DNA from: Steroidobacteraceae bacterium
GTDB lineage: Bacteria; Pseudomonadota; Gammaproteobacteria; Steroidobacterales; Steroidobacteraceae
DNA length: 64,000 bases
Direction of reading: 5' to 3'
Assembly: GCA_041395505.1 (NCBI GenBank)
Contig: JAWLAG010000002.1
Location: 555,556 to 619,555 of the forward strand
In this document: piece by piece, positions 1 through 64,000 of the stretch
How the letters are laid out: each line of letters starts with the position of its first letter
Position numbering within the stretch: the first letter of the stretch is position 1
Made by a program: the position numbers and the translations under genes
Notes under the pieces: model-generated
The model's input: only the letters and a program-made list of their open reading frames with translations
The model's database searches: none
Told to the model about the DNA's origin: nothing

Positions 1-391
1 TGACCGGAGAGCCGAGCGCACCAGTGACAGCAAAACGGCGGTCGAGCAGGCCCGTGGAGGCCTGGTCGCTCGCCAGCGAGTCCACGGCGATCACGTTGTA
101 ACCGAGATTGGGTATCGTCGCGCCGGCGCCGAGCAGCGACTGTACCTGCGCAGTGACGTCGATCGTGATGGTGGTTCCCGGTGTATTCAAAGAGGCCGGC
201 AATACGTCATCGAGACGGTAGCCGAGACCGTATACGATGGACACTTGAGCCGTTGAATCCCAGACTGTAAGGGTTAGTTCACCGTTGCCGGTGGACGCCG
301 GATCAATTTGTGCGAAAGCTGGCGCGGCAGCCATGCCAACAAAGGCAAGTGCTGTCGCCGCGATCGCGCCCATGAATGAATGCTTGAACAT
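1..391 (-). CDS. Hypothetical secreted protein, C-terminal part outside the window (partial)
   Basis: Reverse-strand ORF begins MFKHSFMGAIAATALAFVGMAAAPAFA (signal peptide with AxA cleavage site), ATG at 389-391. The reading frame continues to the window start. No recognisable domain. Confidence 0.45.
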   Translation of the reverse strand, partial: MFKHSFMGAIAATALAFVGMAAAPAFAQIDPASTGNGELTLTVWDSTAQVSIVYGLGYRLDDVLPASLNTPGTTITIDVTAQVQSLLGAGATIPNLGYNVIAVDSLASDQASTGLLDRRFAVTGALGSPV

Positions 392-639
392 AAACGTAGT
401 AACTCCCGATTGAGCGTTTTCCATTCCGCGCAACCACCCACCGCAATCGGGTCGTCGCTCGGTCCCCTGCTAGTCGGTTGGTACCGACACCGATTTCATG
501 CTTCACAAGATCAGAAAGGCAAAGCATTCCTCCGGCCACGACGACAATAGAAACCGCTCATGACAGCGCGGTTAAGGATTCTTGAAGCGCGTCACATAGC
601 CCGAGCGATGTGGGCAAACGTAAGACGAATGTGTGTCAA

Positions 640-1632
640 TCAAATCGCAACGCGATGGCGTTCGGCGTTGATCCCCAGACGATCGTTGGTTGCGTCTTCC
701 AGTTGCCAGCGGCGCTGGAGCGTCGCATAGACGCGATGCAATCCCGTTTCCAGAGGGATTTTTGCGCGCCAACCAAGCGAGGCCATCCTGCTGATATCGA
801 GAAGTTTGCGAGGTGTGCCGTCCGGATAGCTTTCGTCGAAACGGAATCGACCGCGGTAACCCACTACCTTACGAATCACTTCCGCAAGTTCGTAGATGCT
901 GATGTCCTCGCCAGAACCGATATTGATGGGGGCGGAGCTCTCATAGTGAAGCAACGCCGTCAGGAGTGCCTCGGCAAAATCGTCCGCATGTAGAAACTCG
1001 CGTCGGGGTCTGCCGCTGCCCCATACGACGACTTCCTCCGCGCCTTCGATACGTGCACGATGCATCCGCCACAGAAGCGCCGCAAGCACATGGGAGTCAC
1101 GCTCGTCGAAATTGTCTTCGCAACCATATAGATTGGTTGGCATCAGCGCGATTGCATTGAATCCGTGTTGCGCGCGCAATGCCTGGCACAGCTTTATGCC
1201 AGCAATCTTGGCAATTGCATAGAACTCGTTGGTCGTTTCGAGGGGACCGGTCAGCAGACTCTCTTCGCGTATCGGTTGCGAAGCGTTACGAGGGTAGATG
1301 CAACTTGAACCAAGAAAGACTAGTTTTCGCACACCGTAACGAAACGCGTTAAGGATCACGTTGCTTTGTATGGTGAGATTCTCGGCAATAAAATCCGCCG
1401 GCCGCGTGCTGTTGGCAAGTATGCCTCCGACGCGGGCAGCTGCGAGGATGACGATCTGGGGACGCTTGCGGGACATGAAGCGCGCCACTGCGCGCTCGTC
1501 GAGGAGGTCCAGCTGCCGACGACTGCGCGTTATTACATCGCTGAAGCCATGACGGACCAACGCGCGCCCGATGGCACTACCGGCCAAACCGCGATGGCCC
1601 GCCAGATACACGCGATCCGTAAGCGCAACCAC
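640..1632 (-). CDS. fcl: GDP-L-fucose synthase (GDP-4-keto-6-deoxy-D-mannose 3,5-epimerase/4-reductase)
   Basis: 330 aa. N-terminal Rossmann motif YLAGHRGLAGSAI, then a short-chain dehydrogenase/epimerase fold with FLGSSCIYP and NLYG motifs typical of Fcl. Lies immediately downstream of gmd on the same strand. Confidence 0.9.
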   Translation of the reverse strand: MVALTDRVYLAGHRGLAGSAIGRALVRHGFSDVITRSRRQLDLLDERAVARFMSRKRPQIVILAAARVGGILANSTRPADFIAENLTIQSNVILNAFRYGVRKLVFLGSSCIYPRNASQPIREESLLTGPLETTNEFYAIAKIAGIKLCQALRAQHGFNAIALMPTNLYGCEDNFDERDSHVLAALLWRMHRARIEGAEEVVVWGSGRPRREFLHADDFAEALLTALLHYESSAPINIGSGEDISIYELAEVIRKVVGYRGRFRFDESYPDGTPRKLLDISRMASLGWRAKIPLETGLHRVYATLQRRWQLEDATNDRLGINAERHRVAI

Positions 1633-1638
1633 GCGTTT

Positions 1639-2745
1639 TCAGTCCCCGTGTACGACGACTTGGAATCCCTGACGCAGCAACGCTGCATCGCGCCGCGCAA
1701 CGTGAAGGTCATTGTTCACCATTTCACGGACCATGTCGTGGAAGCTCATACGTGGCCGCCAATTGAGTTCGTTGCGTGCCCGCGCAGCGTCGCCGAGCAG
1801 CGTATCCACCTCAGCGGGACGAAAATACCGGGAATCCACACGCACAACTGTGCGCCCCGAAGCCAGATCGATCCCCGTCTCCGCAAGTCCTTCGCCACGC
1901 CACTCGATGCGCATCCCGAGCTCGAGGCCGGCGGTTTGGACAAATTCACGGACGGAGTGCTGTTCGCCGGTGGCGATTACGTAGTCTCGCGGCTCATGCT
2001 GCTGCAGCATGAGCCATTGCGCCTCAACGTAGTCACGCGCATGCCCCCAGTCTCGCCGCGCATCGAGATTTCCCAGGAATACGCACCGATCCAGACCGAG
2101 TTTGACCCGTGTAAGTCCGCGCGTAATCTTGCGCGAGACAAATGTCTCGCCGCGCAGTGGCGACTCATGATTGAAGAGGATTCCGCTACATGCAAATAGG
2201 CCATAGGATTCTCGGTAATTGACCGTAATCCAATGCGCGTAAAGCTTGGCGGCACCGTATGGCGAACGCGGATAGAACGGGGTTGTCTCTGACTGCGGTA
2301 CCTGCTGGACCTTACCGAACATTTCCGAAGTTGACGCCTGATAGAACCGAGTCTCTTTTTCGAGACCGAGAATGCGAATGGCTTCAAGGATGCGTAAGGG
2401 CCCCAGGGCATCCGCGTTCGCGGTGTATTCTGCGGTTTCGAACGATACGGCGACGTGACTCTGCGCGCCGAGGTTGTAGATTTCCAGCGGCCGCACGTGC
2501 TGCAGAACCCGTATCAGATTAGTGGCATCGGTCAAGTCGCCGTAATGCAGAATCAGGCGACGCGGCAATTCATGTGGATCTTTGTAGATCCCGTCGATGC
2601 GCTGTGTATTGAAGGATGATGCACGTCGCTTGACGCCATGCACCTCGTAGCCCTTGGCGAGCAGGAATTCGGCAAGGTAGGCGCCGTCCTGTCCGGTAAT
2701 GCCAGTGATGAGCGCGCGACGCGGCGCTATTCTGCCGAGTTCCAT
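1639..2745 (-). CDS. gmd: GDP-mannose 4,6-dehydratase
   Basis: [44 protein letters not shown] is almost identical to the conserved Gmd N-terminus. ORF runs to 2805 but the likely start is MELGR.. at about 2745. The stop lies 7 bp from the fcl start (operon). Confidence 0.9.
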
Positions 2746-2847
2746 CACCGCGATATTGATCCACGACTGTGACATCGACATGACGCCCGGACACACGGTT
2801 GTCACCTGAGTGCGCTACCGTGGTCGCATTTAACGGAATCAGCGAAT

Positions 2848-3933
2848 ATGCAAGATCGTGACAAGTATTTTCTGATCTGCGTCATTGGCTGCGCCTTGAT
2901 CTTGACCGCCCTTCGCGCGTATGCAACCGAGGCGAACGACCCGGTCGTCGCCCATGTCGGGCGCGATACTGTTTCCCAGTCCGCACTCGAAAGCCAAATT
3001 GCAGACAAACTGCAGGAGCAGCGACGGGCACTTGATCAGGCGCGCCTGCGTCTTGCGGCGGAATACGAGCGGGGCCGTTCGGAGTTGTTGCAATCCGCGC
3101 TCGAGCAGATGCTTGACGAGCGTGCCCTGCAACTCGAAATCGAGCGCACCAAGATGAGCCGGGACGAGCTGCTAGCCGCTGTACCGGTTCGGAAAATAGA
3201 GGACGCTGAGATTGTCGAGTTTTACGATCAGAGGCAGGTGGAAATTGGCGGCGCTCCGCTCGATCAGGTACGACAGCCCATAGTCAATTATCTTCAGCAG
3301 CGCGCGGAAAATGTTGCGAAACGGCGGTATCTTGATGAACTGCGTCGCAAGTATGATATTTCTGCCCACTTGGCGCCTTATCGTGTGAAAGTGGCCGATC
3401 AAGGCCCGTCGCTTGGACCTCCCGATGCACCTGTGACCGTCGTCGAATTCGCCGATTTCCAGTGTCCCTTCTGCGCGCAGATGGCACCGACCCTGCGGCG
3501 ACTGCGGGAGCTTTACCCGGACCAGGTTCGCGTGGTCTTCCGCCAACTTCCATTGCGCGATATCCATCCGCTTGCGGTCGACGCCGCACAGGCGAGTCTA
3601 TGTGCCGATTCCCAAGGCAAATTCTGGGATTTTCACGATCGTGTCTTTGCCGATCAAGCATCATTGTCGCGCTCGTTCTTATTACAGATTGCCGAATCTC
3701 TAACGCTTGATATGCCAGCGTTCGAGAAATGCATGACCGATCGACGCTACAATTCGCAAATCGCTGCTGACGTACAAGCAGCGCAGAACTTGTTTGTCGA
3801 GTCAACACCATATACGTTTGTGAACGGCCGACTCGTACGAGGTGCCGTCGACGTTGAAGAACTGCGAAGAATCGTTGACCAGGAGATACACTCGCACAAA
3901 GTTCAATTGCGAGCTCAACACCTCTTGCGCTAG
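2848..3933 (+). CDS. DsbA-family thiol:disulfide oxidoreductase with N-terminal TM and coiled-coil/SurA-N-like region
   Basis: 361 aa. Hydrophobic N-terminus, coiled-coil segment, then thioredoxin fold with CPFC active site (FADFQCPFCAQMAPTL) and DsbA-like C-terminus. Confidence 0.8.
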   Translation: MQDRDKYFLICVIGCALILTALRAYATEANDPVVAHVGRDTVSQSALESQIADKLQEQRRALDQARLRLAAEYERGRSELLQSALEQMLDERALQLEIERTKMSRDELLAAVPVRKIEDAEIVEFYDQRQVEIGGAPLDQVRQPIVNYLQQRAENVAKRRYLDELRRKYDISAHLAPYRVKVADQGPSLGPPDAPVTVVEFADFQCPFCAQMAPTLRRLRELYPDQVRVVFRQLPLRDIHPLAVDAAQASLCADSQGKFWDFHDRVFADQASLSRSFLLQIAESLTLDMPAFEKCMTDRRYNSQIAADVQAAQNLFVESTPYTFVNGRLVRGAVDVEELRRIVDQEIHSHKVQLRAQHLLR

Positions 3934-4125
3934 CGAATTTAACATTGAGTTCACACAGATCTGGCCGTCAGCGAGCCCGGGTCGTTTATGAATTGACGTG
4001 CACGGCCACGCGCGCTTCTAGCATCCCGCGCGTTTGCGGCACCCGCCAAAGTCACTTCACAACGATCTTTCGTGATGCTAAGCATCAGACAGCTGCGCGG
4101 CGACTTGTCAAGCCAGCGCGATTGT

Positions 4126-4844
4126 TCAGGACCTAGTTTGGTCCGGCCAGGCGCGCGTAAATTCGGTCAGGAAGATGCGACAACACGTTATCCACCGCCG
4201 TCCAGGCCGCGGGCACAACTGAGGCGACCGGTGCTGATGCGTATTGAGCAAATGAGCAGTCAACGATTGATCGAGTTGCCGTTGGTCATTTAGGCGCAAC
4301 ATGCCGCCTCGCGGGCGCGCGGTGCCGCGTAAAGGTATGCGCTCGAAAAAGGCACGGTACGCTACGGCTCGGCGACTGCAAAATTGCTGCTGATCGTCCT
4401 GTCTCTCCGACTGATTCCCAGTGTAGTCGTTGTCGACCTCATGGTCGTCCCAGGTCATCAGTCAAGGGCAGTAAGCGTGCGTCTCTTGAAGGTTGTAGTC
4501 GCTGCGATACGGCGCGTAGCGCGACCGATAGTTGTCAGGCGTTGTGCACTCGCCGCGGTCGTGATTCAGAACGTGCTGCTATCCCCAGGTCAATTCGCAA
4601 ATATTGTCACCAGGTGAACAATGATATCCGCCCCATCGTGGATCATGTGCCGGTAAGCCGAGTAGTAACCGTGCTCGTATTGTTGACAACAAGCGACGGC
4701 CACGCACCAGTCGCGATCAAAACTCGGCGCTGTTGCGATTGGGTGTTTTCCATCCCCGGGCGGGAGATGCGGCTCTTGCGGGAAACCGCATCTCCTCGCC
4801 CAACGTGCACAGTCCCGGTCGAAGTACCCGGACATCTCCCACAC
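4126..4844 (-). pseudogene. phoD: Decayed alkaline phosphatase D (PhoD-family) remnant
   Basis: Two short minus-strand ORFs in different frames carry PhoD metallophosphatase signatures: CCQQYEHGYYSAYRHM..DIIVHL (compare SCQxYExGYYxAYRxM..DxVxHLGDYIYE) and TWDDHEVDNDY (compare NWDDHEVxNDY). There is no intact long ORF. The region is flanked by AT-richer non-coding DNA. Confidence 0.55.
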
Positions 4845-5008
4845 TCTTGGCGGGCAAAGCCAGATTAGTGCGGAAACTTTTCAATTCGTTTGCGTATTGA
4901 TTGCTGTTGTCCGTCAAGTTATTCAACGCGCCGCATCCTGCGATCCGATGCCGTTGCGTGACACGCCAACGGGAAAAAACTTCAGCCATTCGGTAACATC
5001 CTGCACAT

Positions 5009-7294
5009 ATGACATCCATTGATCCGACCCGGCCATTTGCGCTCGCGGATTGGCTGGTCGACCCGGCGCTCGATGAAATATCCCGCGGTGGTGTTCGGAT
5101 CAAACTCGAGCCTCGCATGATGCGACTGCTGTGCATGCTCGCCCGGGATGCCGGCAAGGTTGTTTCGCAAACCGAGCTCCTCGACCACGTCTGGAGTGGC
5201 GTCATCGTCGGCCCCAACTCCGTCTACCAGGCGATAGCAAACCTGAGGCGACAGCTCGGCGACACGGACGAAACGGCTCGCTTCATTGCGACGGTGCCTC
5301 GCAAAGGGTACCGCCTGGTCGCCGAAGTCAGGCAACCACCGGATCCACCTGCCGCGCTGCCCGCACAGGTCACGCAACCGCCCGCGGCTGTCGCGGCGAG
5401 TGCTCGACCATCGACCACACGTAGCCGGCGCGAGATTGCGCTGGGGATCGTGGCAGCAATGATTCTCGCCATCGGTGCATGGTGGCAATTGCGCCAAACT
5501 GCGCTGCCGGCGGACAGACCAACGGTCGCCGTACTGCCCTTTGATGACCTCAGCGCCGAGGGAAACAATGAAGTGTTCTGCCAGGGGCTGACAGATGAAG
5601 TGCTGAACTCGCTCGCGCGTATTCCGAACCTGCGTGTCATCGGCCGCACGTCGAGCAGCCGTTTCGCGGACAGCACCGAAAATGCGCGGCAGATCGGCGG
5701 CACGTTGGGTGCTTCGCATCTGCTCGAAGGATCGGTCAGGCGATCGGGCAACCGTGTGCGGGTCAGCGCTCAACTGGTCAGCACGGAGGATGGTGTCGAA
5801 GTCTGGGCCAACTCCTACGACCGCGCCGCAAGCGACGCGTTGCAGATCCAGTCGGAAATAGCCCGGGCCGTAACCACGGCGTTGTCACTTAGGCTCTCGC
5901 CGGCCGTTGCGGAAAGGCTCGCAAGCGATCCGACCTCGAAAATGAGCGCCTACGATCTGTACCTGCTCGGCCGCAACCAGCAACAGAAACGTACGCCGGA
6001 GTCACTGGCTCGTGCGATTGAATATCACGAGGCTGCCATCGCCGCGGACCCTGGCTTTGCGCTGGCACACGCCGGATTGGCCGACGCCCAGATGGCACGC
6101 TACTACTATGCGGGTGCGTCGCTCGAGGAAACTGCGGCGCGCGTGCAGCCCGAGGTCGATGCGGCGCTGCGACTCGATCCAGAGCTGGCGGAAGCCTACG
6201 CCGCGTGGGCCGTGCTGTTGACAGAGCAGTGGCGCACGGATGAAGCCATCAAGGCATTGCAGCGTGCAGTCGCCATAAACCCGAACTACGGCGAGGCCTA
6301 CCTGCGCCTCGGTGCTGCCTACGAATACGCCAGCCGCCCACGCGATGCGCTGGCCGCCTACGATCAGGTCGCCCTGCTCGACCCATTGCACACCATCATG
6401 CACGTCCGTCGCTGCCTCGCTTTGCAGAATCTTGGGCGTTTCGCGGATGCCGAGCGTGCCTGCCAGCGGGCTTTCGAATTGCAGCCGGAAATTCCGAATG
6501 CACTCTGGGCCTGGGGACTGAACGACCTGGCGCAAGGCCGGCTGGAAGCGGCCGCCGGACACTACCTGGCGGCATTGAGCCGCGCACCCGCACGAGGCGA
6601 CATCCGTGCTGAGCTCGTGCTCATCTATCTCGATCTCGGCCAGTCGGAGCTGGCCAGGGAACAACTCGATCGGCTGCGAGCTGGCGCGCCGCCCGCTTTG
6701 CTGCGCGCAACGGCCGCGCGCTACCTGTTGGCGACGAGCCGCGACAAGATTGTCAATCTGCCCGCCGATCTTGATTCGATCCCCGGCGAGTCGCGTCGTG
6801 ACGCCGTTCAGTGGGCATTCCTCAGGCTTGCAGGCGGCGATCTCGCGGGGGCCAGGCAACGGGCCGCCGCTGCGCTCGAGAATCGCGCTGCGCTCCTCGA
6901 TGAACTGACCATGGGCGTCTACCAGACGCGCTGGGGGGTTTGCGATTTATGCGCGGCCGGTACGTTGCTGCGGACACTCGACGACAAGGCCTCCGCCGAA
7001 CCGTTGGAGCGCGATGCATTGCGAAACCTGGATGAACTGGAAGCCGCGGGGCACGTCTGGCATGGCCTGCATTACCTGCGAGCCGCTCTGCAGGCGCAGC
7101 GCGGCGACGCGACCAGTGCACTCGCCTCATTGCGGCGGGCGATCGGACTTGGCTGGCGCCGCGCCTGGTTGATGCGGCGTGACCCGAGTTTCGAATCCGT
7201 GCGCGGGCTGCCTGAGTACACGCGACTGCTCGCGCAGGTCGACGGTGCGAATGCAATCTCCGCCGCGAGTCTGGCAGTCAGCTCCCGCCAATGA
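5009..7294 (+). CDS. Membrane-anchored transcriptional regulator: CadC/OmpR-type winged-helix DNA-binding domain + TM + TolB-N-like + TPR repeats
   Basis: 761 aa. N-terminus FALADWLVDPALDEISRGGVRIKLEPRMMRLLCMLARDAGKVVSQTELLDHVWSG..VPRKGYRL is a trans_reg_C domain. A TM helix follows (IALGIVAAMILAIGAWW). The periplasmic part has VAVLPFDDLS..IPNLRVIGRTSS (TolB-N-like) and many TPR-like helical repeats. Confidence 0.8.
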   Translation: MTSIDPTRPFALADWLVDPALDEISRGGVRIKLEPRMMRLLCMLARDAGKVVSQTELLDHVWSGVIVGPNSVYQAIANLRRQLGDTDETARFIATVPRKGYRLVAEVRQPPDPPAALPAQVTQPPAAVAASARPSTTRSRREIALGIVAAMILAIGAWWQLRQTALPADRPTVAVLPFDDLSAEGNNEVFCQGLTDEVLNSLARIPNLRVIGRTSSSRFADSTENARQIGGTLGASHLLEGSVRRSGNRVRVSAQLVSTEDGVEVWANSYDRAASDALQIQSEIARAVTTALSLRLSPAVAERLASDPTSKMSAYDLYLLGRNQQQKRTPESLARAIEYHEAAIAADPGFALAHAGLADAQMARYYYAGASLEETAARVQPEVDAALRLDPELAEAYAAWAVLLTEQWRTDEAIKALQRAVAINPNYGEAYLRLGAAYEYASRPRDALAAYDQVALLDPLHTIMHVRRCLALQNLGRFADAERACQRAFELQPEIPNALWAWGLNDLAQGRLEAAAGHYLAALSRAPARGDIRAELVLIYLDLGQSELAREQLDRLRAGAPPALLRATAARYLLATSRDKIVNLPADLDSIPGESRRDAVQWAFLRLAGGDLAGARQRAAAALENRAALLDELTMGVYQTRWGVCDLCAAGTLLRTLDDKASAEPLERDALRNLDELEAAGHVWHGLHYLRAALQAQRGDATSALASLRRAIGLGWRRAWLMRRDPSFESVRGLPEYTRLLAQVDGANAISAASLAVSSRQ

Positions 7295-8063
7295 TTCGTT
7301 GCGGACAGGGATGCACTCGATACAGCACCTCGTAGTGCGCAATGAACTGGACACGCCGGGCACTTAGCGGATAGGTGATCAGCCAGAGCGGCAGGTTATC
7401 CGGCGTGACGTCGCTGTCTGCGCGCGGGGAGCGAGCCAACACAAGGGATCCGTTCAACGGACCCACGTCACTGAGGAATACGGGGTCAGTGGCGCTGACC
7501 TGTACCCACTTCGGCCAAAGTGTCTCGCATTCTGTCACGCTGCCCCTTCGCGGCATGGCCATCGAAGGCATGGAAGTGGCTTGGTGGCTGATCGGCTGCG
7601 TGATCGCAACGGGCTGGCCGTCATTACCCACGGCTGTACGACCACCCCGCGGCAGGGGCAATGCCTCGATTTCGTGTACAACCTGTGCAACGTTGCGCAG
7701 TTCAATGACTTCGTCCCGGCTGGCTGAACCACCCGCAATACGCACCGTCACGGGCGAGCCGCGGCCAAGATCCGGAATTGAAACAACCAGGCGCACCCGA
7801 CCAGAGGCGTCCTGGGAGTCCGCGGACGACTGGCAGCGATAACGCAGGCGATCCGGGTAGATGCAGGTGACCTCGAACGGACCCGCTCGGGCCGCGCTTG
7901 CCGAAAGATCGAAAGCGACTCGATTGACCGGTCCTGCCGGCCCGATGGCCTGGGCGCTCGGGACTGCCGACAACGCAGTCCTGCCTGTTACGATGGAGGC
8001 GCCTTCGGACGCCAACCCGGCGGTCGCAATCATGCAGCCTGCCACCGCGATCATCGATCGCAT
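7278..8063 (-). CDS. Hypothetical secreted protein
   Basis: Signal peptide MRSMIAVAGCMIATAGLA. No recognisable domain. Lies 50-70 bp downstream of the ECF sigma gene on the same strand. Confidence 0.5.
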   Translation of the reverse strand: MRSMIAVAGCMIATAGLASEGASIVTGRTALSAVPSAQAIGPAGPVNRVAFDLSASAARAGPFEVTCIYPDRLRYRCQSSADSQDASGRVRLVVSIPDLGRGSPVTVRIAGGSASRDEVIELRNVAQVVHEIEALPLPRGGRTAVGNDGQPVAITQPISHQATSMPSMAMPRRGSVTECETLWPKWVQVSATDPVFLSDVGPLNGSLVLARSPRADSDVTPDNLPLWLITYPLSARRVQFIAHYEVLYRVHPCPQRIIGGS

Positions 8064-8128
8064 GACGCGCGCGGATATCATGCGATGCTAAACGATCAGG
8101 CGAACGCAGTTGGCTCAACCGGGCAGCC

Positions 8129-8683
8129 CTAGCAGCCGGCCAGTGCCTGCCTGTCGAGAAGTCCGCGCAACCTTGCGATTGCATATTTCTTGCGGCTCAA
8201 TACCGTGTCGGTCGGTGCTTGGCATTTCGCAGCCATGTCACGGATGCTGCTGCCGCCGCACCACAATGCCAGAACCTTGCGCTGCTCCGCCGGCAGACGC
8301 TCGACGGCACTGCTGAGGACCTTGCGAACCTGGTCCTGCTGGGCGGCGGATTCCGGACCGCTCTCGTGCACCGCGTGATCAATCATCGTGTCGAGTATCG
8401 CTGGGTCGGTTGCACTGGTACGGGTGCTGGCATGCTTGCGCGTGTACTCGTCGAGGAACGCATTTCGAGCCACCGTGAAGAGAAAGGCACGCATTTGCGC
8501 CTCATCGGCACAGTCGCAGGCTGCGCGCGACTGCGCGTCCAGTACCTTCAGCCACGCAACTTGGGCCAGGTCCTCGGCGCGCTGTGGACAGCGGGTCATC
8601 CTGAACAGAAAGCGAACCAGGCTGCGGTGGTGGTGATTGAACAGTTGCGTTATGCACGGGCGGCTGGATTGGGCATTCGACAT
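8129..8683 (-). CDS. ECF-family RNA polymerase sigma-70 factor
   Basis: Region 2 (LAQVAWLKVLDA, FLFTVARNAFLDEYTRK) and region 4 (LPAEQRKVLALWCGGSSIRDMAAKCQAPTDTVLSRKKYAIARL) motifs. ORF extends to 8764. Start at MSNAQ.. (about 8683) gives a typical 184 aa. Confidence 0.8.
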   Translation of the reverse strand: MSNAQSSRPCITQLFNHHHRSLVRFLFRMTRCPQRAEDLAQVAWLKVLDAQSRAACDCADEAQMRAFLFTVARNAFLDEYTRKHASTRTSATDPAILDTMIDHAVHESGPESAAQQDQVRKVLSSAVERLPAEQRKVLALWCGGSSIRDMAAKCQAPTDTVLSRKKYAIARLRGLLDRQALAGC

Positions 8684-8862
8684 GGTAGTGGCTCCCGGGT
8701 TTGACACAGTGGTCATTGAGCCGGGCGCCGCGCGCAGGGTCCTCAAGCTAGGCTGAAGGATCACTCAAGAATTGCTTATGAGGGGCACCGGCCACTGCTG
8801 CCAAGCCATTTCCGGGCGGGTAATCGTTGTTACGTCGCATCCCAACGCCCAGGAGTCGACTC

Positions 8863-10109
8863 CCATGCCCGCCAAACCCAGCGTACTGGTCGCTGCCCTG
8901 ACAGGTTGCGCCACTGTCCTGCCGCAAGCATTTGCCGCCAATGCCGAATTCCAGAACTTTTTCTTCGATGTCTGCCAGTCTCCAACCGGGCAGCTCGCCG
9001 CCCGATGCGGGGAAACCCCCGCTGGCCTGGGCAATCTCTCCGGTGACAGCGAGTCATCGCTGAACCCCAGCCAGAACATCGGCCATAGCCGACCCGCATT
9101 GAGCTCGGCGCAATCGCGCAGCAAGGCGGTGCGCGAGAAGGGCGAAAAGCTGCGTGACGGCGGCCCGCTGTCAAACGGCGATGACACGACCGCGGTCGCC
9201 GGACCGCTGTCGGTACTCGTCAACATCCACGCGAGCTGGTTCGAGCGCGACAGCAAGGACAATGCTTCGGAACGAAATTTCGATGGCGACAGCCGGGCGC
9301 TCGAAATCGGGCTCGATTATCGTCGTTCGGACCGCCTGGTCATGGGCGCGCTGGTCGGCTATGAAAAGAGCGACTACGCCTTTGCGGCCGAAGCACCCGG
9401 CGTCAATTTCGTGCCCGCTGCGAGTGCGGGCTCGGCCGACGGCAAGCAGCGCTACCTTACCGTTTTCGGAACCTGGCGCATCAGCGACCGCTTCTACATG
9501 GAACTGAGCGCCGGTTCCGAGCGTGGCGATTCGGACTTCGCCCGCAACCCGGTCTTTCAGGAATCGACCAGGTCCCTTCCCCAGTTCGATGTGCGGGTGG
9601 CGGGCAGCGCCAGTATCCGCACCAACTGGGCGAGCATCAACGCGGGATTCGATCAACAGCGCGGTGCTGTCAGTTTCGGTCCCTATGCTGGTGTGACGCT
9701 CTCACGTACACGTATTGGATCTTACGAGGAAACCGATTTGAACGGATCGGGCCTCAACATGGCGTTCGATGCCTCGTCACGAAACTCGCTGTTGGCACAC
9801 GCGGGCATGCGTATCGGCTATTCTGCCAGCTCCCGGTTGGGCGTCGTATTGCCGCAGCTGCGCCTCGAGTATCAACAGGAACTCAAGGCTGATGCGGGGC
9901 GGGCAACAGCCCGCTTCGTCCAGGATGGCGCAGCAACGAACTATTCCTTCAACGGACAACAGGGCGATCGCAATGCCCTGAACGCCGGGCTTAGCGTGGC
10001 CTGCATACTGCCTGGTGGTTGGATGCCGTTCATTGACTATTCGATACTGGTCGGCAGTGAAGACTTCGACAGGCAGCGGGCCACGCTCGGCCTGCGGGTT
10101 GAGTTCTAA
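8863..10109 (+). CDS. Outer-membrane beta-barrel protein (autotransporter-beta-domain-like)
   Basis: AGGAG Shine-Dalgarno 8 nt upstream of ATG. Signal peptide MPAKPSVLVAALTGCATVLPQAFA. Alternating amphipathic beta-strand pattern. C-terminal ..LGLRVEF with terminal Phe, typical of OMP barrels. Confidence 0.6.
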
Positions 10110-12130
10110 CGAGCTTTTTCGCGCCCATCGGCGACCAGGAAGAATTCACCCGCCTCGTGACCGGCGAATCGGATCGGAGCGTACTCCGGCACCTGATCAA
10201 ATCGCATGTTCGCCGCGGCATAGGCAACACGGGCGGCAACCTCGCGATGCAATCGCTGGCCTTCGAGGATGCCATCGTTGGCATCCAGGACCTGAAGTAG
10301 CGCCTTGGCGAATACCGAGTGTCGCCCGCCGCCCGCGTCGAGCACGGGCGCAACGCCACCCGAGGTGAGTACCGTCCTTGACCGTTTCTGTGCCATGGTG
10401 CGCAACCAGTGCATGCGTTCGATATCACTCATGCCGGTGTCGAGGTGAGCCATGGCGGATCTCGTCAGCGCGCCCGCATAGCATGAATCGACGACCAGCA
10501 TGACCTGTTTGGCGCGCATGATATTGATGAGGTCGGTGACGGCAGTCGTTGGAATCCAGTTGGCCGTGCTGTTTCGTTCGGCGTCCACAGGTAACCAGTG
10601 GCCGCGCTGATTGACCTCATCGAGCTCACCATGCCCGGCGAAGTAGATCAGCAGGTTGTCTTCGCTGGTGAGTGACTCGCGCAGGTTGTTAAGCGCCGAA
10701 AGGACCTGATACCGATCCGCATCGATGAGCACAGTCGTTGCAAATCCATAGCGGCGCTGCAAAACATCCGCGAGATCCTTCGCATCATCGATGGGTGATG
10801 ACAATTTCGGGAGGAAGCGGTAATTGTTGTTACCGATGATCAGCGCGTGGAAACGGCCGAAGGCGCTGCGTGGCAGTTCGCCAGGTAGCCGGGTGCGGCT
10901 CGGCCGGTTATCCACGGCAGGATGCACGCTCGCGCCACGAAACGCGAAATGCAGATCGGAGCGTTTGCCCTGCGCATCGATGGCGGTGATCAGCACGGGG
11001 ATTTCGGCGTCGCTGGCCTTCAGATCCATCCTGAATACGCCGAACTCATTGGTATTCACAACCTGGTCATTGACACTCAACATGGTCAATCCGGCAGGTG
11101 CAGTCACGCGGCCGACAATATGGGTCCCGGTTGCGGTCGCAGCGACCGGTACGATGTCACGGGTCTTGCTGAGCAATGGTTCGATCAGCGTGACTTCCGG
11201 ACCTGCGAGCAATCCCTGCCTGATCGGCAGGCGCAGGCTCTCGAGTTCCGCACGAACTCGCTGAAGCTCACTGTCAAGCCCCGAGGCGCGGTCACGCTGG
11301 ACAGTCAATTCCTGTTCGCGAGCAGTCAACTGCGCGGTCAGCTGCACGAACCGAGCCTTCTCGTTCGCCAGAGCCGCATCCGAGTCAGTCGTGCCCGCTT
11401 CCAGCTCGGTGACTCGTTGCGCCTGGGCGGCACCTTCGCGTCGTGCGATCTCGAGTTGCGACTGTAGCTCATCAGCCACGCGGCGTTGTTCATCATAGTT
11501 GTGCTGCAGCGCTGCGGCTTTGCTTTGCAGCGCTTCGAGCGCGGTGGTCATCGAGGATTCTGCGGCGGCGGTTTGCAGCCTGTCGATGGCAACGCCAATG
11601 CCCTTGCCGGCCGCTCGACGGTACCACTCCAGGGCAGTCGCAGCATCGGGTGCAACGCCCAATCCCCGCTCGAAGAGCTGACCGATGTTGACCTCTGCGC
11701 GCGCATCGCCCTGATCAGCGGCACGACGGTACCAGCCCATCGCAGCAGCATAGTCGGGGCCAACGCCCATGCCGCGCTCGTAGATTTCACCGACGATTAC
11801 CTGCGCTGACTTGTCGCCCCGCTCAGCCGCCGGTAGCCAGGCCGCAAGCGCACTGGCGAGGTCCGCCCGATCGTAGGACACGAACTCGCCGCCCCGGATC
11901 TGGCACTCGCGGGCAGGCAATCGTGCCGGGCGACGCGCGGTCATATAGACGCTGCGCTGACCCAGGGTGCGCACCTGCCCCGGCAACAGGCAGTCGACCA
12001 CCAACCATTGCGTTGTGCTATCGGGTTCGGCTGCCACCGCTCGAGCGCCCCCGAGCGAAGTGGCCGCCATCGCCACGGCGCAAGCGCCGATGAAACCGCG
12101 TCGCCAATCCCCTGTTCGCGCAATAGACAC
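10106..12130 (-). CDS. Secreted Sel1-repeat / coiled-coil / caspase-like (peptidase C14) protein
   Basis: 674 aa. Signal peptide. Three Sel1-like repeats (AQVIVGEIYERGMGVGPDYAAAMGWYRRAADQGDARAEVNIGQLFERGLGVAPDAATALEWYRRAA). Long coiled coil. C-terminal caspase fold with catalytic His (LLIYFAGHGE) and Cys (MLVVDSCYAGAL). Confidence 0.8.
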   Translation of the reverse strand: MSIARTGDWRRGFIGACAVAMAATSLGGARAVAAEPDSTTQWLVVDCLLPGQVRTLGQRSVYMTARRPARLPARECQIRGGEFVSYDRADLASALAAWLPAAERGDKSAQVIVGEIYERGMGVGPDYAAAMGWYRRAADQGDARAEVNIGQLFERGLGVAPDAATALEWYRRAAGKGIGVAIDRLQTAAAESSMTTALEALQSKAAALQHNYDEQRRVADELQSQLEIARREGAAQAQRVTELEAGTTDSDAALANEKARFVQLTAQLTAREQELTVQRDRASGLDSELQRVRAELESLRLPIRQGLLAGPEVTLIEPLLSKTRDIVPVAATATGTHIVGRVTAPAGLTMLSVNDQVVNTNEFGVFRMDLKASDAEIPVLITAIDAQGKRSDLHFAFRGASVHPAVDNRPSRTRLPGELPRSAFGRFHALIIGNNNYRFLPKLSSPIDDAKDLADVLQRRYGFATTVLIDADRYQVLSALNNLRESLTSEDNLLIYFAGHGELDEVNQRGHWLPVDAERNSTANWIPTTAVTDLINIMRAKQVMLVVDSCYAGALTRSAMAHLDTGMSDIERMHWLRTMAQKRSRTVLTSGGVAPVLDAGGGRHSVFAKALLQVLDANDGILEGQRLHREVAARVAYAAANMRFDQVPEYAPIRFAGHEAGEFFLVADGREKAR

Positions 12131-12271
12131 TCCGCCACCTCACCGTCCTGCCACTGTGCCGCGATCAATAACGAACCACTTCGCACAAATGGCGTGCCGA
12201 CAGGCTCAAGACCACTTCCTCGCCATGATTCGTTCTGCACCGACAGGGAACGCGAAAGAGGCCTGACACCG

Positions 12272-13300
12272 ATGAATCCCGCACGAGATTTCCATATCAA
12301 GACGCTGCTTCTGATCGCGGGCTTGTCCCTGGCGAGCCAGACGCCTGGCCATTGCCAGGAGGTCGTCCAGACGGCCGATTTTCCACCCGTCGCCGCGCCG
12401 GGCGAGCTCACGTCGAGTGGCCCGATCATCCCGGACAGTCCGCCGCGACCGAGTTTCAAGCGACTTTTCGCGCAGACCCTGGGTAACGTCGTGCAAGCTG
12501 GCGGCGCGGTCCTGCTGAATGGATTGACTCAAACCATCACGGGCGGTTTGACTGAATGGTTCAGTCGCAAGTTGAAGGTCGCACCGCAGGCTTCCGTGGC
12601 CGCCCAGGAGCCACTCCCGGTGCCGGACGCGAACGGGTTCGCCCAATCTACCGGACAACCGCTGGTCTCGAGTGCGTCCCAACCGCGCTTCTTCGATCCG
12701 GCAACCGGCGCACCACTGACTGGCGATTCGCAGTTTTCCCAGAACCTGGAGGCCGGTGCGACGGGCGGCGAAATGTTTGCCGGCCTTGCATTCGAGGTTC
12801 ATTTGCTTTTTCCCGACGGATCGACGCAGCCTGTGGATCCGGCGGGTCATGAATTCCGGTCGGGGGACCGCTTCATCGTATTCCTGCGCCCCACACTGCC
12901 CGGACAGATGGACGTCTTCAATATCAATCCAGCCGGGCAGCAGACGCAGATTGACCATATCGATCTCGCTGGCGCGCAACTTGCCCAGCTGGGTCCATAC
13001 GAGTTCACTGCGCTCACAGGAAACGAACAGTTGCGGCTCGTCCTGACGCCCTGCGCGACGCCGCAACTTCTCGCAGCCACGCGGGACATCGTGAACGTTG
13101 CCGCCATCGATGCCGCTGGCAGCGGCCTTGGCAGTTGCGCGCAAGCGAACCGTTTCGCCGCCGCGGCGACGACCCGCGACATCCGCAAGGTAGCGGTCGA
13201 AGGTGCCACAGCGTTCGCGCTCGATGCGGTTGCGCCTGCGGAACTCGACTCAGGCGCCGTCGCACCACGCGAAATTACGATCTTCTTCAGACATCTTTAG
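12272..13300 (+). CDS. Hypothetical secreted protein
   Basis: Signal peptide MNPARDFHIKTLLLIAGLSLASQT. The longer ORF from 12008 overlaps the caspase gene and is probably artefactual. No recognisable domain. Confidence 0.5.
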   Translation: MNPARDFHIKTLLLIAGLSLASQTPGHCQEVVQTADFPPVAAPGELTSSGPIIPDSPPRPSFKRLFAQTLGNVVQAGGAVLLNGLTQTITGGLTEWFSRKLKVAPQASVAAQEPLPVPDANGFAQSTGQPLVSSASQPRFFDPATGAPLTGDSQFSQNLEAGATGGEMFAGLAFEVHLLFPDGSTQPVDPAGHEFRSGDRFIVFLRPTLPGQMDVFNINPAGQQTQIDHIDLAGAQLAQLGPYEFTALTGNEQLRLVLTPCATPQLLAATRDIVNVAAIDAAGSGLGSCAQANRFAAAATTRDIRKVAVEGATAFALDAVAPAELDSGAVAPREITIFFRHL

Positions 13301-13352
13301 ACAGCAACCCTCTGGCGCCGTATCCCGTTCAATCACTCCGGAGATTCATCGA

Positions 13353-14501
13353 ATGCAATTGACCCGCCGACAGCTGCTCGCCTGCGCGAGCGCCACGTTG
13401 CTGACACCCGCTGCGTTCGCACGCCCCAAGCAGCCCTACACCTCCTCCGCGCTCGGACTTGTCATGAAGGCCAATGCGAAAAGCAGGACGCACAGCTACT
13501 TCCTCGTCGTCAGCAGCTTTGAACGGTATTTTCTCGGCAGGCGCAGGGCGTCGTTGACAGGCTATCTCGTGAGCATCGGCACACCGCAGCTGGTCGCCGC
13601 CGCCAACTCGGCATTGCAGACATTATCCGTTGGGGTCAACGTGGATCCCGATGCGGTGCGCGCGCGTATCCGCGCCGCAATCGAACGAAATGTCTCCGGC
13701 GCGATGATGCAGGAGCTGCGGCCGGAGCAGCTCACACGCCTGCTTGGAGAACAGGGCTTTCGCACCGGCAATACATCGCTGGCGGCCGAGGGCGACTTCA
13801 TCGGCGGCGTACTGACGGCGGGTGGGGCCTTCGCCGGCGTTGCGGGCAGCAGCGCAGCCTCTACATCGGTTGCCGCCATCGCCACCGCGGGCGGCGCGGC
13901 GGCCGGAGGAGCCGGCATCGCTGCTGCATCGGCCGGGTATGGCGCATACCAGGTCGCGGGTGCATTTCTTGACGCGGTTGGCGCAAACGATGGCTATACG
14001 CTCGGTGACCTGATTTACGACCTGTTGCACCCTGGCGAAGAAGGCAACCGGGTCTGGAGCAGCGATTCGTCGAGCCAGGGCCCTGCATCGGGCACGACAT
14101 TGCCGCCCGGCTTCGGCCCTGAGTCCGATCCAGGCCGCAACATCGTGTTTCAGATCGTCATGGGGCTTGCAACCAATTCATCGCTCGGTCGCAACGTCAT
14201 TGCACGCCCGCCAACGCTCGCAAGCACGCCGATTCCAGGTGCCGACGGCGTGACCAACCTTGCGCTACTGTTGCGATTCGACGCAATGCTCGGTGGCGCG
14301 TATTTCAAATTGGTGCAGCGCTCGCTGAATGCGCGGCAAAACGGCACCGCTACGACGGATCCGGATATCACCCAGGGCACGGCCAACGGACCTATCATGG
14401 TCGACTACTCGAAGTGTCCGCCTGCCGATGTCAATGCGATGCGCCTTTCAGCCTACCTGGCGTCGGCAAGCGGCGCATTGACCCGCATCGCCGCACGCTA
14501 G
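13353..14501 (+). CDS. Hypothetical protein with Tat-like signal and Gly/Ala-rich segment
   Basis: GGAG 10 nt upstream. MQLTRRQLLACASATLLTPAAFA resembles a twin-arginine signal. Internal low-complexity GA-rich stretch. Confidence 0.5.
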   Translation: MQLTRRQLLACASATLLTPAAFARPKQPYTSSALGLVMKANAKSRTHSYFLVVSSFERYFLGRRRASLTGYLVSIGTPQLVAAANSALQTLSVGVNVDPDAVRARIRAAIERNVSGAMMQELRPEQLTRLLGEQGFRTGNTSLAAEGDFIGGVLTAGGAFAGVAGSSAASTSVAAIATAGGAAAGGAGIAAASAGYGAYQVAGAFLDAVGANDGYTLGDLIYDLLHPGEEGNRVWSSDSSSQGPASGTTLPPGFGPESDPGRNIVFQIVMGLATNSSLGRNVIARPPTLASTPIPGADGVTNLALLLRFDAMLGGAYFKLVQRSLNARQNGTATTDPDITQGTANGPIMVDYSKCPPADVNAMRLSAYLASASGALTRIAAR

Positions 14502-15818
14502 CTAGCGCGTACTGGCGGGTGGATGCTCGGCCAACCAGCGCATCGCCATCTGGACGCGGGTATGTCCACTCGGGTGATCGTAGAAGATAACCTCTTCAAT
14601 CGGACCTGGACTGATCTTGCGATAGGTTGACAGGCGCATGGCGACGCTGGCGAACCCTTCGGGTTCGCCGGCCGCATTCAGACCGAAGATGTCTGCCTCC
14701 GATTCGAAAACACGGGTGATGTTGTTGAACACCGGGGTCGCCAGGAAACCCAGCACCGACAGGATCGCCATCGCCAGCGGCAAGCCTGCAATGTCCCCTC
14801 GGTCATAGATGCCAAAGCGCGCGCCGCGTCTTGCGACGAAGCGGCTCAGGATCCGCTGCAGCAAATACAAGAGCAGCGCGATGACGAGCGCATAGCCTAT
14901 GATGGTCTTCCAGCCATGATGCAGCACGTAATGGCCCATCTCGTGGGCCATCACTGCGCGTATTTCCGGCAAGCTGGTATGCTCGAGAAGGTTGTCATTG
15001 AGACTGATGCGCGTCGTGCCGAGCGCGCCGGATACGTTGGCGCTGATCCGGGTTGTCTGCCGCGACGCATCGAAGCGATATACGTTATCCGCCGGCACGC
15101 CATTGGCGCGCGCCAGGGACAGGATCTGGTCACGCACCGGGCCGGCTTCAAGCGGCTTGTAGTCGTTGAATAGCGGCGCGATGAAAACCGGCGACAGGGC
15201 GACCAGAACAATTATCACCGCTGTAACGATACCGCTCGCCCAGACCCAGGCGTGTTCGCGCGCGCGTCGCACGGCCGCATAGATCGTGGCGATGACAGGC
15301 GCACCGATGAGGACATCGATGGCGAGCGACAGCAACTGCTCGCCGAACCAGGGCAGGAAGGTCTGTGTCGCGAGCTCGTACTGGCGTTCACGGTACCAGT
15401 TCTGGTAGATATCGAGCGGCAGCGTGAGCACCCAGGACACGACCAGAAAGATGGCGGCGAAGACCGCCGCCTGACGCCAGGGGCCGCCGGCGTGACGACC
15501 GATCAGATCGCGCAGGCGCGCCGCGCGTTTGCCCATGAGCCACCAGGCGGCGACCGCCAGTGACCATAGCAGGCCCCAGACTTGCAGCCAGTAGCCGCCT
15601 TCGAAGTAGGCGTCCGAGCGCGCCCGGGCGGCAGCGGGTAACGTGTCGATCCAGGCCTGTGTGGCCTTGTCGACATCGAAGTCCTTGTGCCATTCGGCTG
15701 CCGCAGGCACGGTCAGCTCAGCCGCGCCTGCCGTAAACGCCAGCGTCGCGAGCATCAAGCCCGACAGCAGGTAGGCTGCGGCTCGCGGCGCAAATCGGCA
15801 AGGTATCTTCATGGTCAT
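14502..15818 (-). CDS. M48-family zinc metallopeptidase (Ste24/HtpX-like) with multiple TM helices
   Basis: HEMGHYVLHH (HExxH) motif plus downstream Glu. Several hydrophobic helices. Start taken at MTMKIP (15818) before the signal-like segment. Confidence 0.8.
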   Translation of the reverse strand: MTMKIPCRFAPRAAAYLLSGLMLATLAFTAGAAELTVPAAAEWHKDFDVDKATQAWIDTLPAAARARSDAYFEGGYWLQVWGLLWSLAVAAWWLMGKRAARLRDLIGRHAGGPWRQAAVFAAIFLVVSWVLTLPLDIYQNWYRERQYELATQTFLPWFGEQLLSLAIDVLIGAPVIATIYAAVRRAREHAWVWASGIVTAVIIVLVALSPVFIAPLFNDYKPLEAGPVRDQILSLARANGVPADNVYRFDASRQTTRISANVSGALGTTRISLNDNLLEHTSLPEIRAVMAHEMGHYVLHHGWKTIIGYALVIALLLYLLQRILSRFVARRGARFGIYDRGDIAGLPLAMAILSVLGFLATPVFNNITRVFESEADIFGLNAAGEPEGFASVAMRLSTYRKISPGPIEEVIFYDHPSGHTRVQMAMRWLAEHPPASTR

Positions 15819-15928
15819 CGCCCTTTTCCGGGATACGGTGCGGCATTGTAACGGGATGGCCACCGCCGCCAACTGCCGATCCGACGGGCCGGTGGGATAT
15901 CATGTTCGCTTGCGACTGGAGAATCCCG

Positions 15929-16315
15929 ATGAGCTACCACTTCTCTAAAACGGTTAACCTGCCCTTCGATCAGGCGATCGCCAAAGTCACGGCGGAACTT
16001 GCCGCCCGCGGCTTCGGCGTGCTGACCGAAATCGACGTCGCCGCGACGCTGCGCAAGAAGATCAACGTCGAGTTTCGGCCCTATCGAATCCTGGGCGCCT
16101 GTAATCCGCGCTTTGCCTACCAGGCGCTGTCGGCGGAGGACAAGATCGGCACCATGCTGCCCTGCAATGTCATCGTCCAGGAGCTGGGGCCGGGCCGCGT
16201 CGAGGTATCCGCCGTCGACCCGATTGCATCCATGCAGGCAGTGCGTAACCCGTCGCTCGAACCCATTGCCACGCAAGTGCAGGGCCTGCTCAAGGAGTGC
16301 GTGGAAGCCGTGTAA
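15929..16315 (+). CDS. DUF302-domain protein
   Basis: GGAG upstream. MSYHFSKTVNLPFDQAIAKVTAELAARGFGVLTEIDV..ILGACNPRFAYQAL is characteristic of the DUF302 family. Confidence 0.75.
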   Translation: MSYHFSKTVNLPFDQAIAKVTAELAARGFGVLTEIDVAATLRKKINVEFRPYRILGACNPRFAYQALSAEDKIGTMLPCNVIVQELGPGRVEVSAVDPIASMQAVRNPSLEPIATQVQGLLKECVEAV

Positions 16316-16366
16316 CCGATTGGCCAGTTCTCGGGCCATTGTTCGTCGTGTGAAGGGATTTGCATC

Positions 16367-18430
16367 ATGCGGATGATTTGCTTCGGTCTCGCGGTGCTCA
16401 GCGCCACATTGACATCGGCCGTCGCGATTGCGGGGACGGCCACGCAGCCCGAGACAGCGGGCGTCGAGAACAAGGCGCCGCTGACGCTTGAGGACCTCTA
16501 TTCTCCAGTGTCGCTCCCCGACGCAGCGGTATCGCCATCGGGTCGTTACCTCGCGTTCATCAACCGCAATGAGGACGAGGATCAGCTGTTCGTCCTGGAC
16601 CTCGCGAACGGCAGTTCCGCCGCCATCATCGCCATGTCGCGCGACAAGGTGGTCCAGAAGTCCGATGCATATATCATTTCAGTGTATTGGAAGTCGGATC
16701 AAAGACTGATATTTCGCACGCGCGTCGTGCCCGATGAAGACGCGCGCACGTTCACCTACACAATTCAGCAATACCAGAAATTCGGCGACCGGCTGTTCGC
16801 CATTGATCGTGATGGCAAGAACCTCTTGCGGCTGCTGCAGGATAACCGTGACCAGGGCCTGGTCGGGACACTGGACCTCGGATCGATCGCAGACCTCCTG
16901 CCGAGGGATAACCAACACATCCTGATGATCGTCAATGGCGACTATGGCCCCAGCCTGATGCAGGTCGACATTGCCACGGGACGCGGTGCCGTCATCGAGA
17001 AACCGAACGCGAAGATTGTCAGCTGGTGGCTCGATGTCGATGGCAAACCCGTTGTGCAGGTACAGGTTTCGGCTGGCACAGTGACCTATCTGCGCAAACT
17101 CGACGATGGCAATTGGAAGCCCTTCCACAAGGAGCGATTGCGCGAAATGCGCGAACGCGACTCGGACTATGACGCCATCGGACCCGCGGATGTGGCGGGC
17201 AAATACTACGTGCTCGCACGACCACCGGGCCGCGACCGGCGAGGCGTGTACCTCTACGACCTCGGCAGCGAATCATTCGGCGAGCCGATCATCGAGCACA
17301 GCCAATTCGACCTGGAATCTGCGCATGCTTCCGCGGATGGCAAGGGTATTGCGTGGTATTGCTACCTGGCGCACGTTCGCGTCTGCGAGTTCTCCGATCC
17401 CCGGATCAACGCACATATGCGCGGTTTGCGAAAGTTCTTTTCCGATCGGGCCGACGTCTCTGTCTTCGATTCATCCACGGACAACAAAGTCTTCCTGCTG
17501 CGCGTTGCGGGTCCCGCTGACCCGCCGGGCTTCTACTATTATCAGGTCGAGCAGAAGAGTATCCAGCCGCTCGGGGCGTTTCAGGGCGCCACGATCGGCA
17601 AGGCCATGCCATCGATGCAGGTGATCGACTACCAGGCGCGTGATGGCCTGGCGTTGCATGGCTATCTGACGATGCCACCCGGTGCGGACGGCCTCAAGAA
17701 TCTGCCGCTCGTTCTTTTCCCGCATGGCGGACCGGAGATTCGCGATCATCTCGCCTACGATCAATGGGTGCAGTTCATGGCCGCGCGTGGCTATGCCGTC
17801 TTCCAACCCAATTTTCGCGGCTCGGATGGATTTGGCCGGGCATTCAGCGAAAAGGGTTATCGCGAGTGGGGCGGCAAAATGCAGGATGATTTGATCGACG
17901 GTCTCGATGCACTCGCTCGCACCCAGCGTGTTGACCCCCGGCGCGTCTGTGTCGTCGGCATATCCTACGGCGGCTATGCGGCCTTGATGGCCGCTGCGCT
18001 CACTTCCGAGCGGTTCAAGTGCGCGGCTTCCGTCGCTGGCCCAACCGACCTGGTCGAATTCATCAATTGGCGAAAGCGCAATTGGGGCGATCAGTCGGAG
18101 GGTTACAAGTACTGGCTGAAGTCGATTGGCAATCCGGAAACCGACACCGCGAAGCTCGAAGCGCGTTCACCCGTGAACCTGGCCGCCGACATCAAGATTC
18201 CGGTGCTATTGATGCATGGCAGCGAAGATTTCGTCGTGCCCGTTCAACAATCGCGTCTCATGGCCAAGGCGCTCACCAAGGCCGGCAACGCGACAGAGCT
18301 CGTCGAAGTCAAACTCGAGACCCATCCTGCCTGGTCGGACGACAACGAGAAGCTGGCACTCAGGACTCTTGACGAGTTCCTGCGAAAACACCTGGGGCCG
18401 GGCGTCGGACAGCCAGCCGGGTTGCAGTAG
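16367..18430 (+). CDS. S9-family serine peptidase (prolyl oligopeptidase/dipeptidyl aminopeptidase-like) with N-terminal beta-propeller
   Basis: Signal peptide. C-terminal alpha/beta-hydrolase with GGPEIRD..FQPNFRGSDGFG..VCVVGISYGGYAAL (GxSxGG nucleophile elbow) and downstream Asp/His. Confidence 0.85.
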   Translation: MRMICFGLAVLSATLTSAVAIAGTATQPETAGVENKAPLTLEDLYSPVSLPDAAVSPSGRYLAFINRNEDEDQLFVLDLANGSSAAIIAMSRDKVVQKSDAYIISVYWKSDQRLIFRTRVVPDEDARTFTYTIQQYQKFGDRLFAIDRDGKNLLRLLQDNRDQGLVGTLDLGSIADLLPRDNQHILMIVNGDYGPSLMQVDIATGRGAVIEKPNAKIVSWWLDVDGKPVVQVQVSAGTVTYLRKLDDGNWKPFHKERLREMRERDSDYDAIGPADVAGKYYVLARPPGRDRRGVYLYDLGSESFGEPIIEHSQFDLESAHASADGKGIAWYCYLAHVRVCEFSDPRINAHMRGLRKFFSDRADVSVFDSSTDNKVFLLRVAGPADPPGFYYYQVEQKSIQPLGAFQGATIGKAMPSMQVIDYQARDGLALHGYLTMPPGADGLKNLPLVLFPHGGPEIRDHLAYDQWVQFMAARGYAVFQPNFRGSDGFGRAFSEKGYREWGGKMQDDLIDGLDALARTQRVDPRRVCVVGISYGGYAALMAAALTSERFKCAASVAGPTDLVEFINWRKRNWGDQSEGYKYWLKSIGNPETDTAKLEARSPVNLAADIKIPVLLMHGSEDFVVPVQQSRLMAKALTKAGNATELVEVKLETHPAWSDDNEKLALRTLDEFLRKHLGPGVGQPAGLQ

Positions 18431-18442
18431 CGAGGCCCGGGC

Positions 18443-18973
18443 TCAGGCCTCGTCGAGTACGAGCTTTCCGTCCTTGACCGGGATGAACTTGCCTGGGTCA
18501 CGAGCCATGCGTACCGTTCCGGTCGCACCATCGAGCTGATAGGTCACCTTGAAGCCATCGGGCTCGCGGTGCGATTCGTAAACCGTCTTGCATTGCTGTT
18601 CCGTTGTCTCGTAGGTGTTGCCTTCCTGCACACGCTGCTGCACGCGATTGCCCGCGTAGCCGCCCGCAGCCGCCCCCGCGACCGTGGCAATGGTCTTGCC
18701 GGTACCGCCACCGACCTGATTCCCCAGCACACCTCCGACGACAGCACCGACCACGGTGCCTGTCACGCGCTTCTTGTCGCGAGGCTCCTGTTGATGGGTG
18801 ACGGTCACGTCGCGGCATTCCTGCCGGGGCGTCTTGACGAGCTTGGTGAGCGGCTCGGCACTCAGGACCTCGGCATTGTGGCTGCGTTCCCACGCGCTAT
18901 AACCGGCAATGGCGCCGCCGGCAGTAACAGCAGCGGCTCCGATGACTGCACCGACCAACATCGATCTGTTCAT
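18443..18973 (-). CDS. Glycine-zipper (17 kDa surface-antigen-like) outer-membrane lipoprotein
   Basis: Signal peptide, then GAVVGGVLGNQVGGGTGKTIATVAGAAAGGYAGN glycine-zipper motif and a C-terminal small domain. Confidence 0.65.
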   Translation of the reverse strand: MNRSMLVGAVIGAAAVTAGGAIAGYSAWERSHNAEVLSAEPLTKLVKTPRQECRDVTVTHQQEPRDKKRVTGTVVGAVVGGVLGNQVGGGTGKTIATVAGAAAGGYAGNRVQQRVQEGNTYETTEQQCKTVYESHREPDGFKVTYQLDGATGTVRMARDPGKFIPVKDGKLVLDEA

Positions 18974-19222
18974 GTTTGCACCTCACGCGCCAAGCGTTCG
19001 AACAACACCTTGCTGACATTACAGCAGCGCCGGCGCAGTCGGGAAAGTGACGGAGTCGACGGATCGTGACGGACAATGGCCCGCCGTGCTGTCGGACGAT
19101 ACTGACAAGCTGTTCGCGGCATCCATATCGTCAAATGACCTGACGACTGTCTTCGAATGGCAACAGGCGTTATCGTTGTGGTTTCATGGCAACGGCCCTG
19201 GAATGGCCGGGAGAGCTGCCGC

Positions 19223-19654
19223 ATGAATACGGCCTTGTTGTTCGCGCTTTGCGCCGGATGCGCGGCGGCCCTTTGGGCAATATTTCTCAAACTCGGTTCG
19301 AACCAGACAACAGCGGCTCTGGGTGCAGCGATCGTCTCGGCGACCGCACTGCTCGTCAACCTTGGCATCGTCATGGGCCTCAAGGCCGGTGGCCAGAGTA
19401 TCGAGCTCGATCGCAGGGCAGTCCTGTTCCTGGTGCTCGCCGGCATTGCGGCCGCCGGAGCCGATGCGTTTGCGCTGCTGACATTCGGGCGCGGTCTACG
19501 CCTCTCGAGCGCGTTCATCATCAACGCGACTGCGACCGCCATCGTGTTTCTGATTGGAATAGCGGCATTCAGGGAACCCATCAATGCCAGTCGCGTTGCA
19601 GCGCTCGCGCTCATCGGTGGCGGCATGTTGTGGTTGAACTACCAGAATGCCTGA
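19223..19654 (+). CDS. Small 4-TM membrane protein (EamA/SMR-like transporter)
   Basis: 143 aa, four predicted TM helices (ALLFALCAGCAAALWAIFL etc). The ORF from 19157 adds an unlikely N-terminal extension. Confidence 0.55.
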   Translation: MNTALLFALCAGCAAALWAIFLKLGSNQTTAALGAAIVSATALLVNLGIVMGLKAGGQSIELDRRAVLFLVLAGIAAAGADAFALLTFGRGLRLSSAFIINATATAIVFLIGIAAFREPINASRVAALALIGGGMLWLNYQNA

Positions 19655-19666
19655 AGCGAGGCAACG

Positions 19667-21286
19667 ATGTATCGAGTCACGCTCAAGGAATCGCTGTTTC
19701 CGGCACAGGACGGTGAGCCGGAAAACCTGACGACCATCGGCGCCATGCTGCGCCGATCGGTTGCCGCTGCACCCGAACGGGTTGCACTCAAGGAAATTGG
19801 CCAGGATGGCGCAGTTGGGCGCGTCTGGAGTTATGCGCAGTTGCTGGCGGACAGCGAGCGCCTGGCGCGCGCACTGGCATCGCGGCATGCACAGGGCGCA
19901 CGTATCGCCGTCTATGCCAACAATATTCCGGAATGGGTATTGCTCGAACTCGCCTGTGCCTTGGCCGGCGTCACGCTCGTTACCGTCAATCCTGCCTACC
20001 AGAAGCGCGAATTACGCTACGTTCTCGAGCAATCGAGATCGGAAGCCATCTACTACGTCACCGGGTTTCGCGGCAATCCGATGCAGGCCATCGTCGAGGC
20101 CGCGTGCAGCGATTTGTCTTCGGTGCGCCATCGTATACGGCTCACCGATCACGCTGGTCTATTTGCAGGCGAGCATGACGGCAGGCTCCGTGAACCCTCC
20201 CCGCGCGATCCGGTGCAGATCCAGTACACATCGGGCACCACCGGCTTTCCGAAAGGGGCCGTGTTACATCATCAGGGGCTGGTGCAGAATGCCCGTGACG
20301 GTATGGCTCGTTGCGGCGTCGAGCCAGGCGAAGTCGTGATGCACAACATGCCCATGTTTCACACGACCGGCTGCGCGATTCTGGCGATTGGCGGCTTGGG
20401 CGCCGGCGCAACGCTGCTGATGCCACCGCTATTCGACGCAGAGATGATCGTGAACGTGATCGCCAGGGAGCGAGCCGGATTCATTCTCGCGGTGCCCACC
20501 ATGCTCGTCGCACTGATCGACGCGGCGGAACGCAGCAGCGCCGACATGACGTCGATGCGGCACATCATGTCCGGCGGCGCCATGGTTGCGCCGGAATTGT
20601 GCCGCCGGGCAAGAGTCGTACTGAATGCACAGGTTCAGATTGTCTATGGCCAGACGGAGACCTCACCTCTCATTACACAAGCCTGGCACGACGACAGCAT
20701 CGAGGACCTGACAGGCACGATCGGCCAGCCAATGCCTCACACCGAGGTGTCCATACGCGATCCCGCGAGTAACGCCGTGGTACCGATCGGCGCCCAGGGC
20801 GAAATCTGCTGTCGAGGTTATCAGAACATGCTGGGCTACAACGACAACCCCGAGGCGACCGCGAAGGCCATCGACAGCGAGGGCTGGTTGCATACCGGTG
20901 ACCTCGGCACGATGGATGCGCGCGGCTATCTCAAGATCACCGGCCGCGTCAAGGAAATGATCATACGCGGCGGCGAGAATCTCTTTCCGGCGGAAATCGA
21001 AAACGCCCTGCTCGAGCACGAGGCGATTGCCGAGGTTGCCGTGGTCGGTGTGCCGGACGGGAAATGGGGCGAGCAGGTCGCCTGCTTCATGCGGGCGGCG
21101 ACCGGGGAGCGGCCAGACGCAACCGCCCTTAAGGCCTTCATACGCGAACGCCTTTCACCGCAGAAAACGCCGCGATACTGGGTTTGGGTCGATGCCTGGC
21201 CGCTCACCGGCTCGGGCAAGATCCAGAAATTCCGGTTGCGCGAGCAATTCGAGGCGGGCGAATTCGCGCTGGAGAGGAAGGCGTAG
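19667..21286 (+). CDS. AMP-dependent acyl-CoA synthetase/ligase
   Basis: AMP-binding motif IQYTSGTTGFPKGAVLHHQGL. Adenylate-forming family core motifs GEICCRGYQNMLGY and GWLHTGDLG..DARGYLKITGRVKE. Confidence 0.9.
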   Translation: MYRVTLKESLFPAQDGEPENLTTIGAMLRRSVAAAPERVALKEIGQDGAVGRVWSYAQLLADSERLARALASRHAQGARIAVYANNIPEWVLLELACALAGVTLVTVNPAYQKRELRYVLEQSRSEAIYYVTGFRGNPMQAIVEAACSDLSSVRHRIRLTDHAGLFAGEHDGRLREPSPRDPVQIQYTSGTTGFPKGAVLHHQGLVQNARDGMARCGVEPGEVVMHNMPMFHTTGCAILAIGGLGAGATLLMPPLFDAEMIVNVIARERAGFILAVPTMLVALIDAAERSSADMTSMRHIMSGGAMVAPELCRRARVVLNAQVQIVYGQTETSPLITQAWHDDSIEDLTGTIGQPMPHTEVSIRDPASNAVVPIGAQGEICCRGYQNMLGYNDNPEATAKAIDSEGWLHTGDLGTMDARGYLKITGRVKEMIIRGGENLFPAEIENALLEHEAIAEVAVVGVPDGKWGEQVACFMRAATGERPDATALKAFIRERLSPQKTPRYWVWVDAWPLTGSGKIQKFRLREQFEAGEFALERKA

Positions 21287-21294
21287 TCCGTTTA

Positions 21295-21367
21295 TGGGCC
21301 CGGTAGGATTCGAACCTACAACCAAGGGATTATGAGTCCCCTGCACTAACCGTTGTGCTACAGGCCC
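21295..21367 (-). tRNA. tRNA-Met (anticodon CAT; could also be tRNA-Ile2 if lysidinylated)
   Basis: Reverse complement folds as a cloverleaf: acceptor GGGCCTG/CGGGCCC, anticodon stem GGGGA/TCCCT with loop CTCATAA, T-arm GGTTCGAATCC. G1-C72 pair argues for an elongator rather than an initiator. CCA not encoded. Confidence 0.85.
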
Positions 21368-21524
21368 GTCGCGGCAAGCCCGTTATTCTAACAAGCCGGC
21401 GGGTCAGGTTCAGGCGCTACACTATATATATGTCGCGCCGGCCGTTTGGTCGGCCCGGGCGCGTATTGGATTCCCGCCCGGGCAGAGGTTAGCATCGCCT
21501 CCCCCGCCTACAGGAGTCACTCAC

Positions 21525-22136
21525 ATGAAGCTCTACTATACGCCCGGTGCCTGTTCACTGGCTCCGCATATCGCATTGCATGAGATCGGCGCGAAGTTCG
21601 AAACCGAAAAAGTGGATCTCGCCAAACACACGACGGCGAGCGGCGCGGACTACGTGAAGACGGTCACGTCCAAGGGCTACGTCCCAGCCCTGCAACTCGA
21701 CGATGGCAGCGTGCTGACGGAAGTTGGTGCCATCCTCAATTACCTGGCTGATCAAAAGCCCGCCGCGGGACTTGCGCCCGCAGCAGGCACCATGCCGCGC
21801 TACCGGCTGCTCGAGTGGCTCAATTACATCAGTTCGGAAGTGCACAAGAGCTTCAGCCCGATGTTTGCGCCAGGGGCGACCGATGACATGAAATCACTTG
21901 CGCTGGCGAACGTCGGCCGGCGCTTCGACTGGTTGTCGGGGCAGCTCAAGGATCGCAAGTTCCTGCTGGGAGATCAGTTTTCGGTTGCTGACATCTACCT
22001 GTTCACCGTGCTCGGCTGGACGAAGTTCGTGAACATCGATCTAGGCAAGTGGCCGGTACTCGCGAAATACAGCGCGTCCATTGGCAGCCGACCCGCCGTG
22101 CAGGGCGCGCTGCGCGCCGAAGGGTTGATGAAGTGA
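21525..22136 (+). CDS. Glutathione S-transferase
   Basis: AGGAG Shine-Dalgarno. MKLYYTPGACSLAPHIALHE..GYVPALQLDDGSVLTEVGAILNYLAD is a typical GST N-terminal thioredoxin-like domain, with a GST C-terminal helical domain. Confidence 0.9.
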   Translation: MKLYYTPGACSLAPHIALHEIGAKFETEKVDLAKHTTASGADYVKTVTSKGYVPALQLDDGSVLTEVGAILNYLADQKPAAGLAPAAGTMPRYRLLEWLNYISSEVHKSFSPMFAPGATDDMKSLALANVGRRFDWLSGQLKDRKFLLGDQFSVADIYLFTVLGWTKFVNIDLGKWPVLAKYSASIGSRPAVQGALRAEGLMK

Positions 22137-22453
22137 ATCCGTCATCTGGCGATCGTCCCGGATACCTGCTCGTTCAGGGTATCGTGACCGACCCGGAAGG
22201 GTTCAAGGCGTACAACGCTGCCCTGCCGCCGATCTACGAGAAATACGGCGGCCGGCACATCGCGCTGACTCCCGCACCAAAGGTCGAAGTCGCGGAGGGC
22301 AATGCGGAGATGCGCAGCATCGTGCTGTCGCGCTTCCCATCGAAGGCGGCTGCCTGGGCGTTCTGGAATTCTCCCGAGTACGCTGCGGCGAAGAAATTGC
22401 GTGAAGGCAAAGGCGAGTTCTTCGTCGCCGTACTCGAAGGCCTGCCCGAGTAA
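22133..22453 (+). CDS. DUF1330-domain protein
   Basis: In-frame GTG overlaps the GST stop (GTGA). YLLVQGIVTDPEGFKAYNAALPPIYEKYGGRHIAL..FWNSPEY matches DUF1330. The longer ORF from 22049 would overlap GST in another frame. Confidence 0.65.
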   Translation: MNPSSGDRPGYLLVQGIVTDPEGFKAYNAALPPIYEKYGGRHIALTPAPKVEVAEGNAEMRSIVLSRFPSKAAAWAFWNSPEYAAAKKLREGKGEFFVAVLEGLPE

Positions 22454-22461
22454 CGGCCACT

Positions 22462-24387
22462 TTGATTCGGGCCACCACTTTTGCCCAACTGCTGGCGCTG
22501 CGAATGAGCCGCCGGCAGTTCATCGGCGCGGGATCGGCGACGGTTGCGAATCTCGCCGTCGTCGGCTGCACGGGTGTCGGTGCGAGAGCGCTGCCGACAG
22601 GATCACAGCCGTCCGCATTTGACGCAATCAAACCCGGGCGGGAGGACGCACTGCGGCTTGCCCGCGGCTATCGCTACGATGTGATCGCACGCTGGGGCGA
22701 TGCGATTTTCAGTGATGACACCTCCCTCACCGGGGATGAAATACTCGCTGGCAAGCTCACGAGTGACGCGGCCGCAACGAGGCAGCTCGGGTGCATGGGC
22801 ACCAATTGCGATGGTATCGCCTACTTTGGCGACGCCGGCAGCTCGGCGCGCGGCGTTTTGTGCGTCAACAATGAGTTCGTGACGGCGGCGCTGACCTTTG
22901 CGGCTATCGCCGACTCGTCCGCGGGCCGCGCTGCAGGTCGCGAAGATTGGACAAGGCAAAATCCCCAGGCCGTCTCGTTCATGCAGGCCGCGCACGGCAT
23001 CAGCATCGTCGAGGTCGCGCGCTCATCGGGTCGATGGAAGATGCTGCGTGGCGGGCGGCGCAATCGCCGCATCTGCGCGACGACGCCGATCGCGATCGCT
23101 GGCCCGGCGGCGGGCGCTGCACTCCTGCGTACCCGCGCCGACCCGCAGGGCCGTACGGTGCTCGGGACGTTCGCCAATTGTTCGGCCGGCCGCACACCCT
23201 GGGGAACCTACCTCAGTGCCGAGGAGAACATCGACGATTACTTTGGCGGCAGCACCGATTGGCTCGCCGGCGAGCCGGACGCGGCGGTGCGCGATGCACA
23301 TCGGCGATTTCCGCTGCTGCAGCGCAGCCTCTATGGCTGGGAGTATGTCGACACGCGTTTCGATGTGCGAAGCAACCCGACCGAGCCATTGCGTCATGGC
23401 TGGATCGTCGAAGTCGATCCGCAGGACCCGGCGAGCCGACCGGTCAAGCGAACCGCGCTCGGTCGTTTCTCGCACGAAAGCGCCAATAGCGCGACAAGCC
23501 GTGATGGCCGGCTGGTCGTGTACATGGGTGATGACGACGAATTCGAATACATCTACAAGTTCGTGACGCGCGACGTCGTCAATCCCGTCGATCGACGCGC
23601 CAACCGCGATCTACTGGACAACGGTACGCTCTATGTGGCGCGCTTCGATGCGGACGGCAGCGGCCAATGGCTGCCACTGCGCTTCGATCCGAAGGGGCCG
23701 CTCGGGCCCGGGAGCGGTTTCGCTTCGGAGGCCGATGTCGTGATTCGGGCGCGCGCCGCGGCGGATCTTCTTGGCGCGACCCCGATGGACCGGCCGGAAG
23801 ATATCGAGCCCGATGCACGTAGCGGCCGTGTCTATATCGCCTGCACCAAGAACCCCGATCGCAGCGCGAACCCGGGCGAAAAGCAATGGTCCGGCAGGCT
23901 GATCGACACCGGTGTCGATGCAGCCAACCCACGCGCCAACAACCGCCGCGGCCACATTATCGAATTGAGCGAGAACGACGGCGATATGGCGGCATTGCGC
24001 TTCACCTGGGAGGTGTTCGTGTTTGCCGGCGGCGATGGCGCCGGCGCCGCGATGGCCTGTCCGGATAATCTCGCGATCGACCCGTCCGGCCGGCTCTGGG
24101 TGGTGACGGATACCGACGACCGAACACTGGCCAACAATGGCTGCTTCGTCATCGCAACACGAGGCGCTGCGCGCGGGCAACTGCAACAATTGGCCAGCGC
24201 CCCGGTCGGGGCGGAGCTCTCGGGCTGCGAGTTCACGCCTGACGGGCGAACGCTTTTCCTCAGCGTGCAGCATCCTGGCGAGGGTGGCACACTTGACGAA
24301 CCGGTCAGCGATTGGCCGGACGGCGAAGCTGCCCCACCTCGCTCGACGGTGGTTGCCGTCACACGCGATGACAGTGCCACAATCTAG
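22462..24387 (+). CDS. phoX: Alkaline phosphatase PhoX (Tat-exported)
   Basis: Twin-arginine signal MSRRQFIGAGSATVA. Long beta-propeller-like PhoX/DUF839 body with conserved GCMGTNCDG, RTPWGTYLSAEEN and LFLSVQHPGEG blocks. Confidence 0.85.
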   Translation: MIRATTFAQLLALRMSRRQFIGAGSATVANLAVVGCTGVGARALPTGSQPSAFDAIKPGREDALRLARGYRYDVIARWGDAIFSDDTSLTGDEILAGKLTSDAAATRQLGCMGTNCDGIAYFGDAGSSARGVLCVNNEFVTAALTFAAIADSSAGRAAGREDWTRQNPQAVSFMQAAHGISIVEVARSSGRWKMLRGGRRNRRICATTPIAIAGPAAGAALLRTRADPQGRTVLGTFANCSAGRTPWGTYLSAEENIDDYFGGSTDWLAGEPDAAVRDAHRRFPLLQRSLYGWEYVDTRFDVRSNPTEPLRHGWIVEVDPQDPASRPVKRTALGRFSHESANSATSRDGRLVVYMGDDDEFEYIYKFVTRDVVNPVDRRANRDLLDNGTLYVARFDADGSGQWLPLRFDPKGPLGPGSGFASEADVVIRARAAADLLGATPMDRPEDIEPDARSGRVYIACTKNPDRSANPGEKQWSGRLIDTGVDAANPRANNRRGHIIELSENDGDMAALRFTWEVFVFAGGDGAGAAMACPDNLAIDPSGRLWVVTDTDDRTLANNGCFVIATRGAARGQLQQLASAPVGAELSGCEFTPDGRTLFLSVQHPGEGGTLDEPVSDWPDGEAAPPRSTVVAVTRDDSATI

Positions 24388-24401
24388 TCTGGAGAAGAAG
24401 C

Positions 24402-25076
24402 GTGTCGATCCTGCTCAACGAACATGAAGCCCGGGTCCTCGGCTGTCTGATGGAAAAATCCGTGCTGACACCGGACCAGTATCCGCTCACGCTCAACTCC
24501 CTGACCAATGCCTGCAACCAGAAATCATCGCGCGAGCCTGTCATGGCAATGGATCCGGGTGAGGCACAGGCGGCTGTGCGCAGTCTTGCGGACAAGCACC
24601 TGGTGCACATCGAGGAGAACTTCCGCCGTGGCGTCGAGAAGTACAAACAACGCTTCTGCAATACGACGTTCAGCGATCTTCAGTTCGACAACGCCGAGTT
24701 CGCGATCATTTGCCTCTTGCTGTTGCGTGGACCACAGACGCCCGGTGAATTGCGCGCACATAGCGGCCGTCTGCACGATTTTGCCGACAATGAAGCAGTG
24801 GCGACGACGCTCGATGCACTGCAGAATCGCGGCGGCGAGGCGCTCATCGTCAAACTGCCGCGCCGCACCGGCCGCAAGGACAGCGAGTACATGCATCTGC
24901 TCTGCGGTCCGGTCGATTTCGCCGCCGAGGCCACCGTCACGACCAGTCCGCCGGCGACGACCCGCTCAACAACGGGCGAAACGCTGGGCGAGCGAGTCGC
25001 GCGGCTCGAGCACGAAGTGCAGTCGCTTCGTGAGCGCATCGACAACCTGACCGCGGCCGGACAGGTCGCGGACTGA
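24402..25076 (+). CDS. yceH: YceH-family (DUF480/UPF0502) protein
   Basis: N-terminus LNEHEARVLGCLMEKSVLTPDQYPLTLNSL..C and C-terminal coiled coil match the YceH family. Confidence 0.8.
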   Translation: MSILLNEHEARVLGCLMEKSVLTPDQYPLTLNSLTNACNQKSSREPVMAMDPGEAQAAVRSLADKHLVHIEENFRRGVEKYKQRFCNTTFSDLQFDNAEFAIICLLLLRGPQTPGELRAHSGRLHDFADNEAVATTLDALQNRGGEALIVKLPRRTGRKDSEYMHLLCGPVDFAAEATVTTSPPATTRSTTGETLGERVARLEHEVQSLRERIDNLTAAGQVAD

Positions 25077-25079
25077 GTC

Positions 25080-26315
25080 ATGAATTCATCCGAGCTTCTC
25101 AAGGAAATTCGCATCGATCGCAGCGGCGATGGAAATGACGGCAACAGCGCGATGCGCCGCTGGTGGATTCTCGCAGCGCTGGCGGTGCTTGTGGCGCTTG
25201 CGCTCGCATTCCTGTTCCTGCGAAAACCCGCCCTGGAGGTCGATGTCGTGCAGGCCGAGACCGCAACGGCCGACAAAGGCGCAGGCTCGGTGCTGGACGC
25301 TACTGGCTATGTGGTCGCGCGCCGGCAAGCAACAGTGTCGGCGAAAGTGACCGGCAAGGTGAGCGAAGTCCTTATCGAGGAAGGCATGCACGTCAAACAA
25401 GGTGACATCATGGCGCGCCTCGACGATGCCGATGCCCGATCACAACTCGAACTTGCGAATGCGCAGGTTTTTGCCGCCCGATCGCAGGCGGACGAGATCA
25501 GCGCCAATCTCGCGAGCGCGCAGCGCGACCTCAAGCGCCAGGAGGAACTGACAGAACGCAAACTGACCAGTCTGCAGAATCTCGACGCGGCCCGCACGCT
25601 GGTCGATGCGCTCACCGCCCGGCTGCAGAGCCAGCGTCGGCTCGCGGGCGTCGCCGAAGAGCAGCGCGCCGTTGCGCAGGTGCAGCTGGACAATACCGTG
25701 GTCCGCGCACCCTTTGACGGTGTTGTCACCGTCAAGGCCGCGCAGCCTGGCGAAATGGTCTCGCCGCTGTCCGCAGGTGGCGGATTTACCCGCACGGGGA
25801 TCGGCACGCTGGTCGACATGAACTCCCTCGAGATCGAGGTCGACGTCAACGAGAGCTACATCAACCGTGTCCGACCCGGTCAGGCTGTCGAAGCCGTGCT
25901 GAATGCATATCCCGACTGGGTCATTCCCGCCGAGGTGATCGCCATCATCCCGACCGCCGATCGCGCCAAGGCAACGGTCAAGGTACGCATTGGCCTCAAG
26001 ATCAGGGACGAACGCCTCGTTCCCGAGATGGGTGTGCGTGTCGCGTTTCTCCAGGACGCGAATTCGCTCGAGAGCGCGGCGGCCAATCGGCCAGCGGTGC
26101 TGGTCCCGGCGTCAGCATTGCGCGATGATGGCGGTACGGACATCGTATTCATCGTGCGCGACGGCAAGGCCCTGCGCCGCGCGGTCACAGCCGGCACCAC
26201 CATGCAGGAGCAGAGGCAGATACTCGGCGGGGTGAGTCCGGGAGACAAGGTCATAGTGGCGCCTCCCGCCGGGCTGGCGGACGGCACTGCCGTGCGGGTT
26301 CGGCAGACCAACTGA
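25080..26315 (+). CDS. Efflux periplasmic adaptor (HlyD/MacA-like membrane fusion protein)
   Basis: N-terminal TM helix, coiled-coil hairpin, lipoyl and beta-barrel regions typical of membrane fusion proteins. Start is 4 bp after the yceH stop. Confidence 0.85.
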   Translation: MNSSELLKEIRIDRSGDGNDGNSAMRRWWILAALAVLVALALAFLFLRKPALEVDVVQAETATADKGAGSVLDATGYVVARRQATVSAKVTGKVSEVLIEEGMHVKQGDIMARLDDADARSQLELANAQVFAARSQADEISANLASAQRDLKRQEELTERKLTSLQNLDAARTLVDALTARLQSQRRLAGVAEEQRAVAQVQLDNTVVRAPFDGVVTVKAAQPGEMVSPLSAGGGFTRTGIGTLVDMNSLEIEVDVNESYINRVRPGQAVEAVLNAYPDWVIPAEVIAIIPTADRAKATVKVRIGLKIRDERLVPEMGVRVAFLQDANSLESAAANRPAVLVPASALRDDGGTDIVFIVRDGKALRRAVTAGTTMQEQRQILGGVSPGDKVIVAPPAGLADGTAVRVRQTN

Positions 26316-26332
26316 TAACGATCGAGGACAGC

Positions 26333-27022
26333 ATGACGGAACCCATGGTCAAGGTCAGCCACGTCAACAAGGCCTATGCACGTGGCAAGCAGGAGATCGA
26401 GGTGCTGCACGATATCAGCCTCGAGATTTCCAAGGGCGATTTCGTGGCCATGATGGGACCGTCCGGATCGGGCAAGACCACGCTGCTGAACCTCATCGGC
26501 GGCCTCGACCAGCCATCCAGCGGCGAGGTCAGCGTCGGCGGTGAGCGGATCGATCGGCTGCGCGGCAGTGCGCTCGCGCGCTGGCGCGCCGCGAACGTCG
26601 GATTCGTGTTCCAGTTCTACAATCTCATGCCGGTGCTCACTGCGCAGAGCAATGTGGAATTGCCTCTGCTGTTGACGAAGCTGAGCGCCGCACAACGGCG
26701 CAAGAACGTGGAGATCGTACTGAGTGTCGTCGGTCTCGCGGACCGCATGCACCACAAACCGAGCGAATTGTCGGGCGGCCAGGAGCAACGAGTCGCCATT
26801 GCGCGTGCGGTCGTCTCCGACCCGCAACTGCTCGTCTGCGACGAACCCACCGGTGACCTCGACCGCTCGACTGCGGATGAAATCCTCTCACTCCTTCAGA
26901 CATTGAACCGGGACCACGGCAAGACCATCATCATGGTCACCCACGACCCGAAGGCCGCGGAATACGCAAAGCGCACCTTGCATCTCGACAAGGGCCGCCT
27001 TGCGGAGCCTGCGACCGCCTGA
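26333..27022 (+). CDS. ABC transporter ATP-binding protein (MacB/LolD-type)
   Basis: Walker A GPSGSGKTT, signature LSGGQEQRVAIARA, Walker B LLVCDEPTGDLD, H-loop. Confidence 0.9.
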   Translation: MTEPMVKVSHVNKAYARGKQEIEVLHDISLEISKGDFVAMMGPSGSGKTTLLNLIGGLDQPSSGEVSVGGERIDRLRGSALARWRAANVGFVFQFYNLMPVLTAQSNVELPLLLTKLSAAQRRKNVEIVLSVVGLADRMHHKPSELSGGQEQRVAIARAVVSDPQLLVCDEPTGDLDRSTADEILSLLQTLNRDHGKTIIMVTHDPKAAEYAKRTLHLDKGRLAEPATA

Positions 27023-27030
27023 GTCATCCG

Positions 27031-28188
27031 ATGACGAGAACCGGTTTCGTAGTTGCCAATCTGTTTCGTCGCAAGACACGCGGCGTGCTCACGCTGCTGT
27101 CCGTGATCAGCGCTTTCCTGTTGTTCGGTCTTTTGCAGGCCGTCAATGTTCTGTTCAATTCGGCGGCGGATTTCGTCGGTGCGACGCGCCTGGTCACCCA
27201 GGCGCGGGTGTCCTTTACGCAGCCGCTGCCGCTCCGGCTGTTGCCGCAATTGAAGGCCGTGCCGGGCGTCAAGGCGGTAACGCACAATCTCTGGTTCGGC
27301 GGCGTTTGGGAGCAGACCAATACGCCTCTGGTGGCCTTCACGGCCGACCCGGCGGGTTTGCACGAGGTCTATCCCGAGTGGGTCATGCCGGAGTCGCAAT
27401 GGCAGGCGTTCGCCAATACGCGCACCGGCATGATCGCCGGGCGCAAGATCGCACAGCAATACGGCTGGAAGGTCGGCCAGAAAATCCCGATGTCCTCGAA
27501 TATTTACCCCAAGAAGGACGGCAGCAAGGCATGGGCATTCGATCTGGTCGGAATCTATGATGGCAAGGATGCCCAATGGCAGAGCCAGACCGTGCAGATC
27601 TATGTCAACCATGAATACTTCGATGAAGAGAACCAGTTCGGCTCGGGGCGAACCAACATCTTCGAACTGGTCATCGACGACCCTTCGCAGGCAGCGGACA
27701 TCGCGCGTCGTGTGGACAAGATGTTCGAGAACTCTCCTGATGAGACCAAGACCCAGACCGAGAAGGATTTCAACGTCGGGTTCGTCAAGCAGCTCGGGGA
27801 TATCGGCCTGATCGTGCGCTGGATACTCTTCGCCGTATTCTTCACCTTGCTGCTCGTCGTCGGCAATACCATGGCGCAGAGTGTTCGCGAGCGCATTCCG
27901 GAGTTCGCCGTCATGAAAACGCTTGGATTCACCGACCGCGGTGTGCTGGGCCTCGTGCTCGCCGAAGCGGTGAGCGTCTGCCTGATCGGCGGCTTGATCG
28001 GCCTGGCGCTGGCAACGGCTGTCGGGGCAATGATCCAGTCCCAGACCGCCAACTTTCCAATCGCGGTCGATGCGACCGTCTGGATTACCGGTCTGGTTGC
28101 CGTGCTCGTCATGAGTCTGGCGGTGGGCGTCTTGCCAGCGCTGCGCGCGCATCGTCTGCGCATCGTGGACGCATTGGCGAATCGATAG
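27031..28188 (+). CDS. ABC transporter permease, FtsX/MacB-type (1 of 2)
   Basis: N-terminal TM, large periplasmic domain, and a C-terminal cluster of three TM helices typical of the FtsX fold. Confidence 0.85.
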   Translation: MTRTGFVVANLFRRKTRGVLTLLSVISAFLLFGLLQAVNVLFNSAADFVGATRLVTQARVSFTQPLPLRLLPQLKAVPGVKAVTHNLWFGGVWEQTNTPLVAFTADPAGLHEVYPEWVMPESQWQAFANTRTGMIAGRKIAQQYGWKVGQKIPMSSNIYPKKDGSKAWAFDLVGIYDGKDAQWQSQTVQIYVNHEYFDEENQFGSGRTNIFELVIDDPSQAADIARRVDKMFENSPDETKTQTEKDFNVGFVKQLGDIGLIVRWILFAVFFTLLLVVGNTMAQSVRERIPEFAVMKTLGFTDRGVLGLVLAEAVSVCLIGGLIGLALATAVGAMIQSQTANFPIAVDATVWITGLVAVLVMSLAVGVLPALRAHRLRIVDALANR

Positions 28189-28200
28189 GCTCGGCGTCGC

Positions 28201-29379
28201 ATGTTCAAGGAGACATCCGCAATCGTCGGCATCAATCTGCGCAGCATCCCGCAGCGCTGGGTGCCGTCGCTGGTCATCGTCGTGGGTCTGGCCGGTGTCG
28301 TCGCGGTCTTCACCGCCCTGCTCGCCATGGCCGAGGGTTTTCGCGCGACCGTGGCCGCGACGGGTCGCAATGACGTCGCCATAGTCCTGCGCGGCGGCTC
28401 CAGCGCGGAACTGAATTCCGGACTGACGCGGGAAGCCGCCCAACTGATCGCCCAGGGGCCGGGGATACGCCGCGATAGCGACAACAAGCCGATCGTTTCA
28501 GCCGAGCTCATCGTCATCGCGGAACTCCTCAAGCGTGACGTCGACAGCAGCGCAAATATCACGGTACGCGGTGTGCATCCACGCAATGGTTTCCTGCTGC
28601 GACCCAACCTCAAGATCACCGACGGCCGCGCCTTCGAACCCGGCCTGCGCGAATTGGTGGTGGGACGTGGCGTCACGCAGCAGTTCGACGGCGCGCAGCT
28701 CGGCGAAACAGTGCGCATGCGAGGTTCGGATTGGCGCATCGTGGGTATTTTCGATTCCCACGATGGCCACGACAGCGAGTTGTGGGCGGATGCCGACGTC
28801 GCGCAGTCGACATTCGCGCGACAGGGTTATAGCTCCGTTTCGGCCCTGCTCGAGACTCCGGCAAGCCTCAAGGGCCTTGCCGATGCGCTCAACCGCGATC
28901 CCCGCCTGGCCGTCGACGTCGAACGCGAGGTCGATTACTACAGCGCCCAGACCAAGCAGTTTCGCGCAACCATCGGCGTCCTCGCCGGCGTGGTGACGCT
29001 CATCATGGGGCTCGGCGCAGTATTTGCCGCGCTCAATACCATGTATGCCGCGGTCGCAGCGCGCGCGCGCGAGATCGCCACCTTGCGTGCCATCGGTTTT
29101 GGTGGGCTGCCCGTCGTGACCTCGGTCCTCCTCGAGGCGCTGCTGCTGTCACTCATCGGCGGCGCCATCGGCGCGGCGATTGCCTATGTGCTTTTCAACA
29201 ACGTGACGGCATCCACCCTCGGCAGCAGCTTCACGCAGATCGTGTTCAGTTTCAGGGTAACGCCGGGGCTCGTGCTGCGTGGGCTGATGATCGCGGTGAT
29301 TGTCGGCATGGTCGGCGGCCTGCTGCCAGCTATCCGCGCCGCCAGGCTTCCGGTGACGACCGCACTGCGCGCGCTTTAG
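28201..29379 (+). CDS. ABC transporter permease, FtsX/MacB-type (2 of 2)
   Basis: Same architecture as the preceding permease, and paralogous to it. Confidence 0.85.
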   Translation: MFKETSAIVGINLRSIPQRWVPSLVIVVGLAGVVAVFTALLAMAEGFRATVAATGRNDVAIVLRGGSSAELNSGLTREAAQLIAQGPGIRRDSDNKPIVSAELIVIAELLKRDVDSSANITVRGVHPRNGFLLRPNLKITDGRAFEPGLRELVVGRGVTQQFDGAQLGETVRMRGSDWRIVGIFDSHDGHDSELWADADVAQSTFARQGYSSVSALLETPASLKGLADALNRDPRLAVDVEREVDYYSAQTKQFRATIGVLAGVVTLIMGLGAVFAALNTMYAAVAARAREIATLRAIGFGGLPVVTSVLLEALLLSLIGGAIGAAIAYVLFNNVTASTLGSSFTQIVFSFRVTPGLVLRGLMIAVIVGMVGGLLPAIRAARLPVTTALRAL

Positions 29380-29489
29380 GAAAACTTCGCAGCGATTACT
29401 ACGGCGCGGTATCGACGTTCGTCCCGTGTCACTTGCATTGCGCCCGCGCGTTGGCAATGCTTCGTTGCATCGACGACTGGAGGCTCATC

Positions 29490-30041
29490 ATGCGGCCATC
29501 GATTTCCTCCGCAACGCTGGCGCTCATCGCCCTGGGTTTCGCTGCTTTGGCTCATCCGCAGAGTCCGCCCACGCCCGAAAAGCGCTGTCAGGACCCGGTA
29601 TTTCACCAGTTCGATTTCTGGCTGGGAGACTGGGACGTCTCCACCCCGGAGGGCGAACTCGCGGGCCATAACAGTATTTCCCGCGAGGAATACGGCTGCC
29701 TGCTCGTCGAGCACTGGACTTCCGCCAATGGTGTCACCGGCCAGAGCTACAACTTCGTCGACCGCGTTACGGGCCGTTGGCGTCAGATCTGGGTATCGGC
29801 TGGCGCGACCATCGATTACCAGGGTGGACTCGATGACCGGGGCCGCATGCGGCTCGAGGGAACGATCGGTTATCCGCCGGACAATCCGGCGAATGGCGCG
29901 CGCTTTCGCGGTACCTGGACGGCGAACGACGACGGCAGCGTCAGGCAGCACTTCGAACAATTCGATGCGGCAAAGGGTGAATGGACCGATTGGTTCGTCG
30001 GCATTTACCGCAAGCGCGACCCGTCATCGGCGCCGCGATAA
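29490..30041 (+). CDS. Hypothetical secreted protein
   Basis: GGAGG Shine-Dalgarno 7 nt upstream. Signal peptide MRPSISSATLALIALGFAALAHP. Trp-rich small beta-type protein, no recognisable domain. Confidence 0.5.
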   Translation: MRPSISSATLALIALGFAALAHPQSPPTPEKRCQDPVFHQFDFWLGDWDVSTPEGELAGHNSISREEYGCLLVEHWTSANGVTGQSYNFVDRVTGRWRQIWVSAGATIDYQGGLDDRGRMRLEGTIGYPPDNPANGARFRGTWTANDDGSVRQHFEQFDAAKGEWTDWFVGIYRKRDPSSAPR

Positions 30042-31255
30042 GCATCGGGGTAGCGTCCCAGCAGCAGGAACAGCAGCGCGACCCCGAGTATGCACGACGC
30101 AACGATCCGCAATCCCGGCGTATAGCTGCCGGTCCAGTCGCGCATCGCCGCAAACGCCGGCACCAGCACGCCCGGTCCCAACGCGAAAGCAACGAACAAG
30201 GCGCCATAGATGCGACCGAATTCGCGCACCCCGAAATAGCGCGACGCCATGTAGGCCATGAGATCCACCTCGGCTCCTGCGGCGAGGCCGGCCAGTACGA
30301 TCAGGCCAACCGTAACGACCAGTGGTTGTGGCGCGCCACTCAATAGCCAGAGTCCAAGCGCCGAGGGCAGGAAAAAGCTGAACGCCACGGCGGGTGCCCA
30401 ATAGCGATCCACCAGCATGCCGACGCCAATGCGGCCGATGATCACCGCGAGGCCAAATGAGCCGGCTATCGATGCCGCACTGACCGGCGCGAAGCCCTTC
30501 TCGATGAGGATGGGTGGAAAATTGTTGAGCACTCCGGTAATTGCGCCGGAGTAGGCGAAGAAGCCGACGCACATGATCCAGAACCGATAGTCGCGCATGG
30601 CCGCAAGCAGGCTGTGTCCGGCAACCGCGCGCCGTTCGACACCACCGCGTTGCGGTGAATCGTGCAGCCACAGGAAGCTCGCTGGCAGAGCAAGGCACAG
30701 GGGAAGCGCCGCGATCGCGTAATAGCCAACGCGCCAGCCGTGATGTTCGACGACCCAGGCGAAATACGGCTGGAAGACGAAACTCGCGACACCGGTGCCT
30801 GACAGCGCGATGCCCAGCGCAAGCCCGCGGTTGCGATCGAAGCGTGCCGCGAGCAATCGCGTGAAGGGCACCGCCAGCGTACCGCCGGAGGCGAAGGCCA
30901 TCAGGAAGTAGATGAGGTAGAAGTCGGTCAGCGATTGCGTGAGCGCGCCGAGCAGGATCAGGCCGATTCCAAAGCTCGCCTGCGAAATCAGCACCGGAAT
31001 GCGCGCCCCGATCCTGTCGACGAGAATGCCGATCACGATCGACATGATCACCACGGCGACCGTCACCACCGGCTGGACGGTCATGATTTCCTGTGTGCTC
31101 CAGCCGAACTGCGCCTGGAGCGGCTTGAGCACGACACCAATCGAATAGGGCAGCCCCAGCGTCGCAATGCCGCAGGCCAACCCGAGCACGCTTGCGATCA
31201 GCGGGCCGATCTGGCCCGCGAATTCACTTCGCGCGGGTGGGCTCGGCATCGCCAC
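30005..31255 (-). CDS. MFS transporter
   Basis: 12 predicted TM helices. MFS motif GILVDRIGAR between TM2 and TM3. Confidence 0.8.
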   Translation of the reverse strand: MAMPSPPARSEFAGQIGPLIASVLGLACGIATLGLPYSIGVVLKPLQAQFGWSTQEIMTVQPVVTVAVVIMSIVIGILVDRIGARIPVLISQASFGIGLILLGALTQSLTDFYLIYFLMAFASGGTLAVPFTRLLAARFDRNRGLALGIALSGTGVASFVFQPYFAWVVEHHGWRVGYYAIAALPLCLALPASFLWLHDSPQRGGVERRAVAGHSLLAAMRDYRFWIMCVGFFAYSGAITGVLNNFPPILIEKGFAPVSAASIAGSFGLAVIIGRIGVGMLVDRYWAPAVAFSFFLPSALGLWLLSGAPQPLVVTVGLIVLAGLAAGAEVDLMAYMASRYFGVREFGRIYGALFVAFALGPGVLVPAFAAMRDWTGSYTPGLRIVASCILGVALLFLLLGRYPDAYRGADDGSRLR

Positions 31256-32777
31256 GCGGCGGCTCAGCGGGCTTCATGTCACCGAGATACTTCGGCAGTT
31301 CGATGCCGGCCATCGCGGCAACGTCATGCAACGGTGGCAGGCTCTTGATCAGGCCCGCCAGAAAATTCGCCGTATTGCTGCCATTGCCGGCCGCGGCCGA
31401 GTCCCACACCGTGACCTTGTCGATCTTGATGCTCTTGATCGCTTCGACCTGCATGGCAACGATCTGTTCGATCTTCTCCGTCATGAGGAGCGTTGCGGCC
31501 GCTCGCGCATCGTTGTTCGCGCTTTGCACCAATGATTGATAACCGTGGGCCTTGGCGGACAGCACCTGCTGTACGCCACGGGCCTCGGCTTCGTATTTCA
31601 TCAGGATGGCATCCGCTTCGCCCTTGGCGTGACGCCGTATCCGCTCGGCTTCCGCTTCGGCCGAAATTTCCACCTTCTGCTTTTCGATTTCCTGGCGAAC
31701 GACCTCAGCTGCCGTCAGCCGTTGCTGTTCCGCCTTGGCCTGTGCTTTCTGGATCTCGACTTCCGCCTCGAAGTGGGCAACCTGGCCGCGTCGATTGGCT
31801 TCCGCCTGCTGCACCGACAGTTCGGCATTCGCGCGGGCGATGTTCGCCTTGGCGGTATTCTCGCCCGAAATCGCCTCCGCCTCCTGCCCCTCGACGTATA
31901 CGCGTCTTTCGGCCTCGGCTTTTTTCTTGCCCTTCTCCGCCGTCGCCTCGTTCTCGGCAACCTTGATGGCCATGTCGCGATTGGCCGCTGCTTCGCCGAT
32001 GGTTGCCAGCGTCTCCTGCTGTTGCACGTAGACGCGACGATCGGCTTCCGCCTGTTTCTGGCCCTTGTCGGATTCGGCAACGTTCTGCGCAACGCGGATG
32101 GACTTCTCGCGCACTGCTTCCGCCTCGCCTATCGAACCCTTCTTGTCCTGCTCGGCGACGTCGATCTTCGCCTGGTTGATGGCCTCCGAAGCCGCCTTCT
32201 TGCCGATGCTCTCGATGTAACCGGATTCGTCGGTGATGTCGGTGACATTGACGTTGATGAGGTACAGACCGACTTTGTTGAGCTCTGGCGCCACATTGCG
32301 GCGGATGGCGTCGAGGAATTTTTCGCGATCCTGATTGATCTGCTCGATGGTCAGCGACGCGACCGTAAGGCGCAGCTGACCGAAGATGATCTCCTTGGCC
32401 ATGCTCTCTATTGCATCCTGATCGAGGTTCAGCATGCGCTCCGCGGCATTGTTCATGATGGCGGGTTCTGTGCTGATGCCGACCGTGAAGGTGCAAGGCA
32501 CGTTGATGCGAATGTTCTGCAGCGATAGCGCCTTGGTGAGCGGGATGCCGATGGTCATCGGCGTAAGGCTCATGTAGGTGTAATCCTGGATCAACGGCCA
32601 GATAAAGGCGCCTCCGCCATGAATACAGCGTGCCGACTGGCCCGCTCCGACCTTGCCGTAGACGACCAGGATCTTGTCCGACGGGCAGCGCTTGTAACGC
32701 GCGGCCAGGAAGGTGATCGAAACGATCACCAGCAGGAACAACGCAATTATAGGTAACAGTGATTCGGCGAGCGGCAT
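31224..32777 (-). CDS. yqiK: Flotillin-like SPFH/band-7 protein (YqiK family)
   Basis: N-terminal TM, SPFH domain, then long Ala/Glu-rich coiled coil (EAEAERRVYV.. repeats) typical of bacterial flotillins. Confidence 0.85.
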   Translation of the reverse strand: MPLAESLLPIIALFLLVIVSITFLAARYKRCPSDKILVVYGKVGAGQSARCIHGGGAFIWPLIQDYTYMSLTPMTIGIPLTKALSLQNIRINVPCTFTVGISTEPAIMNNAAERMLNLDQDAIESMAKEIIFGQLRLTVASLTIEQINQDREKFLDAIRRNVAPELNKVGLYLINVNVTDITDESGYIESIGKKAASEAINQAKIDVAEQDKKGSIGEAEAVREKSIRVAQNVAESDKGQKQAEADRRVYVQQQETLATIGEAAANRDMAIKVAENEATAEKGKKKAEAERRVYVEGQEAEAISGENTAKANIARANAELSVQQAEANRRGQVAHFEAEVEIQKAQAKAEQQRLTAAEVVRQEIEKQKVEISAEAEAERIRRHAKGEADAILMKYEAEARGVQQVLSAKAHGYQSLVQSANNDARAAATLLMTEKIEQIVAMQVEAIKSIKIDKVTVWDSAAAGNGSNTANFLAGLIKSLPPLHDVAAMAGIELPKYLGDMKPAEPPRGDAEPTRAK

Positions 32778-32812
32778 GGTATTTACCTCAGTGGCAGGGA
32801 CACCGTGATTGA

Positions 32813-33370
32813 TCAGTCAAGCGGTACAACGACGAGCTTGCCAGCCGCTATTCGTTCGACCCGCACACGCGTACCGGACGTCAGGGTCGTGTCGGTTGCG
32901 CTTACTGCCTCGTACTCCCGCAGCCGATTGGCGACCAGGATCTGCACACTGCCGCCCGCTCTGGTTACGTTGGTATAGGCCGTACCCTCGGCGCCTACGG
33001 CGTCGCTCATCGCGACCGTACCGCTCGATTGCAGCCGCAACATGCCGAGGAAGATCCGCTGCATCAGCCATACCGATGCGAGACCCGCGCCAATTGCCAG
33101 AATGATGGCCGCCAATACGCCCCAGGTGGTGTTGCGGTAGAGCGCGAAACCAACCAGGCCGAACATGGTGAGAAACGATGACAGCCCCTGGATCGTCAGG
33201 AACTGGAAGCCGGAATCGCTGGAAAGATGGGGCGCGTCGAAATCCGATCCGTCGTGATCGAGCCCCGCGATCGCGAGCAACACCCGCGTCAGGAGCATGA
33301 CGCCGCCAACGATCGCGCAACCCAGGAACAGCTTCTCTACGGAATCAAACTGCTGAAACCAGGCCCACAT
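32813..33370 (-). CDS. yqiJ: NfeD/YqiJ-family membrane protein
   Basis: MWAWFQQFDSVEKLFLGCAIVGGVMLL.. hydrophobic N-terminal half and C-terminal OB-fold-like domain. Sits directly upstream of the flotillin gene (classical nfeD-flotillin pair). GGAG in the upstream region. Confidence 0.7.
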   Translation of the reverse strand: MWAWFQQFDSVEKLFLGCAIVGGVMLLTRVLLAIAGLDHDGSDFDAPHLSSDSGFQFLTIQGLSSFLTMFGLVGFALYRNTTWGVLAAIILAIGAGLASVWLMQRIFLGMLRLQSSGTVAMSDAVGAEGTAYTNVTRAGGSVQILVANRLREYEAVSATDTTLTSGTRVRVERIAAGKLVVVPLD

Positions 33371-33510
33371 CTTGGACTCCTCAGGAGGACAGGCTGCGGC
33401 TTCGCTGCGCGCGGCAATCCGTTGTTGTTCAATTGTACCGAGGCCTGCCGACAACAGTAGCCGTCGCCGGGCGCAACCGCAAGAGCCTCACGGCCAGGCG
33501 ATCGCAGCAC

Positions 33511-36012
33511 TCAGCTGCGCCGGCGCGCTCCCCTCGTTGGTGTTGCGGCGAGCGGATCTTCCGGCCAGGCATGGCGCGGATAGCGACCGCGCATTTCCTT
33601 CCTGACGTCGAAGTAGCCAGAGCGCCAGAATCCCGCGAGATCCCGCGTGATCTGGATTGGCCGCTGGGCGGGCGAGAGCAATACAAAGCCCAAGGGACAG
33701 GTCCCTCCCGCGAGCCGCGGGCCTGCCTCGAGTCCGAACAACTCCTGCAGCCGCAGCGCAACGACCGGTTGCTCCGGGTCGGAGTAGTCAATGGCACTGC
33801 GCGAGCCCGTCGGTGCCAGGAAATGCGTTGGCGCGAGGCTGTCCATGCGCGCAGACAACTCCGGTCCGATCAAACTCTGCAATGCGCTTTTGAGTGGCAC
33901 TTGCGCGAGATGGGCAGCGCGCGTCATGCCGTCGAGCCAGGGCGCCAGCCACTCGCCGAGCGTATGCCGCAACGACGTGTCGCTGACATCGGGCCAGCCG
34001 TCGTCGGCACGATGGCGCCGAAGAAATGCGACCCGCGCCTGCCACTGCCGAAGTGCGGGGGTCCATGGCAAAGCGCCGACGCCCAACTGGCGCAGCCCGT
34101 CCAGCATCGCTGCGAGAACTTCATCGCCTGCGGGCGCATCGAGCTTGCGCTCCTCGAGCGTGAGTGCATCCAGACGGACCTCGGCGCGCGCGACAACCAT
34201 CTGTTGTTCACGATCCCAGCGCACGATCTGGCGCTCTGTGATGCGCTCGCGATGCCAGCTGCGAAGCATGGCCTCTGAAAGCGGCGCAGCCAGCCGGATC
34301 CCGGCGTCGGCGCCGCCACCGTCGAGCTCGACTGCGACGAGATACTCGTTTCGCGCAATGCTCTGAGCCGGCGGCAGGCTCGCGCCACGGCCGCTCGCGA
34401 GGAGATAGCGGCTGGCGGATCCGTCGCGACGACGTGCGATGCGATCCGGAAAGGCGAGCGACAGTAGTGCGCCCGTGGCGTCGCCAGCCGCCGCTGGCAT
34501 GGCGGCCGTCTCATGGGCGCCGAGCCTACGCAGCAGGCGTTGGCTCTGTTGACGCAGCTCGGCGGCACGATTGCGGCGATGCCACTCGAGTACAACGCCG
34601 ATGTCAGTGCGCACGTGCGCGTCGATTTGCCGGTTGCCGCGCCGATCCATCTCGAGCAATGCGGCGAGTTCCGCGCCGAGCGGCGCGTCGCCGCGTGACG
34701 CGGCCTCCAGCATCATGTGTGCGAGGCGCGGATGAGCGCCCGAATGCGCAGCGTTACGTCCGTGCACGGTAATCCGGCCACGCGAGTCGACCATGCCGAG
34801 GCCGGCGAGCAGGTCCATCGCGGCCGCCAGTTGCGCGGGCGGCGGGACGTCGACCCAGTCGAGGCGTGATGGATCGTCAACGCCCCACAACAGCAGCTCC
34901 AGCGCCAACGGCGTCAGGTCGGCTACCGCAATCTCCGGTGCGGTCTGTGCCGCAAGCGTCTGCTGGGCACCGGCACTCCACATGCGATAGCACACACCGT
35001 CGGCAACGCGGCCCGCGCGTCCGGCACGTTGTGTCGCAGCGGCTTGCGAGATGCGCTCGGTGTGCAACCGCCCCATGCCGCTCGCCGGATCGAAGATCAT
35101 GCGACGCACGAGGCCGCAGTCGACGACCGCGCCGATTCCCGGGATGGTCAGGCTGGTCTGGGCAATGTTGGTGGCCAGGATGATGCGCCGAGCCGTACCG
35201 CTCCTCTCGAGTACTCGATCCTGCGCCTCGGTGTCGAGTTCGCCGTACAACGGCAGCACCAGCGCCTCGGCGGCAAACGGTGCATCGCCGAGGGCATTCT
35301 GCAATGCGCGAATCTCGCCGCCGCCTGGCAGGAAGACCAGCACGTCGCCCGCGGTTTCCCGCCATGCCTGCCCCACCGCGGACTGCAACGCGCGCATGAA
35401 CAAGGGCCAGTCATCGGTGGGCAGCGGCAACGCAGTGCCGACGTATCGCATCGCGACCTCGTACTCCTGCAGCGTCGATTCAATGACTTCTGCGTCGGGC
35501 AGAATTCGGCGCAGCGCCGCCAGGGCGAGCGTCGCCGACATGACCACGATGCGAAGATCGGTTGCAAGCTCTCGCCTGGCATCGAGCGCAAGTGCAAGCG
35601 CTAGATCGCATTGCAGGCTTCGTTCGTGAAATTCATCGAACAGCACCGCCGCCACGCCTTCCAGCGCCGGGTCGGTCTGCAGCATGCGGGTCAGCACACC
35701 CTCGGTAACGACTTCGATGCGCGTGTCCTTGCCGACCCGCGTGTCCAGGCGCGTGCGATAACCGATTTGGCCGCCGAGCGGTACGCGCAGGAGCCGGGCC
35801 ATACGCGCGGCCAGCGAACGGGCGGCCAATCGCCTCGGTTCCAGCATGATGATGCGCCGCCCCTTGGCCCAGGGTTCGCCCAGCAGCGCGAGGGGCACCA
35901 GCGTGCTCTTGCCGGCACCCGGTGGCGCCACCAGGATTGCCGATGCCGAGCGCCGCAACGCCGCGCCGATCGCAGGCAAGGATGCGGTTATGGGCAGTTC
36001 GGGCAAGAGCAT
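33511..36012 (-). CDS. hrpB: ATP-dependent RNA helicase HrpB (DEAH-box)
   Basis: Walker A VAPPGAGKST, DEFHER box, SATL, HA2 and HrpB C-terminal domains. 833 aa. Confidence 0.9.
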   Translation of the reverse strand: MLLPELPITASLPAIGAALRRSASAILVAPPGAGKSTLVPLALLGEPWAKGRRIIMLEPRRLAARSLAARMARLLRVPLGGQIGYRTRLDTRVGKDTRIEVVTEGVLTRMLQTDPALEGVAAVLFDEFHERSLQCDLALALALDARRELATDLRIVVMSATLALAALRRILPDAEVIESTLQEYEVAMRYVGTALPLPTDDWPLFMRALQSAVGQAWRETAGDVLVFLPGGGEIRALQNALGDAPFAAEALVLPLYGELDTEAQDRVLERSGTARRIILATNIAQTSLTIPGIGAVVDCGLVRRMIFDPASGMGRLHTERISQAAATQRAGRAGRVADGVCYRMWSAGAQQTLAAQTAPEIAVADLTPLALELLLWGVDDPSRLDWVDVPPPAQLAAAMDLLAGLGMVDSRGRITVHGRNAAHSGAHPRLAHMMLEAASRGDAPLGAELAALLEMDRRGNRQIDAHVRTDIGVVLEWHRRNRAAELRQQSQRLLRRLGAHETAAMPAAAGDATGALLSLAFPDRIARRRDGSASRYLLASGRGASLPPAQSIARNEYLVAVELDGGGADAGIRLAAPLSEAMLRSWHRERITERQIVRWDREQQMVVARAEVRLDALTLEERKLDAPAGDEVLAAMLDGLRQLGVGALPWTPALRQWQARVAFLRRHRADDGWPDVSDTSLRHTLGEWLAPWLDGMTRAAHLAQVPLKSALQSLIGPELSARMDSLAPTHFLAPTGSRSAIDYSDPEQPVVALRLQELFGLEAGPRLAGGTCPLGFVLLSPAQRPIQITRDLAGFWRSGYFDVRKEMRGRYPRHAWPEDPLAATPTRGARRRS

Positions 36013-36117
36013 GGGTGTTTTCGCATCGCCAACCGATCGCCCTTCTCTAACGGCAATCGTCGTCTGCTAGTATGCTGCGACTACGATAATAAACAGGGCA
36101 GTTCCAAGGAGCGAGTC

Positions 36118-36978
36118 ATGCGCACCGACCAGAGTCGACGGAGCGAGAACATCGAGGACTACCGGGGCCGGCGCTTTGGCGGCAAACCGGCCGGCATTGG
36201 CATCGGCGGCATATTGATCGCGCTGGCGCTCGCCTATTTCTTCAACATCGATCCGCGCACCGTGCTCGGCATGCAGCAGGCCGCAAGGCAGATGACTCAG
36301 CCACAGGGCGGCGAGGCAGACGGTCCGCCGGTGGTCGGCGCGCCCACCGACGCTGCCGCCGATTTCGTTGCGGCGGTACTTGGCGATACCGAGGACACCT
36401 GGGGCGAGATTTTCCAGGCAGCAGGCGAGCGTTATCCGCCACCGAAGCTGGTGTTGTTCAGCGAACAGGTATCGACCGGCTGCGGATTCGCAACTTCGGG
36501 CGCAGGGCCTTTCTATTGCCCCGCCGACCAGAAAGTCTATATCGATCTCAGTTTTTACGACCAGCTCGAGCGGGAATTCCAGGCGCCCGGCGATTTTGCG
36601 CGCGCCTATGTGCTCGCACACGAGGTCGGCCACCACGTGCAGACCATCATCGGTACCTCCGCCAAGGTCCGGGCGGCGCAGCAACGCGGCGACCAGGAAC
36701 AGGCCAACCAGTTGCAGGTGCGCATGGAACTGCAGGCCGATTGCTACGCCGGAATCTGGGCGAATCACGCCAATCGTTCCCGACAGATCCTCGAAGAGGG
36801 CGACATCGAGGAGGGTTTGCAGGCAGCCTCTGCGGTCGGCGATGACACCATTCAACGGCGCGTGCAGGGCCACGTTGTGCCGGAATCATTCACGCATGGC
36901 AGTGCGCGCCAGCGTATGGAGTGGTTCCAGCGCGGATTGCAGTCGGGATCCATGGACGCCTGCAACACGTTTCAATAG
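36118..36978 (+). CDS. Putative neutral zinc metallopeptidase (YpfJ-like)
   Basis: N-terminal TM (GIGIGGILIALALAYFF). HEVGHHVQ zinc-binding motif. Family resemblance to YpfJ/KPN-type Zn metalloproteases. The long upstream ORF extension from 35611 is antisense to hrpB and is rejected. Confidence 0.8.
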   Translation: MRTDQSRRSENIEDYRGRRFGGKPAGIGIGGILIALALAYFFNIDPRTVLGMQQAARQMTQPQGGEADGPPVVGAPTDAAADFVAAVLGDTEDTWGEIFQAAGERYPPPKLVLFSEQVSTGCGFATSGAGPFYCPADQKVYIDLSFYDQLEREFQAPGDFARAYVLAHEVGHHVQTIIGTSAKVRAAQQRGDQEQANQLQVRMELQADCYAGIWANHANRSRQILEEGDIEEGLQAASAVGDDTIQRRVQGHVVPESFTHGSARQRMEWFQRGLQSGSMDACNTFQ

Positions 36979-36987
36979 CCAAGCGGC

Positions 36988-37410
36988 ATGACCGGTGATG
37001 AGCGTGAACTGTGGTCGGTGGTCGAGGGCATGTTCGCCGCATTCACGGACGGACGCACCCATGACATCGATTCGGCGCTCGCCGATGAGTGCACGGTCTG
37101 GGACGTATTCGAGCCCACGCTGATCCGCAGCCGCGCCGAGCGCGATGCGTTTCATGTTCGCGACCAGGCCCAGGCGCGGGCTCGCGGACCGTTGTCGCTG
37201 CGGCTCGAGCCGCTGCTGATCAGTCGCTTTGACGATTTCGGCATCGTTCGCTATCACGTGCACTTCGAATATGCGCAGCCGAATGCAACGGCTGGCCATG
37301 TGCGCGTCACGGATGTGCTGCGCCGCTGCGGGAAGCGATGGCAGATCGTGCACCATCACGAAGGCATGCGGCCCGCCGGACCGCCGCCATATACGCTGGC
37401 ACCTCAATAG
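36988..37410 (+). CDS. NTF2-like/SnoaL-like (DUF4440-type) small protein
   Basis: 140 aa, cone-shaped alpha+beta fold pattern with conserved Trp/Asp/His positions typical of NTF2-like proteins. Starts 10 bp after the upstream stop. Confidence 0.6.
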   Translation: MTGDERELWSVVEGMFAAFTDGRTHDIDSALADECTVWDVFEPTLIRSRAERDAFHVRDQAQARARGPLSLRLEPLLISRFDDFGIVRYHVHFEYAQPNATAGHVRVTDVLRRCGKRWQIVHHHEGMRPAGPPPYTLAPQ

Positions 37411-37456
37411 CGCCGGGATTGCGAGGGTCGGCGCGATCGCCGGACACACCGGAGCG

Positions 37457-39571
37457 TCAGCGCTGCGTTTTGCCGCGCGGAGCTGCGCTTTTCCTGCGCG
37501 TGTGCTGGGTCCGGAAAGGCCGGGCGTGACGGCCGCTGCGCCTGCCCTCGCCTTGCAATCCCGTGCCGGGTGGCTGATGCGCAGGTACCAGTTGATGTCT
37601 GCCATTGCCGATCAGGTCCGCGCGCCCCATGCGCCGCAGGGCCTCACGCAACATCGGCCAGTTCTGCGCATCGTGATAGCGCAGGAATGCCTTGTGCAGC
37701 CGGCGCACTTTGAGGCCTCGCGGCACATGAACTGCCTCGCTGTCGCGATGCACACGGTGCAGTGGATTCCTGCCCGTGTGGTACATGGCGGTCGCGGTCG
37801 CCATGGGGCCGGGCAGGAAGGCCTGCACCTGATCGGCGCGATAGCGATTCTTCTTGAGCCATAGCGCGAGCTCGAGCATATCCTCGTCCGTGGTACCGGG
37901 ATGGGCGGCGATGAAATACGGGATGAGATATTGCTTCTTGCCCGCCGCGGCGGAATATTTGTCGAACAGCTCCTTGAACCGGTAGTAGGTGCCGATACCG
38001 GGCTTCATCATCTTCGACAACGGCCCCTCGCCGATGGCTTCGGGCGCGATCTTCAGGTAACCGCCGACGTGATGCTGCGCGAGTTCGCGTACATATTGCG
38101 GTGACTCGGCCGCGAGGTCGTAGCGCACACCCGAGGCCACCAGCACTTTCTTGACGCCAGGCACCGCCCGCGCCTTGCGATACAAACCGATCAGCGCGGA
38201 ATGATCGGTATCGAGGTTGCTGCAGATGGCGGGATAGACGCACGAGGGCCGCCGGCAGGCGGACTCGATCTCGCGGCTCTTGCAGGCAAGACGGTACATG
38301 TTGGCGGTCGGTCCGCCGAGATCGGAGATCACGCCGGTGAACCCGGGTACGGTATCGCGTATCGTGCCGATCTCGCGTAACACCGACGCCTCGGAGCGAT
38401 TCTGGATGATGCGACCCTCGTGTTCGGTGATCGAGCAGAAGGTGCAGCCGCCGAAGCAGCCACGCTGGATCGCGACGGAGAAGCGAATCATCTTGTAGGC
38501 CGGAATGGCCGCCTTGCCGTAGGCCGGGTGCGGCCGGCGGGCGTACGGCAATTCGTAGACACCGTCCATTTCCGCCGTCGTGAGTGGCACCGGTGGCGGA
38601 TTGAGCCAGACATCGTTTTCGCCGTGGCGCTGGACCAGGGCGCGGGCATTGCCGGGATTGGATTCCAGGTGCAGGATGCGCGAGGCGTGCGCGTAAAGCA
38701 CGGGATCGGAGCCGACCTGCTCGAAGGATGGCAGGCGTATGACGACCCGTTCGCGCGGCACGGCTTTCACTTGCCGCTCGAAGCGTGCGACAGGCACGCC
38801 TTGCGGGCGCAGCGCGTAGGGGTCCGGGTGCGTCGGCAGCGCGCCTGGCGTGTCGAGGTGGGTGGAGTCGATTTCCGAATAGTCCGCGGCGCGCTCGCGG
38901 CGAACGAATGCCGTGCCACGCAGATTGGTTATCGAGCCAACCGGCTCCTGTGCCGCGAGCCGGTGCGCGAGATCGACGACCGCGCGCTCGGCGTTGCCAT
39001 ACAGCAGCAGGTCCGCCTTGGCATCGAGCAGCACGGAGCGACGAACCTTCTCCGACCAGTAATCGAAATGCGCGATCCGGCGCAGGGACGCTTCGATACC
39101 GCCGATTACGACCGGCACGTCGCCGTAGGCTTCACGGGCACGCTGTGCGTAGACGATTACCGCGCGGTCAGGTCGACGCCCGCCTTCGCCATCGGGACTG
39201 TAAGCATCGTCGCTGCGAAGACGCCGGTCGGCTGTATAGCGATTGACCATCGAGTCCATGTTGCCGGCGGTGATGCCGAAGAACAGATTGGGGCGCCCCA
39301 GCGCGCGAAATGGCTCCACGGTTCGCCAGTCGGGTTGCGCAATGATGCCAACGCGAAAACCTTGCGCCTCGAGCGTTCGGCCGATGATCGCCATGCCGAA
39401 GCTCGGGTGATCGACATAGGCATCGCCCGTCACGATGATGACATCGCAACTGTCCCAGCCGAGTTCATTCATTTCGGCCCGGGACATGGGCAGGAAGGGC
39501 GCCGTTCCAAAGCGCTCCGCCCAGTACTTGCGGTAGCTCGCAAGTGGCTGTGCACTTGGAACAGGGGCCAT
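37457..39571 (-). CDS. ygiQ: YgiQ-family (UPF0313) radical SAM protein
   Basis: N-terminal YgiQ-specific domain ([40 protein letters not shown]). Radical SAM core with CFGGCTFC. Basic C-terminal tail. Confidence 0.9.
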
Positions 39572-39586
39572 GCTACGCCCCTGGCG

Positions 39587-41638
39587 TCATTTGCCGGTTT
39601 GCGTTGCCGCGAGGCCGCGAACGTGCTCGGCGCCTTCGCGCACCTCGTAGCTCGATCCGGCGAAATCGCCGCCGACCTCCTGGTAGCGCCCGCCCAGGCA
39701 TTGCGACAGGAAGCCTTCGGAGATCGCGTAGAACGACAGGCGGTTTTCAGGGCGGGCGAAGCCATGGCCCTCATCGGGATAGAGCACGTAGGTGACCGGC
39801 AGATTTTTTGCTTTCATTGCCGCTACGATCTGATCCGCCTCCGCCTGCTTGACCCGCGGATCGTTCGCACCCTGCGCAATCAGTAGCGGCCGCTCGATAG
39901 CCGAGACGCGGCTGAGCGGCGAGCGCTCGGCCAGCAATTTGCGGCCCTCCTCGGTGCGCGGATCGCCAACGCGGCGCGCCAGGTCCTCGAAGAACGACTT
40001 CCAGTAGGGCGGTATGGATTCGAGCAGGGTCATCAGGTTGGAGGGACCGACGATGTCGACCCCGCAGGCGAAGCGATCCGGTGTGAACGTGAGTCCGACC
40101 AGGGTGGCGTAGCCGCCGTAGGAGCCGCCGTAGATGGCGACCTTGTCCGCGGTCGTGATGTGCTTTGCGATGGCGTAGTCGACGGCGTCGATCAGGTCAT
40201 CGTGCATGCGCGCAGCCCATTGATGGTCACCGGCGTTGACGAATTCCTTGCCAAAACCCGTCGAACCACGGTAGTTCACCGAGAGCACGGCATATCCGCG
40301 ATTGGCGAGCCACTGGTGCTCCGCGTCGAAGCCGTAGTTGTCGCGCGCCCAGGGACCGCCGTGCACATTGAGTACCATGGGTAGCGGCGAGTCGGGTATG
40401 CCATCGCCATCCGGATCGGAGCCGCGCGGCAAGCTCAGGTAGCTCACCAGCGTGAGTCCATCGCGCGCCTTGATCGCAAGTGGATGCATGGCGACGAGTG
40501 GTGCGCCGATCAGCTGCGGACGCTGGTCGAAAAGCTTCACGACGCGGCCCGAATCGCGCTCATAGAGATAGCTCGCGTAGGCGCTGATCGGCTCATCGGA
40601 CACCACGATCCAACGCTTGTCATCGAGCGTGCGGCTCACGACTTCGAAACCCTCGCCGAGGGTATTGCGCAGGCGCTCGATATCGGCGCGCACGGCATCA
40701 TCGACCGCGGTGTACTCGTTGGTCAGGTAATTGACCGAATAGGCCTCGAGTACACGGCTGCGCGGATTGAGCCATACGCCCTGCACGTCGGCGCGCTCGT
40801 TCGCGGCGACGATCTTCCCGGCGCCGCTCGCAAGGTCGATGCTGACGAGCGCCGCCTTGTCGCGGCCTACGGCAGAGAGCAACAATGCGGAACGGCCGTC
40901 GCCACTGATGGCAACCGGGTTGGTGGTCAGGCTGTCGGCCTGGCCGAACCGAAGGAAACTCTGCCATTTGTCGCCATCGCGACGAAACAACTCGCCCCCA
41001 TCGGCATCGAGTTTTACGGCGAGTCGTGGCACCAGATCGAGATCTTCGAGGTAACCCGCGAAGCCCTGATCGTTGCGCTCGACGAGTCGGCGCTCGCCGG
41101 ATGCGATGTCGATTTCGTAGACATCGTGCCACTCCGGCGTACGGTCGTTGAGACCGACCAGTACCTTGCCCGGGTGCAGATGCGAGGCACCGATGACCTG
41201 CGCCTGGATGCCCTGCAGCGGCGTCAGGTCACGCTGTTTCGCATCGCGCACATCGACGCTGTACAGGCGCCAGTTCTCATCGCCACCCTCGTCCTGCAGA
41301 TAAAGGACGTGCTGGTTGTCGAATGACCAGAAGTGCTGCCTTATGCCGCGCTTGCGATCGTCTGTGATCGCGCGCGCGGCCGAGATGTCGTTGCTCGGCG
41401 CAACGAACACGTTCAACACGCCATCCTTCGGCGCGAGGTAGGAGATGTACGCGCCGTCCGGGCTCAAGCGCGCCTGGGTACGATCCGGATTGCCGAACAA
41501 TGCCGTGCGTGCAATGAGTGGAGTGGTTGTCTTTGTGTCGGACATCGTTGGCTCACCTTGTAGCGGCACGCAGGCTGCGAGCGATATCGCGGCCGGCAAC
41601 AGCAATCGTCTTATGTAGTTTGCAAACATCGGGGTCAC
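39587..41638 (-). CDS. S9-family serine peptidase with N-terminal beta-propeller (second paralog)
   Basis: Signal peptide. C-terminus NVHGGPWARDNYGFDAEHQWLANRGYAVLSVNYRGSTGFGKEF..IYGGSYGGYATL (GxSxGG) and Asp/His. Confidence 0.85.
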   Translation of the reverse strand: MTPMFANYIRRLLLPAAISLAACVPLQGEPTMSDTKTTTPLIARTALFGNPDRTQARLSPDGAYISYLAPKDGVLNVFVAPSNDISAARAITDDRKRGIRQHFWSFDNQHVLYLQDEGGDENWRLYSVDVRDAKQRDLTPLQGIQAQVIGASHLHPGKVLVGLNDRTPEWHDVYEIDIASGERRLVERNDQGFAGYLEDLDLVPRLAVKLDADGGELFRRDGDKWQSFLRFGQADSLTTNPVAISGDGRSALLLSAVGRDKAALVSIDLASGAGKIVAANERADVQGVWLNPRSRVLEAYSVNYLTNEYTAVDDAVRADIERLRNTLGEGFEVVSRTLDDKRWIVVSDEPISAYASYLYERDSGRVVKLFDQRPQLIGAPLVAMHPLAIKARDGLTLVSYLSLPRGSDPDGDGIPDSPLPMVLNVHGGPWARDNYGFDAEHQWLANRGYAVLSVNYRGSTGFGKEFVNAGDHQWAARMHDDLIDAVDYAIAKHITTADKVAIYGGSYGGYATLVGLTFTPDRFACGVDIVGPSNLMTLLESIPPYWKSFFEDLARRVGDPRTEEGRKLLAERSPLSRVSAIERPLLIAQGANDPRVKQAEADQIVAAMKAKNLPVTYVLYPDEGHGFARPENRLSFYAISEGFLSQCLGGRYQEVGGDFAGSSYEVREGAEHVRGLAATQTGK

Positions 41639-41759
41639 TCCGCGTGTAATGCAAAGGGCCGACTCGCGCCGGCCCCGCTCCTTGAGGGCAATTTTACCGC
41701 GCCGGGCGCGGCGCTGGCCAGATACAAAACGACTGCAATCAGATAACCTTCAGCGCCTC

Positions 41760-44700
41760 ATGAAGAACTCCCGGCCATCCGCGGTCATTGTCCGCGGCGC
41801 GCGTCAGAATAACCTCAAGAACCTGGACCTTGACATTGCCGCCGGCCAGCTCCTGGTGGTCACCGGCGTCTCCGGTTCGGGCAAGTCATCGCTGGTCTTC
41901 GACACGCTCTATGCCGAGGGTCAGCGCCGCTACGTCGAGACCTTTTCGACCTACGCGCGTCAGTTCCTCGACCGTATGGACAAGCCACAGGTCGATCGCA
42001 TCGAAGGCATACCGCCCGCCATCGCCATCGATCAGGTCAATCCGGTTCGAACGTCACGCTCGACCGTCGGCACGATGACCGAGCTCAACGACCATCTCAA
42101 ACTGCTGTTCGCGCGAGCGGCAAAGCTCTTTTGCCGGTGCTGCGGCAAGCCCGTGACCCGCGAAGATCCGGAGTCGGTTACCCGCGATCTCATGGCGCGC
42201 GCCGCAAGGTCGCCACAGTCGCGCTGGCTGGTGACTTTTGAAATCAGTGTGCCGGCGAATTTTCGGACCGAGGAAGTCCAGCAATACCTGGCGGCGCAAG
42301 GCTATCACCGCTACCGGGAGGTCGGGGCTGGCCGGGTCGAAGTCATCCAGGATCGATTGCGCATCGATCGCGCCGACCCATCGCGCCTCACCGAATCCGT
42401 CGAAGCGGCGTTGCGACTCGGCGGCGGCCGACTGGTCGCGCACCGGCTCGCGGGCGAGTCGGGCGAGGAAGTCGTCGAATCGGCGGCGTATACACAGGCC
42501 CTCGCCTGCGCGAGCTGCGATCTTGCCTATGCCGATGCGACACCGAGCCTGTTTTCATTCAACTCGCCTCTGGGCGCCTGTGAAACCTGCCGCGGCTTCG
42601 GGCGTGTCATCGGTATCGACTACGGCCTCGTGATTCCGGATGGGAGCAAAACACTGCGCGGTGGCGCCGTCAAACCCTGGCAGACCAAGGCATTTCGCGA
42701 ATGCCAGACGGATCTGCTGCGCTATGCGAGGCGCCGCGGGGTCGATGTCGATCGTCCCTGGGTCGAGCTCGATTCAGCCACCCGCCAGTGGGTCATCGAA
42801 GGCGAAGGCGGATTCGATGACAAGGTCTGGTATGGGGCGCGACGGTTCTTCGCCTGGCTCGAAAGCAAGTCCTACAAGATGCATATCCGCGTGCTGCTCT
42901 CGCGCTATCGCGCATACACGCCCTGCCAGGCCTGCGGCGGCGCTCGCCTGAAGACAGCGGCGCTGCTGTGGCGAATTGGCGGGCGCGATGCCGCCGAGCA
43001 GGCGTTGCAGGGCCGGCCGCGCTTTCGCCCGCAGGATGTGCAGTGGAACGATGAGATGCTCGCGGCGCTCCCCGGCTTGTCGATTCACGATCTGATGCAG
43101 CTGCCCATCGAAAGGCTGGCAGGTTTCTTCGGCGCGCTCGAGCTCGCCACCATGGAACAACGGGCACTCGACACGCTGCTGGGCGAGATTCGCCAGCGGC
43201 TCGGGTTCCTGGCGACCGTTGGGCTCGGCTACCTCACGCTCGACCGCCAGTCGCGCACGCTCTCCGGTGGCGAGGTCCAGCGCATCAACCTGACGACCGC
43301 GCTAGGTACGTCGCTGGTGAACGCCATGTTCGTGCTAGACGAACCATCGATAGGCCTGCACTCGCGCGACATCCATCGCCTGATGCAGGTGATGAAGAAG
43401 CTGCGCGATGCGGGTAACACGCTGCTCGTCGTCGAGCACGATCCCGAGATCATGCAGGAAGCGGATTGCCTGCTCGATCTCGGGCCGGGACCCGGCAGCA
43501 AAGGCGGCGAAATCGTCTATTACGGGGAGCCGCGAGGCGTGCTCGACACACCGAACTCTCTGACCGGGGACTATCTCGCAGCGCGGCGGCGCATTCCTGC
43601 ATTTTCCGGCGGCCCGCCGCGAGGCGCGGCGTGGCTGCGTCTCGTTGGCGCGCGCGAGAACAATCTGCGCGATATTGATTTTTCGATGCCGCTCGGTTGT
43701 CTCGTCTGCCTGACCGGTGTTTCCGGCTCCGGCAAATCAACCCTGGTCGATCTGGTGCTCTACCGCGCGCTGCGCAAAGCCATGGGCCAGCCGACCGAGG
43801 CGCCTGGCGAATTCCGCGAACTGACAGGCGCCGAGCAGATTCACGACGTCATCCTGGTGGATCAGTCGGCGATCGGTCGCACGACGCGTTCCAATCCGGC
43901 GAGCTATGTCGGCGCCTTCGACGCCATTCGCAAATTGTTCGCCGCCGAGCCACTGGCTCGTGAGCGCAAGTACACGGCAGGTACGTTCAGTTTCAATTCC
44001 GGCACGGGCCGCTGTGCGGAATGCAACGGCAATGGTTTCGAACACATCGAAATGCAGTTCCTCTCGGACGTGTATCTGCGCTGTCCGGCCTGCGACGGCA
44101 GGCGCTTTCGCGCCGAGGTGCTGCAGGTCGCCGTCGACGGTGCCGGCAGTCGGCGCGCCAGTATCGCCGATGTCCTCGCGATGACCGTTGCCGAAGCCGT
44201 GGAGTTCTTTGCGGCCGAACCAGAAATCCTGCGCAGGCTCGCTCCGCTCGTTGCAGTGGGCCTGGAGTACCTTGCGCTCGGTCAACCAGTGCCGACACTC
44301 TCCGGCGGTGAAGCACAACGACTCAAACTTGCCGGCCATCTCGCGAGCGCCTCAACAAGCGAGCGCGGCACGCTTTTCATATTGGACGAACCCACGACCG
44401 GTCTGCACTTCGAGGACATCGCGCGGCTCATGCGTGCGCTGCGCCAGTTGGTGGAGCGCGGCGATTCGCTGCTCGTGATCGAGCACAACCTGGATGTCAT
44501 CGCCGGTGCCGACTGGATCGTCGATCTTGGGCCCGAGGGCGGCGATGGCGGCGGGCGCATCGTATTTGCCGGCACGCCGGCGGCGCTCGCCGGAAACGCC
44601 AGCACTCACACCGGCGCGGCCCTTGGCCGTTACCAGCGTCGCGGTCGATTCATGAGCGAGCAGAGCCGCGGTCGCGCGCATCCGCGCGAGGAGCCCGAGC

Positions 44701-47270
44701 GCGCAATCTCGGTGCACAACGCGCGCGAGCACAACCTGCGGCAGATCGACGCCGTGATTCCACATGGTCGTTTTACGGTGTTGACAGGCGTGTCCGGCTC
44801 GGGCAAATCGACCCTTGCCTTCGACATCGTATTCAACGAGGGACAGCGTCGTTATCTCGAATCCCTGAACGCCTATGCGCGCCAGTTCGTGCAGCCTGCA
44901 GCGCGGGCGGATGTCGATTCGGTCACGGGCATACCGCCGACGGTCGCCATCGAGCAGCGCACCAGCCGCGGCGGCCGTCGCAGTACCGTGGCGACGCAGA
45001 CCGAGATCTACCATTTCCTGCGCCTGCTGTTTCAGAAGCTCGGTACGCAATATTGTCCCGATTGCGACGTTGCGATCAGACCGCAGAGCATGCCAGCGAT
45101 CGCCGCACAGATACTGCGCCGGCATCGGGGAAGGGAAATCACGCTGCTCGCGCCACTCGTGGTCGGCCGCAAGGGCTACTACACGGACCTCGCCGCCTGG
45201 GCGCTGCGCAAGGGCTATGGCCATTTGCGCGTCGATGGCGAGTTGACGCCGACCGCCGCCTGGCCGCGGCTGCGCCGCTACGAGCAGCACGACATCGAAC
45301 TGCCTGTCGCGACGCTGCGTCCCGACATACGGCGGGAAAAGGCCTTGCGCGATTCGCTCGCGGTCGCGCTCGATCATGGCAAAGGTATCGTGCAGGTACT
45401 TGCGGCGGGCGGGCGGATGACGACCTATTCGACCTTGCGCGCCTGTCCTTCCTGCCAGCGCAGCTTCGCGGAACTCGATCCCCGGCTGTTCTCGTTCAAC
45501 TCACCCCAGGGGTGGTGCCCGGCCTGTCGCGGCACGGGTTGCGTATCGAACGACGATGCCGAGGAGCCGCCCGACCCTGAAGGCGCCGCAATCTGCGAGC
45601 AATGTAACGGCAACCGCTTGAATGAAGTCGCGCTCCATGTGCGACTCTCCGGCCACTCTATCGCCACCTGGACTGCCGACACCGCGAGCGAGTGCCGGGC
45701 GAGACTTGGGCGTGTGAAACTTGATCGACGCGATCGCCTCATTGCCCGTGACATCCTTCCCGAGATCCGCGAGCGACTGGGATTTCTCGAGCGCGTGGGC
45801 CTAGGCTACCTGTCGCTGGCGCGTGCGGCGCCGACCCTGTCTGGCGGCGAGGCGCAGCGCATCCGTCTCGCGGCTCAACTCGGGTCGAACCTCAAAGGCG
45901 TTTGCTACGTGCTCGACGAACCCACGATCGGCCTGCATCCGCGCGACAACCGCATGCTGCTCGATGTGCTGGCACGCCTTGGACGCAACGGCAATACGCT
46001 GCTGGTCGTGGAGCACGACGAGGACACGATTCGAAGTGCGGATCACATCATCGACCTTGGGCCCGGCGCCGGCACGCGCGGTGGGCGGGTGATTGCAAGC
46101 GGCAGCCTGCAGCAATTGATGCGCACGCCCGAGTCGGTCACGGGCCGCGCGATGAAGGCAGCCGCGCAACGCGGCATCACGCTGAACGAAAACGCACCGC
46201 GCAGTGCGCGGTACCTGCGCATACGTGGCGCCAAGCGCAACAATCTGCGCAATATCGATGTCGACATCCCGCTGCATGCGCTCGCGCTGGTCACAGGTGT
46301 TTCCGGCTCGGGCAAATCGACACTGACCCGAGGCACGATCTACGAGAACCTGCTGCGCGTCGTCGGCAAACGCAGCACGCCGAAGACGTGGCTCGGTTGC
46401 AGGCGCGTATCCGGCTACGACAGCATAGACCGCGTGCTGGAAGTCGATCAGACGCCTATCGGCAAGACGCCGCGGTCCTGCCCCGCGACCTACGTCGGGA
46501 TCTGGGACGAGATCCGTCGGGTGCTGGCCAATACCACTGAAGCGCGGCTGCGCGGCTATAGCGCCAGCCGCTTCTCCTTCAATACGCCCGGTGGCCGCTG
46601 CCCGACCTGCGAAGGCCAGGGAATGAAGCGGATCGAGATGAGTTTTCTTCCGGACGTGAAACTGCCCTGCGATGCCTGCAACGGCCTGCGCTTTGATCCG
46701 CAGACACTGCAGGTGCGGCACCGCGGCCTGAACGCCGGCGAGATTCTGGCGATGGAAGTGGAGAGCGCTTGCGAGTTCTTCGCTGCCCACCGGCGCATCG
46801 CCGCGACACTGCGGCTGATGGTGCAGATCGGCCTGGGTTACCTGACACTCGGACAACACAGTCCGACGTTGTCGGGCGGCGAGGCGCAGCGAATCAAGCT
46901 GGTAGCGGAGCTTGCGCGCGCCGAAGGCAGCCGCCAGCACACCCTGTACCTGCTCGATGAGCCGACCGTCGGCCTGCACATGGCCGATGTCGAGCGACTG
47001 CTCGACGTGCTGCGCCGCCTGGTGGCAACCGGCAACAGTGTGCTCATTGTCGAGCACAATCTGCAGGTCATCGCCGCAGCCGATCATGTCATCGACCTTG
47101 GCCCGGAAGGTGGCAGCAACGGCGGCCGCATCGTCGCGAGTGGCACGCCGCGCCAAATCGCCTCGAACCGTGCTTCACATACCGGACGGATACTACGCCG
47201 GCACCTGCACAATCCGCGTGGCACGGGGCTATCGCGCGGAAGCGCCCGCGGGCGGGCGGTCTATAATTGA
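41760..47270 (+). CDS. uvrA: Tandemly duplicated UvrA-like ABC ATPase (excinuclease ABC subunit A paralog, about 1,836 aa)
   Basis: Four UvrA-type nucleotide-binding domains, each with Walker A GVSGSGKS(S/T)L. They sit at aa 30, 690, 1050 and 1500 counted from the ATG at 41760. Four ABC signature/Zn-finger modules ([66 protein letters not shown]). In effect two complete UvrA units fused head-to-tail. Confidence 0.85.
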
Positions 47271-47275
47271 CCGCC

Positions 47276-47578
47276 ATGAGTCACGATCTGGTGTGCTGGA
47301 AATGCGGCGCGAGCCTCGCCGCGCTGACGTTGCCGCTATCGCGCCGGGACGAGTGTCGCGCCTGCCGCGCAGAATTGCATGTCTGCCGCATGTGCTGCGA
47401 ATACGATCGCAATTACGCCAAGCACTGCCGGGAACCGACCACCGAGGAGGTCCGCGACAAGGAAGCCGCGAATTTCTGCGACTACTTCCGGCCGCGCAGC
47501 GGGGCTTTCGACGCGGCCAAAGGCGCCGCAGGGGAGCGCTCGCGTGCTGAACTCGACAAACTGTTCGGCGGCAAGTAG
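47276..47578 (+). CDS. Small Cys-rich (zinc-ribbon-like) protein
   Basis: 100 aa with CxxC..CxxC..CxxCC pattern (CWKCGASL..CRACRAELHVCRMCCEY). ATG lies 6 bp after the uvrA-like stop, and a TTG at 47267 overlaps it. No recognisable domain. Confidence 0.5.
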   Translation: MSHDLVCWKCGASLAALTLPLSRRDECRACRAELHVCRMCCEYDRNYAKHCREPTTEEVRDKEAANFCDYFRPRSGAFDAAKGAAGERSRAELDKLFGGK

Positions 47579-47581
47579 GGA

Positions 47582-49474
47582 TCAGCTCTTCAGGCGATCC
47601 GCCAGCCGATCGAGGAGCTTGGAGAATTTCCTGGTGCGGTTGTCGACCTGCACACGCAAGTGCCGCACGCCCGAGTCGTTGAGCAATTCGCCGCGCCCGT
47701 TGTCGATCTGAAGCTCGCTCGCACCGAGGATTTCCAGCGTTTCCTCGAGCGATTGCGGTGCGCCCGCCGGCTTGCTGCGACGACCGGGCGCCGTCGCCTT
47801 GAACTTGCTCTTCTCGTTGCGTACCGCGTCGATCTTGGCGCGCACCTGCTCGGGCGCCATACGCTGGACGGGTTCGCGCGGCTTGGCCGTCGAAGTTTCC
47901 TGATCGACATCGAACAACTTGAACTCGCCGCTGGCACTGGTGTCGACCTGCGGCTTGCGACTGGCCTGGGCCTTGTCCGCGGCGCTGGCCGAATCGGCTG
48001 CAGCCCTGTCCTTCTCGCCCTGGCCGACAGGAACGACCGCAACGGATGCGAAGTCCGAGCGCACGTAATGCGCAACCTGTTTCGCGGATACCGCATCGGA
48101 GAAGAAACCGAGCCGCAGGCCGAACCATTTTCGGCCATCGCGATCGCCTTCGACGGTGTATAGCGTATAGGCGCTGAAAATCGCGAGCGGCGGCACCTGC
48201 GCCAGGTCGATCGGTGTGACCGACCAGTCGAGCTGCACGGCAAAGGAAACCGGGGCGTTGTTCTCGAGCTGGCCGCGCAGGGCCCGCATCGTGCCGGTAT
48301 CGTCTGGACGCAGCAGCTGAATGTCGTTGGCCTCCGCTTCGGCGCCGCGCAATGTCGCGCTGTCACCGCTGTCGGAGCGCTGGCGCTCGAGCATCTTGAG
48401 CACCTGTGTATCCGACAACTCGGGCTTGGCGAGCCGCGCCGTTGGCGAAGCCGGCGCAACAACGGCGGCAGGTGCTGCAGATGGAGCCACGACGGCAGGT
48501 GCCGCGGGTGGAGCGGCCTTGGCGGCCGGTACGCGAGTCGGCGTCGGTGGTACTTTTGCACTCGCTACGCGGGTAGCCGCCGGCGGCTGGGGCACGGCGC
48601 GTGGCGGCGATGTTACAGCCGGTTTGGCGCCGCCCAATTGCGCAAGCACCTCGCGCACATTCGACGGTGGTACGTTGTTGCGCGGCAGCTTCTTGCGTCG
48701 CTGTGAACTCCTGGGCTCTGCGGCCGGAATGACAGCCGGCTTGGCGGGTTGTCCCCTGACGGGCGCAGCGCCTGCCGGCGCACGCGCGGCAGATGTCGTC
48801 GGAGCGGGCTTGGCCGCGGGCGCTGTCGTGGGGGCGGCTATGGACGGACGCGCTGCAGTCGTTGGCTTGACCGCGGCCGGGCGCGGCGGTGTTGCAACCG
48901 GCGCGGCAACCGGTGCGCCTGCGCCTCGCGCCACGGTTGCGGGCGGTGACGCCTTGCGCGGTGCGCTCGGCGCAGCTGCCGGTGCTGGCACAGCCGCCTG
49001 GGCTGGCGCGGCCGGCGTCACCGACGCGGTGCGCGGAGAATTCTTGCCTACGACGCAGGCAACAACCGGCGCCGCCTTGGGCGCTGGCGTCGCCACAACA
49101 TTCGGTGCAGCCGCTCTGGACGGTGCGGGAGCGGCGGCCGGCGCTGCGGCCTGCCGGGCGGCAGCCAGCTTCTTGCCTGGCGCATCACCCACCCATGCCG
49201 CGGGATAGATTTCCCGGACGATGTTCAGGAGCTCATTGGCTTCGCGACGCGTCGCGAAATAGCCCATGTGCAGGCGGAATCGCTCCCGACCCTCTTCCCG
49301 TCGGCGACTGACAAAGAACGTAAACCGCGCAAGCTCCGGCGACTGCGGTTTCACGAGTGCCATTGGCGTCGTGGACGAAGACAGATTGATGACGAATTGT
49401 CCCGATTGAGCGCCGCCCGACGCGGGGCCCGCGTGCACACCTGAGTCGTCGAGAGAACTCGCCGGTCGATTCAT
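47582..49474 (-). CDS. SPOR-domain protein with long Pro/Ala-rich linker
   Basis: N-terminal SPOR-like module (QFVINLSSSTTP..RFRLHMGYFATRREANELLNIVREIYPAAWV). About 250 aa of low-complexity P/A/T/V-rich sequence. Second SPOR-like module (YTLYTVEGDRDGRKWFGLRLGFFSDAVSAKQVAHYV) and a charged C-terminal region. Confidence 0.6.
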   Translation of the reverse strand: MNRPASSLDDSGVHAGPASGGAQSGQFVINLSSSTTPMALVKPQSPELARFTFFVSRRREEGRERFRLHMGYFATRREANELLNIVREIYPAAWVGDAPGKKLAAARQAAAPAAAPAPSRAAAPNVVATPAPKAAPVVACVVGKNSPRTASVTPAAPAQAAVPAPAAAPSAPRKASPPATVARGAGAPVAAPVATPPRPAAVKPTTAARPSIAAPTTAPAAKPAPTTSAARAPAGAAPVRGQPAKPAVIPAAEPRSSQRRKKLPRNNVPPSNVREVLAQLGGAKPAVTSPPRAVPQPPAATRVASAKVPPTPTRVPAAKAAPPAAPAVVAPSAAPAAVVAPASPTARLAKPELSDTQVLKMLERQRSDSGDSATLRGAEAEANDIQLLRPDDTGTMRALRGQLENNAPVSFAVQLDWSVTPIDLAQVPPLAIFSAYTLYTVEGDRDGRKWFGLRLGFFSDAVSAKQVAHYVRSDFASVAVVPVGQGEKDRAAADSASAADKAQASRKPQVDTSASGEFKLFDVDQETSTAKPREPVQRMAPEQVRAKIDAVRNEKSKFKATAPGRRSKPAGAPQSLEETLEILGASELQIDNGRGELLNDSGVRHLRVQVDNRTRKFSKLLDRLADRLKS

Positions 49475-49763
49475 GAAGTTTTTCCCCGGAACAATAAAGC
49501 GTACGCACTGACCGGGCTTGCGTGGCGTCCGCTGGGGAATCGAAGGTCGAGGACGCGATGCGCCTCGTCGGTAACCCCGCTGTCCAACAATCGACGGACC
49601 GGAAGCTTTGCGTCCCCGCCTCGCGACGGGTTTGCCCTTGTCAGAGCGGTAGAGTGGACAAGCGTGTGTCATCCGTCAAGCAAGGACTGTGTGGTACGCG
49701 TCGCATTCCACCGACAGCTGCGCCCGCGCGCTGGGCAACCAGACATATTGCGCGCCGGCTATT

Positions 49764-50297
49764 TTACGGATTCCAGAAACGGCCCGCGGCAACGAGGCGA
49801 TGAGAGAAATAGGGATCGTCCAGATAGGCAATGCTGACCACGCGTCCCGAACTCGGCGCATGCATGAATCGGCCGTCGCCCAGATACAGACCGACGTGAT
49901 CGGTGGCCTCGCCATTGATCCTGAAGAACAGGAGATCACCGGGTTTCAGATCCGCGATCGCAACCGGCAGCGCTCTGCGGCGTTGCTCGCGCGCCGTTCG
50001 CGGCACCACCACGCCGTGTTGTGCGTGGGTATAGAGCACCAGGCCACTGCAATCCATGCCCGTGCGATCCGCGCCGCCATAGCGATAGGGTGTGCCGACG
50101 AGCGACAGCGCATCGGTGGCGATCAGCGCGCCGAGCGTTTTCGGTGTTGCGGCGATGGGTGCGGTGTCGCTGCCCTGGCGATCCACGGACGTATCGGGCG
50201 CGGTCGTGGCGCAGGCCGCCAGCAGGGTCGGCAGGAGCAGCGCCGCCAGGCAAGATGGACCGCAGCTGCGTCGGCAACGCAATGCTGCCTCGCGCAT
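49764..50297 (-). CDS. NlpC/P60 (C40) peptidoglycan endopeptidase lipoprotein
   Basis: Lipoprotein signal ..LLAACATTAP. Catalytic Cys in GMDCSGLV, His in DHVGLYLGDGRFMHAP. Start trimmed to MREAAL to avoid overlap with the upstream gene. Confidence 0.8.
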   Translation of the reverse strand: MREAALRCRRSCGPSCLAALLLPTLLAACATTAPDTSVDRQGSDTAPIAATPKTLGALIATDALSLVGTPYRYGGADRTGMDCSGLVLYTHAQHGVVVPRTAREQRRRALPVAIADLKPGDLLFFRINGEATDHVGLYLGDGRFMHAPSSGRVVSIAYLDDPYFSHRLVAAGRFWNP

Positions 50298-50298
50298 C

Positions 50299-53133
50299 TC
50301 AGCCGGTCGCCGTGTACGGCAGCGACTCCTGGACGCTCGGTCGCTGCGCCAGCAATGTACTGATCTTTCGCGCCGGCAGGGGCCGCGACAGGAGATGTCC
50401 CTGGATGAAATCACAGCCATGTTGACGCAGGAACTCCAGCTGCTCGGCCGTCTCGACTCCCTCGGCAACGACCTCCTTGCCGAGCGCATGGGCCATGGTG
50501 ATGATCGTGTCGGTAAGCGTGGCCGACGCGCCATCGGCTGGCAGGTCCTCGACGAAACTGCGGTCGATCTTGACCACCGCGATCGGGTGCTGCCGCAGAT
50601 AGTTCATGGCCGAATACCCAGTGCCGAAATCATCGAGCGCGATACGTATCCCCAACTTTGCCAGACGCTCGAGCGCATCGCCAGCCGCGCTGGCTGCGAG
50701 CACGGACTCGGTCAACTCGAATTCCACGCAACTGGGTTCGATGGAAAATCGCTGCAGAATACTTTCCGTCAAACCGAAGAACTGCGGGCTATCGAGCTGC
50801 TTGGCGGAGATATTGACGGCCAGCCGGGCCGGCGCAATCTCCTGCGCTCGCCATTCGGCATACTGTTCGCAGGCTGTTTCCAGGACCCAGGCGCCGATGT
50901 CGATGATCAGGCCCGACTGCTCGGCGGCTGGTACGAATTCCTTTGGATCGCGCGGTCGGCCCCGGCTCGCCTGCCAGCGCAGCAGGGCCTCCACCGCGAC
51001 GATTGCGCCGTTGCTGCTCGCGAACTGCGGCTGATAATAGAGCGCGAATTCGCGTCGCTCGAGGGCGCGATGCAGGCCGCTGGTCGTCGCGGTTATTTTC
51101 AGGTCCCGCATGCGCGGCTCGAAGAACACGGCGCGCCCGCGACCACTGTCCTTGGCGCGATACATCGCAAGGTCTGCGTTGCGCATGGCGTCCTCGGCAC
51201 TGGTCGCATCATCGGGCAGCATGGTCACGCCGATACTGGCACCGATCCGGTAGTCCCTGCCGCCGATGCTCACGGGCTTGTGCAGGCTGTGAACGATACG
51301 CTCCGCAACGACCTGCGCGGCCTGTGGATCGGCAATTTGCCGCAGGATGATCGTGAATTCATCGCCACCGATACGCGCGACCGTGTCGCCGTCCTTGACG
51401 CAGCCACGCAGACGTTGGGCCGCAATGGCCAGCACCTGATCGCCCGCAGCATGTCCCAGGCTGTCGTTGATCTTCTTGAAGTGATCGAGATCGACGAACA
51501 GGAGAGCGCTGCGTGCCGAGCCGCCGGCAACCGCGGCGACTTCCTGTTCCAGCCGGTCGGCGAGCAGCAGGCGGTTCGGCAGCCCAGTCATGCCATCGTA
51601 GTGGGCCTGGCGGTAGAGAACCGCATCGCGCGCCTGCTTCGACAGCGCGGCCGCGAGACGTCCGGCGAACTCCTCGACCTGTCTGGCGGTATCGGGTACG
51701 ACGCTGGGTGCATCCTGGAACCCGACTGCCAGCAAAGCACGTAGATCGCCTTCGACATTGACGGGCCACATCCAGAAATACTCGCTGCCGGCCTCGCGCA
51801 ACGGCGCAATGACGCTGTGGCGTGGTTCTTCGCAGCGCGCAATGGTCAGTCCCTGCGGTGAATTCTCGACCATTGGCAGCAGTTCGGCATCGATGGGCAC
51901 ACGCGACATTTCGGCAGCCGCACGCTGGGCTGTCAGGAAATAGTTGCGCCCATAGGAGCGCGTATTCGGATCGAGCAGCACGATGCATGATGACGCAGCA
52001 CCGGTCGTTCGCAGCAATCGCTCCAGCAGGCCATCGACGATGGCCTCGACATCATCGGCTGCGAGCAGCATCCGGTCGACTTCAGCCAGGGTTTCGAGCG
52101 AGCGGAACTCGCCCTCGATGCGCGTCGCGGCGCGGTTGTAGGCATCGACTGCATCGCTGATCTCATCGGCCCGACGCGGCTCCAACCGCGCCTGCTGGTG
52201 CCGGCCCAGCCGGTCGAGCGCCGTCTGCAGCGCGGCCAGCGGTGCAACGTACAGACCGGTGAGGTAGATGACCGCGGCACCCACCGCCAGCAGCAGCGAC
52301 AGCACGGCGGCGAGCGTGATCAGTACGCCACGGGCGGTGAGCAAAGCGCCAGGCGTATTGGCCTGCATGGTGAGCACGGTCAGCGATTGCGGCGCAACGA
52401 GCCCCGAGGGCAGTTGCAGCAGAGCGCTGTGACCCAGCCACTCCCTGCCGCCCGCCTGCCAGCCGAAGCGTTCGGCCGAGGTCTCGAATGCCGCTGGATC
52501 GAACTGCGCACTGACGCCGGTTGGCAGAACCGCGTCGCGCGGAAAACCCGGCGGCGTGAGCAGCGCGCCAGCACCTGCGACAAGTACCAGACCGAATGTG
52601 GGCGCCTGGTCCGGGTCGCTGCCCAGGAGCCAATGCCTGTCGAGTTCGAAGATCGCGAGCCGCGCCTCGGCGGCCGGGCCAATCCTGCGCACGACGAAGA
52701 TGCTGGTATCGCTGTCGAACTGCGCCGTCACCAGCGCAGCCGTATCGACGTTGCGCAGCACGTCCTCGCCAGCGCCGCTACGCATCAAGGTTCGCGCCAC
52801 GGTACCGTTGTGATCTGCCGGCACGACGGTGACCGAGCTGAATGCCGGCGAGACGATCACGTTGGCGCGCAGCACCCGATCGTCACGCCCCGATGCACCG
52901 GCCACCAGCACGGCACTCACGTCACGCGCCGCCGCCAGGCGACTCTGCAGGCCCGAAACGGCTGCTTCGCTGCGCGCCCCGAGCTCACTTTGCATTCGCC
53001 CGGACTCATCGACCGATCGCTGCCATGAGATCAGTCCGAAGAGCACCAGCAGCGGGGCGCATGCGGCCAGGGAGATGACTTCCGCCATCCGCTGGCCGAT
53101 CGATGTTCTCAGATGGCGAAGCAGCTTCTGCAT
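50299..53133 (-). CDS. Membrane sensor diguanylate cyclase/phosphodiesterase (periplasmic sensor-TM-HAMP-GAF/PAS-like-GGDEF-EAL)
   Basis: N-terminal TM, periplasmic region and second TM. GGDEF motif RIGGDEFTI. EAL motif EALLRW with downstream DDFGTGYS and catalytic E/Q residues. Confidence 0.85.
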   Translation of the reverse strand: MQKLLRHLRTSIGQRMAEVISLAACAPLLVLFGLISWQRSVDESGRMQSELGARSEAAVSGLQSRLAAARDVSAVLVAGASGRDDRVLRANVIVSPAFSSVTVVPADHNGTVARTLMRSGAGEDVLRNVDTAALVTAQFDSDTSIFVVRRIGPAAEARLAIFELDRHWLLGSDPDQAPTFGLVLVAGAGALLTPPGFPRDAVLPTGVSAQFDPAAFETSAERFGWQAGGREWLGHSALLQLPSGLVAPQSLTVLTMQANTPGALLTARGVLITLAAVLSLLLAVGAAVIYLTGLYVAPLAALQTALDRLGRHQQARLEPRRADEISDAVDAYNRAATRIEGEFRSLETLAEVDRMLLAADDVEAIVDGLLERLLRTTGAASSCIVLLDPNTRSYGRNYFLTAQRAAAEMSRVPIDAELLPMVENSPQGLTIARCEEPRHSVIAPLREAGSEYFWMWPVNVEGDLRALLAVGFQDAPSVVPDTARQVEEFAGRLAAALSKQARDAVLYRQAHYDGMTGLPNRLLLADRLEQEVAAVAGGSARSALLFVDLDHFKKINDSLGHAAGDQVLAIAAQRLRGCVKDGDTVARIGGDEFTIILRQIADPQAAQVVAERIVHSLHKPVSIGGRDYRIGASIGVTMLPDDATSAEDAMRNADLAMYRAKDSGRGRAVFFEPRMRDLKITATTSGLHRALERREFALYYQPQFASSNGAIVAVEALLRWQASRGRPRDPKEFVPAAEQSGLIIDIGAWVLETACEQYAEWRAQEIAPARLAVNISAKQLDSPQFFGLTESILQRFSIEPSCVEFELTESVLAASAAGDALERLAKLGIRIALDDFGTGYSAMNYLRQHPIAVVKIDRSFVEDLPADGASATLTDTIITMAHALGKEVVAEGVETAEQLEFLRQHGCDFIQGHLLSRPLPARKISTLLAQRPSVQESLPYTATG

Positions 53134-53339
53134 GCTGACGCGTGTGCCCCGGTGGAGTTGTCCGCTAACTTAGCGAACAACCAAAGACCAAGATTGCGAG
53201 TTAACGCAATTTCGGGCCTGACACGGCAACGCCGATCCCGGAACTGCCGACTGCGTCACATGCCCCCTGTGGTTGACTCGCAACGTCGCAGGCGCTAGCG
53301 TCCGCCGCTCGAGCATTCAACTACCTGAGGGAGCCAACG

Positions 53340-53543
53340 ATGGCGAAAGCCAGAAGGACTACGCATCGCAGCAGCAAGGGCACCAAGCTCTATGCGGTTC
53401 GCGATGCCAAGGGCAGATTCAAGGACATCCAGAGCTACAAGCGCGCCCATGCAGCAGACCTGCGCCGCACCTCGAAGGCGGAAGCCGCCGGGAAGCCCGC
53501 GGCCAAGAAAGCGACGCGCAAGAAAGCCAGCAAGAAGAAATAG
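53340..53543 (+). CDS. Small lysine/arginine-rich protein (67 aa)
   Basis: GGAG 9 nt upstream of ATG. Stop is followed immediately by a GC-rich hairpin plus T-tract. KGTKLYAVRDAKGRFKDIQSYKRAH core followed by a KKATRKKASKKK tail. Confidence 0.5.
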   Translation: MAKARRTTHRSSKGTKLYAVRDAKGRFKDIQSYKRAHAADLRRTSKAEAAGKPAAKKATRKKASKKK

Positions 53544-53549
53544 CACGCT

Positions 53550-53581
53550 CCGGCAGCCACCGTCGCTGGCTGCCGGTTTTC
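53550..53581. terminator. Rho-independent terminator (stem CCGGCAGCC..GGCTGCCGG + TTTT)
   Basis: Perfect 9-bp inverted repeat with 8-nt loop followed by TTTT, between convergent genes 53340..53543 (+) and 53596..54288 (-). Could serve both. Confidence 0.55.
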
Positions 53582-53595
53582 GCGAGAACAGATCG

Positions 53596-54288
53596 CTAAT
53601 TTCCGGGCGCAGTTCGGAGCTTGCCAAGCTCCTGCATGGCGTCGTAGGCGTAGCGATAGACGCCACGACGGCCACTGCGGGCACAACCCAGCATTGCGCG
53701 CGCCACCGTATTGGCGCTGATGGCCCGGTACTGCCGTCGCGGGCCACCCAGGAATGGATTGACCGCCGGCATGACCAGCATGGCCGCGAGCTCCGCTGGC
53801 CGCAGTTCGCGGCGCAATCCCAACAGCAGGCCGGGCTGCAGGATATCGAGAGAGCTGAACCCGAGAGCGGCAACAGCGGTTTCCAGCTCGCCCTTGGTCC
53901 GAAGATAGAAGTTGGTCGATGCGCTGTTGGCGCCCGCCGCGGTCAGCAGCACGAAGCGCTGCGCGCCACCCGCGCGCGCGGCCCGCCCAAAAGCCATCAC
54001 GAGGTCGTGGTCGACGCGACGAAACTCCGCCTGTGAGCCGGCACGCTTGATGGTCGTGCCGAGACAGCAGAATGCCGTATCGCAACGCGATCCCTTGAGC
54101 TGTGCCTCCAGCCGCTCGAACTGCACGATCCGGTTCGCGAGCCGCGAGTGATCGCCCGGCAGCGGCCGGCGGGTGATGGCCACCACCCGCGTGAAATCCG
54201 GCACCTCGAGCAGCAGGCTGAGCAGTCGACTACCGACGAAACCGCTGGCGCCCGCGATCCAGGCCTGCTTCGAATCCGTATCGTTCAT
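53596..54288 (-). CDS. NAD(P)H-binding Rossmann-fold protein (atypical SDR/epimerase-like)
   Basis: QAWIAGASGFVGSRLL (GxxGxxG). Short 230-aa NAD(P)-binding fold. Start at MNDTDS. Confidence 0.75.
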   Translation of the reverse strand: MNDTDSKQAWIAGASGFVGSRLLSLLLEVPDFTRVVAITRRPLPGDHSRLANRIVQFERLEAQLKGSRCDTAFCCLGTTIKRAGSQAEFRRVDHDLVMAFGRAARAGGAQRFVLLTAAGANSASTNFYLRTKGELETAVAALGFSSLDILQPGLLLGLRRELRPAELAAMLVMPAVNPFLGGPRRQYRAISANTVARAMLGCARSGRRGVYRYAYDAMQELGKLRTAPGN

Positions 54289-54470
54289 TATTATTCTGCC
54301 ATTGTATTGCGCAGGCACGGCCTTGGCACGCCCAAAGCGCACATCGGGCGCGCCGCCAGGGCTGATCTGCTCGCCAGCACGGAACCCCGGGGGCGTCGCG
54401 AAGGTCAGCTATGGCTGATTGCAGGTTCAAGAAGCGATAGTATGACCGCGACAGCGAACGGGGTGCACCC

Positions 54471-55811
54471 ATGAGGCGATTTGCGGCGTTGATCTGCGGC
54501 ATGCTGACCCTGTCAGCCGCCGCCTGGGCCCAGGACGACAGCGAGCGGCTGGCCCTCTATCAGCAATTTCGCGCCGAATTCGATGCGCGCCGCTTCGAGG
54601 ACGCACTGGCGCGGGCCAACGAGCTGGTCAGTGCGACCGAAAGCACTTTCGGCAACGATGCGCTCGAGCTGGCCATCCCGCTTACCAACGTCGGCACGAC
54701 CGCGCTGCGCCTCGGCAACCTGGGTCTTGCCGAGACATCCTATCTGCGCAGCGTCACGGTGCTCGATGCGAATACCCGCGGCGCCAATGCCGATCTCATC
54801 CCGCCGTTGCATGGACTCGGCCTGACCTACCTGGCGAAGAATGATCCGACGAGCGCCGCGATCGCACTACGCCGCGCGGTCGATCTGTCGCGTAACCTCA
54901 ACGGCCTATACAACATCGGGCAGCTGCCGATCGTGGAGTCGCTGATCAGCGCCGAGGTCGCGCTGAATCAGCTTGCGGACGCCGAGAAGGAGCACCAATA
55001 CGCCTATCGCATCGCGGAAACCAACTACGGCGCGACCGACCCGCGCATGTTGCCCGCCATGGCGAACTACGCGGCCTGGTTCGAGTCCATGGGCCGCTTC
55101 TCGACGGCACGGCGCATGTACGCGCAGGCACTCGGCGTTGCCGAGAACAGTCTGGGCAAAGCCGCCCTCGAGTCGGTGCCGCCATTGCGCGGGATCGCCC
55201 GCACCTACATGCTCGAATTCCTGCTCGGCTACGAGGATCCCGAGGCCAGCGCCGCTGCGCAGGATCCGTTTGCATCCCAGAACCAGACGGGCGCGCAACT
55301 GCAGCGGGTCAATACCGACGGCGAGAAAGCGCTGCTGATTGCGCTCGATCGCATCAACAAGGCGACACCACCCGATCTCGGATTGCGCGGCCAGACCCTG
55401 CTCGACCTCGGCGACTGGTACCTTGTGGGCGCCAATTCCGCCAAGGCGCTCGGTGTCTACCAGCAAGCCTGGCCCGACCTGGTGGCCAGCAACCAGTTGG
55501 ACCTGGTCGCGAAGCCGCGCCAGCTCGCCTACAAGGCGCCGTCGAGTTCCATCACGCGCTCGAGCTACGACCCCGACAAGGAGGATCTTCGGGTGGTCGA
55601 AGTGAAATGCAGCGTGAGCGAAACGGGCAAGATCGGCGATTGTGAGTCGATGCGCAGCGAGGCGTCGGACGCCCAGGAGCGCTCGGTGATTTTCGCGGCG
55701 AAGAAATCCCGCTATGCGCCACGCATGGAAAACGGGGTAACGGTACCGACCGAAGGCATCATCGTGCGCGACTCGCTCGTGGTCGCCAAGCCCGCGCCAC
55801 CGAAATCTTGA
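54471..55811 (+). CDS. Secreted TPR-like protein with TonB-C-like C-terminal domain
   Basis: Signal peptide MRRFAALICGMLTLSAAAWA. Helical-repeat body. C-terminal 80 aa (VVEVKCSVSETGKIGDCESMRS..YAPRMENGVTVPTEGIIVRDSLV) resembles a TonB/TolA C-terminal fold. Confidence 0.55.
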   Translation: MRRFAALICGMLTLSAAAWAQDDSERLALYQQFRAEFDARRFEDALARANELVSATESTFGNDALELAIPLTNVGTTALRLGNLGLAETSYLRSVTVLDANTRGANADLIPPLHGLGLTYLAKNDPTSAAIALRRAVDLSRNLNGLYNIGQLPIVESLISAEVALNQLADAEKEHQYAYRIAETNYGATDPRMLPAMANYAAWFESMGRFSTARRMYAQALGVAENSLGKAALESVPPLRGIARTYMLEFLLGYEDPEASAAAQDPFASQNQTGAQLQRVNTDGEKALLIALDRINKATPPDLGLRGQTLLDLGDWYLVGANSAKALGVYQQAWPDLVASNQLDLVAKPRQLAYKAPSSSITRSSYDPDKEDLRVVEVKCSVSETGKIGDCESMRSEASDAQERSVIFAAKKSRYAPRMENGVTVPTEGIIVRDSLVVAKPAPPKS

Positions 55812-55816
55812 CGCTG

Positions 55817-56611
55817 CTATCGCCCTGCGAGTCGTTCCTGTGGTGGTGGCACGGGCGCAGGCTCCGCGGCCGGCGGCACCGGTTCGGGTAGGGATGCCGG
55901 CGGCGACACAACACCAGTCGCCGGTGCCGTGTCGATGATGGGTACGGCCTCGATGCGATTCGCCCTCGCGCCAGTCGCACTCGCCAGCAGGGGCGCGCCA
56001 TCGCGCAACTGCGCCGCCAGCGTCATCTCGGGAAACTGCACCAGGAATTTCGCGACGGCATCGCGCATGGCGCGCTGGCTGGCGAGGATCAGCGGATTGC
56101 CGCTCGAGACACCCTTCGCGGCACTGTTGCCATAGCCGGTGAGCGTCAGGCTATCAACGGCTGCGCCATCGGGCGTCAGGACGTTGAATCGATAGCGAAT
56201 GGTGACGGCATAGTAGCCGCCACCGGTGTCCTTCGCGGTCGCGAAGGAGAACTGTTCGATCCTGGGTTCGAAAATCGCGCGTAATCCGCTCGCGGCATGA
56301 GCCTCCTCGAGCGTCGAGAACTCGGCGACATCCTTGAATTCCGCGCCGAACAAAGCGCGCACCATGGCAAGGTGGCCCGGTCCAAGTTCGATGGACCAGG
56401 GCACGCCCCAGCGCGATTCCTTATGGACGAAATTGCGCATGTCGGGCTGCACGAGCAGGCCGACGCGTGCTTCGATTGGATTGACGAGCGCACGCGGCAA
56501 CGCCACGGCAGGTGCGATTTCGACGCCGCCGCAGCCGACGATCAGCGCCGCGGCGAGGCAGGCGCCGACCGTTGCGCCAACGCGGCTCAGCGCTCGCCGC
56601 TGAGACACTTG
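55817..56611 (-). CDS. Lipoprotein with Pro-rich C-terminus (last gene of the MotA/VWA/FHA operon)
   Basis: Lipobox ..AAALIVGCGG. C-terminal PPASLPEPVPPAAEPAPVPPP. Start uncertain: ATG at 56692 would overlap the upstream gene by 105 nt, GTG at about 56611 is preferred. Confidence 0.5.
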   Translation of the reverse strand, partial: QVSQRRALSRVGATVGACLAAALIVGCGGVEIAPAVALPRALVNPIEARVGLLVQPDMRNFVHKESRWGVPWSIELGPGHLAMVRALFGAEFKDVAEFSTLEEAHAASGLRAIFEPRIEQFSFATAKDTGGGYYAVTIRYRFNVLTPDGAAVDSLTLTGYGNSAAKGVSSGNPLILASQRAMRDAVAKFLVQFPEMTLAAQLRDGAPLLASATGARANRIEAVPIIDTAPATGVVSPPASLPEPVPPAAEPAPVPPPQERLAGR

Positions 56612-57639
56612 CGCACCCCGCCAAATTCGACCGCAAAGCCGCAGGCGTCGTCCTGGGTGATGCCGACGAAGGTACCGTCGTTCTGCGCGCACATACTGCG
56701 CATTAAGGCGGAAAACTTGATGTTTGTAAATGCCGTGGGACCGGCCACGGCGGGGAATCCAATGGCATGGATGCGCACCATCTTGCGGCCGCCCTTGCCG
56801 GGCAGATTGACCGCCGCCACGGCATCGAGCGCCGTCTGGATGTAATCGCCGGTGTATTCATCGCCGAGCACATAGAGGCTGATGCGCTTGTCCGGCGCCC
56901 AATATCGCCTGATGGCCTCCACGATGCCTTCGACCGGGCTGGAATTGCTGTACGGCGCCCAGTCGGGCATGCGCTCGAGGATGCGCCGCCGCTGCCGGTC
57001 GTTGTCCTCGAGCCACTTGCCGCGGGTGCCCTCGAACATGGGCCGGCCCTCGTCGTCCATGACCTGCAGTCCCTTGACCTTGGGATAGATATCGAGGATT
57101 TCAGTCATCACACCGGCCGCCGTATCCCAGTGCTGGCCGTGCATGCTGTTCGAGGTATCGATGATGAAAATGATGTATTCGCTGTCGACTGGAATGCCGC
57201 CGATCGCGTCCGAACGCAACGGCCGGTCGGGTACCTTGGCTTCGAGCAGCTTGACGTCGGCCGTCAACTGCCGGTAGGCGTCTGCCAGCTCGTTCTCGAC
57301 GATATCGCTCACGCTCGCTTCGTTGCGCGATGTCTTGAACTCACCGCGCACGCTGCTGATATCGCCGGCAAGACGGCTCAGGCGCCTTTTCTCGATCGTG
57401 AGCTTGTCGATGCGACCCTGCAATTCGCGGTTGAGTTGATCGGTCTCGCCGCGCAACGCGAACAGCTCTTCCTGCAGTTTCTTCAATTGCTGGGACAGGT
57501 CCTGTCGCGATTTTTCGATGATCACGGGCTGGCCGAATTCCGACAGCACGAGAAGCAGGATAACCGCGCCGAAACCGCAGCAAATGCAGTCGATGAACGA
57601 CAGGCTGATGATTTCGGTCTCGCGTTGTCGCCGCTTCAT
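56587..57639 (-). CDS. ExbD/TolR-like TM helix + coiled coil + VWA-domain protein (paralog 1)
   Basis: N-terminus MKRRQRETEIISLSFIDCICCGFGAVILLLVL has a single TM helix with buried Asp (compare ExbD/TolR NxTPxIDVxxVLL). Coiled coil follows. VWA domain with MIDAS DTSNS (FIIDTSNSM) and downstream Thr/Asp. Confidence 0.8.
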   Translation of the reverse strand: MKRRQRETEIISLSFIDCICCGFGAVILLLVLSEFGQPVIIEKSRQDLSQQLKKLQEELFALRGETDQLNRELQGRIDKLTIEKRRLSRLAGDISSVRGEFKTSRNEASVSDIVENELADAYRQLTADVKLLEAKVPDRPLRSDAIGGIPVDSEYIIFIIDTSNSMHGQHWDTAAGVMTEILDIYPKVKGLQVMDDEGRPMFEGTRGKWLEDNDRQRRRILERMPDWAPYSNSSPVEGIVEAIRRYWAPDKRISLYVLGDEYTGDYIQTALDAVAAVNLPGKGGRKMVRIHAIGFPAVAGPTAFTNIKFSALMRSMCAQNDGTFVGITQDDACGFAVEFGGVRKCLSGER

Positions 57640-58724
57640 GGCCAGTCCCGCGATGGCATCACGAAACTGCCGCCGCTCTTGCGCGCGACCATCCAGTAAC
57701 GATGTGTCGCAGGCAGATCGCCTTTCATGGGCAGCAAAACGACGTCGATGGGCGTCTTTGCGGGCAGGTCACGCGTTGCGGCATCGAACAGTTTGGCGCG
57801 ATCGCGCACGGAGATGTATTTGGCGAATCCCGGCGGGGTGCTGCCCTGCGTTGGCAGGCCATCGGTGATCAACACGATCTGATCCGGCGCAGGCTTCAGG
57901 TCCTTCAAAGCCGCCAGCGCATTGACCAGGCTCGTGCCCTCCTCCGGTACGAGTTCACGGACGGCGTCGCGCAAGCGTCCGCGTGTGGCGCGGTCATCGG
58001 CACGCAACCACTTGCCTGCAGTCTCGCCGAGCACGGCCTTCGAATTGACGTTGAATGCATACAGCTGGTAGCTCGATTCGCCGGGCAACTGCGTGCTGAG
58101 CCAGTCGACGATGCGCACTGCGCGGCGCCACTTCTCGGTGCGCCGGCGCGTCTCAGGCGCGGTATTGCGCAAACGAAGGATCTCCACGACGTCGTCGTGC
58201 ATCATGCTGGCCGAGCGGTCCAGCAGGATCAGGATTCGCTTGCCACGCAAATTAAGGCCATTGATATAGCGTCTCGGACCGCCACGCAGCTTGCCCGTCG
58301 CCGAGGGTAGATCATCTTCGCCCGCACGCGCCGACAACCGCCGCGATTCCTCCTCCAGCGAACGCACGTCGGCCTTCAGTTTCTCGATGTGCTCGCGTCG
58401 CGCCAGCGTCTCCTTGTCGAAGACGGACGACTGCTCGCGCCGTTCCTGGATCTCCTGCACGAAGCGTCGCGCGCGCTCGGCGGCGGATGCGGTTTCACTG
58501 GTGGTCTTCTCGAGCGTATTGCGCAACACGACCAGATTCTTGGTGCCTTCCAGCACTTCGATTTCGAGACGGCTGACTTCGGCCGCGAGATCGTCGGTAC
58601 GCCGGATACGCTCCTGGCCGCTTTGTGCGCTGATGATGGTATAGAAAAGGATCACGGCACCGAAGCCGCAGCTGATGCAGTCGAGGAAGGACAGGCTGAA
58701 GACTTCGACCTTGCGGCGGGGCAT
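57636..58724 (-). CDS. ExbD/TolR-like TM helix + coiled coil + VWA-domain protein (paralog 2)
   Basis: N-terminus MPRRKVEVFSLSFLDCISCGFGAVILFYTII. Coiled coil. VWA MIDAS LLDRSASM, downstream T and D (VLITDGLPT). Its stop overlaps the paralog-1 start (ATGA). Confidence 0.8.
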   Translation of the reverse strand: MPRRKVEVFSLSFLDCISCGFGAVILFYTIISAQSGQERIRRTDDLAAEVSRLEIEVLEGTKNLVVLRNTLEKTTSETASAAERARRFVQEIQERREQSSVFDKETLARREHIEKLKADVRSLEEESRRLSARAGEDDLPSATGKLRGGPRRYINGLNLRGKRILILLDRSASMMHDDVVEILRLRNTAPETRRRTEKWRRAVRIVDWLSTQLPGESSYQLYAFNVNSKAVLGETAGKWLRADDRATRGRLRDAVRELVPEEGTSLVNALAALKDLKPAPDQIVLITDGLPTQGSTPPGFAKYISVRDRAKLFDAATRDLPAKTPIDVVLLPMKGDLPATHRYWMVARKSGGSFVMPSRDWP

Positions 58725-58726
58725 GC

Positions 58727-60046
58727 TCAGTCGCCAGCCAGAAACTGCGCATAGATCGGCGGACTGCCGATGCGCAGCAGGTCACCGGCATGCAGCGGCG
58801 TGCGCTTCGCGACGCGTTGGCCGTTGTGGAAGCTGCCGTGGCGACTGTGATCCACGAGGTAGTGCCGGTCGCCATCGGCCTCGATGGTGCAGTGATGGCG
58901 CGACACGCCCTGCGCGTTTGCCGGCAACGGAATATCGCAGCCCTCGCGCCCAAGGGTCCTGTGTTCGGCAGCCAATTCGAAACGCTGGCCGTTGATGGCG
59001 ATTGCGGTGGGCGTTGCCGGGGTCGCACTTCGAATCGGCGTCCAGGCCGGCGCGAACACGGGCTCTGCCAGTGTCGGCACGGCAAGTGCCAGTGCGAGCC
59101 CCGAACCTGCGACCGCTTGCCGCGATGCCGCCATCGCCGCGACGCCTTGTGGCAGCAGTGCCATTCGACCCGCGCAGACCGCCGCGATCGCCACCGGGAA
59201 ACCTGGCCAGTGCTCGCAGTGCCGCGGCAGGAGAAGCGAAACGTCGCTCACGGCGCCGAGCTCCGCCAGCACTTGCTGCACGCGCTCATAGAGTGGCGCT
59301 GCGGCGTACTGCAGGTCGGCCGCCGCAATCCTGGCGGTGAACGCTCGTCCCTGCGAACTCAGTTGTACCTGTGCCAATTGCCCGTGCGCCAGACGCTCCA
59401 GCACACGCGGCAGCGCATCGTATAGCTGTTGTTCGAGCTGTCCGTGATGGAGAGGATCGAAGCGGGTCTGGCGCACCATGCTGGCCGCGATGCACTCGAG
59501 CCACAGCTCCTGCATGCGGATCAGCCCGATGCCCTCCACGGTTACGGATCGCAGCCTGCGCGCAGCCGCGCCGGTTTCTACCAGGCTTGCAGCAACGTGA
59601 TGAAGACCCACTTCGAGCACGATCGCGGCACCTTGCACGCCGCTTGCAGCCGCGCTGAGTGCAGCAGCGTCGCACAGTTGCGGCTCGGGCAACTCGAGCG
59701 CCGCGAACAGTCCGGGAATCACGCCGAGCGGAGCGATGTCGAAGCGCGCCGGGACGGCGACGACGTACTGGTCGTCGCTGCCGCCGTAGCTGGCAAGACG
59801 CCTGCGTAACTCGCTCGCAAGCAGCATGTTGTTGGCATCATCGTCGCCGTTGCCAAGCTGCAGGCTTTGCCAGTGATCGCTGCTGACCCGTTCCGGCGCC
59901 TCGCGCAGCAGGGATTGCGCGTCATCGCCGAGGCTGCCGTTGCCGGCCGAGCCATTGTCGACGAGGCTCGGTCGGCAATCGAGCAACACGCCGTCGCTCG
60001 CGATGGCATACGACGCGTCGTCGACATGCAGACCGAGGCAGGCCAT
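58727..60046 (-). CDS. Actin/Hsp70-like N-terminal domain + C-terminal FHA-domain protein
   Basis: C-terminal FHA (LGREGCDIPLPANAQGVSRHHCTIEADGDRHYLVDHSRHGSFHNGQRV..GDLLRIG). N-terminus LGLHVDDASYAIASDG..YVVAVPARFD..LCDAAALSAAA resembles phosphate-1/adenosine motifs of sugar-kinase/Hsp70/actin ATPases (tentative). Start set at MACLGL so the gene abuts motA-like without overlap. Confidence 0.75.
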   Translation of the reverse strand: MACLGLHVDDASYAIASDGVLLDCRPSLVDNGSAGNGSLGDDAQSLLREAPERVSSDHWQSLQLGNGDDDANNMLLASELRRRLASYGGSDDQYVVAVPARFDIAPLGVIPGLFAALELPEPQLCDAAALSAAASGVQGAAIVLEVGLHHVAASLVETGAAARRLRSVTVEGIGLIRMQELWLECIAASMVRQTRFDPLHHGQLEQQLYDALPRVLERLAHGQLAQVQLSSQGRAFTARIAAADLQYAAAPLYERVQQVLAELGAVSDVSLLLPRHCEHWPGFPVAIAAVCAGRMALLPQGVAAMAASRQAVAGSGLALALAVPTLAEPVFAPAWTPIRSATPATPTAIAINGQRFELAAEHRTLGREGCDIPLPANAQGVSRHHCTIEADGDRHYLVDHSRHGSFHNGQRVAKRTPLHAGDLLRIGSPPIYAQFLAGD

Positions 60047-60051
60047 GGCCG

Positions 60052-60891
60052 TCAGTGCGCCTGCATGTTGCGGATGACTTTCTGATCGAGATAGGTTTCG
60101 GCATCGTGCACGAGCCGCTCCTGCACGAGCTGCAACTGGTGCAGCAGGAACATCAGCAGTATCGACAGCAACAGCGCGATCAGCGTTGAATTGAATGCCA
60201 CACCGAGTCCGGCGGTGACGCCGCTGATATCGCCCGATACAGCCTTGTGTGCCTGCGAGAGTGCATCGCCGATGCCGCGCACCGTACCGATGAAGCCGAT
60301 GGCCGGTATGGCCCAGGCGATGTAGCGCAGCATCGACAGCTCCGAATCGAGACGCTCGGACTCGGTCTCGCATACCGCGTGGGCCACATCGGACACGTCC
60401 TGGACGTTTCGCGTCGCGCCAAACCGTCCGAGTGCGGCAAGGAGTGCGCGCGGCACGAGCGCGTTGCGTTGCTCAGCCGGCAGCGCCTCGAGTTGCCGCG
60501 AGTACTCGCGCGTGTCCTCGGGCAGTATGCGCATGCCCTCCGGAATGCGCAGTACTTCCCCGTCCAGGATCTGCCGCTCGCGACGCTGCGACAGGGCCTT
60601 GTAGCCCATGATCGCAAGGGCCCAGAGCATGAGGATGATCTCGGATTCCTGCTCGTAGTCCTTGATGAGGATGTAGGGACTGCGCTCGGCGACGAAATTC
60701 GGGTCCTGGTCCATGGCGAGTTTCTGCGCGGCCATGATGGCATTCGCCGTCGGTCGCACATGCAGGACATAGATCGTGTGTACCAGCAGGATCGCCAGCA
60801 TCAGCGCCGCTACGTTGAATGAAAACTCATTCGGATAGCGCCGCAGCTGCAGCAGATTGGCCGGACTGGAAATTGCATTCGTGTCATTCAT
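60052..60891 (-). CDS. MotA/TolQ/ExbB-family proton-channel protein
   Basis: 3-4 TM helices with conserved C-terminal block AIPAIGFIGTVRGIGDALSQA..GVAFNSTLIALLLSILLMFLL. Confidence 0.85.
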   Translation of the reverse strand: MNDTNAISSPANLLQLRRYPNEFSFNVAALMLAILLVHTIYVLHVRPTANAIMAAQKLAMDQDPNFVAERSPYILIKDYEQESEIILMLWALAIMGYKALSQRRERQILDGEVLRIPEGMRILPEDTREYSRQLEALPAEQRNALVPRALLAALGRFGATRNVQDVSDVAHAVCETESERLDSELSMLRYIAWAIPAIGFIGTVRGIGDALSQAHKAVSGDISGVTAGLGVAFNSTLIALLLSILLMFLLHQLQLVQERLVHDAETYLDQKVIRNMQAH

Positions 60892-60906
60892 GGTCTGCGC
60901 CTGCAG

Positions 60907-61182
60907 TTAGATGTCGATTGGAAACGAGACGTTATTGTCAGCCGAATCGCGCATGCTCGGGTCGCTCTCCGCATCCGCGCCCTGGCTCAAGGGTTCGGCC
61001 GGCTTTTCCTGGGCCTGCGGCTCCGCGGTATCCGTTTTCTCCACGGGCTCCTGCTGTTGCGCCTGTGCTTCCTGGGCCAGGAGGCGCGTACCGTAGAGAA
61101 CGGCGGTGCCACAGAGCAGCGCCGCAAGGGCGGTCAGGGCGATCAACGCCAGGGTCTGGCGCTCAGCGCGACGCAAGGGCAT
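60907..61182 (-). CDS. Small single-TM protein with acidic/Gln-rich tail
   Basis: 91 aa, TM LALIALTALAALLCGTAVLYG. Packed between motA-like and the upstream FHA-PEGA-FGE gene (20-nt overlap). Confidence 0.45.
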   Translation of the reverse strand: MPLRRAERQTLALIALTALAALLCGTAVLYGTRLLAQEAQAQQQEPVEKTDTAEPQAQEKPAEPLSQGADAESDPSMRDSADNNVSFPIDI

Positions 61183-63652
61183 TGCTGTCCTCCTCGGTGT
61201 ACTGCACGCCAGCGGGATCAGCGTAGCGCGCTATCCGAAACCCAAGATTGTTGGCTGCGACATCGCCGGCCTCGCGCCAGGCCAGGCGCAGCTCGGCGGT
61301 GAGCGTCGTGCGCCAGCTTGCGCCGCGAAACACATGGCTGCGCCCACTCTCCGGGCCCAGCGGGTCGATACTCGCCTCTCGATCCGGAAACGCGGCGTAA
61401 CGATCATTGACCCACTCGGACACGTTGCCGCCCATGTCGAAGAGTCCGGAGGGATTGGCTGGAAACCGGCCGGTTGGTGCGACTGCCTTGTACTCGTCAC
61501 TGTGGCCCGCAAGCGCCGAGCCGAGAATGCCGCCCGCCTCGCTGCCACCGAGATTGTCCCGCCCGCTCGGCACGGGCAGGCTGTTCCCCCAGGCATAACG
61601 CAGGAGACCGCCCGGGGACACGCGCGCCGCGTACTCCCATTCGGCCTCGGTCGGCAGACGATAGCCATCGCCGACGGGCGTACGCAGCACCCAGTGGTCC
61701 GAACGCCGCTCGTAGGCTTCGGCGAGTCCGGCTTCACGTGACAACCAATTGCAATACTCGACGGCCTCTGCCCAGTCGACACCGGTGACGGCCTGGGAGT
61801 CGAGATCGATGCTGAGATCGCCGACGATGCCCGACTTGTGATCGGGGCGAAATCGCCGAAATTCGCCGTTGCTGACTTCGGTCACGCCGATGTAGAACGG
61901 GCGCTTCAGCGTGACCGCGCGCAGCGACTCATTGGGACGTCGCCCCTGTTCGCGCCGCGCGCTGCCCATGTTGAACTGACCGCCCGTGATGAGCTGCAAG
62001 GCAGCACCCGTGGGCGCGCGGATGGTTCGCGCCAGGGCTTCGCGGCGCGCACCGGGACGGAACAGCTGGTAATCAACCTGGCGCGCCACGCCCGGTAACA
62101 GCGCCACCTTCTGCGTGAGGGGTTCGAAACCCTCGGCGCGCAACTCCAGCTGGTAATCGCCTGCCGGCAGATCAACGCGAAGCGGCGCGCGTCCACGGAC
62201 GACACCGTTGATGAATACATCGGCCGCGGCGGGTTCGCCGGCTATATTCAGACTCACGTTGAGCGCTTCGAGTGCAACCTTGAGCTGCTCGGTCTTGCCT
62301 GCCACTGCCGTGAACTGCACGGCGCGGCTGCGATAGCCACGCCGCGACACCAGCACCGGATAATCGACTCCCGGTGCGAGACTGACAGTCAGTGGCGTGC
62401 GGCCACGATACTTGCCGCCGACAGAAACCTCCGCCGCGGAAGGCTGACTGCGAACCTCGAGCAGTGCATCCGGTGCGCCAAGATCGATGGGACCAAGATC
62501 CATCGTCCGGCCCGCCTGCACCACGACGCTGCTGTCCCAGGCACGGGCGTCGCTCGCCGTGATGCGCAGCCTGTGTACGCCGGCAGGCAGCTCGAGACGC
62601 GCCGGAAGCGCTTGCGCCGGTTGGTCGTCGACGCGAAGCAGGGCGGCCGCGCTGCTGCTCGAGACATTGACGACGCCCCAGTCGGGTTGCATTTCGATTG
62701 CGATCGTCTGTCGCAGGCCACCACCCTCGACGTCGATCTTGCCGATCGCATCGAGATAGCGCTTGGCCCGCAGGGTGATGGTATGCGCGCCCGGCTTGAT
62801 CTCGAGCTCGCCCGGCACTTTCCCCGCCTCGGCACCATCGACGTAGGCGAGCGCAGCGATGTCGGCCGTGTCGACCGTCACGAGACCCGGCTTCCTGACG
62901 AGCCGGATCCGGACCGGTGCGGTCATGCCGTCGCTCGCCACGATCGCGACTTCGCCATCGTAATAGCCCTCGCGGCGCGCGCGCAGCTGGTGTCGACCTG
63001 CAAATACGAACAGGGTGTCGCCGGCATGCCAGCTGAACAGGCTGCCTGTCGCGCGAACGTTGAGGTCATTGGGCGCCAGATCGAGCGGCACGCGAATCAG
63101 CGCGGCAATGAACAGCGTCGTTGCGAGCGCCGCGGCGGAGACCGCCGCCAGCACCCAGCGCAGGCGTTGGGTCGGCGGTGCGGCTGAGCGGCGACGAGGG
63201 AGCGTTGTGCCGACCGGAAGCTGCACCGCAATGGGCTTGATGGCGATCGACTCTTCGCTGTGGGTCACCACGCGAGTCGTAGCGGGAAGTTGCCCGGGCG
63301 CCTGGGTGCGATTGGCAACATCGTGCTCGACGTCGAGGGCGAGTGTGCCGTCCGCCTCCTGCAAACGAAGTTGCACGCGGCCGCAGTGAACGACATCGCC
63401 CGGCGCGAGATCGTGGTGATCATCGAGACGGTCGCCATTGACGTCGACTGCGGGGGCGCCGGCGAGCTTCACGAGCCGCAGCCGACCGTCGATGACTTCG
63501 ATGTTGAGCATCGGCCCGGTCGGGCCGGGCACGACGATCGTCGCACCGGCCCCGCCGATGGTCAGCGGCAGCCGCATCCGCCGCTGCCCCTGCGGCTCGA
63601 TGATCGTCAGGTCGGTGAGTTCGCGCATTGCGGGACGCGCGCCGGTGGTCAT
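61163..63652 (-). CDS. FHA + TM + PEGA repeats + FGE-sulfatase (SUMF1-like) domain membrane protein
   Basis: N-terminal FHA-like (LPLTIGGAGATIVVPG..LAPGDVVHCGRVQLRL). TM (WVLAAVSAAALATTLFIAALI). Several PEGA-like repeats (VSVGGKYRGRTPLTVSLAPGVDYPVLVSRRGY, VFINGVVRGRAPLRVDLPAGDYQLELRAEGF). C-terminal FGE-sulfatase fold (GVDWAEAVEYCNWLS..YRLPTEAEWEYAAR..MGGNVSEWVND..GFRIARY). Confidence 0.8.
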   Translation of the reverse strand: MTTGARPAMRELTDLTIIEPQGQRRMRLPLTIGGAGATIVVPGPTGPMLNIEVIDGRLRLVKLAGAPAVDVNGDRLDDHHDLAPGDVVHCGRVQLRLQEADGTLALDVEHDVANRTQAPGQLPATTRVVTHSEESIAIKPIAVQLPVGTTLPRRRSAAPPTQRLRWVLAAVSAAALATTLFIAALIRVPLDLAPNDLNVRATGSLFSWHAGDTLFVFAGRHQLRARREGYYDGEVAIVASDGMTAPVRIRLVRKPGLVTVDTADIAALAYVDGAEAGKVPGELEIKPGAHTITLRAKRYLDAIGKIDVEGGGLRQTIAIEMQPDWGVVNVSSSSAAALLRVDDQPAQALPARLELPAGVHRLRITASDARAWDSSVVVQAGRTMDLGPIDLGAPDALLEVRSQPSAAEVSVGGKYRGRTPLTVSLAPGVDYPVLVSRRGYRSRAVQFTAVAGKTEQLKVALEALNVSLNIAGEPAAADVFINGVVRGRAPLRVDLPAGDYQLELRAEGFEPLTQKVALLPGVARQVDYQLFRPGARREALARTIRAPTGAALQLITGGQFNMGSARREQGRRPNESLRAVTLKRPFYIGVTEVSNGEFRRFRPDHKSGIVGDLSIDLDSQAVTGVDWAEAVEYCNWLSREAGLAEAYERRSDHWVLRTPVGDGYRLPTEAEWEYAARVSPGGLLRYAWGNSLPVPSGRDNLGGSEAGGILGSALAGHSDEYKAVAPTGRFPANPSGLFDMGGNVSEWVNDRYAAFPDREASIDPLGPESGRSHVFRGASWRTTLTAELRLAWREAGDVAANNLGFRIARYADPAGVQYTEEDSNALASR

Positions 63653-63659
63653 GTCGGCC

Positions 63660-64000
63660 TCAGATGGCTTCGTCGCAGCGCACGATGACCGTCTGAACGC
63701 TCTCTCCCGGCGTTACGACTATCTCGCGGCGCACGTCGCGGTAGCCGGTACGCGTACCGACCACGACATAACGTCCGGGTTTCAGTTCGACTTGTCGTCG
63801 CATGAAGCTTCCGTACTGCCCGACACGCGTGATGCTCACCGTGGTCGCGTCGTCAGACTCGAGCACGACCGATACTGGTTTGTCGTATTCGGGCAGCAAA
63901 AGTTCGATTCGGGCGATCTGCGAGCGCAGCACGGGTCCCTGGGGACTGATGCCGCGGGCCTGCTCGAGGAGCGAGTCGGCCTCGTTGCGGACTTCGGCAG
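63660..64000 (-). CDS. PEGA-domain protein, N-terminal part outside the window (partial)
   Basis: C-terminal sequence ..VSITRVGQYGSFMRRQVELKPGRYVVVGTRTGYRDVRREIVVTPGE is a PEGA repeat. The frame stays open to the window end. Confidence 0.5.
   Translation of the reverse strand, partial: AEVRNEADSLLEQARGISPQGPVLRSQIARIELLLPEYDKPVSVVLESDDATTVSITRVGQYGSFMRRQVELKPGRYVVVGTRTGYRDVRREIVVTPGESVQTVIVRCDEAI

Follow-up and report, generated by a model that had tools for sequence, protein, structure and literature searches.

A predicted exported caspase-family protease with Sel1 repeats, its autotransporter neighbour, and a putative promoter motif common to its gene and an ECF sigma factor gene

The 64-kb stretch of Steroidobacteraceae DNA analysed here (the window) carries a gene that the first-pass annotation had described as encoding a caspase-like (C14) protease with Sel1 repeats, and Pfam agrees on both domains. 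The reading frame starts with GTG, 8-11 nt downstream of a GAGG-type ribosome-binding site, and its product is identical to NCBI MEZ5500765.1, a "caspase family protein" from a Steroidobacteraceae MAG. It belongs to a large and uncharacterised family of more than 1500 homologs, carried mostly by free-living environmental lineages; Arenimonas fontis (locus L022) is a cultured carrier. From N- to C-terminus the protein is composed of a signal peptide, an N-domain with two Cys residues, Sel1 repeats, a coiled-coil hairpin, an Ig-like sandwich and the Peptidase_C14 domain:

10106..12130 (-): caspase gene, encoding a 674-aa Sel1/coiled-coil/Ig/C14 protease, predicted to be exported
12032..12130 (-): signal peptide, residues 1-33, predicted cleavage AVA/A (manual n/h/c analysis and the equivalent N-termini of homologs)
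11861..12004 (-): family-specific N-domain, residues 43-90 (invariant alignment columns, representative clusters)
11606..11860 (-): Sel1 repeats, two clear and one partial or capping, residues ~91-175 (Pfam, PDB matches, AF2 model)
11219..11566 (-): antiparallel coiled-coil hairpin, residues 189-304 (alignment and AF2 model)
10937..11197 (-): Ig-like beta-sandwich, residues 312-398 (AF2 model; sub-threshold Big_6 and Glucodextran_B matches)
10133..10855 (-): Peptidase_C14 caspase-fold domain, residues 426-666 (Pfam, alignment, AF2, Foldseek)
10631-10633 (-): codon of the catalytic His, H500, in motif YFAGHGE
10481-10483 (-): codon of the catalytic Cys, C550, in motif VVDSCYAG
10784-10786 and 10487-10489 (-): codons of the putative S1 acids D449 and D548 (alignment)

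The N-terminus fits the manual criteria of a signal peptide, as had been proposed: R5, R10 and R11 form the n-region, residues 12-29 the h-region, and AVA precedes the cleavage site (residues 31-34). Equivalent signal-peptide-like features were found at the N-termini of all full-length homologs. Lipoprotein anchoring, considered on account of an IGAC motif, was rejected: just 16 of 120 homologs have a lipobox-like motif, which makes type I cleavage likelier. Together with the conserved Cys pair of the N-domain and with neighbours that are exported or reside in the outer membrane, these features point towards Sec-dependent export to the periplasm.

The N-domain contains 14 invariant positions, among them C76, and C47 is kept in at least 90% of sequences. 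Across 810 representative clusters it is always N-terminal and always accompanied by Sel1, in full-length proteins also by C14. No Pfam model was found for it (a DUF7368 match at E 0.02 is non-significant), and its pLDDT in the AF2 model is below 50. Over the greater part of the Sel1, coiled-coil, Ig and caspase regions, pLDDT exceeds 90. The Sel1 assignment (PF08238, 57.1 bits vs. a cut-off of 30.7) is reflected in matches to Sel1 proteins of the PDB with E down to 1e-51 and in paired helices across residues 91-173 of the model. Some initial descriptions of this arm were refined. Three Sel1 repeats had been counted, of which only two are clear and the third is partial or capping; the coiled coil is present, albeit with two helices of ~57 residues and ~115 aa in total rather than ~150 aa, and its length is highly variable across the family. 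The "beta-rich" middle was resolved as the Ig-like sandwich.

The C-terminal caspase domain is the best-conserved region, with up to 77-80% identity where other parts diverge. Pfam Peptidase_C14 (PF00656) matches residues 428-650 with E 1.7e-24 and 87.2 bits (cut-off 21.4), taking in profile positions 3-223 of 233; like Sel1, it thus lies above its curated cut-off, as the first reading had asked to be verified. The AF2 model predicts the fold with pLDDT mostly above 85, and its strands 491-498 and 542-548 end directly before H500 and C550, as in the caspase fold. Foldseek returned MALT1, metacaspases and GSU0716 as best matches, with probability 1.00 for these and for caspases-6/-7. Both catalytic signatures are intact, in line with the original claim: H500, C550, D449 and D548 are invariant among 46 aligned homologs, and the His and Cys motifs occur at constant spacing in 80 of 81 loci. 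Judged from its sequence, the gene product is most likely an exported clan-CD/C14 protease of the orthocaspase/paracaspase type, predicted to be catalytically competent. Its many protein-interaction domains and the variable coiled coil would also suit a non-catalytic scaffold (pseudo-protease) that joins envelope partners via Sel1, coiled-coil and Ig domains. Such a role is extremely improbable, however, as not only His and Cys but also the Gly and Asp next to them show no variation in the same 80/81 loci and 46 homologs, and pseudo-orthocaspases characteristically have the dyad replaced, according to a passage in PMC6426788.

In the alignment with MALT1, which bears on the proposed check of the dyad, H500 pairs with the His of YYAGHG and the invariant D449 with the Asp of PLVDV. 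These MALT1 residues we take to be H415 and the S1 residue D365. An Asp two residues before the catalytic Cys (DxC) is typical of MALT1 and metacaspases, and the invariant D548 stands two residues ahead of C550; D598 is a candidate for a third S1 acid. Loop position 562 is Arg in more than 90% of homologs and His in the window protein. Because the putative S1-pocket positions D449 and D548 are acidic, the P1 preference is predicted to be Arg/Lys (paracaspase/metacaspase type), not Asp. A passage in PMC6426788 states that orthocaspases cut after basic residues (Arg/Lys).

The surroundings of the gene had been described as two divergent secreted hypothetical proteins, an outer-membrane barrel and an ECF sigma factor, and the same gene calls were found here:

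8865..10109 (+): partner autotransporter, translocator unit only (PF03797/TIGR01414 profiles)
8129..8764 (-): ECF sigma gene (profiles), with ATG 8683 or 8716 as its probable true start
7278..8081 (-): exported protein of 267 aa, without a family match, directly downstream of the sigma gene
5009..7294 (+): CadC/ToxR-like single-pass regulator with wHTH, one TM (142-161) and periplasmic TPR
12269..13300 (+): hypA (NCBI MEZ5500766.1), secreted, Ig-like beta-sandwich, divergent from the caspase gene
13203-14501: hypB, hypothetical protein

The partner gene encodes a classical (type Va) autotransporter, as identified by profiles and signal peptide. It comprises a signal peptide, a 2-Cys loop, a linker and a PF03797 barrel (116.8 bits vs. 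26; TIGR01414, 39.4 vs. 16). Autotransporter and caspase genes are convergent, their ends overlapping by 4 bp. Only ~55 residues, including the Cys pair, lie ahead of the linker, so that the protein has no passenger domain. A lipoprotein reading from its LTGC motif was rejected, as LTGC is not conserved. The passenger-less barrel, and the one conserved Cys pair that caspase and autotransporter each have, would be compatible with a protease displayed or released via this barrel, although such a route lacks precedent: we know of no type Va barrel that exports a separate protein. A second form of exported effector would be a Sec-dependent Tox-caspase with Sel1; toxins that leave the cell via Sec and contain Sel1 or TPR repeats have been described, as have caspase-like toxin domains at the C-terminus (PMC3482391). 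Either form is improbable. The strongly conserved C-terminus is no swappable cassette, and no immunity-like gene lies downstream, where the next gene is the convergent autotransporter; by the criteria of PMC3482391 the protein is thus no polymorphic toxin with Tox-caspase. Moreover, the cluster is devoid of secretion-system genes, and the family's mostly free-living, environmental distribution and apparent ECF control likewise argue against a toxin.

Across the family, an autotransporter is found within 5 kb of the caspase gene, in any orientation, in 27 of the 35 loci for which each flank extends over 5 kb or more. These loci span Gammaproteobacteria, Betaproteobacteria, Rokubacteria, Nitrospira and Myxococcota. 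PF03797 genes at 300 bp or less from the caspase gene number 38 (83 per 100 kb) as compared to a density of 0.7 per 100 kb at 5-10 kb, i.e. adjacent positions are ~100-fold enriched, and independent gene calls agree on the adjacency. While the passengers vary widely, barrel and 2-Cys loop are kept in 51 of 52 autotransporters. The deeply conserved genomic partner of the caspase family is therefore the autotransporter, not the sigma factor. A search of the accessible literature for a link between caspases or metacaspases and autotransporters returned nothing relevant. Instead of or besides the autotransporter, a lipoprotein alpha/beta-hydrolase is present in 19 and a membrane Ser/Thr kinase in 18 of the 35 well-flanked loci; neither occurs within the 64 kb of the window, and both were rejected as partners here. 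As 8 of the 35 loci have no autotransporter within 5 kb and hydrolase or kinase are often present, the core function of the family may not centre on the autotransporter.

A role in conflict or programmed responses, as suggested at first, found little to build on. A programmed-cell-death or anti-phage effector could draw on the caspase-fold domain with its intact dyad, on a weak PADLOC caspase match (E 6e-9, 33.5 bits) and on a sub-threshold match to the EACC1-type caspase model. EACC1-associated caspases (NCBIfam NF047832) were reportedly placed in conflict systems by Kaur et al. in 2020. The window protein scores 83.1 bits against a cut-off of 140 for this family, and no EACC1 membrane component, NTPase or sensor is encoded nearby; the PADLOC match is generic to the caspase domain and does not amount to a known anti-phage system, and none of five neighbouring genes gave a PADLOC match. 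In addition, the protein appears to be exported, no defence or immunity genes are nearby, a search for compositional anomaly at the locus found none, and the neighbourhood kept across phyla consists of envelope proteins. A death or defence effector is accordingly very improbable.

Upstream of the sigma and caspase genes, a motif search revealed a common element:

8803..8828 (-): AACGA-N15-TGGCTT, upstream of the sigma gene
12209..12234 (-): AACGA-N15-TGGTCT, 75 bp upstream of the caspase start
12170..12195 (+): one-mismatch copy upstream of hypA (equivalent in L081 at 8083-8108)

The two exact copies of AACGA-N15-TGGYYT, both correctly oriented, compare with 0.08 expected in the window, and none of 100 shuffles reached two. 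In L044, L081 and L082, the same genes are preceded by equivalent sites at a distance of 70-120 bp. Exact copies are confined to four loci of the close clade; this sigma factor is encoded in three of them. None was found in the other 79 loci; L083 has no exact motif ahead of its caspase gene and no sigma gene in its retrieved flanks. Within the window, no copy with two or fewer mismatches precedes the autotransporter, the wHTH-TPR gene, the 267-aa gene or hypB, and a scan for sigma-70 promoters and terminators gave counts no higher than in shuffles. By position, orientation and co-occurrence we infer that the motif is an ECF-type promoter, which would place the caspase gene under the neighbouring ECF sigma; the copy ahead of the sigma gene probably reflects autoregulation. 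In close relatives, the block of sigma gene, 267-aa gene (always just 3' of the sigma gene) and CadC-like regulator is kept beside the caspase gene, and hypA is conserved with it as well. Conversely, hypB was rejected as a member of the module, having no homolog near any other caspase family member. The earlier proposal of an ECF-linked envelope module gains real backing from the motif at sigma, caspase and hypA genes and from the conserved block. Co-conservation, which had been suggested as a check, extends across phyla for the autotransporter and through the close clade for hypA and sigma, and is missing for hypB. The cross-phyla autotransporter partner and the promoter motif common to sigma and caspase genes are the two findings that go beyond the first-pass annotation.

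The conserved regulators allow for a different assignment, in which the enzyme would serve periplasmic signalling by cleaving membrane regulators in their periplasmic domains, or hypA, and the autotransporter would be no more than a co-regulated surface component. The candidates would be the CadC/ToxR-like wHTH-TPR protein here and single-pass Ser/Thr kinases elsewhere, with Sel1 docking onto the regulator in the way that ExoR, itself a Sel1 protein, binds the sensor ExoS. In favour of this, the CadC-like protein with its periplasmic TPR is kept in the close-clade cluster, single-pass kinases with periplasmic tails of ~110-130 aa accompany the 18 loci mentioned above, the 8 loci without an autotransporter have kinase and/or hydrolase, and hypA, divergently paired with the caspase gene, has the motif too. 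Still, we consider it unlikely: the autotransporter is the commonest and tightest neighbour (27/35 loci, mostly at 300 bp or less), and the regulators vary by clade, their periplasmic parts having no detectable homology. Homology between the kinase tails and the CadC-like TPR domain in particular was rejected.

Somewhat better than even, in our judgement, are the chances of an ECF-controlled periplasmic protease that is functionally coupled to its autotransporter. In this model, the caspase domain would sit at the end of a docking or spacer arm made up of the 2-Cys N-domain, Sel1, coiled-coil hairpin and Ig domain. Caspase and hypA would, in this lineage, be transcribed from a promoter of the ECF sigma's own type, so that the protease would be produced within an envelope response. 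Its task may then be a regulated proteolysis on the periplasmic side of the outer membrane that is linked to the autotransporter through processing, release or control of the latter or of something it holds. Synteny and motif together suggest such regulated proteolysis at the cell envelope, not cell suicide. Against the coupling counts that the autotransporter gene of the window has no ECF motif and that, once secretion is complete, hardly any part of a type Va autotransporter faces the periplasm. That the autotransporter itself is the substrate is speculative and has clearly less than an even chance. Bolder, and rather improbable, is the idea that the family represents an unrecognised class of periplasmic accessory proteases dedicated to type V surface proteins. 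A caspase-fold enzyme held under the outer membrane by its Sel1/coiled-coil arm would respond to an envelope signal (ECF sigma here, Ser/Thr kinases elsewhere) and cut the translocator from inside, so that the passenger would be set free or, where there is none, the barrel unplugged. If true, such inside-out control of the surface would be conserved across Proteobacteria, Nitrospira, Rokubacteria and Myxococcota.

Bacteria encode many caspase homologs, which are usually discussed as cell-death factors; to our knowledge, hardly any has been assigned a substrate or a role in physiology. With its predicted export, fixed autotransporter partner, recurrent signalling neighbours and, in this lineage, a putative ECF promoter, the family offers a concrete and testable alternative to cell death, along with candidate substrates, a candidate inducing regulator and, in Arenimonas fontis, a cultured carrier for experiments. 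Should caspase and autotransporter be coupled by proteolysis, type V secretion would gain a new level of regulation, and the bacterial caspase fold a role other than cell death; failing that, the gene stays one annotated member of a large, functionally uncharacterised family.

The architecture had rightly been called poorly characterised, but it is not new. Asplund-Samuelsson et al. (2012) counted Sel1 in 6% (40) of bacterial metacaspase sequences and read N-terminal hydrophobic segments as likely signal peptides (PMC3501461). Their Sel1 plus Peptidase_C14 proteins have the Pfam composition found here; the survey is a catalogue, however, covering neither function, N-domain and coiled-coil/Ig arm nor ECF promoter and autotransporter synteny, and it makes no mention of autotransporters (PMC3501461). 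MALT1 (PDB 3V4O, 3UO8) is the best match both by sequence (E 1.4e-8) and by fold (E 3e-12). The two proteins have the motifs ALxIGNxNY and YYAGHG...PVDA in common, their putative acidic S1 positions correspond, and in both an Ig domain adjoins the protease domain, although it follows the caspase domain in MALT1 and precedes it in the window protein. Identity is only ~21%, and MALT1 is a eukaryotic, cytosolic protein with death and Ig domains that is activated by CBM-complex scaffolding, whereas the window protein is bacterial. Orthocaspases (cyanobacterial, e.g. MaOC1) and GSU0716 (PDB 3BIJ, a fold match) are prokaryotic C14 homologs with an H-C dyad as in the window protein. We know of no characterised orthocaspase that is paired with an autotransporter or an ECF sigma factor. 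Those characterised reside in the cytoplasm or in membranes and have different accessory domains (see also PMC5756287).

In its proposed logic, the system may be likened to LapG-LapD-LapA, in which LapG acts on the adhesin LapA, although LapG is not homologous to the window protease. LapG is a periplasmic cysteine protease that acts on an outer-membrane-anchored surface protein, its activity being controlled from the inner membrane by a signalling protein that has a periplasmic domain. It is a BTLCP/C93 protease with a T1SS adhesin, not a type V autotransporter, as target and is controlled via c-di-GMP rather than an ECF sigma or Ser/Thr kinase; the Pfam scan of the window protein gives Peptidase_C14 and Sel1 only, at variance with a LapG-type enzyme. 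For type V secretion itself, trimeric autotransporters have co-encoded periplasmic partners (TpgA-AtaA, SadB-SadA; PMC12523085, PMC3953254). TpgA and SadB are not proteases and serve trimeric (type Vc) proteins instead of monomeric PF03797 barrels. Still, as co-encoded periplasmic proteins that work with an autotransporter membrane anchor, they provide a precedent for the coupling proposed here.

The reading frame at 10106-12130 (-) is a genuine gene. It starts with GTG behind a GAGG-type ribosome-binding site and encodes 674 residues with a 100% match to NCBI MEZ5500765.1 ("MAG: caspase family protein [Steroidobacteraceae bacterium]", 911-kb contig). Pfam matches are above threshold for Peptidase_C14 (residues 428-650, E 1.7e-24, 87 bits vs. 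21) and Sel1 (57 bits vs. 31). The reading frame and domains described in the first-pass annotation are retained with small corrections. An AlphaFold2 model based on 46 homologs (mean pLDDT 79) resolves the following parts of the protein:

Residues 91-173, Sel1-type helical pairs
Residues 189-245 and 248-304, two helices of ~57 residues forming an antiparallel coiled-coil hairpin
Residues 312-398, Ig-like beta-sandwich (Big_6 and Glucodextran_B matches are sub-threshold only)
Residues 426-666, complete caspase-fold domain

The His-Cys dyad was described as intact, and this holds: both signatures are present, YFAGHGE (H500) and VVDSCYAG (C550), and the beta-strands E491-498 and E542-548 of the model end just before H500 and C550, respectively, as in the canonical layout. 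Foldseek returned the MALT1 paracaspase as the top PDB fold match (E 3e-12), with plant and fungal metacaspases, Geobacter GSU0716 and animal caspases ranking next. MALT1 is also the nearest solved relative by sequence (E 1.4e-8), with LIYFAGHGE paired to LLYYAGHGY and SPIDDAKDL to APLVDVYEL. MALT1 employs H415 and C464 as catalytic residues and D365, D462 and E500 in its S1 pocket. We take H500 of the caspase as the counterpart of the catalytic histidine, and the invariant residues D449 and D548 (of "DSC") presumably correspond to D365 and D462. With two of three S1-pocket residues mapped in this way, the enzyme is predicted to cut after Arg or Lys rather than Asp, like paracaspases, metacaspases and orthocaspases (PMC6426788).

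By manual criteria, the N-terminus displays the features of the previously proposed signal peptide, i.e. an n-region made basic by R5, R10 and R11, a hydrophobic core of 18 residues rich in Ala (12-29), and a putative cleavage site AVA|A at residues 31-34. The N-termini of every full-length homolog are comparable. As a lipobox-like motif occurs in just 16 of 120 homologs, signal peptides of type I are the norm in the family. A periplasmic location is suggested for the caspase. Straight after the signal peptide follows a segment of ~50 residues, VVDCLLPGQVRxLG...RRPxR..ARDCxIRGGEY..DRA, with 14 invariant positions including C76, while C47 is kept by 90% or more of the sequences in the alignment. 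This N-domain (residues 43-90, window 11861-12004) holds most of the invariant non-catalytic residues of the family; it matched no Pfam model and is poorly modelled (pLDDT <50). When 1.84 billion representative proteins were scanned in full, the segment turned up in 810 clusters, in each case close to the N-terminus, and in the proteins checked it always co-occurs with Sel1 and, in full-length proteins, with C14. The N-domain may fold only on a partner, or may serve as an Arg-rich pseudosubstrate.

The full architecture is common to more than 1595 homologs at 45-60% identity, and at least 493 species-representative genomes carry a family member. Among the carriers are Steroidobacteraceae, Burkholderiales, Arenimonas, Methylococcaceae, Thiodiazotropha symbionts, Rokubacteria, Nitrospira and Myxococcota. 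One Arenimonas carrier, A. fontis, is in culture; in its strain 3729k (locus L022), the autotransporter gene is divergent from the caspase gene at 108 bp and a kinase gene lies at a distance of 3.9 kb. Both catalytic motifs stand at constant spacing in 80 of 81 loci, and the coiled coil is the variable part, lengthening family proteins up to 1440 residues. Variants of 512 residues that lack the N-domain and Sel1 part occur in sulfur-oxidising symbiont relatives, a Sedimenticolaceae MAG and an Escarpia endosymbiont (loci L077, 9542-11080, and L079, 6466-8004), each with a gene for a 599-residue Ser/Thr kinase 37 bp downstream. The combination of Sel1 and C14 is already catalogued, and the window gene is an already-annotated member; in a survey from 2012, 6% of the metacaspases of bacteria contained Sel1 (PMC3501461). 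No functional study of the family was found in the searchable literature, and the signature N-domain, the pan-phylum autotransporter pairing, the recurrent hydrolase and kinase neighbours and the ECF control within one clade appear to be undescribed in the literature searched.

The role in conflict systems that had been put forward for the gene was not upheld. The NCBIfam model for EACC1-type caspases scores 83 against a cut-off of 140, and PADLOC provides a generic 33-bit caspase match only, with no match for the neighbours. Polymorphic toxins combine a variable C-terminal toxin with a downstream immunity gene (PMC3482391). The window gene does not follow this pattern: conservation is highest in its caspase domain, and downstream of it lies the convergent autotransporter gene.

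For the comparison of neighbourhoods, 80 loci were picked solely by caspase similarity, and the flanking ORFs were searched and clustered. Three neighbour families recur: a PF03797 autotransporter, a lipoprotein alpha/beta-hydrolase of ~280 residues with a GxSGGG motif, and a single-pass Ser/Thr kinase of ~490 residues with a short TPR-like periplasmic tail. Within 300 bp of the caspase, 38 PF03797 barrel genes were found, equal to 83 per 100 kb of available DNA, compared to 0.7 per 100 kb at a distance of 5-10 kb. Where at least 5 kb were available on both sides (35 loci), the autotransporter lies within 5 kb in 27, the hydrolase is found in 19 and the kinase in 18, and at least one of the three is present in 34. 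The hydrolase and kinase neighbours, for which no match to a specific named family was found, are exemplified by:

L041, 8976-9830, hydrolase/kinase neighbour
L004, 9019-9897, hydrolase/kinase neighbour
L035, 7416-8882, hydrolase/kinase neighbour

Autotransporter and caspase share a strand in 21 cases and are opposite in 17. Passengers may be absent or exceed 1500 residues, built of Ig-like, Big_1, Calx-beta, DUF11 or PATR repeats, and the barrel together with a Cys pair located ~110-170 residues before it is retained in 51 of 52 autotransporters. In the window, the autotransporter is the only one of the three families present. The gene (8865-10109, +) is convergent with the caspase gene, overlaps it by 4 bp and encodes a minimal form, composed of signal peptide, 2-Cys loop, linker and barrel without passenger. 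It probably starts at ATG 8865, preceded by an AGGAG site, the mechanical ORF 8772-10109 (+) being too long.

Closer relatives at 50-60% identity (loci L001, L005, L037, L044, L081, L082 and L083) keep the divergent gene hypA (12269-13300, +) beside the caspase, and L037, L044, L081 and L082 also keep a block of ECF sigma factor, exported protein of ~265 residues and CadC-like wHTH/TM/TPR regulator. A DUF4384 assignment of hypA could not be established, its model being a generic Ig-like sandwich. Comparison of upstream regions revealed a bipartite motif, AACGA-N15-TGGYYT, with the following copies in the window:

8803-8828, - strand, exact copy upstream of the sigma gene
12209-12234, - strand, exact copy 75 bp upstream of the caspase start
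12170-12195, + strand, one-mismatch copy before hypA

Two exact copies in 64 kb compare to a chance expectation of 0.08, and none of 100 shuffles reached two. In L044, L081 and L082, the caspase, hypA and sigma genes each have a corresponding site 70-120 bp upstream; the motif also precedes the CadC-like gene of both L037 and L044, as well as an operon of L082 that ends in the autotransporter. No exact copy occurs in the 79 other loci. In the window, the motif was not found before the autotransporter, the CadC-like gene, the 267-residue gene or the hypothetical gene hypB, nor does it precede the caspase of L083, whose fetched flanks contain no sigma gene. The L083 caspase-autotransporter pair is flanked by genes for a TIR_2-TPR protein and a T6SS Hcp (1-1189, 11487-12062).

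The motif looks like a selected promoter because it is kept at ~57% protein identity between loci, with an unconserved 15-nt spacer. Since a copy also precedes the sigma gene, the simplest interpretation would be an autoregulated ECF sigma factor whose regulon includes caspase and hypA. The suggestion of an ECF-linked envelope module is thereby supported. The sigma gene probably starts at ATG 8683 or 8716, not at the end of the mechanical ORF 8129-8764 (-), because the motif extends to 8803 and the gene as called in L081 begins at the equivalent of M28. A further one-mismatch copy (8091-8116, +) is located in the short gap that separates the sigma stop codon from the 267-residue gene, antisense to both genes. 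Matching copies occupy the same relative place and orientation in L037 (3185-3210), L044 (12797-12822), L081 (12916-12941) and L082 (11079-11104), i.e. in five loci with the window. The gap copy may act as a sigma-dependent antisense promoter providing negative feedback.

The proposed co-conservation of neighbouring genes applies to the autotransporter across phyla and to hypA and the sigma block in the close clade; hypB is not conserved with the family. It has no family match, and in none of the other loci was it seen beside the caspase. Its true start is probably at 13353 (13353-14501, +), and its N-terminus MQLTRRQLLACASATLLTPAAFA resembles a twin-arginine (Tat) signal. The flank beyond (14502-18430) encodes an M48 (Ste24-like) membrane metalloprotease (14502-15872, -), a DUF302 protein (15902-16315, +) and an exported S9 prolyl-oligopeptidase-type enzyme (16367-18430) with a 25%-identical paralog at 39692-41584 (-). 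The M48 and S9 enzymes are further envelope peptidases.

In the best explanation, the caspase, a dyad-intact C14 protease carried on a long interaction arm, would be induced as part of an envelope response and would perform regulated periplasmic proteolysis coupled to the autotransporter. Because the translocator unit is conserved while the partner passengers are unrelated, functional contact most likely involves the barrel, the linker or surface display as such, rather than any one passenger. That the autotransporter itself is the substrate seems somewhat unlikely, and that the family consists of periplasmic accessory proteases with a caspase fold that are dedicated to type V surface proteins is quite doubtful. 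The main rival has the caspase acting on hypA or on the associated single-pass regulators, via their periplasmic domains, in line with the kinase and/or hydrolase being retained in the 8 of 35 loci without autotransporter. Co-encoded periplasmic partners of trimeric autotransporters, which are not proteases, also offer a precedent (PMC12523085, PMC3953254).

Taken together, the features of the family point to a role other than cell death for a bacterial caspase homolog, and one that can be tested. As a working analogy, LapG comes nearest, likewise a periplasmic cysteine protease, albeit without homology to the caspase. Controlled by an inner-membrane receptor, LapG frees the outer-membrane-anchored adhesin LapA.

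Follow-up and report, generated by a model that had tools for sequence, protein, structure and literature searches.

A TolQ-like channel subunit encoded with a pair of transmembrane VWA proteins: a putative proton-driven envelope machine of Steroidobacteraceae and other bacteria

An operon at the end of the window (the whole 64,000-nucleotide stretch of a Steroidobacteraceae bacterium genome that was analysed) raises the question of what a channel subunit of the MotA/TolQ/ExbB family might drive where no ExbD, TolR or MotB gene lies nearby. The initial annotation had described a tightly packed minus-strand operon with overlapping genes, and its reading frames are indeed all present (8/8, 55817-64000), with overlaps of 4, 20 and 22 nucleotides. 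The features, including a convergent neighbour, are as follows.

63660..64000, minus strand: 3' end of the kinase/TPR protein gene (last ~112 codons; the gene continues beyond the window edge)
61163..63652, minus strand: G7, 829 aa, degenerate FHA-TM-PEGA-FGE-sulfatase-like protein
60907..61182, minus strand: G6, 91 aa, signal peptide/anchor, acidic linker and C-terminal motif
60052..60891, minus strand: G5, 279 aa, TolQ/ExbB/MotA-family proton-channel subunit
58727..60046, minus strand: G4, 439 aa, Hsp70-NBD-like region and canonical FHA domain
57636..58724, minus strand: G3 (VWAa), 362 aa, TM helix with Asp15, long helix and VWA domain
56587..57639, minus strand: G2 (VWAb), 350 aa, paralogue of G3 with TM Asp17, helix and VWA domain with MIDAS
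55817..56608, minus strand: G1, 263 aa, lipoprotein with lipobox LIVGC
54471..55811, plus strand: convergent neighbour, 446 aa, signal peptide, TPR repeats and C-terminal TonB_C-like domain

G6 has a good ribosome-binding site and overlaps G7 by 20 nucleotides; G4 is assigned the ATG located 6 nucleotides past the G5 stop codon (439 aa, versus 548 aa for the maximal ORF); G3 and G2 overlap by 4 nucleotides (ATGA); and G1 begins with a GTG codon, overlapping G2 by 22 nucleotides. Genes called independently on short public contigs have identical boundaries for G5, G2 and G1, and on one of these contigs the 263-aa call of G1 is repeated. The surroundings of the operon in the window are an ordinary chromosomal housekeeping context, the flanks are partly common to the window and an orthologous locus (L001), and a GGDEF-EAL gene is found near the operon in both.

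Recurrence of the gene order, and a Ser/Thr kinase upstream, had been proposed as checks on the initial annotation, and both were found. The order U409 (a lipoprotein gene), kinase/TPR, PEGA-FGE, small protein, MotA-like, Hsp70-like, VWAa, VWAb is kept in 45 genome loci of Gammaproteobacteria, Desulfobacteraceae and Opitutales, representing three phyla; the arrangement is not due to chance.

The assignment of G5 to the MotA/TolQ/ExbB family holds: it matches MotA_ExbB in Pfam (4.3e-15, 56 bits, cut-off 22.9) and TolQ in NCBIfam (1.7e-7, well under the equivalog cut-off), and its profile finds TolQ (8odt, 1.7e-3) as the nearest solved relative in the PDB. The motifs GFIGTVRGI (T203) and AFNST (S235, T236) do not vary among 44 orthologues drawn from three phyla. 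Searches with E. coli ExbD and TolR (phmmer) gave 0 matches among all ORFs of the window and 46 loci, and scans of the window with Pfam, NCBIfam and PADLOC detected no axle family of the ExbD/TolR type.

G3 matches VWA_2 in Pfam (6.8e-8), and G2 matches VWA weakly. G3 consists of a short basic N-terminus, a TM helix with an invariant Asp15 (FSLSFLDCISCGFGA) that runs on unbroken to residue 133, a linker of ~25 residues, and a VWA domain that bears a DxSxS motif of the MIDAS type; an AF2 model (pLDDT 87.6) places the helix at residues 8-133 and the VWA domain at 163-355, and its best Foldseek matches are VWA domains (4fx5 and BatB, 3ibs), which confirms the fold. Homologues of G3 fall into 1409 representative clusters and are uniformly ~360 aa long. 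G3 and G2 (24% identity, BLASTP 2e-12) are, on this comparison, anciently diverged paralogues, and their genes are adjacent in every related locus, the sole exception being a contig that ends inside VWAa. Both proteins carry, after the basic N-terminus, the TM motif F-S-[LM]-S-F-[LI]-D-x-x-x-C-G-F-G-A, of which S13, F14, D16, C20, G21 and G23 are invariant in 73 VWAa and VWAb sequences. The MIDAS motif D-T-S-G-S-M and D260 are each present in 43/43 VWAb sequences, and the MIDAS motif of VWAa is mostly kept (degenerate in 9/44 orthologues). Between the TM Asp and the MIDAS Asp the spacing varies little, being 143-157 residues in VWAa and 136-144 in VWAb.

The initial annotation had recognized in these proteins a paralogous pair in which a single Asp-containing TM helix is joined to a coiled coil and a VWA (MIDAS) domain; this stands, with a long helix in the place of the coiled coil, but the resemblance of the TM helix to that of ExbD/TolR is statistically undetectable. 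The helix has no match in Pfam, its profile recovers no ExbD, TolR or MotB from the PDB, and hhalign against ExbD/TolR gives ~1% probability, with a best local alignment that pairs the Asp with D25 of ExbD or D23 of TolR. The likeness rests on context, topology and the Asp.

What had been read as a further PEGA protein (63660-63932) is instead the tail of a kinase whose gene extends beyond the window: no upstream stop interrupts the frame before the edge (112+ residues in the window). Over 113 aa its product shares 57% identity with the C-terminal residues of the 857-aa protein L001:2623-5196 (Pkinase 4e-34, TM, TPR), and it weakly matches CarboxypepD_reg and PEGA; by homology, 63660-64000 is the end of a membrane protein with a Ser/Thr kinase domain, a TM helix, TPR repeats and a PEGA/CarboxypepD_reg-like beta-sandwich. 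The kinase N-terminus lies outside the window, so the kinase domain is known here from orthologues together with the C-terminal stub. G4 was correctly identified as an Hsp70-like protein with an FHA domain (Pfam 1.3e-15), and bears the sequence GR...SRHH...NG; by profile, its N-terminal region resembles Hsp70 nucleotide-binding domains, with PDB matches to SSB1 (5.2e-6) and HSPA1A (~3e-4) over profile positions 68-314. G4 has no hydrophobic or TM segment and is predicted to be cytoplasmic; a Gly-rich phosphate-2 loop is not evident in its Hsp70-like sequence, and this domain may be unable to bind ATP. In Steroidobacteraceae, Woeseiaceae and Chromatiales, among loci whose contig covers that part, the kinase domain co-occurs with the G4 FHA domain and the N-terminal FHA domain of G7, the last being counted only in loci where it is found by BLAST. 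Neither the kinase domain nor the G4 FHA domain is detected in 11 Panacagrimonas/Salinisphaerales loci; most Opitutales loci are without a kinase domain, and the single Opitutales G7 that was inspected lacks the N-terminal domain. The FHA modules of the initial annotation, and the upstream kinase that it guessed at, are supported; judging from domain occurrence, phospho-regulation is lineage-specific.

The architecture proposed for G7 is borne out. An N-terminal FHA domain in the cytoplasm (profile match to the Ki-67 FHA domain, 2.5e-5), degenerate and without the GR and SxxH residues that bind phosphothreonine, precedes a TM helix (residues 168-186) and periplasmic PEGA repeats (3.6e-34) and an FGE-sulfatase-like domain (9.3e-45), and orthologues are found in 40 loci. 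Both catalytic Cys residues of human FGE align to Thr in G7, and the FGE domain is, judging from these positions, catalytically dead. It also matches PorK in the PDB (7.9e-13) and PorK/GldK in NCBIfam (8e-26), with a GldK score of 91 bits, far under the family cut-off of 350 bits.

The remaining products are putative envelope proteins. G6, a genuine ORF, had been called a tiny TM protein and is recast as a protein with a signal peptide or anchor, an acidic low-complexity linker and, at its extreme C-terminus, the motif D-[QE]-x-[IV]-x-[FL]-P-x-[DN]-[IL]-COOH (in the window ...SADNNVSFPIDI); a single ORF of this kind sits at this position in the window and in each of 29 related loci, all 30 ORFs keeping D(-10) and P(-4), and the variant ...FP[AV]DI or ...IPTDL is found in 8 Opitutales loci. 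G1, with no match in Pfam or NCBIfam, is a lipoprotein as had been stated, but the Pro-rich tail by which it had been described is specific to the genome of the window; its family comprises 14 ORFs of Steroidobacteraceae and the Panacagrimonas/Salinisphaerales group, with an invariant Cys. U409, encoded upstream of the window, is a lipoprotein with a PelC/TolB-N fold resembling the ring-forming lipoproteins PelC, CsgG and PqiC and a flagellar LPHT-ring protein. The statement that the operon has no TonB/TolA partner was too strong: G7 is GltG-like, and the convergent neighbour matches TPR_12 (6e-20) and, marginally, TonB_C (5.5e-5, 24.0 bits, cut-off 24.6). Its orthologue adjoins the operon in L001, and in Panacagrimonas perspica (L022) the operon opens with it, in the orientation of the other genes (TonB_C 2.5e-4), so that it is probably a periplasmic accessory of the system.

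These components probably constitute an inner-membrane motor or envelope force transducer of the 5:2 type, driven by the proton motive force, with the VWA pair as its axle, gated by a kinase in this lineage and not serving defence. TolQ-like genes tightly linked to heterologous 'TPH-vWA' (trans-pore-helix vWA) gene pairs with a conserved Asp, of unknown function, have been described in Proteobacteria and Verrucomicrobia (Mol Biol Evol 2025 msaf138, PMC12204202), with AF3 models in which the Asp pair sits in a ring of Thr residues. From this published model and by analogy, G5 would form a TolQ-like pentamer, and a G3:G2 heterodimer would replace the ExbD/TolR/MotB dimer, inserting the N-in TM helices of both proteins into the lumen with the proton-accepting Asp facing the Thr and Ser residues of G5. 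In the periplasm, a helix of ~100 residues (~15 nm) from each axle protein, probably paired as a coiled coil, would form an arm followed by a flexible linker and a VWA/MIDAS head; with an Asp-bearing axle and an arm of fixed length, proton flow would therefore turn or pull the arm. The arm may reach toward the outer membrane, where the head would grip a ligand via its metal-ion site, the invariant acidic C-terminal peptide of G6 being a candidate. G7 may act as a periplasmic PEGA/FGE-like scaffold whose FHA-TMH part docks on the pentamer in the manner of GltG, TolA or TonB; other likely partners are the TPR/beta-sandwich ectodomain of the kinase, the TPR/TonB_C protein, and the lipoproteins G1 and U409. 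In this lineage the membrane Ser/Thr kinase may gate or recruit the machine, and co-variation suggests that the canonical FHA domain of G4 would read phosphothreonine. The output could be envelope work such as outer-membrane tethering or remodelling, or the export or positioning of a surface component, though this is a guess, no outer-membrane beta-barrel or substrate having been found.

A more specific version of this envelope machine, a dedicated apparatus for export, secretion or surface assembly in which the motor drives a periplasmic or outer-membrane ring as PorLM does PorK/PorN in type IX secretion, is unlikely. The ring would consist of the FGE-fold G7 and the PelC/CsgG-fold lipoprotein, and G6, with its signal peptide and invariant C-terminal tag, would be a substrate, pilot or plug recognized through that tag; the PorK/GldK matches of a domain missing its catalytic Cys residues and the resemblance of the U409 fold to ring-forming lipoproteins are consistent with this, but the GldK score is low, G7 is anchored in the inner membrane whereas PorK is a lipoprotein, and the locus lacks an outer-membrane channel, ATPase, sortase-like enzyme or cargo set. 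Somewhat less likely again is that motor and VWA arm form a sensor of load, mechanical state or a ligand in the envelope that controls the kinase and FHA proteins, with signalling as the output. The periplasmic TPR/beta-sandwich ectodomain of the kinase, the FHA readers, their co-variation with the kinase and the GGDEF-EAL gene nearby in the window and L001 would suit such a sensor; however, the operon is linked neither to a transcription factor nor to any other output domain, and lineages in which the kinase domain or G4 FHA domain is undetected still have the full set of motor, VWA pair, PEGA-FGE, TPR and lipoprotein genes; signalling therefore cannot be the core function.

That the VWA proteins are no axle at all, G5 acting alone or with an ExbD/TolR encoded elsewhere and G3 and G2 being BatA/BatB-like anchored proteins that merely share the operon, is improbable. 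The helix has no significant similarity to ExbD/TolR and BatB is among the nearest VWA structures, but a TM helix in which both paralogues keep an invariant polar Asp and CGFG throughout three phyla would be unusual for a passive anchor, linkage is strict and partly translationally coupled, the 46 loci are without ExbD/TolR, and the AF3 model of PMC12204202 puts the Asp pair in the Thr ring. Most improbable is a Zorya-like anti-phage or conflict system with a MotAB-like membrane sensor: although PADLOC matches G5 weakly to ZorA models (8.8e-5, confined to the common MotA/ExbB region) and some conflict systems carry VWA, FHA and FGE-like domains, none of ZorB, ZorC, ZorD and ZorE is found at the operon, and there is no PADLOC system, effector, protease, NTPase, MoxR or toxin domain. 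As had been stated initially, nuclease and helicase domains are absent from scans of the window, L001 and the other examined loci. G3 has 0 homologues on 72,556 plasmids and G5 a single partial weak match, 2.9 million viral contigs contain none, and inheritance looks vertical and family-wide, with stable chromosomal synteny in a housekeeping context whose flanks L001 partly shares. The conflict module of the initial annotation is accordingly disfavoured.

The proposed proton-driven motor with a VWA axle can be placed among known systems as follows. For this system, no literature report was found of the conserved accessory set, of kinase and FHA domains being kept or missing together from lineage to lineage, of a catalytically dead FGE domain, or of a PelC/TolB-N-fold lipoprotein or an invariant C-terminal motif on a small secreted protein. 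The undescribed function claimed initially stands for the cellular job but not for the motor core, which is not new: likened by description, it is the core predicted computationally in PMC12204202, the seed of that paper being from Idiomarina. The layout differs, as had been noted, from those of Ton, Tol, Mot, Agl/Glt, Gld and Zorya. Where TolQR, ExbBD and MotAB have an axle dimer of ExbD, TolR or MotB, the VWA paralogues G3 and G2 would take its place, and G7 is built of FHA, TMH and periplasmic parts like GltG, which is predicted to bind the AglR pentamer and serves the AglRQS motor as its TolA-like partner.

Eight reading frames lie in the same direction on the minus strand within 55817-64000, where the G+C content is approximately 63-67%. 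The gene model of this operon was set by start-codon inspection, and its features, together with those of a convergent neighbour, are as follows.

63660-63932 (in the ORF list), minus strand: eighth frame, with no in-frame stop before the window edge
63652-61163, minus strand: G7, 829 aa, degenerate FHA-TM-PEGA-FGE-like protein
61182-60907, minus strand: G6, 91 aa, small secreted acidic protein; ribosome-binding site GAGGAGGA; 20-nt overlap with G7
60891-60052, minus strand: G5, 279 aa, MotA/TolQ/ExbB-family channel protein
60046-58727, minus strand: G4, 439 aa, Hsp70-like/FHA protein; start 6 nt past the G5 stop, not the 548-aa maximal ORF
58724-57636, minus strand: G3 (VWAa), 362 aa, membrane-anchored VWA protein
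57639-56587, minus strand: G2 (VWAb), 350 aa, paralogue of G3; ATGA overlap
56608-55817, minus strand: G1, 263 aa, lipoprotein; GTG start; 22-nt overlap
54471-55811, plus strand (convergent): neighbour with a signal peptide, TPR repeats and a TonB_C-like C-terminus

Two public contigs of only 1.4 kb and 3.4 kb, which encode identical G5 and G2 proteins, have their genes called with the same boundaries, including the 263-aa G1. The eighth frame, which the initial annotation had taken for a further PEGA protein, is really the C-terminal end of a kinase-type protein: the orthologous locus L001 encodes an 857-aa protein that combines a Pkinase domain (4.1e-34) with a TM helix and TPR repeats, and the frame shows 57% identity to its final 113 residues. 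Because it is open to the window edge and matches the C-terminus of that protein, the frame is assigned by sequence to the end of a membrane Ser/Thr kinase gene that leaves the window, with the N-terminal part beyond base 64000. No PP2C phosphatase was found within 10 kb in L001.

The genes around the operon are housekeeping genes (HrpB, YgiQ, UvrA, NlpC/P60 and a GGDEF-EAL protein). The UvrA protein (41649-47270, plus strand, 1873 aa) consists of two tandem UvrA copies, with two UvrA equivalog matches and a match to a PRK00635-type model of approximately 1800 aa. Between it and the NlpC/P60 hydrolase is a 696-aa Ala/Pro-rich protein (47582-49672, minus strand) with no NCBIfam match. A large sensor GGDEF-EAL protein is encoded a few kb from the operon both in the window (50299-53133, minus strand) and in L001 (16977-19661), the orthologous locus of 60% identity.

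A locus scan of one genome per species was seeded partly with the peptide DCISCGFG and therefore favours loci that keep this motif. It returned 45 loci, from Woeseiaceae, Chromatiales, Panacagrimonas (including the isolate P. perspica DSM 26377), Salinisphaerales, one Desulfobacteraceae MAG and many Opitutales/Verrucomicrobia. When gene order was mapped by tblastn with the window proteins and three upstream proteins of L001, the same order recurred in the proteobacterial loci: U409 (a lipoprotein upstream of the kinase gene in L001), kinase/TPR protein, PEGA-FGE protein, small ORF, MotA-like protein, Hsp70-like protein, VWAa, VWAb (and lipoprotein). Opitutales keep the succession MotA-like, Hsp70-like, VWAa, VWAb, with the PEGA-FGE, TPR and U409 genes approximately 3 kb off on the opposite strand. 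Thus the operon is real and conserved across genomes, all eight frames being confirmed and their order found again in the 45 loci, and the structural reading in the initial annotation was largely right.

The product of G5 scores above the gathering cut-off of Pfam PF01618 (MotA_ExbB; 56.0 versus 22.9 bits, E=4.3e-15), and its closest solved relative is TolQ (profile E 1.7e-3). It falls below the NCBIfam equivalog cut-offs for TolQ, its best match there (31.2 versus 221 bits), and for ExbB (19.9 versus 135 bits). The motifs GFIGTVRGI (containing T203) and AFNST (containing S235 and T236) are invariant across 44 aligned orthologues; T203 (GTVRG) and T236 (NST) are predicted to face the lumen of a pentamer because their helices are homologous to TM2 and TM3 of TolQ. 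In every sufficiently long locus except L031, which has no MotA-like match, the VWA pair is preceded at a distance of 1.3-1.5 kb by a MotA_ExbB gene. G5 also has an additional N-terminal hydrophobic helix (27-45) that TolQ and ExbB do not have, followed by a loop (residues 47-82), likewise absent from TolQ/ExbB, with a near-invariant K77-D-Y-E80-Q81 immediately before the next helix. PADLOC matches of G5 to ZorA are weak (best 8.8e-5) and confined to the MotA/ExbB region, and identification of the operon as Zorya was rejected, there being no Zor protein in it beyond these weak matches.

G3 and G2 are paralogous (24% identity, E 2e-12), each with one hydrophobic segment (residues 13-31), a VWA domain and coiled-coil-type noise matches. 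An AF2 model of G3 (114-sequence alignment, mean pLDDT 87.6) predicts an unbroken helix spanning residues 8-133, then a linker of low confidence (134-160) and finally a VWA fold (163-355), for which the top Foldseek matches are VWA domains (4fx5, BatB 3ibs and the calcium-channel alpha2delta). Both families share an N-terminal pattern of a basic stretch followed by F-S-[LM]-S-F-[LI]-D-x-x-x-C-G-F-G-A, in which S13, F14, D16, C20, G21 and G23 (alignment numbering) are invariant in 73 distinct N-terminal sequences of the two paralogues. The distance from the TM Asp to the MIDAS Asp is nearly constant (143-157 residues in VWAa, 136-144 in VWAb), and the MIDAS is DTSGSM in 43 of 43 VWAb sequences and canonical in 35 of 44 VWAa sequences. 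The two genes are adjacent in the window and in each related locus spanning both (L045 stops inside VWAa). The G3 family is large, with 2285 matches among the scored candidates and 1409 clusters at 50% identity, nearly all of approximately 360 aa. The MoxR-vWA ternary conflict system (eLife 2020) was considered as an identity and rejected, since the operon contains neither MoxR nor an effector and MotA does not figure in that paper.

A conventional partner for the channel is absent. No ExbD or TolR was detected among all ORFs of the window and 46 loci (phmmer with E. coli queries, E<=1e-3; the ExbD query was 140/141 correct on comparison with the PDB), and scanning the operon with Pfam, NCBIfam and PADLOC models likewise gave no member of the tolR/exbD/motB family. 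The resemblance of the VWA-protein TM helix to that of ExbD/TolR, put forward in the initial annotation, could not be demonstrated as kinship: the N-terminal 50 residues of the VWA proteins have no Pfam match at E<=10, to PF02472 (ExbD/TolR) or any other model, a profile of these N-termini did not find ExbD, TolR or MotB in the PDB, and hhalign of the helix against an ExbD/TolR mini-alignment gave a non-significant probability of approximately 1%. The optimal local hhalign alignment places lSFLDc opposite tPfIDv, with the Asp in register with D25 of ExbD. The periplasmic C-terminal domain of ExbD/TolR is missing from the VWA proteins, which have the long helix and VWA domain instead. We therefore infer the putative axle role of G3 and G2 from context, topology and conservation, rather than from homology to the ExbD/TolR helix.

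The core of this system has been predicted before. The trans-pore-helix vWA (TPH-vWA) family (PMC12204202; Mol Biol Evol 2025;42(6):msaf138), seeded from Idiomarina loihiensis, was described as a TolQ-like gene tightly linked to genes of TM-anchored vWA proteins, without tolR, exbD or motB. The vWA proteins have a TolR/ExbD-like trans-pore helix with a conserved Asp, and their genes are "predominantly found in heterologous pairs"; the family is spread "predominantly throughout Proteobacteria and Verrucomicrobia", and in AF3 models of a 5:2 complex the Asp pair lies inside a ring of conserved Thr residues of the pentamer (PMC12204202). All of the features of this family that can be read from sequence are present in the window operon (linkage, no ExbD/TolR, heterologous pair, Asp and Thr), which, compared with the paper's description, belongs to the predicted family. 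Among the listed members of distant G3-family clusters were Puniceicoccaceae and one marine gammaproteobacterial MAG, with no Idiomarina. With its core already predicted computationally in 2025, the locus is a new member of the TPH-vWA family and not a new kind. The main novelty claimed in the initial annotation, a stator with a VWA-fused ExbD-like helix, is thus in print as a prediction. For the extended parts list no report was found: by term counts, PMC12204202 has no mention of a kinase, FHA, Hsp70-like protein, PEGA/FGE-sulfatase, lipoproteins or a small C-terminal-motif protein; searches of the literature with combinations of PEGA, FGE, FHA, ExbB, VWA and kinase gave no description of the full operon; and VWA partners are unmentioned in other recent surveys of MotAB/ExbBD relatives.

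The accessory proteins include a putative phosphorylation layer. The N-terminal ~330 residues of G4, as a 31-sequence profile, match Hsp70 nucleotide-binding domains (SSB1, 5.2e-6; HSPA1A, ~3e-4), which upholds the earlier description of this protein as actin/Hsp70-like. Its FHA domain (Pfam 1.3e-15) has the canonical Arg (GR), Ser-x-x-His and Asn residues of the phosphothreonine-binding type (GREG...GVSRHH...SRHGSFHNG), and its top NCBIfam match is TagH (5.8e-12, far under the cut-off of that model). The kinase domain and the G4 FHA domain are both present in those Steroidobacteraceae, Woeseiaceae and Chromatiales loci that reach far enough, and both undetected in 11 Panacagrimonas/Salinisphaerales loci, where the periplasmic parts of the same proteins are kept (L014, L016, L017, L019-L024, L039 and L043, contrasted with L003-L013, L018, L040, L044 and L046). 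The N-terminal FHA domain of G7 is weakly conserved, being BLAST-detectable in seven of the kinase/FHA-bearing loci and in the window, and follows the same pattern where detectable. In L022, Pfam detects neither a kinase nor an FHA domain in the TPR/beta-sandwich, PEGA-FGE and Hsp70-like proteins that it identifies there. The alignment of the Opitutales TPR protein with the kinase is confined to the periplasmic portion of the latter, and in the one Opitutales locus examined the PEGA-FGE protein begins at the TM helix; the Hsp70-like protein retains a weak FHA domain in some of these loci, and L035 encodes a separate kinase close by. Since they are jointly present or undetected across lineages, the kinase and FHA domains appear to be an add-on to a periplasmic core, with parts that travel together.

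In G7, Pfam identifies PEGA repeats and an FGE-sulfatase domain, preceded by an N-terminal domain whose profile matches the FHA domain of Ki-67 (2.5e-5) and in which the phosphothreonine-binding residues GR and S-x-x-H are substituted. PorK is among the PDB matches of the FGE-like domain, and G7 scores 91.3 versus 350 bits for the GldK equivalog, having an internal TM helix and no lipobox. Alignment with 1y1e (...GGSYMChrSYCYRYR opposite ...GASWRT..TLTAELR) places Thr at the positions of C336 and C341 of human FGE. A catalytic FGE was rejected as an identity for G7, both catalytic Cys being missing, and because of this substitution the domain is probably a binding or scaffold module and not an FGE-type enzyme.

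G6, by its sequence and position, is a conserved component of the system. It consists of a signal peptide, an acidic low-complexity linker and the terminus D-[QE]-x-[IV]-x-[FL]-P-x-[DN]-[IL]-COOH, with D(-10) and P(-4) invariant, and exactly one ORF of this type is found between the PEGA-FGE and MotA-like genes of the window and 29 loci (gammaproteobacterial loci and the Desulfobacteraceae locus L002). Eight Opitutales loci have a small ORF beside the FGE gene that ends in ...FP[AV]DI or ...IPTDL. A relaxed form of the motif ends 38 of 11,605 raw ORFs, every one at the expected place. The motif is a candidate ligand of the VWA MIDAS, of a TPR carboxylate clamp or of the TonB_C-like domain.

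The lipoprotein G1 has a lipobox, a Pro-rich tail that is not conserved, and no family in Pfam or NCBIfam; a relationship to U409 was rejected, the hhalign match being confined to the signal-peptide region. U409 itself (L001:1397-2623 and orthologues), located upstream of the window end, has no sequence-level family, but is 72-87% identical among close relatives, a higher conservation than that of the VWA proteins. Its AF2 model predicts a TolB-N/PelC/CsgG-like domain, which also matches a flagellar LPHT-ring protein, then a helix of ~70 residues and a hydrophobic helical hairpin. Upstream of U409, L001:972-1376 and 23 other loci encode a protein with a Gly/acidic low-complexity centre, no family match and the C-terminal motif DDD[IV]VA[RK]QLREAA..E.DPELR..LWEEYR.Y. 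The convergent neighbour of the operon (54471-55811) scores 24.0 bits for TonB_C, just under the cut-off of 24.6, and has a signal peptide and TPR repeats where TonB has a TM anchor and Pro-rich spacer. Its orthologue in L001 (12938-14212) also follows the operon, and in Panacagrimonas perspica it is the first operon gene (L022:408-1757).

A motor core formed by G5, G3 and G2 is the most likely mechanism, and we judge it reasonably probable, with lower probability for the roles of the partner proteins. G5 would form a TolQ-like pentamer and G3 with G2 a heterodimeric axle, the Asp residues of which would accept periplasmic protons; a helical stalk of ~15 nm (100 residues at 1.5 Å per residue), with the linker and VWA head, would reach toward the outer membrane. 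Proton flux would turn or retract this arm, with a ligand held via the MIDAS. What the sequences establish is the set of parts, its conservation, the lack of ExbD/TolR and the phyletic coupling; stoichiometry, rotation, contacts and output belong to the predicted mechanism. That the VWA proteins are instead passive anchors is difficult to reconcile with the invariance of their polar TM motif. G7 may be a peripheral, TolA-like partner of the pentamer because it resembles GltG of the Myxococcus Agl-Glt system; GltG, with its FHA-TMH-periplasmic-extension architecture, is predicted to use the TMH and the FHA domain for docking on the AglR pentamer (PMC11761067). In the lineage of the window, the kinase may gate the machine via the canonical FHA domain of G4; a pure sensor role for the whole assembly is disfavoured, since the machine persists in lineages where no kinase is detected. 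An apparatus for secretion or assembly in the style of PorLM/PorKN would be a narrower version of the envelope-machine idea, with support at the level of fold only.

A defence role, which the initial annotation had allowed for, finds no support and was rejected. There is no effector and no PADLOC system, but only weak ZorA-region matches and coiled-coil noise; no G3 homologue occurs on 72,556 plasmids, where G5 has one partial weak match; the viral contig collection contains no homologue; and the neighbours are housekeeping genes, with flanks in part common to L001.

More tentatively, and with odds that we place somewhat against it, the whole set of 10-11 genes may constitute a single trans-envelope machine that has not been described and differs from Tol, Ton, Agl-Glt, T9SS and Zorya. 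Its parts would be the TPR/TonB_C protein, the low-complexity protein, the lipoprotein of PelC/TolB-N fold, the kinase/TPR protein, the FHA-TM-PEGA-FGE scaffold, the C-terminal-motif peptide, the TolQ-like pentamer, the Hsp70-like/FHA protein, the heterodimeric VWA axle and the lipoprotein. The proton-motive force would drive a VWA-tipped heterodimeric axle of fixed length, with the FHA-TMH protein docked on the pentamer; the MIDAS (or TPR) site would have as its ligand the invariant ...FPxDI-COOH peptide in which the small secreted protein ends; and a Hanks kinase would have been recruited later as a gate, read by the FHA domains.

To our knowledge, the understood uses of 5:2 ion-driven motors are few: flagellar rotation, TonB uptake, Tol-Pal, gliding/T9SS and Zorya. 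In the TPH-vWA-type family the ExbD/TolR/MotB axle is predicted to be replaced by two VWA-tipped stalks, and this family, which numbers 1409 clusters at 50% identity, is widespread among soil and sediment Gammaproteobacteria, Desulfobacteraceae and Opitutales. A three-gene prediction has become a defined parts list, in which the TM Asp/Thr ring, the MIDAS, the C-terminal peptide and the FHA/kinase pair are contacts to test. This list, the cultured host Panacagrimonas perspica DSM 26377 and the natural experiment offered by kinase-bearing and kinase-less lineages make the system experimentally approachable. If the kinase does gate the motor, this would be the first Ser/Thr-phosphorylation control of the 5:2 motor class; if the ten or eleven genes do form one machine, it would be a new physiological use of such motors as well as the first phospho-gated one.

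Several known systems share features with the operon. With Tol-Pal and Ton it shares the channel family of G5, an axle candidate consisting of an N-in single TM helix with an Asp near its cytoplasmic end, and a linked protein with a TonB_C-like domain. It differs from them in having a long helix and VWA domain instead of the ExbD/TolR periplasmic domain, an axle that is probably a heterodimer of paralogues, and the extra N-terminal hydrophobic helix of G5, which misses the TolQ and ExbB equivalog cut-offs widely; furthermore, it contains no TM-anchored TonB/TolA with an SHLS-type helix, its TonB_C-like protein being secreted and TPR-rich. The Agl-Glt system likewise combines a TolQ/ExbB-type motor with an FHA-TMH-periplasmic-extension protein (GltG, compared with G7), TPR proteins, a TonB_C-like domain and a distal VWA domain (the CglB adhesin in Myxococcus), but has a conventional TolR-like AglQ/AglS axle and carries its VWA domain on an outer-membrane lipoprotein, whereas the window operon is without the Glt outer-membrane barrels, GltI, AglZ and MglA, and G7 ends in a PEGA/FGE-like region, not in TonB_C.

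The T9SS motor GldLM (PorLM) is similar to the predicted motor in its 5:2-type architecture, its long periplasmic axle arm and its non-catalytic partner of FGE-sulfatase fold (PorK, compared with G7). However, the sequences of GldL and GldM have no relationship to those of G5, G3 and G2, the operon lacks Sov/PorV and other T9SS genes, and G7, unlike the outer-membrane lipoprotein PorK, is anchored in the inner membrane with a cytoplasmic FHA domain. Zorya also pairs a MotA/ExbB-family subunit with a non-canonical partner, but the operon is without the ZorA tail, the ZorB peptidoglycan-binding domain, the ZorC/ZorD/ZorE effectors and a defence-island or mobile context. The threonine-phosphorylation pathway of T6SS (PpkA, Fha1/TagH) resembles the operon in that a single envelope module includes a Hanks-type kinase of the membrane, FHA readers and a VWA domain in the periplasm; the operon lacks T6SS genes, and its VWA domain is located on the putative motor axle, whereas that of PpkA is located on the kinase.

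Follow-up and report, generated by a model that had tools for sequence, protein, structure and literature searches.

Paired VWA-domain proteins with a conserved Asp-bearing helix as putative pore subunits of a TolQ-like motor in a Steroidobacteraceae bacterium

Background

Which proteins would occupy the pore of a MotA/TolQ/ExbB-family pentamer at a locus that carries no ExbD, TolR or MotB-type gene? The question is raised by a stretch of 64,000 nucleotides from a Steroidobacteraceae genome (assembly GCA_041395505.1, contig JAWLAG010000002.1, positions 555,556 to 619,555; hereafter the window), in which a gene of this family, here called A, lies close to genes for two VWA-domain paralogs, B1 and B2. 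A sequence-only reading of the window had proposed B1 and B2 as the B-type pore-helix subunits that would normally be of the ExbD, TolR or MotB kind. The motor hypothesis for such VWA proteins is a computational prediction and is no longer new since June 2025, when it was put forward with AlphaFold 3 models of 5:2 complexes (PMC12204202, Mol Biol Evol, in its section 8 and Fig. 4c-d).

Results

B1 and B2 combine a TM helix, a long helical stalk and a VWA domain

B1 and B2 are neighbouring genes in which the start of B2 overlaps the stop of B1 (ATGA), and the coordinates and sequences previously given for both paralogs are correct. Their features are:

57636-58724, minus strand: B1, TM-stalk-VWA protein of 362 aa with the N-terminus MPRRKVEVFSLSFLDCISCGFGAVILFYTII
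58632-58688: transpore/TM helix of B1 (residues 13-31), which follows a basic tail (residues 1-8)
58680-58682, minus strand: GAC codon of B1 Asp15
B1, residues up to 133: unbroken alpha-helical stalk, followed by a disordered linker (134-162) and the VWA domain (163-355), with the MIDAS motif DRSAS at residue 169
56587-57639, minus strand: B2, TM-stalk-VWA paralog of B1, 350 aa, with the N-terminus MKRRQRETEIISLSFIDCICCGFGAVILLLVL
57541-57597: TM helix of B2 (residues 15-33)
57589-57591: GAC codon of B2 Asp17
B2, residue 161: MIDAS motif DTSNS

The DxSxS form of the MIDAS motif is thus present in both proteins, and B1 matched the Pfam family VWA_2 at 6.8e-8 while the match of B2 to the same family was weak. 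The AF2 model of B1 consists of a single unbroken helix from residue 13 to residue 133, then the linker, then a confident domain of VWA fold (pLDDT >90), and the structural matches to this model (Foldseek) were 4fx5, ITIH1 and BatB. The periplasmic alpha/beta domain of ExbD and TolR is absent from the model, which has the helical stalk and the VWA domain instead. Membrane-anchored VWA domains are also a feature of BatA and BatB, and BatB (3ibs) ranks among the top structural matches to B1, but B1 and B2 are accompanied neither by a MoxR ATPase nor by a Bat operon context. No conserved Asp-bearing helix or MotA/TolQ partner is known for the Bat proteins.

The helix and its Asp are conserved across three phyla

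In both proteins a basic tail at the N-terminus leads into SLSF(L/I)DCI(S/C)CGFGAVIL, and the earlier claim that the two share this motif, with an Asp near the cytoplasmic end, proved to be real: the Asp is kept in 44 of 44 B1 orthologs and 43 of 43 B2 orthologs (87 in total, from Gammaproteobacteria, Desulfobacteraceae and Opitutales, and so from three phyla). Conservation of the Asp in orthologs had been suggested as a check on the proposal, and it extends to every N-terminally intact member among 269 relatives. Across 85 non-redundant N-termini F13, D15, G20 and G22 are invariant, and the helix SFLDxxxCGFGA is near-invariant both in the 87 orthologs and in more distant relatives. The helix region is ~75% identical between B1 and B2, against 24% over the full length (BLASTP, E=2e-12), and its block conservation (0.69-0.73, compared to 0.41-0.45 for the stalk) ranks it among the best-conserved parts of the proteins. 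The helix motif is far beyond chance.

Topology had been proposed as a further check, and an N-terminal TM helix is present, with the Asp in its first helical turn (the AF2 helix of B1 begins at residue 13). The flanks carry on average more K+R on the N side than on the C side (3.4 vs 2.1), with a net charge of +2.6 vs -0.4, and these flank charges indicate that B1 and B2 are probably anchored by a single N-in TM helix. Going only by the positive-inside rule, we infer that the VWA heads would be periplasmic. A disulfide argument for the same placement was dropped because the extra cysteines at the C-terminus of B2 vary among relatives. ExbD and TolR are arranged in this way too: one helix, predicted to be N-in for B1 and B2, that bears a conserved Asp towards the cytoplasmic side.

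A is a TolQ-like protein with no canonical B gene nearby

60052-60891, minus strand: A, MotA/TolQ/ExbB family, 279 aa, with the invariant pore motifs P196-x-x-GF-x-GTVRGI and AFNST
60283-60285, minus strand: A Thr203, which aligns with TolQ T145
60184-60186, minus strand: A Thr236, which aligns with TolQ T178

A scored 56 bits against Pfam MotA_ExbB (PF01618; cut-off 22.9). A phmmer search of the PDB with A alone gave no match, and E. coli TolQ (8odt_A, E=6.7e-4) was reached only once the query was a profile of 23 orthologs. T203 and T236 are invariant in these 23 orthologs; the acidic TM3 residue of TolQ and ExbB (TolQ E173) is not conserved in the A family. With ExbD and TolR as phmmer queries, no ORF of either kind was detected in the window or, for 45 related loci, within 8 kb; the sole MotB-like matches were separate OmpA-domain genes after B2. 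The idea that the B subunit is a heterodimer of the VWA proteins is supported because A keeps both pore threonines and no ExbD/TolR/MotB-type gene lies nearby.

MotA/MotB-like modules also occur in Zorya anti-phage defence, and A does match the ZorA models of PADLOC weakly, over the generic MotA/ExbB/TolQ region (E=8.8e-5). We give almost no credence to the cluster being a Zorya-like system and rejected its identity as a defence system, since the ZorA match is weak and generic and no ZorB, ZorC or ZorD was found, the other PADLOC defence matches being weak and of coiled-coil or low-complexity type. Moreover, no nuclease or helicase gene is present in the cluster, A (279 aa) lacks the long tail of ZorA, and the chromosomal synteny is stable over three phyla rather than patchy. 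A paper on vWA-MoxR conflict systems (PMC7159879) gave no link to MotA or ExbB.

The helix resembles those of known B subunits in arrangement, without significant profile similarity

Likeness to the ExbB-ExbD and TolQ-TolR systems, which are 5:2 proton motors, is seen in A, which within MotA_ExbB is closest to TolQ and has both pore threonines, and in B1 and B2, where the basic N-terminal tail is followed by a single Asp helix; the Asp comes after seven semi-hydrophobic residues and, at position -8, an acidic one, which is also the case in TolR (E15...D23) and ExbD (D17...D25). In contrast, the helix SFLDCISCGFGA has no Pfam ExbD match and is of a different family, a stalk of ~100 residues and a VWA domain take the place of the periplasmic ExbD/TolR domain, no TonB or TolA partner with SHLS is encoded in the cluster, and the B subunit is predicted to be a heterodimer.

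Full-length B1 and B2 gave no match to ExbD/TolR (PF02472) at E<=0.1, the 85 N-termini gave none to Pfam ExbD or MotB_plug even at E<=10, and likewise neither ExbD nor MotB was matched when the full proteins and the 85 N-termini were scanned against Pfam and NCBIfam. When the N-terminal family profile was run against all PDB sequences, no solved B subunit (MotB/PomB included) was found at E<=10, and the lone match, NDUFB4, was judged to be chance. In an hhalign comparison the B1/B2 helix and the TolR/ExbD helix aligned in register on the Asp, over 5 columns and with a probability of 3% (P=0.015; 2 of 200 column shuffles scored as well as the real alignment), the target profile being a narrow one of enterobacterial TolR and ExbD only, built from the best 120 homologs. 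The sequence-only reading had itself named a lack of significant profile similarity to the ExbD/TolR TM segment as evidence against its proposal, and no significant similarity was found. Because of this we regard the relation of the B1/B2 helix to those of ExbD, TolR and MotB as a functional analogy, and not as demonstrated homology.

The flagellar stators MotA-MotB and PomA-PomB resemble this locus in having an A protein of the same superfamily and a B subunit that carries an Asp in its helix and is fixed to the envelope at its periplasmic end, but Pfam detects neither a MotB_plug region nor an OmpA-like peptidoglycan-binding domain in B1 and B2 (Woeseiaceae encode an OmpA-family protein separately, after B2) and flagellar genes are absent near them.

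B1 and B2 fit a published description of transpore vWA proteins

PMC12204202 describes a predicted family named TPH-vWA, consisting of TM-tethered vWA proteins from Proteobacteria and Verrucomicrobia that are encoded as heterologous pairs beside a tolQ-like gene, without tolR/exbD. Their transpore helix bears a conserved Asp, and the pentamer has a ring of Thr. All of these features recur in the B1/B2 locus, as both proteins are TM-tethered vWA proteins with a helix Asp and without the SHLS/His motif, and they form a heterologous pair which accompanies a tolQ-like gene, with one gene between A and B and no tolR/exbD. The seed of TPH-vWA is from Idiomarina loihiensis, and the match seen here is at the level of these described features; no Idiomarina member was found among the B1/B2 family clusters looked up.

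The same source sets out another vWA family of TolA/TonB-like force transducers, which are predicted to bind peripherally and are marked by an SHLS motif with a TM His, a proline-rich linker, and tolQ and tolR as neighbours. Its existence, together with the lack of significant similarity of the helix to ExbD/TolR/MotB and one locus (L030) in which a B1-B2 pair has no A gene within 8 kb, would fit B1 and B2 being accessory membrane-anchored periplasmic VWA proteins that sit outside the pentamer (like TolA, TonB or GltG) or are just co-expressed with it, the pore being filled by an ExbD/TolR-type subunit encoded elsewhere. We consider this unlikely, as the marks which define peripheral binders there are missing from B1 and B2 (no His or SHLS-type motif in either helix, a helical rather than proline-rich stalk, no tolR gene), a buried Asp in both paralogs over three phyla within so conserved a helix is unexpected for a simple anchor, and the 45 loci searched have no ExbD/TolR gene within 8 kb.

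The conserved gene cluster suggests a phospho-regulated envelope machine

The remaining genes of the cluster, listed in the direction of transcription, are:

63660-64000, minus strand: first cluster gene, 3' end only, with a PEGA-like C-terminus; the frame is open to the window end
61163-63652, minus strand: 829-aa protein whose FHA-like N-terminus is followed by a single TM helix (168-186), then three PEGA domains and an FGE-sulfatase domain (GldK/PorK-type)
60907-61182, minus strand: small protein (91 aa) that opens with a hydrophobic helix or signal, is acidic and of low complexity in its middle part, and ends in a conserved C-terminus (...VSFPIDI)
58727-60046, minus strand: gene between A and B1; its 439-aa product is cytoplasmic and has an Hsp70-NBD/actin-like domain (~1-320) and then a C-terminal FHA domain
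55817-56608, minus strand: last gene, a lipoprotein of no known family, with the lipobox LIVGC

The two VWA genes had been placed directly downstream of the MotA/ExbB gene, which is wrong, since the 439-aa gene intervenes both here and in relatives; of the 43 loci with enough flanking sequence, 42 have the genes in the order A, Hsp70-FHA, B1, B2. In relatives the cut first gene encodes a Ser/Thr kinase-TPR-PEGA-like protein, and an equivalent of the small ORF was present at the same position in 12/12 related loci checked. The 829-aa protein matched TIGR03525 GldK at 8e-26, which is under the model cut-off. The lipoprotein gene is common to Panacagrimonas loci, and Woeseiaceae carry an OmpA-family gene there instead. 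The B1/B2 family as a whole comprises 1409 clusters at 50% identity, and environmental Gammaproteobacteria, Desulfobacterota and Verrucomicrobia often carry it.

This conserved context (Ser/Thr kinase, two FHA proteins, PEGA/FGE-sulfatase protein and small acidic secreted protein) suggests a phospho-regulated envelope machine. The use of VWA proteins as B subunits was already predicted in PMC12204202, but its sections and supplement text, as searched, mention neither the Hsp70-like/FHA gene that intervenes nor the kinase, the PEGA/FGE-sulfatase protein or the small acidic protein, and we found no literature report of the conserved kinase/FHA/Hsp70-like context. That kinase, two FHA proteins and VWA domains are kept together, and that FHA domains turn up among the vWA-associated proteins of other bacterial systems, could also be taken to mean that the cluster is a transmembrane Ser/Thr-kinase/FHA/vWA signalling module and no rotary motor, in which A would be an ion channel or sensor and the Asp helix would serve oligomerisation or ion sensing without torque. 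We hold this to be improbable given that A retains exactly the proton-coupling pore motifs of TolQ, both threonines included, and that a long rigid stalk with a binding head at its end, as modelled, looks force-transducer-like; motor and signalling functions can, moreover, coexist.

Discussion

It is likely that B1 and B2 form a heterodimer whose N-terminal helices lie inside the A pentamer, so that VWA proteins would stand in for ExbD/TolR/MotB in a proton-driven 5:2 motor. The proposal that the VWA proteins are B-type pore-helix subunits is therefore one that we uphold, the support coming from the predicted N-in helix with its kept Asp, both threonines of A, the absence of an ExbD/TolR ORF nearby and the published 5:2 models. 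In such a motor B1 Asp15 and B2 Asp17 would sit within the membrane, one helical turn from its cytoplasmic face, opposite the rings of A Thr203 and Thr236, and would be protonated and deprotonated in turn, so that proton flow would be coupled to the pentamer rotating with respect to the dimer. B1 and B2 would each extend as a helix of ~100 residues (~15 nm), probably as a B1/B2 coiled coil, and a flexible linker of ~30 residues would then lead to a VWA head in the periplasm, its metal-binding MIDAS site intact. This head would hold a periplasmic or outer-membrane partner, by which the motor would be anchored or which it would pull or twist. Phosphorylation of threonines at the cytoplasmic face, in which the neighbouring kinase-TPR, Hsp70-like/FHA and FHA-TM-PEGA-FGE-sulfatase proteins may be involved, would gate assembly or activity.

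Two B-type subunits for one A gene had been called unusual, but there is a precedent in AglQ and AglS of Myxococcus, where the AglR-AglQ-AglS motor of the Agl-Glt gliding machinery has a TolQ-like pentamer predicted to hold two different B subunits. The likeness goes further, in that the FHA protein GltG is predicted to touch the pentamer with its FHA domain next to a TM helix, and the VWA protein CglB is the terminal binding element. Here, however, the VWA domain is fused to B1 and B2, whereas CglB is an outer-membrane lipoprotein, and AglQ and AglS are TolR-like, unlike B1 and B2. In type IX secretion, GldLM/PorLM with GldK/PorK similarly pair a 5:2 motor with a long B-type periplasmic stalk and a periplasmic partner of FGE-sulfatase fold, but there is no sequence relation between the motor proteins, the cluster has no other T9SS genes, and the FGE-sulfatase protein here has an inner-membrane anchor and a cytoplasmic FHA-like end.

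More tentatively, the B1/B2-TolQ-like motor might be the engine of an undescribed envelope machine that is switched by threonine phosphorylation. The kinase-TPR protein would mark a cytoplasmic component and the two FHA proteins would read the mark, one of them on an Hsp70/actin-like domain and the other GltG-like, with PEGA and PorK-like domains in the periplasm. There the VWA heads would then hold a partner encoded by the cluster, for which the small acidic protein with its conserved ...FPxD(I/L) end, the lipoprotein and the OmpA-family protein are candidates.

If the assignment of B1 and B2 as pore subunits is true, the family of 5:2 proton motors would be widened beyond partners of the ExbD/TolR/MotB type, and the rotor/stator dimer would itself bear an adhesive, metal-dependent VWA head on a ~15 nm stalk, allowing direct delivery of inner-membrane energy to the outer envelope. 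The conserved kinase/FHA/Hsp70-like context points to phospho-regulation of such a motor and names concrete candidate partners for it.

Organisation and conservation of the gene cluster

The paired VWA-domain genes, whose products B1 and B2 (362 and 350 aa) each carry an Asp-bearing transmembrane (TM) helix near the N-terminus, lie where the sequence-only reading had placed them, in a cluster also encoding a MotA/TolQ/ExbB-like A subunit.

Genes of the cluster
63660 to beyond 64000, minus strand: edge-cut gene (reading frame)
61163-63652, minus strand: 829-aa protein with an FHA-like end, a TM helix, three PEGA domains and an FGE-sulfatase domain
60907-61182, minus strand: 91-aa protein (small ORF)
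60052-60891, minus strand: MotA/TolQ/ExbB-like protein, A (Pfam MotA_ExbB)
58727-60046, minus strand: 439-aa protein with a terminal FHA domain (ORF and domain scan)
57636-58724, minus strand: B1, VWA protein
56587-57639, minus strand: B2, VWA protein, with an ATGA overlap with B1
55817-56608, minus strand: lipoprotein, last gene of the operon

The B genes had been described as directly downstream of the MotA/ExbB gene, but the gene for the 439-aa protein separates A from them. Of the 43 loci whose flanks were long enough to judge, 42 kept this order (A, intervening gene, B1, B2), the comparison set being 45 related loci in Gammaproteobacteria (Woeseiaceae, Panacagrimonas, Chromatiales), Desulfobacteraceae and Verrucomicrobia (Opitutales). 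The exception was the Opitutales locus L030, where the B1-B2 pair (7989-10048) has oxidoreductase-like and aminotransferase-like ORFs as neighbours and no MotA/TolQ-like or Hsp70-FHA gene was found within 8 kb upstream. In the window, the product of the convergent neighbour (54471-55811, plus strand) is a TPR protein whose match to the TonB C-terminal domain is weak (24.0 bits, cut-off 24.6); the adjacency of this gene to the cluster is not conserved in relatives. A 944-aa ORF (50299-53133, minus strand), the translation of which has GGDEF-like (RIGGDEF) and EAL-like motifs, probably encodes a c-di-GMP turnover protein.

B1 and B2 share a conserved, Asp-bearing helix

B1 (N-terminus MPRRKVEVFSLSFLDCISCGFGAVILFYTII) and B2 (N-terminus MKRRQRETEIISLSFIDCICCGFGAVILLLVL) are paralogs (BLASTP E=2e-12, 24% identity) which both carry the DxSxS MIDAS motif; B1 matched Pfam VWA_2 at 6.8e-8, the B2 match was weak, and the AF2 model of B1 gave a confident VWA fold matching solved VWA domains. 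With 1409 clusters at E<=0.001, theirs is a large family, and a 100% identical database protein derives from a Steroidobacteraceae metagenome-assembled genome. Relatives are 27-46% identical to B1 overall, and the helix motif with its Asp was present in 44/44 B1 and 43/43 B2 orthologs, as the sequence-only reading required. Among 269 relatives, with 50%-identity cluster representatives included, no N-terminally intact member lacked [S/A]F[L/I/M]D and, after it, CG[F/L]G; F13, D15, G20 and G22 were invariant in 85 non-redundant N-termini. B1 and B2 share about 75% identity in the helix, and few parts of either protein are as well conserved, the stalk being the least conserved; the motif is real and strongly non-random. 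The C-terminal extension of the window's B2 (56587-56700, minus strand, residues ~330-350) contains two extra cysteines, C333 and C345, and is missing from almost all orthologs.

By hydropathy scan, B1 and B2 have one TM segment each. Averaged over 234 relatives, the ten positions preceding the helix contain 3.4 K+R and 0.8 D+E, and the fifteen following it 2.1 K+R and 2.5 D+E, a charge balance favouring a cytoplasmic N-terminus. In the AF2 model of B1 an unbroken helix (13-133) is followed by a disordered stretch (134-162) and the VWA domain (163-355, pLDDT >90). As the helix starts at residue 13, the Asp lies in its first turn, close to the cytoplasmic face, in keeping with the location first proposed, and the helix is predicted to run for ~100 residues (~15 nm) past the membrane.

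The A subunit is TolQ-like and has no conventional partner nearby

The A subunit (279 aa) scored above the Pfam MotA_ExbB threshold, and a profile of 23 A orthologs matched E. coli TolQ (8odt_A, E=6.7e-4), aligning the invariant Thr203 (in GFIGTVRGI) and Thr236 (in AFNST) on TolQ T145 and T178; the position matching TolQ E173 is not acidic. In TolQ-like models, including the AlphaFold 3 models of the class discussed below, the B-subunit Asp is encircled by a ring of conserved threonines (PMC12204202). Residues ~82-100 of A, lying after TM1 and ahead of the long cytoplasmic region, form a further segment of moderate hydrophobicity, the fourth in all; although A is nearest in sequence to TolQ, which has three TM helices, its topology may therefore be MotA-like with four.

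Neither the 64-kb window nor the 45 related loci yielded an ORF at E<=10 in phmmer searches with TolR and ExbD, and matches to MotB were limited to OmpA-domain genes after B2 in Woeseiaceae. The A gene is therefore without a conventional B partner close by, while B1 and B2 are always present. A rival reading, which we consider unlikely given the conserved helix Asp, has an unlinked ExbD or TolR in the pore, with B1 and B2 as peripheral or merely co-expressed VWA anchors. The proposal that the VWA proteins are motor B subunits is well supported in silico, and we judge it fairly probable that B1 and B2 serve an A-type motor in this way.

The likeness to ExbD and TolR is architectural

The helix had been read as the same arrangement as in ExbD, TolR and MotB. 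Its architecture does agree with TolR and ExbD: a basic tail, an acidic residue at -8, seven semi-hydrophobic residues and then the Asp, as in TolR (E15...D23) and ExbD (D17...D25). Significant sequence similarity was not found: isolated B1/B2-family N-termini had no match to Pfam ExbD or MotB_plug even at E<=10, and their profile against all PDB sequences found no ExbD, TolR, MotB, PomB or ZorB chain at E<=10. Using hhalign against a narrow, enterobacterial-only TolR/ExbD N-terminal alignment (TolR query identical to PDB 9ddm_Y), five columns aligned in register on the Asp (probability 3%, P=0.015), a score matched by 2/200 column shuffles, which is suggestive but not significant. By these comparisons the B1/B2 helix forms a distinct sequence family, and the resemblance to ExbD/TolR is one of architecture.

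Neighbouring genes suggest signalling

The intervening 439-aa protein (AF2 pLDDT 92.7) has an Hsp70-NBD/actin-like domain, for which Foldseek found DnaK NBDs (E ~1e-15, 12-16% identity), followed by a C-terminal FHA domain, an architecture also found between A and B1 in Opitutales. Where Hsp70 has GTT in the N-terminal phosphate loop, this protein has LDDA, making its ATPase activity uncertain. The edge-cut frame (63660-64000, minus strand) is open to the window edge, even though the ORF listing gave one of 90 aa with its start at 63932. Its counterpart in relatives is the C-terminus of a 580-760-aa protein, which in L003 combines a Ser/Thr kinase, TPR and a PEGA-like C-terminus and in Opitutales L024 and L032 is TPR-only, without a kinase match. 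The 829-aa protein, whose catalytic-fold domain is of GldK/PorK type (NCBIfam matches under cut-offs), is kept nearby in all three phyla. The 91-aa ORF had a same-position counterpart in 12/12 related loci checked (including L003 5475-5789, L009 5473-5733 and L013 5315-5548), and members of its family open with a signal-like/TM helix, are acidic and of low complexity in the middle, and are conserved at the very C-terminal end (roughly FxP[ST]EE..D...FPx[DN][IL]; ...VSFPIDI in the window); speculatively, the VWA MIDAS sites might bind this protein as an acidic ligand.

The last gene varies: the window and Panacagrimonas have a lipoprotein there, Woeseiaceae an OmpA-family protein, and other loci a different gene or none. 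The window's lipoprotein was assigned to no known family. In its place Woeseiaceae have a ~240-260-aa protein with an N-terminal hydrophobic signal-like segment (L006 10249-11025; L009 10216-10932; also L012, L017, L043, L045), with an OmpA-family (peptidoglycan-binding) domain and a Gly-zipper in the two scanned by Pfam, L006 and L009.

Kinase and FHA genes would suit a signalling module generating no torque, a reading we regard as improbable beside the TolQ-like pore motifs of A. For a Zorya-like defence system PADLOC yielded a generic ZorA match alone, and we regard this reading as very improbable.

A predicted motor class and the conserved neighbourhood of the cluster

As a prediction, the B-subunit reading is already in print: PMC12204202 (Mol Biol Evol, June 2025; section 8, Fig. 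4c-d) describes TM-tethered vWA proteins, in most cases heterologous pairs, tightly linked to tolQ homologs without a tolR or exbD gene, chiefly in Proteobacteria and Verrucomicrobia. Its authors state that deletion phenotypes had yet to be reported for their vWA transducers, and they present the paired family as a computational prediction. The B1/B2 cluster agrees with every point of this description of a family seeded on Idiomarina proteins, the comparison being made at the level of the description. Two different B-type subunits for one A gene had seemed unusual, but AglQ/AglS inside AglR5 are a precedent for a heterodimeric B pair, and the Agl system also has an FHA-TM protein, GltG, with a predicted contact to the pentamer.

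In the best-supported reading, a 5:2 motor would take its two pore helices and aspartates from a B1/B2 heterodimer, the stalk and VWA heads would span the periplasm and bind a partner, and, as the gene content of the cluster suggests, kinase/FHA signalling at the cytoplasmic face may govern assembly or activity. The searched sections and supplement text of PMC12204202 do not mention the kinase, Hsp70-like/FHA, PEGA/FGE-sulfatase and small-protein context, and our literature search found no other description of it. The window adds a new Steroidobacteraceae member to the class as described there, together with a conserved neighbourhood which makes the system open to experiment.
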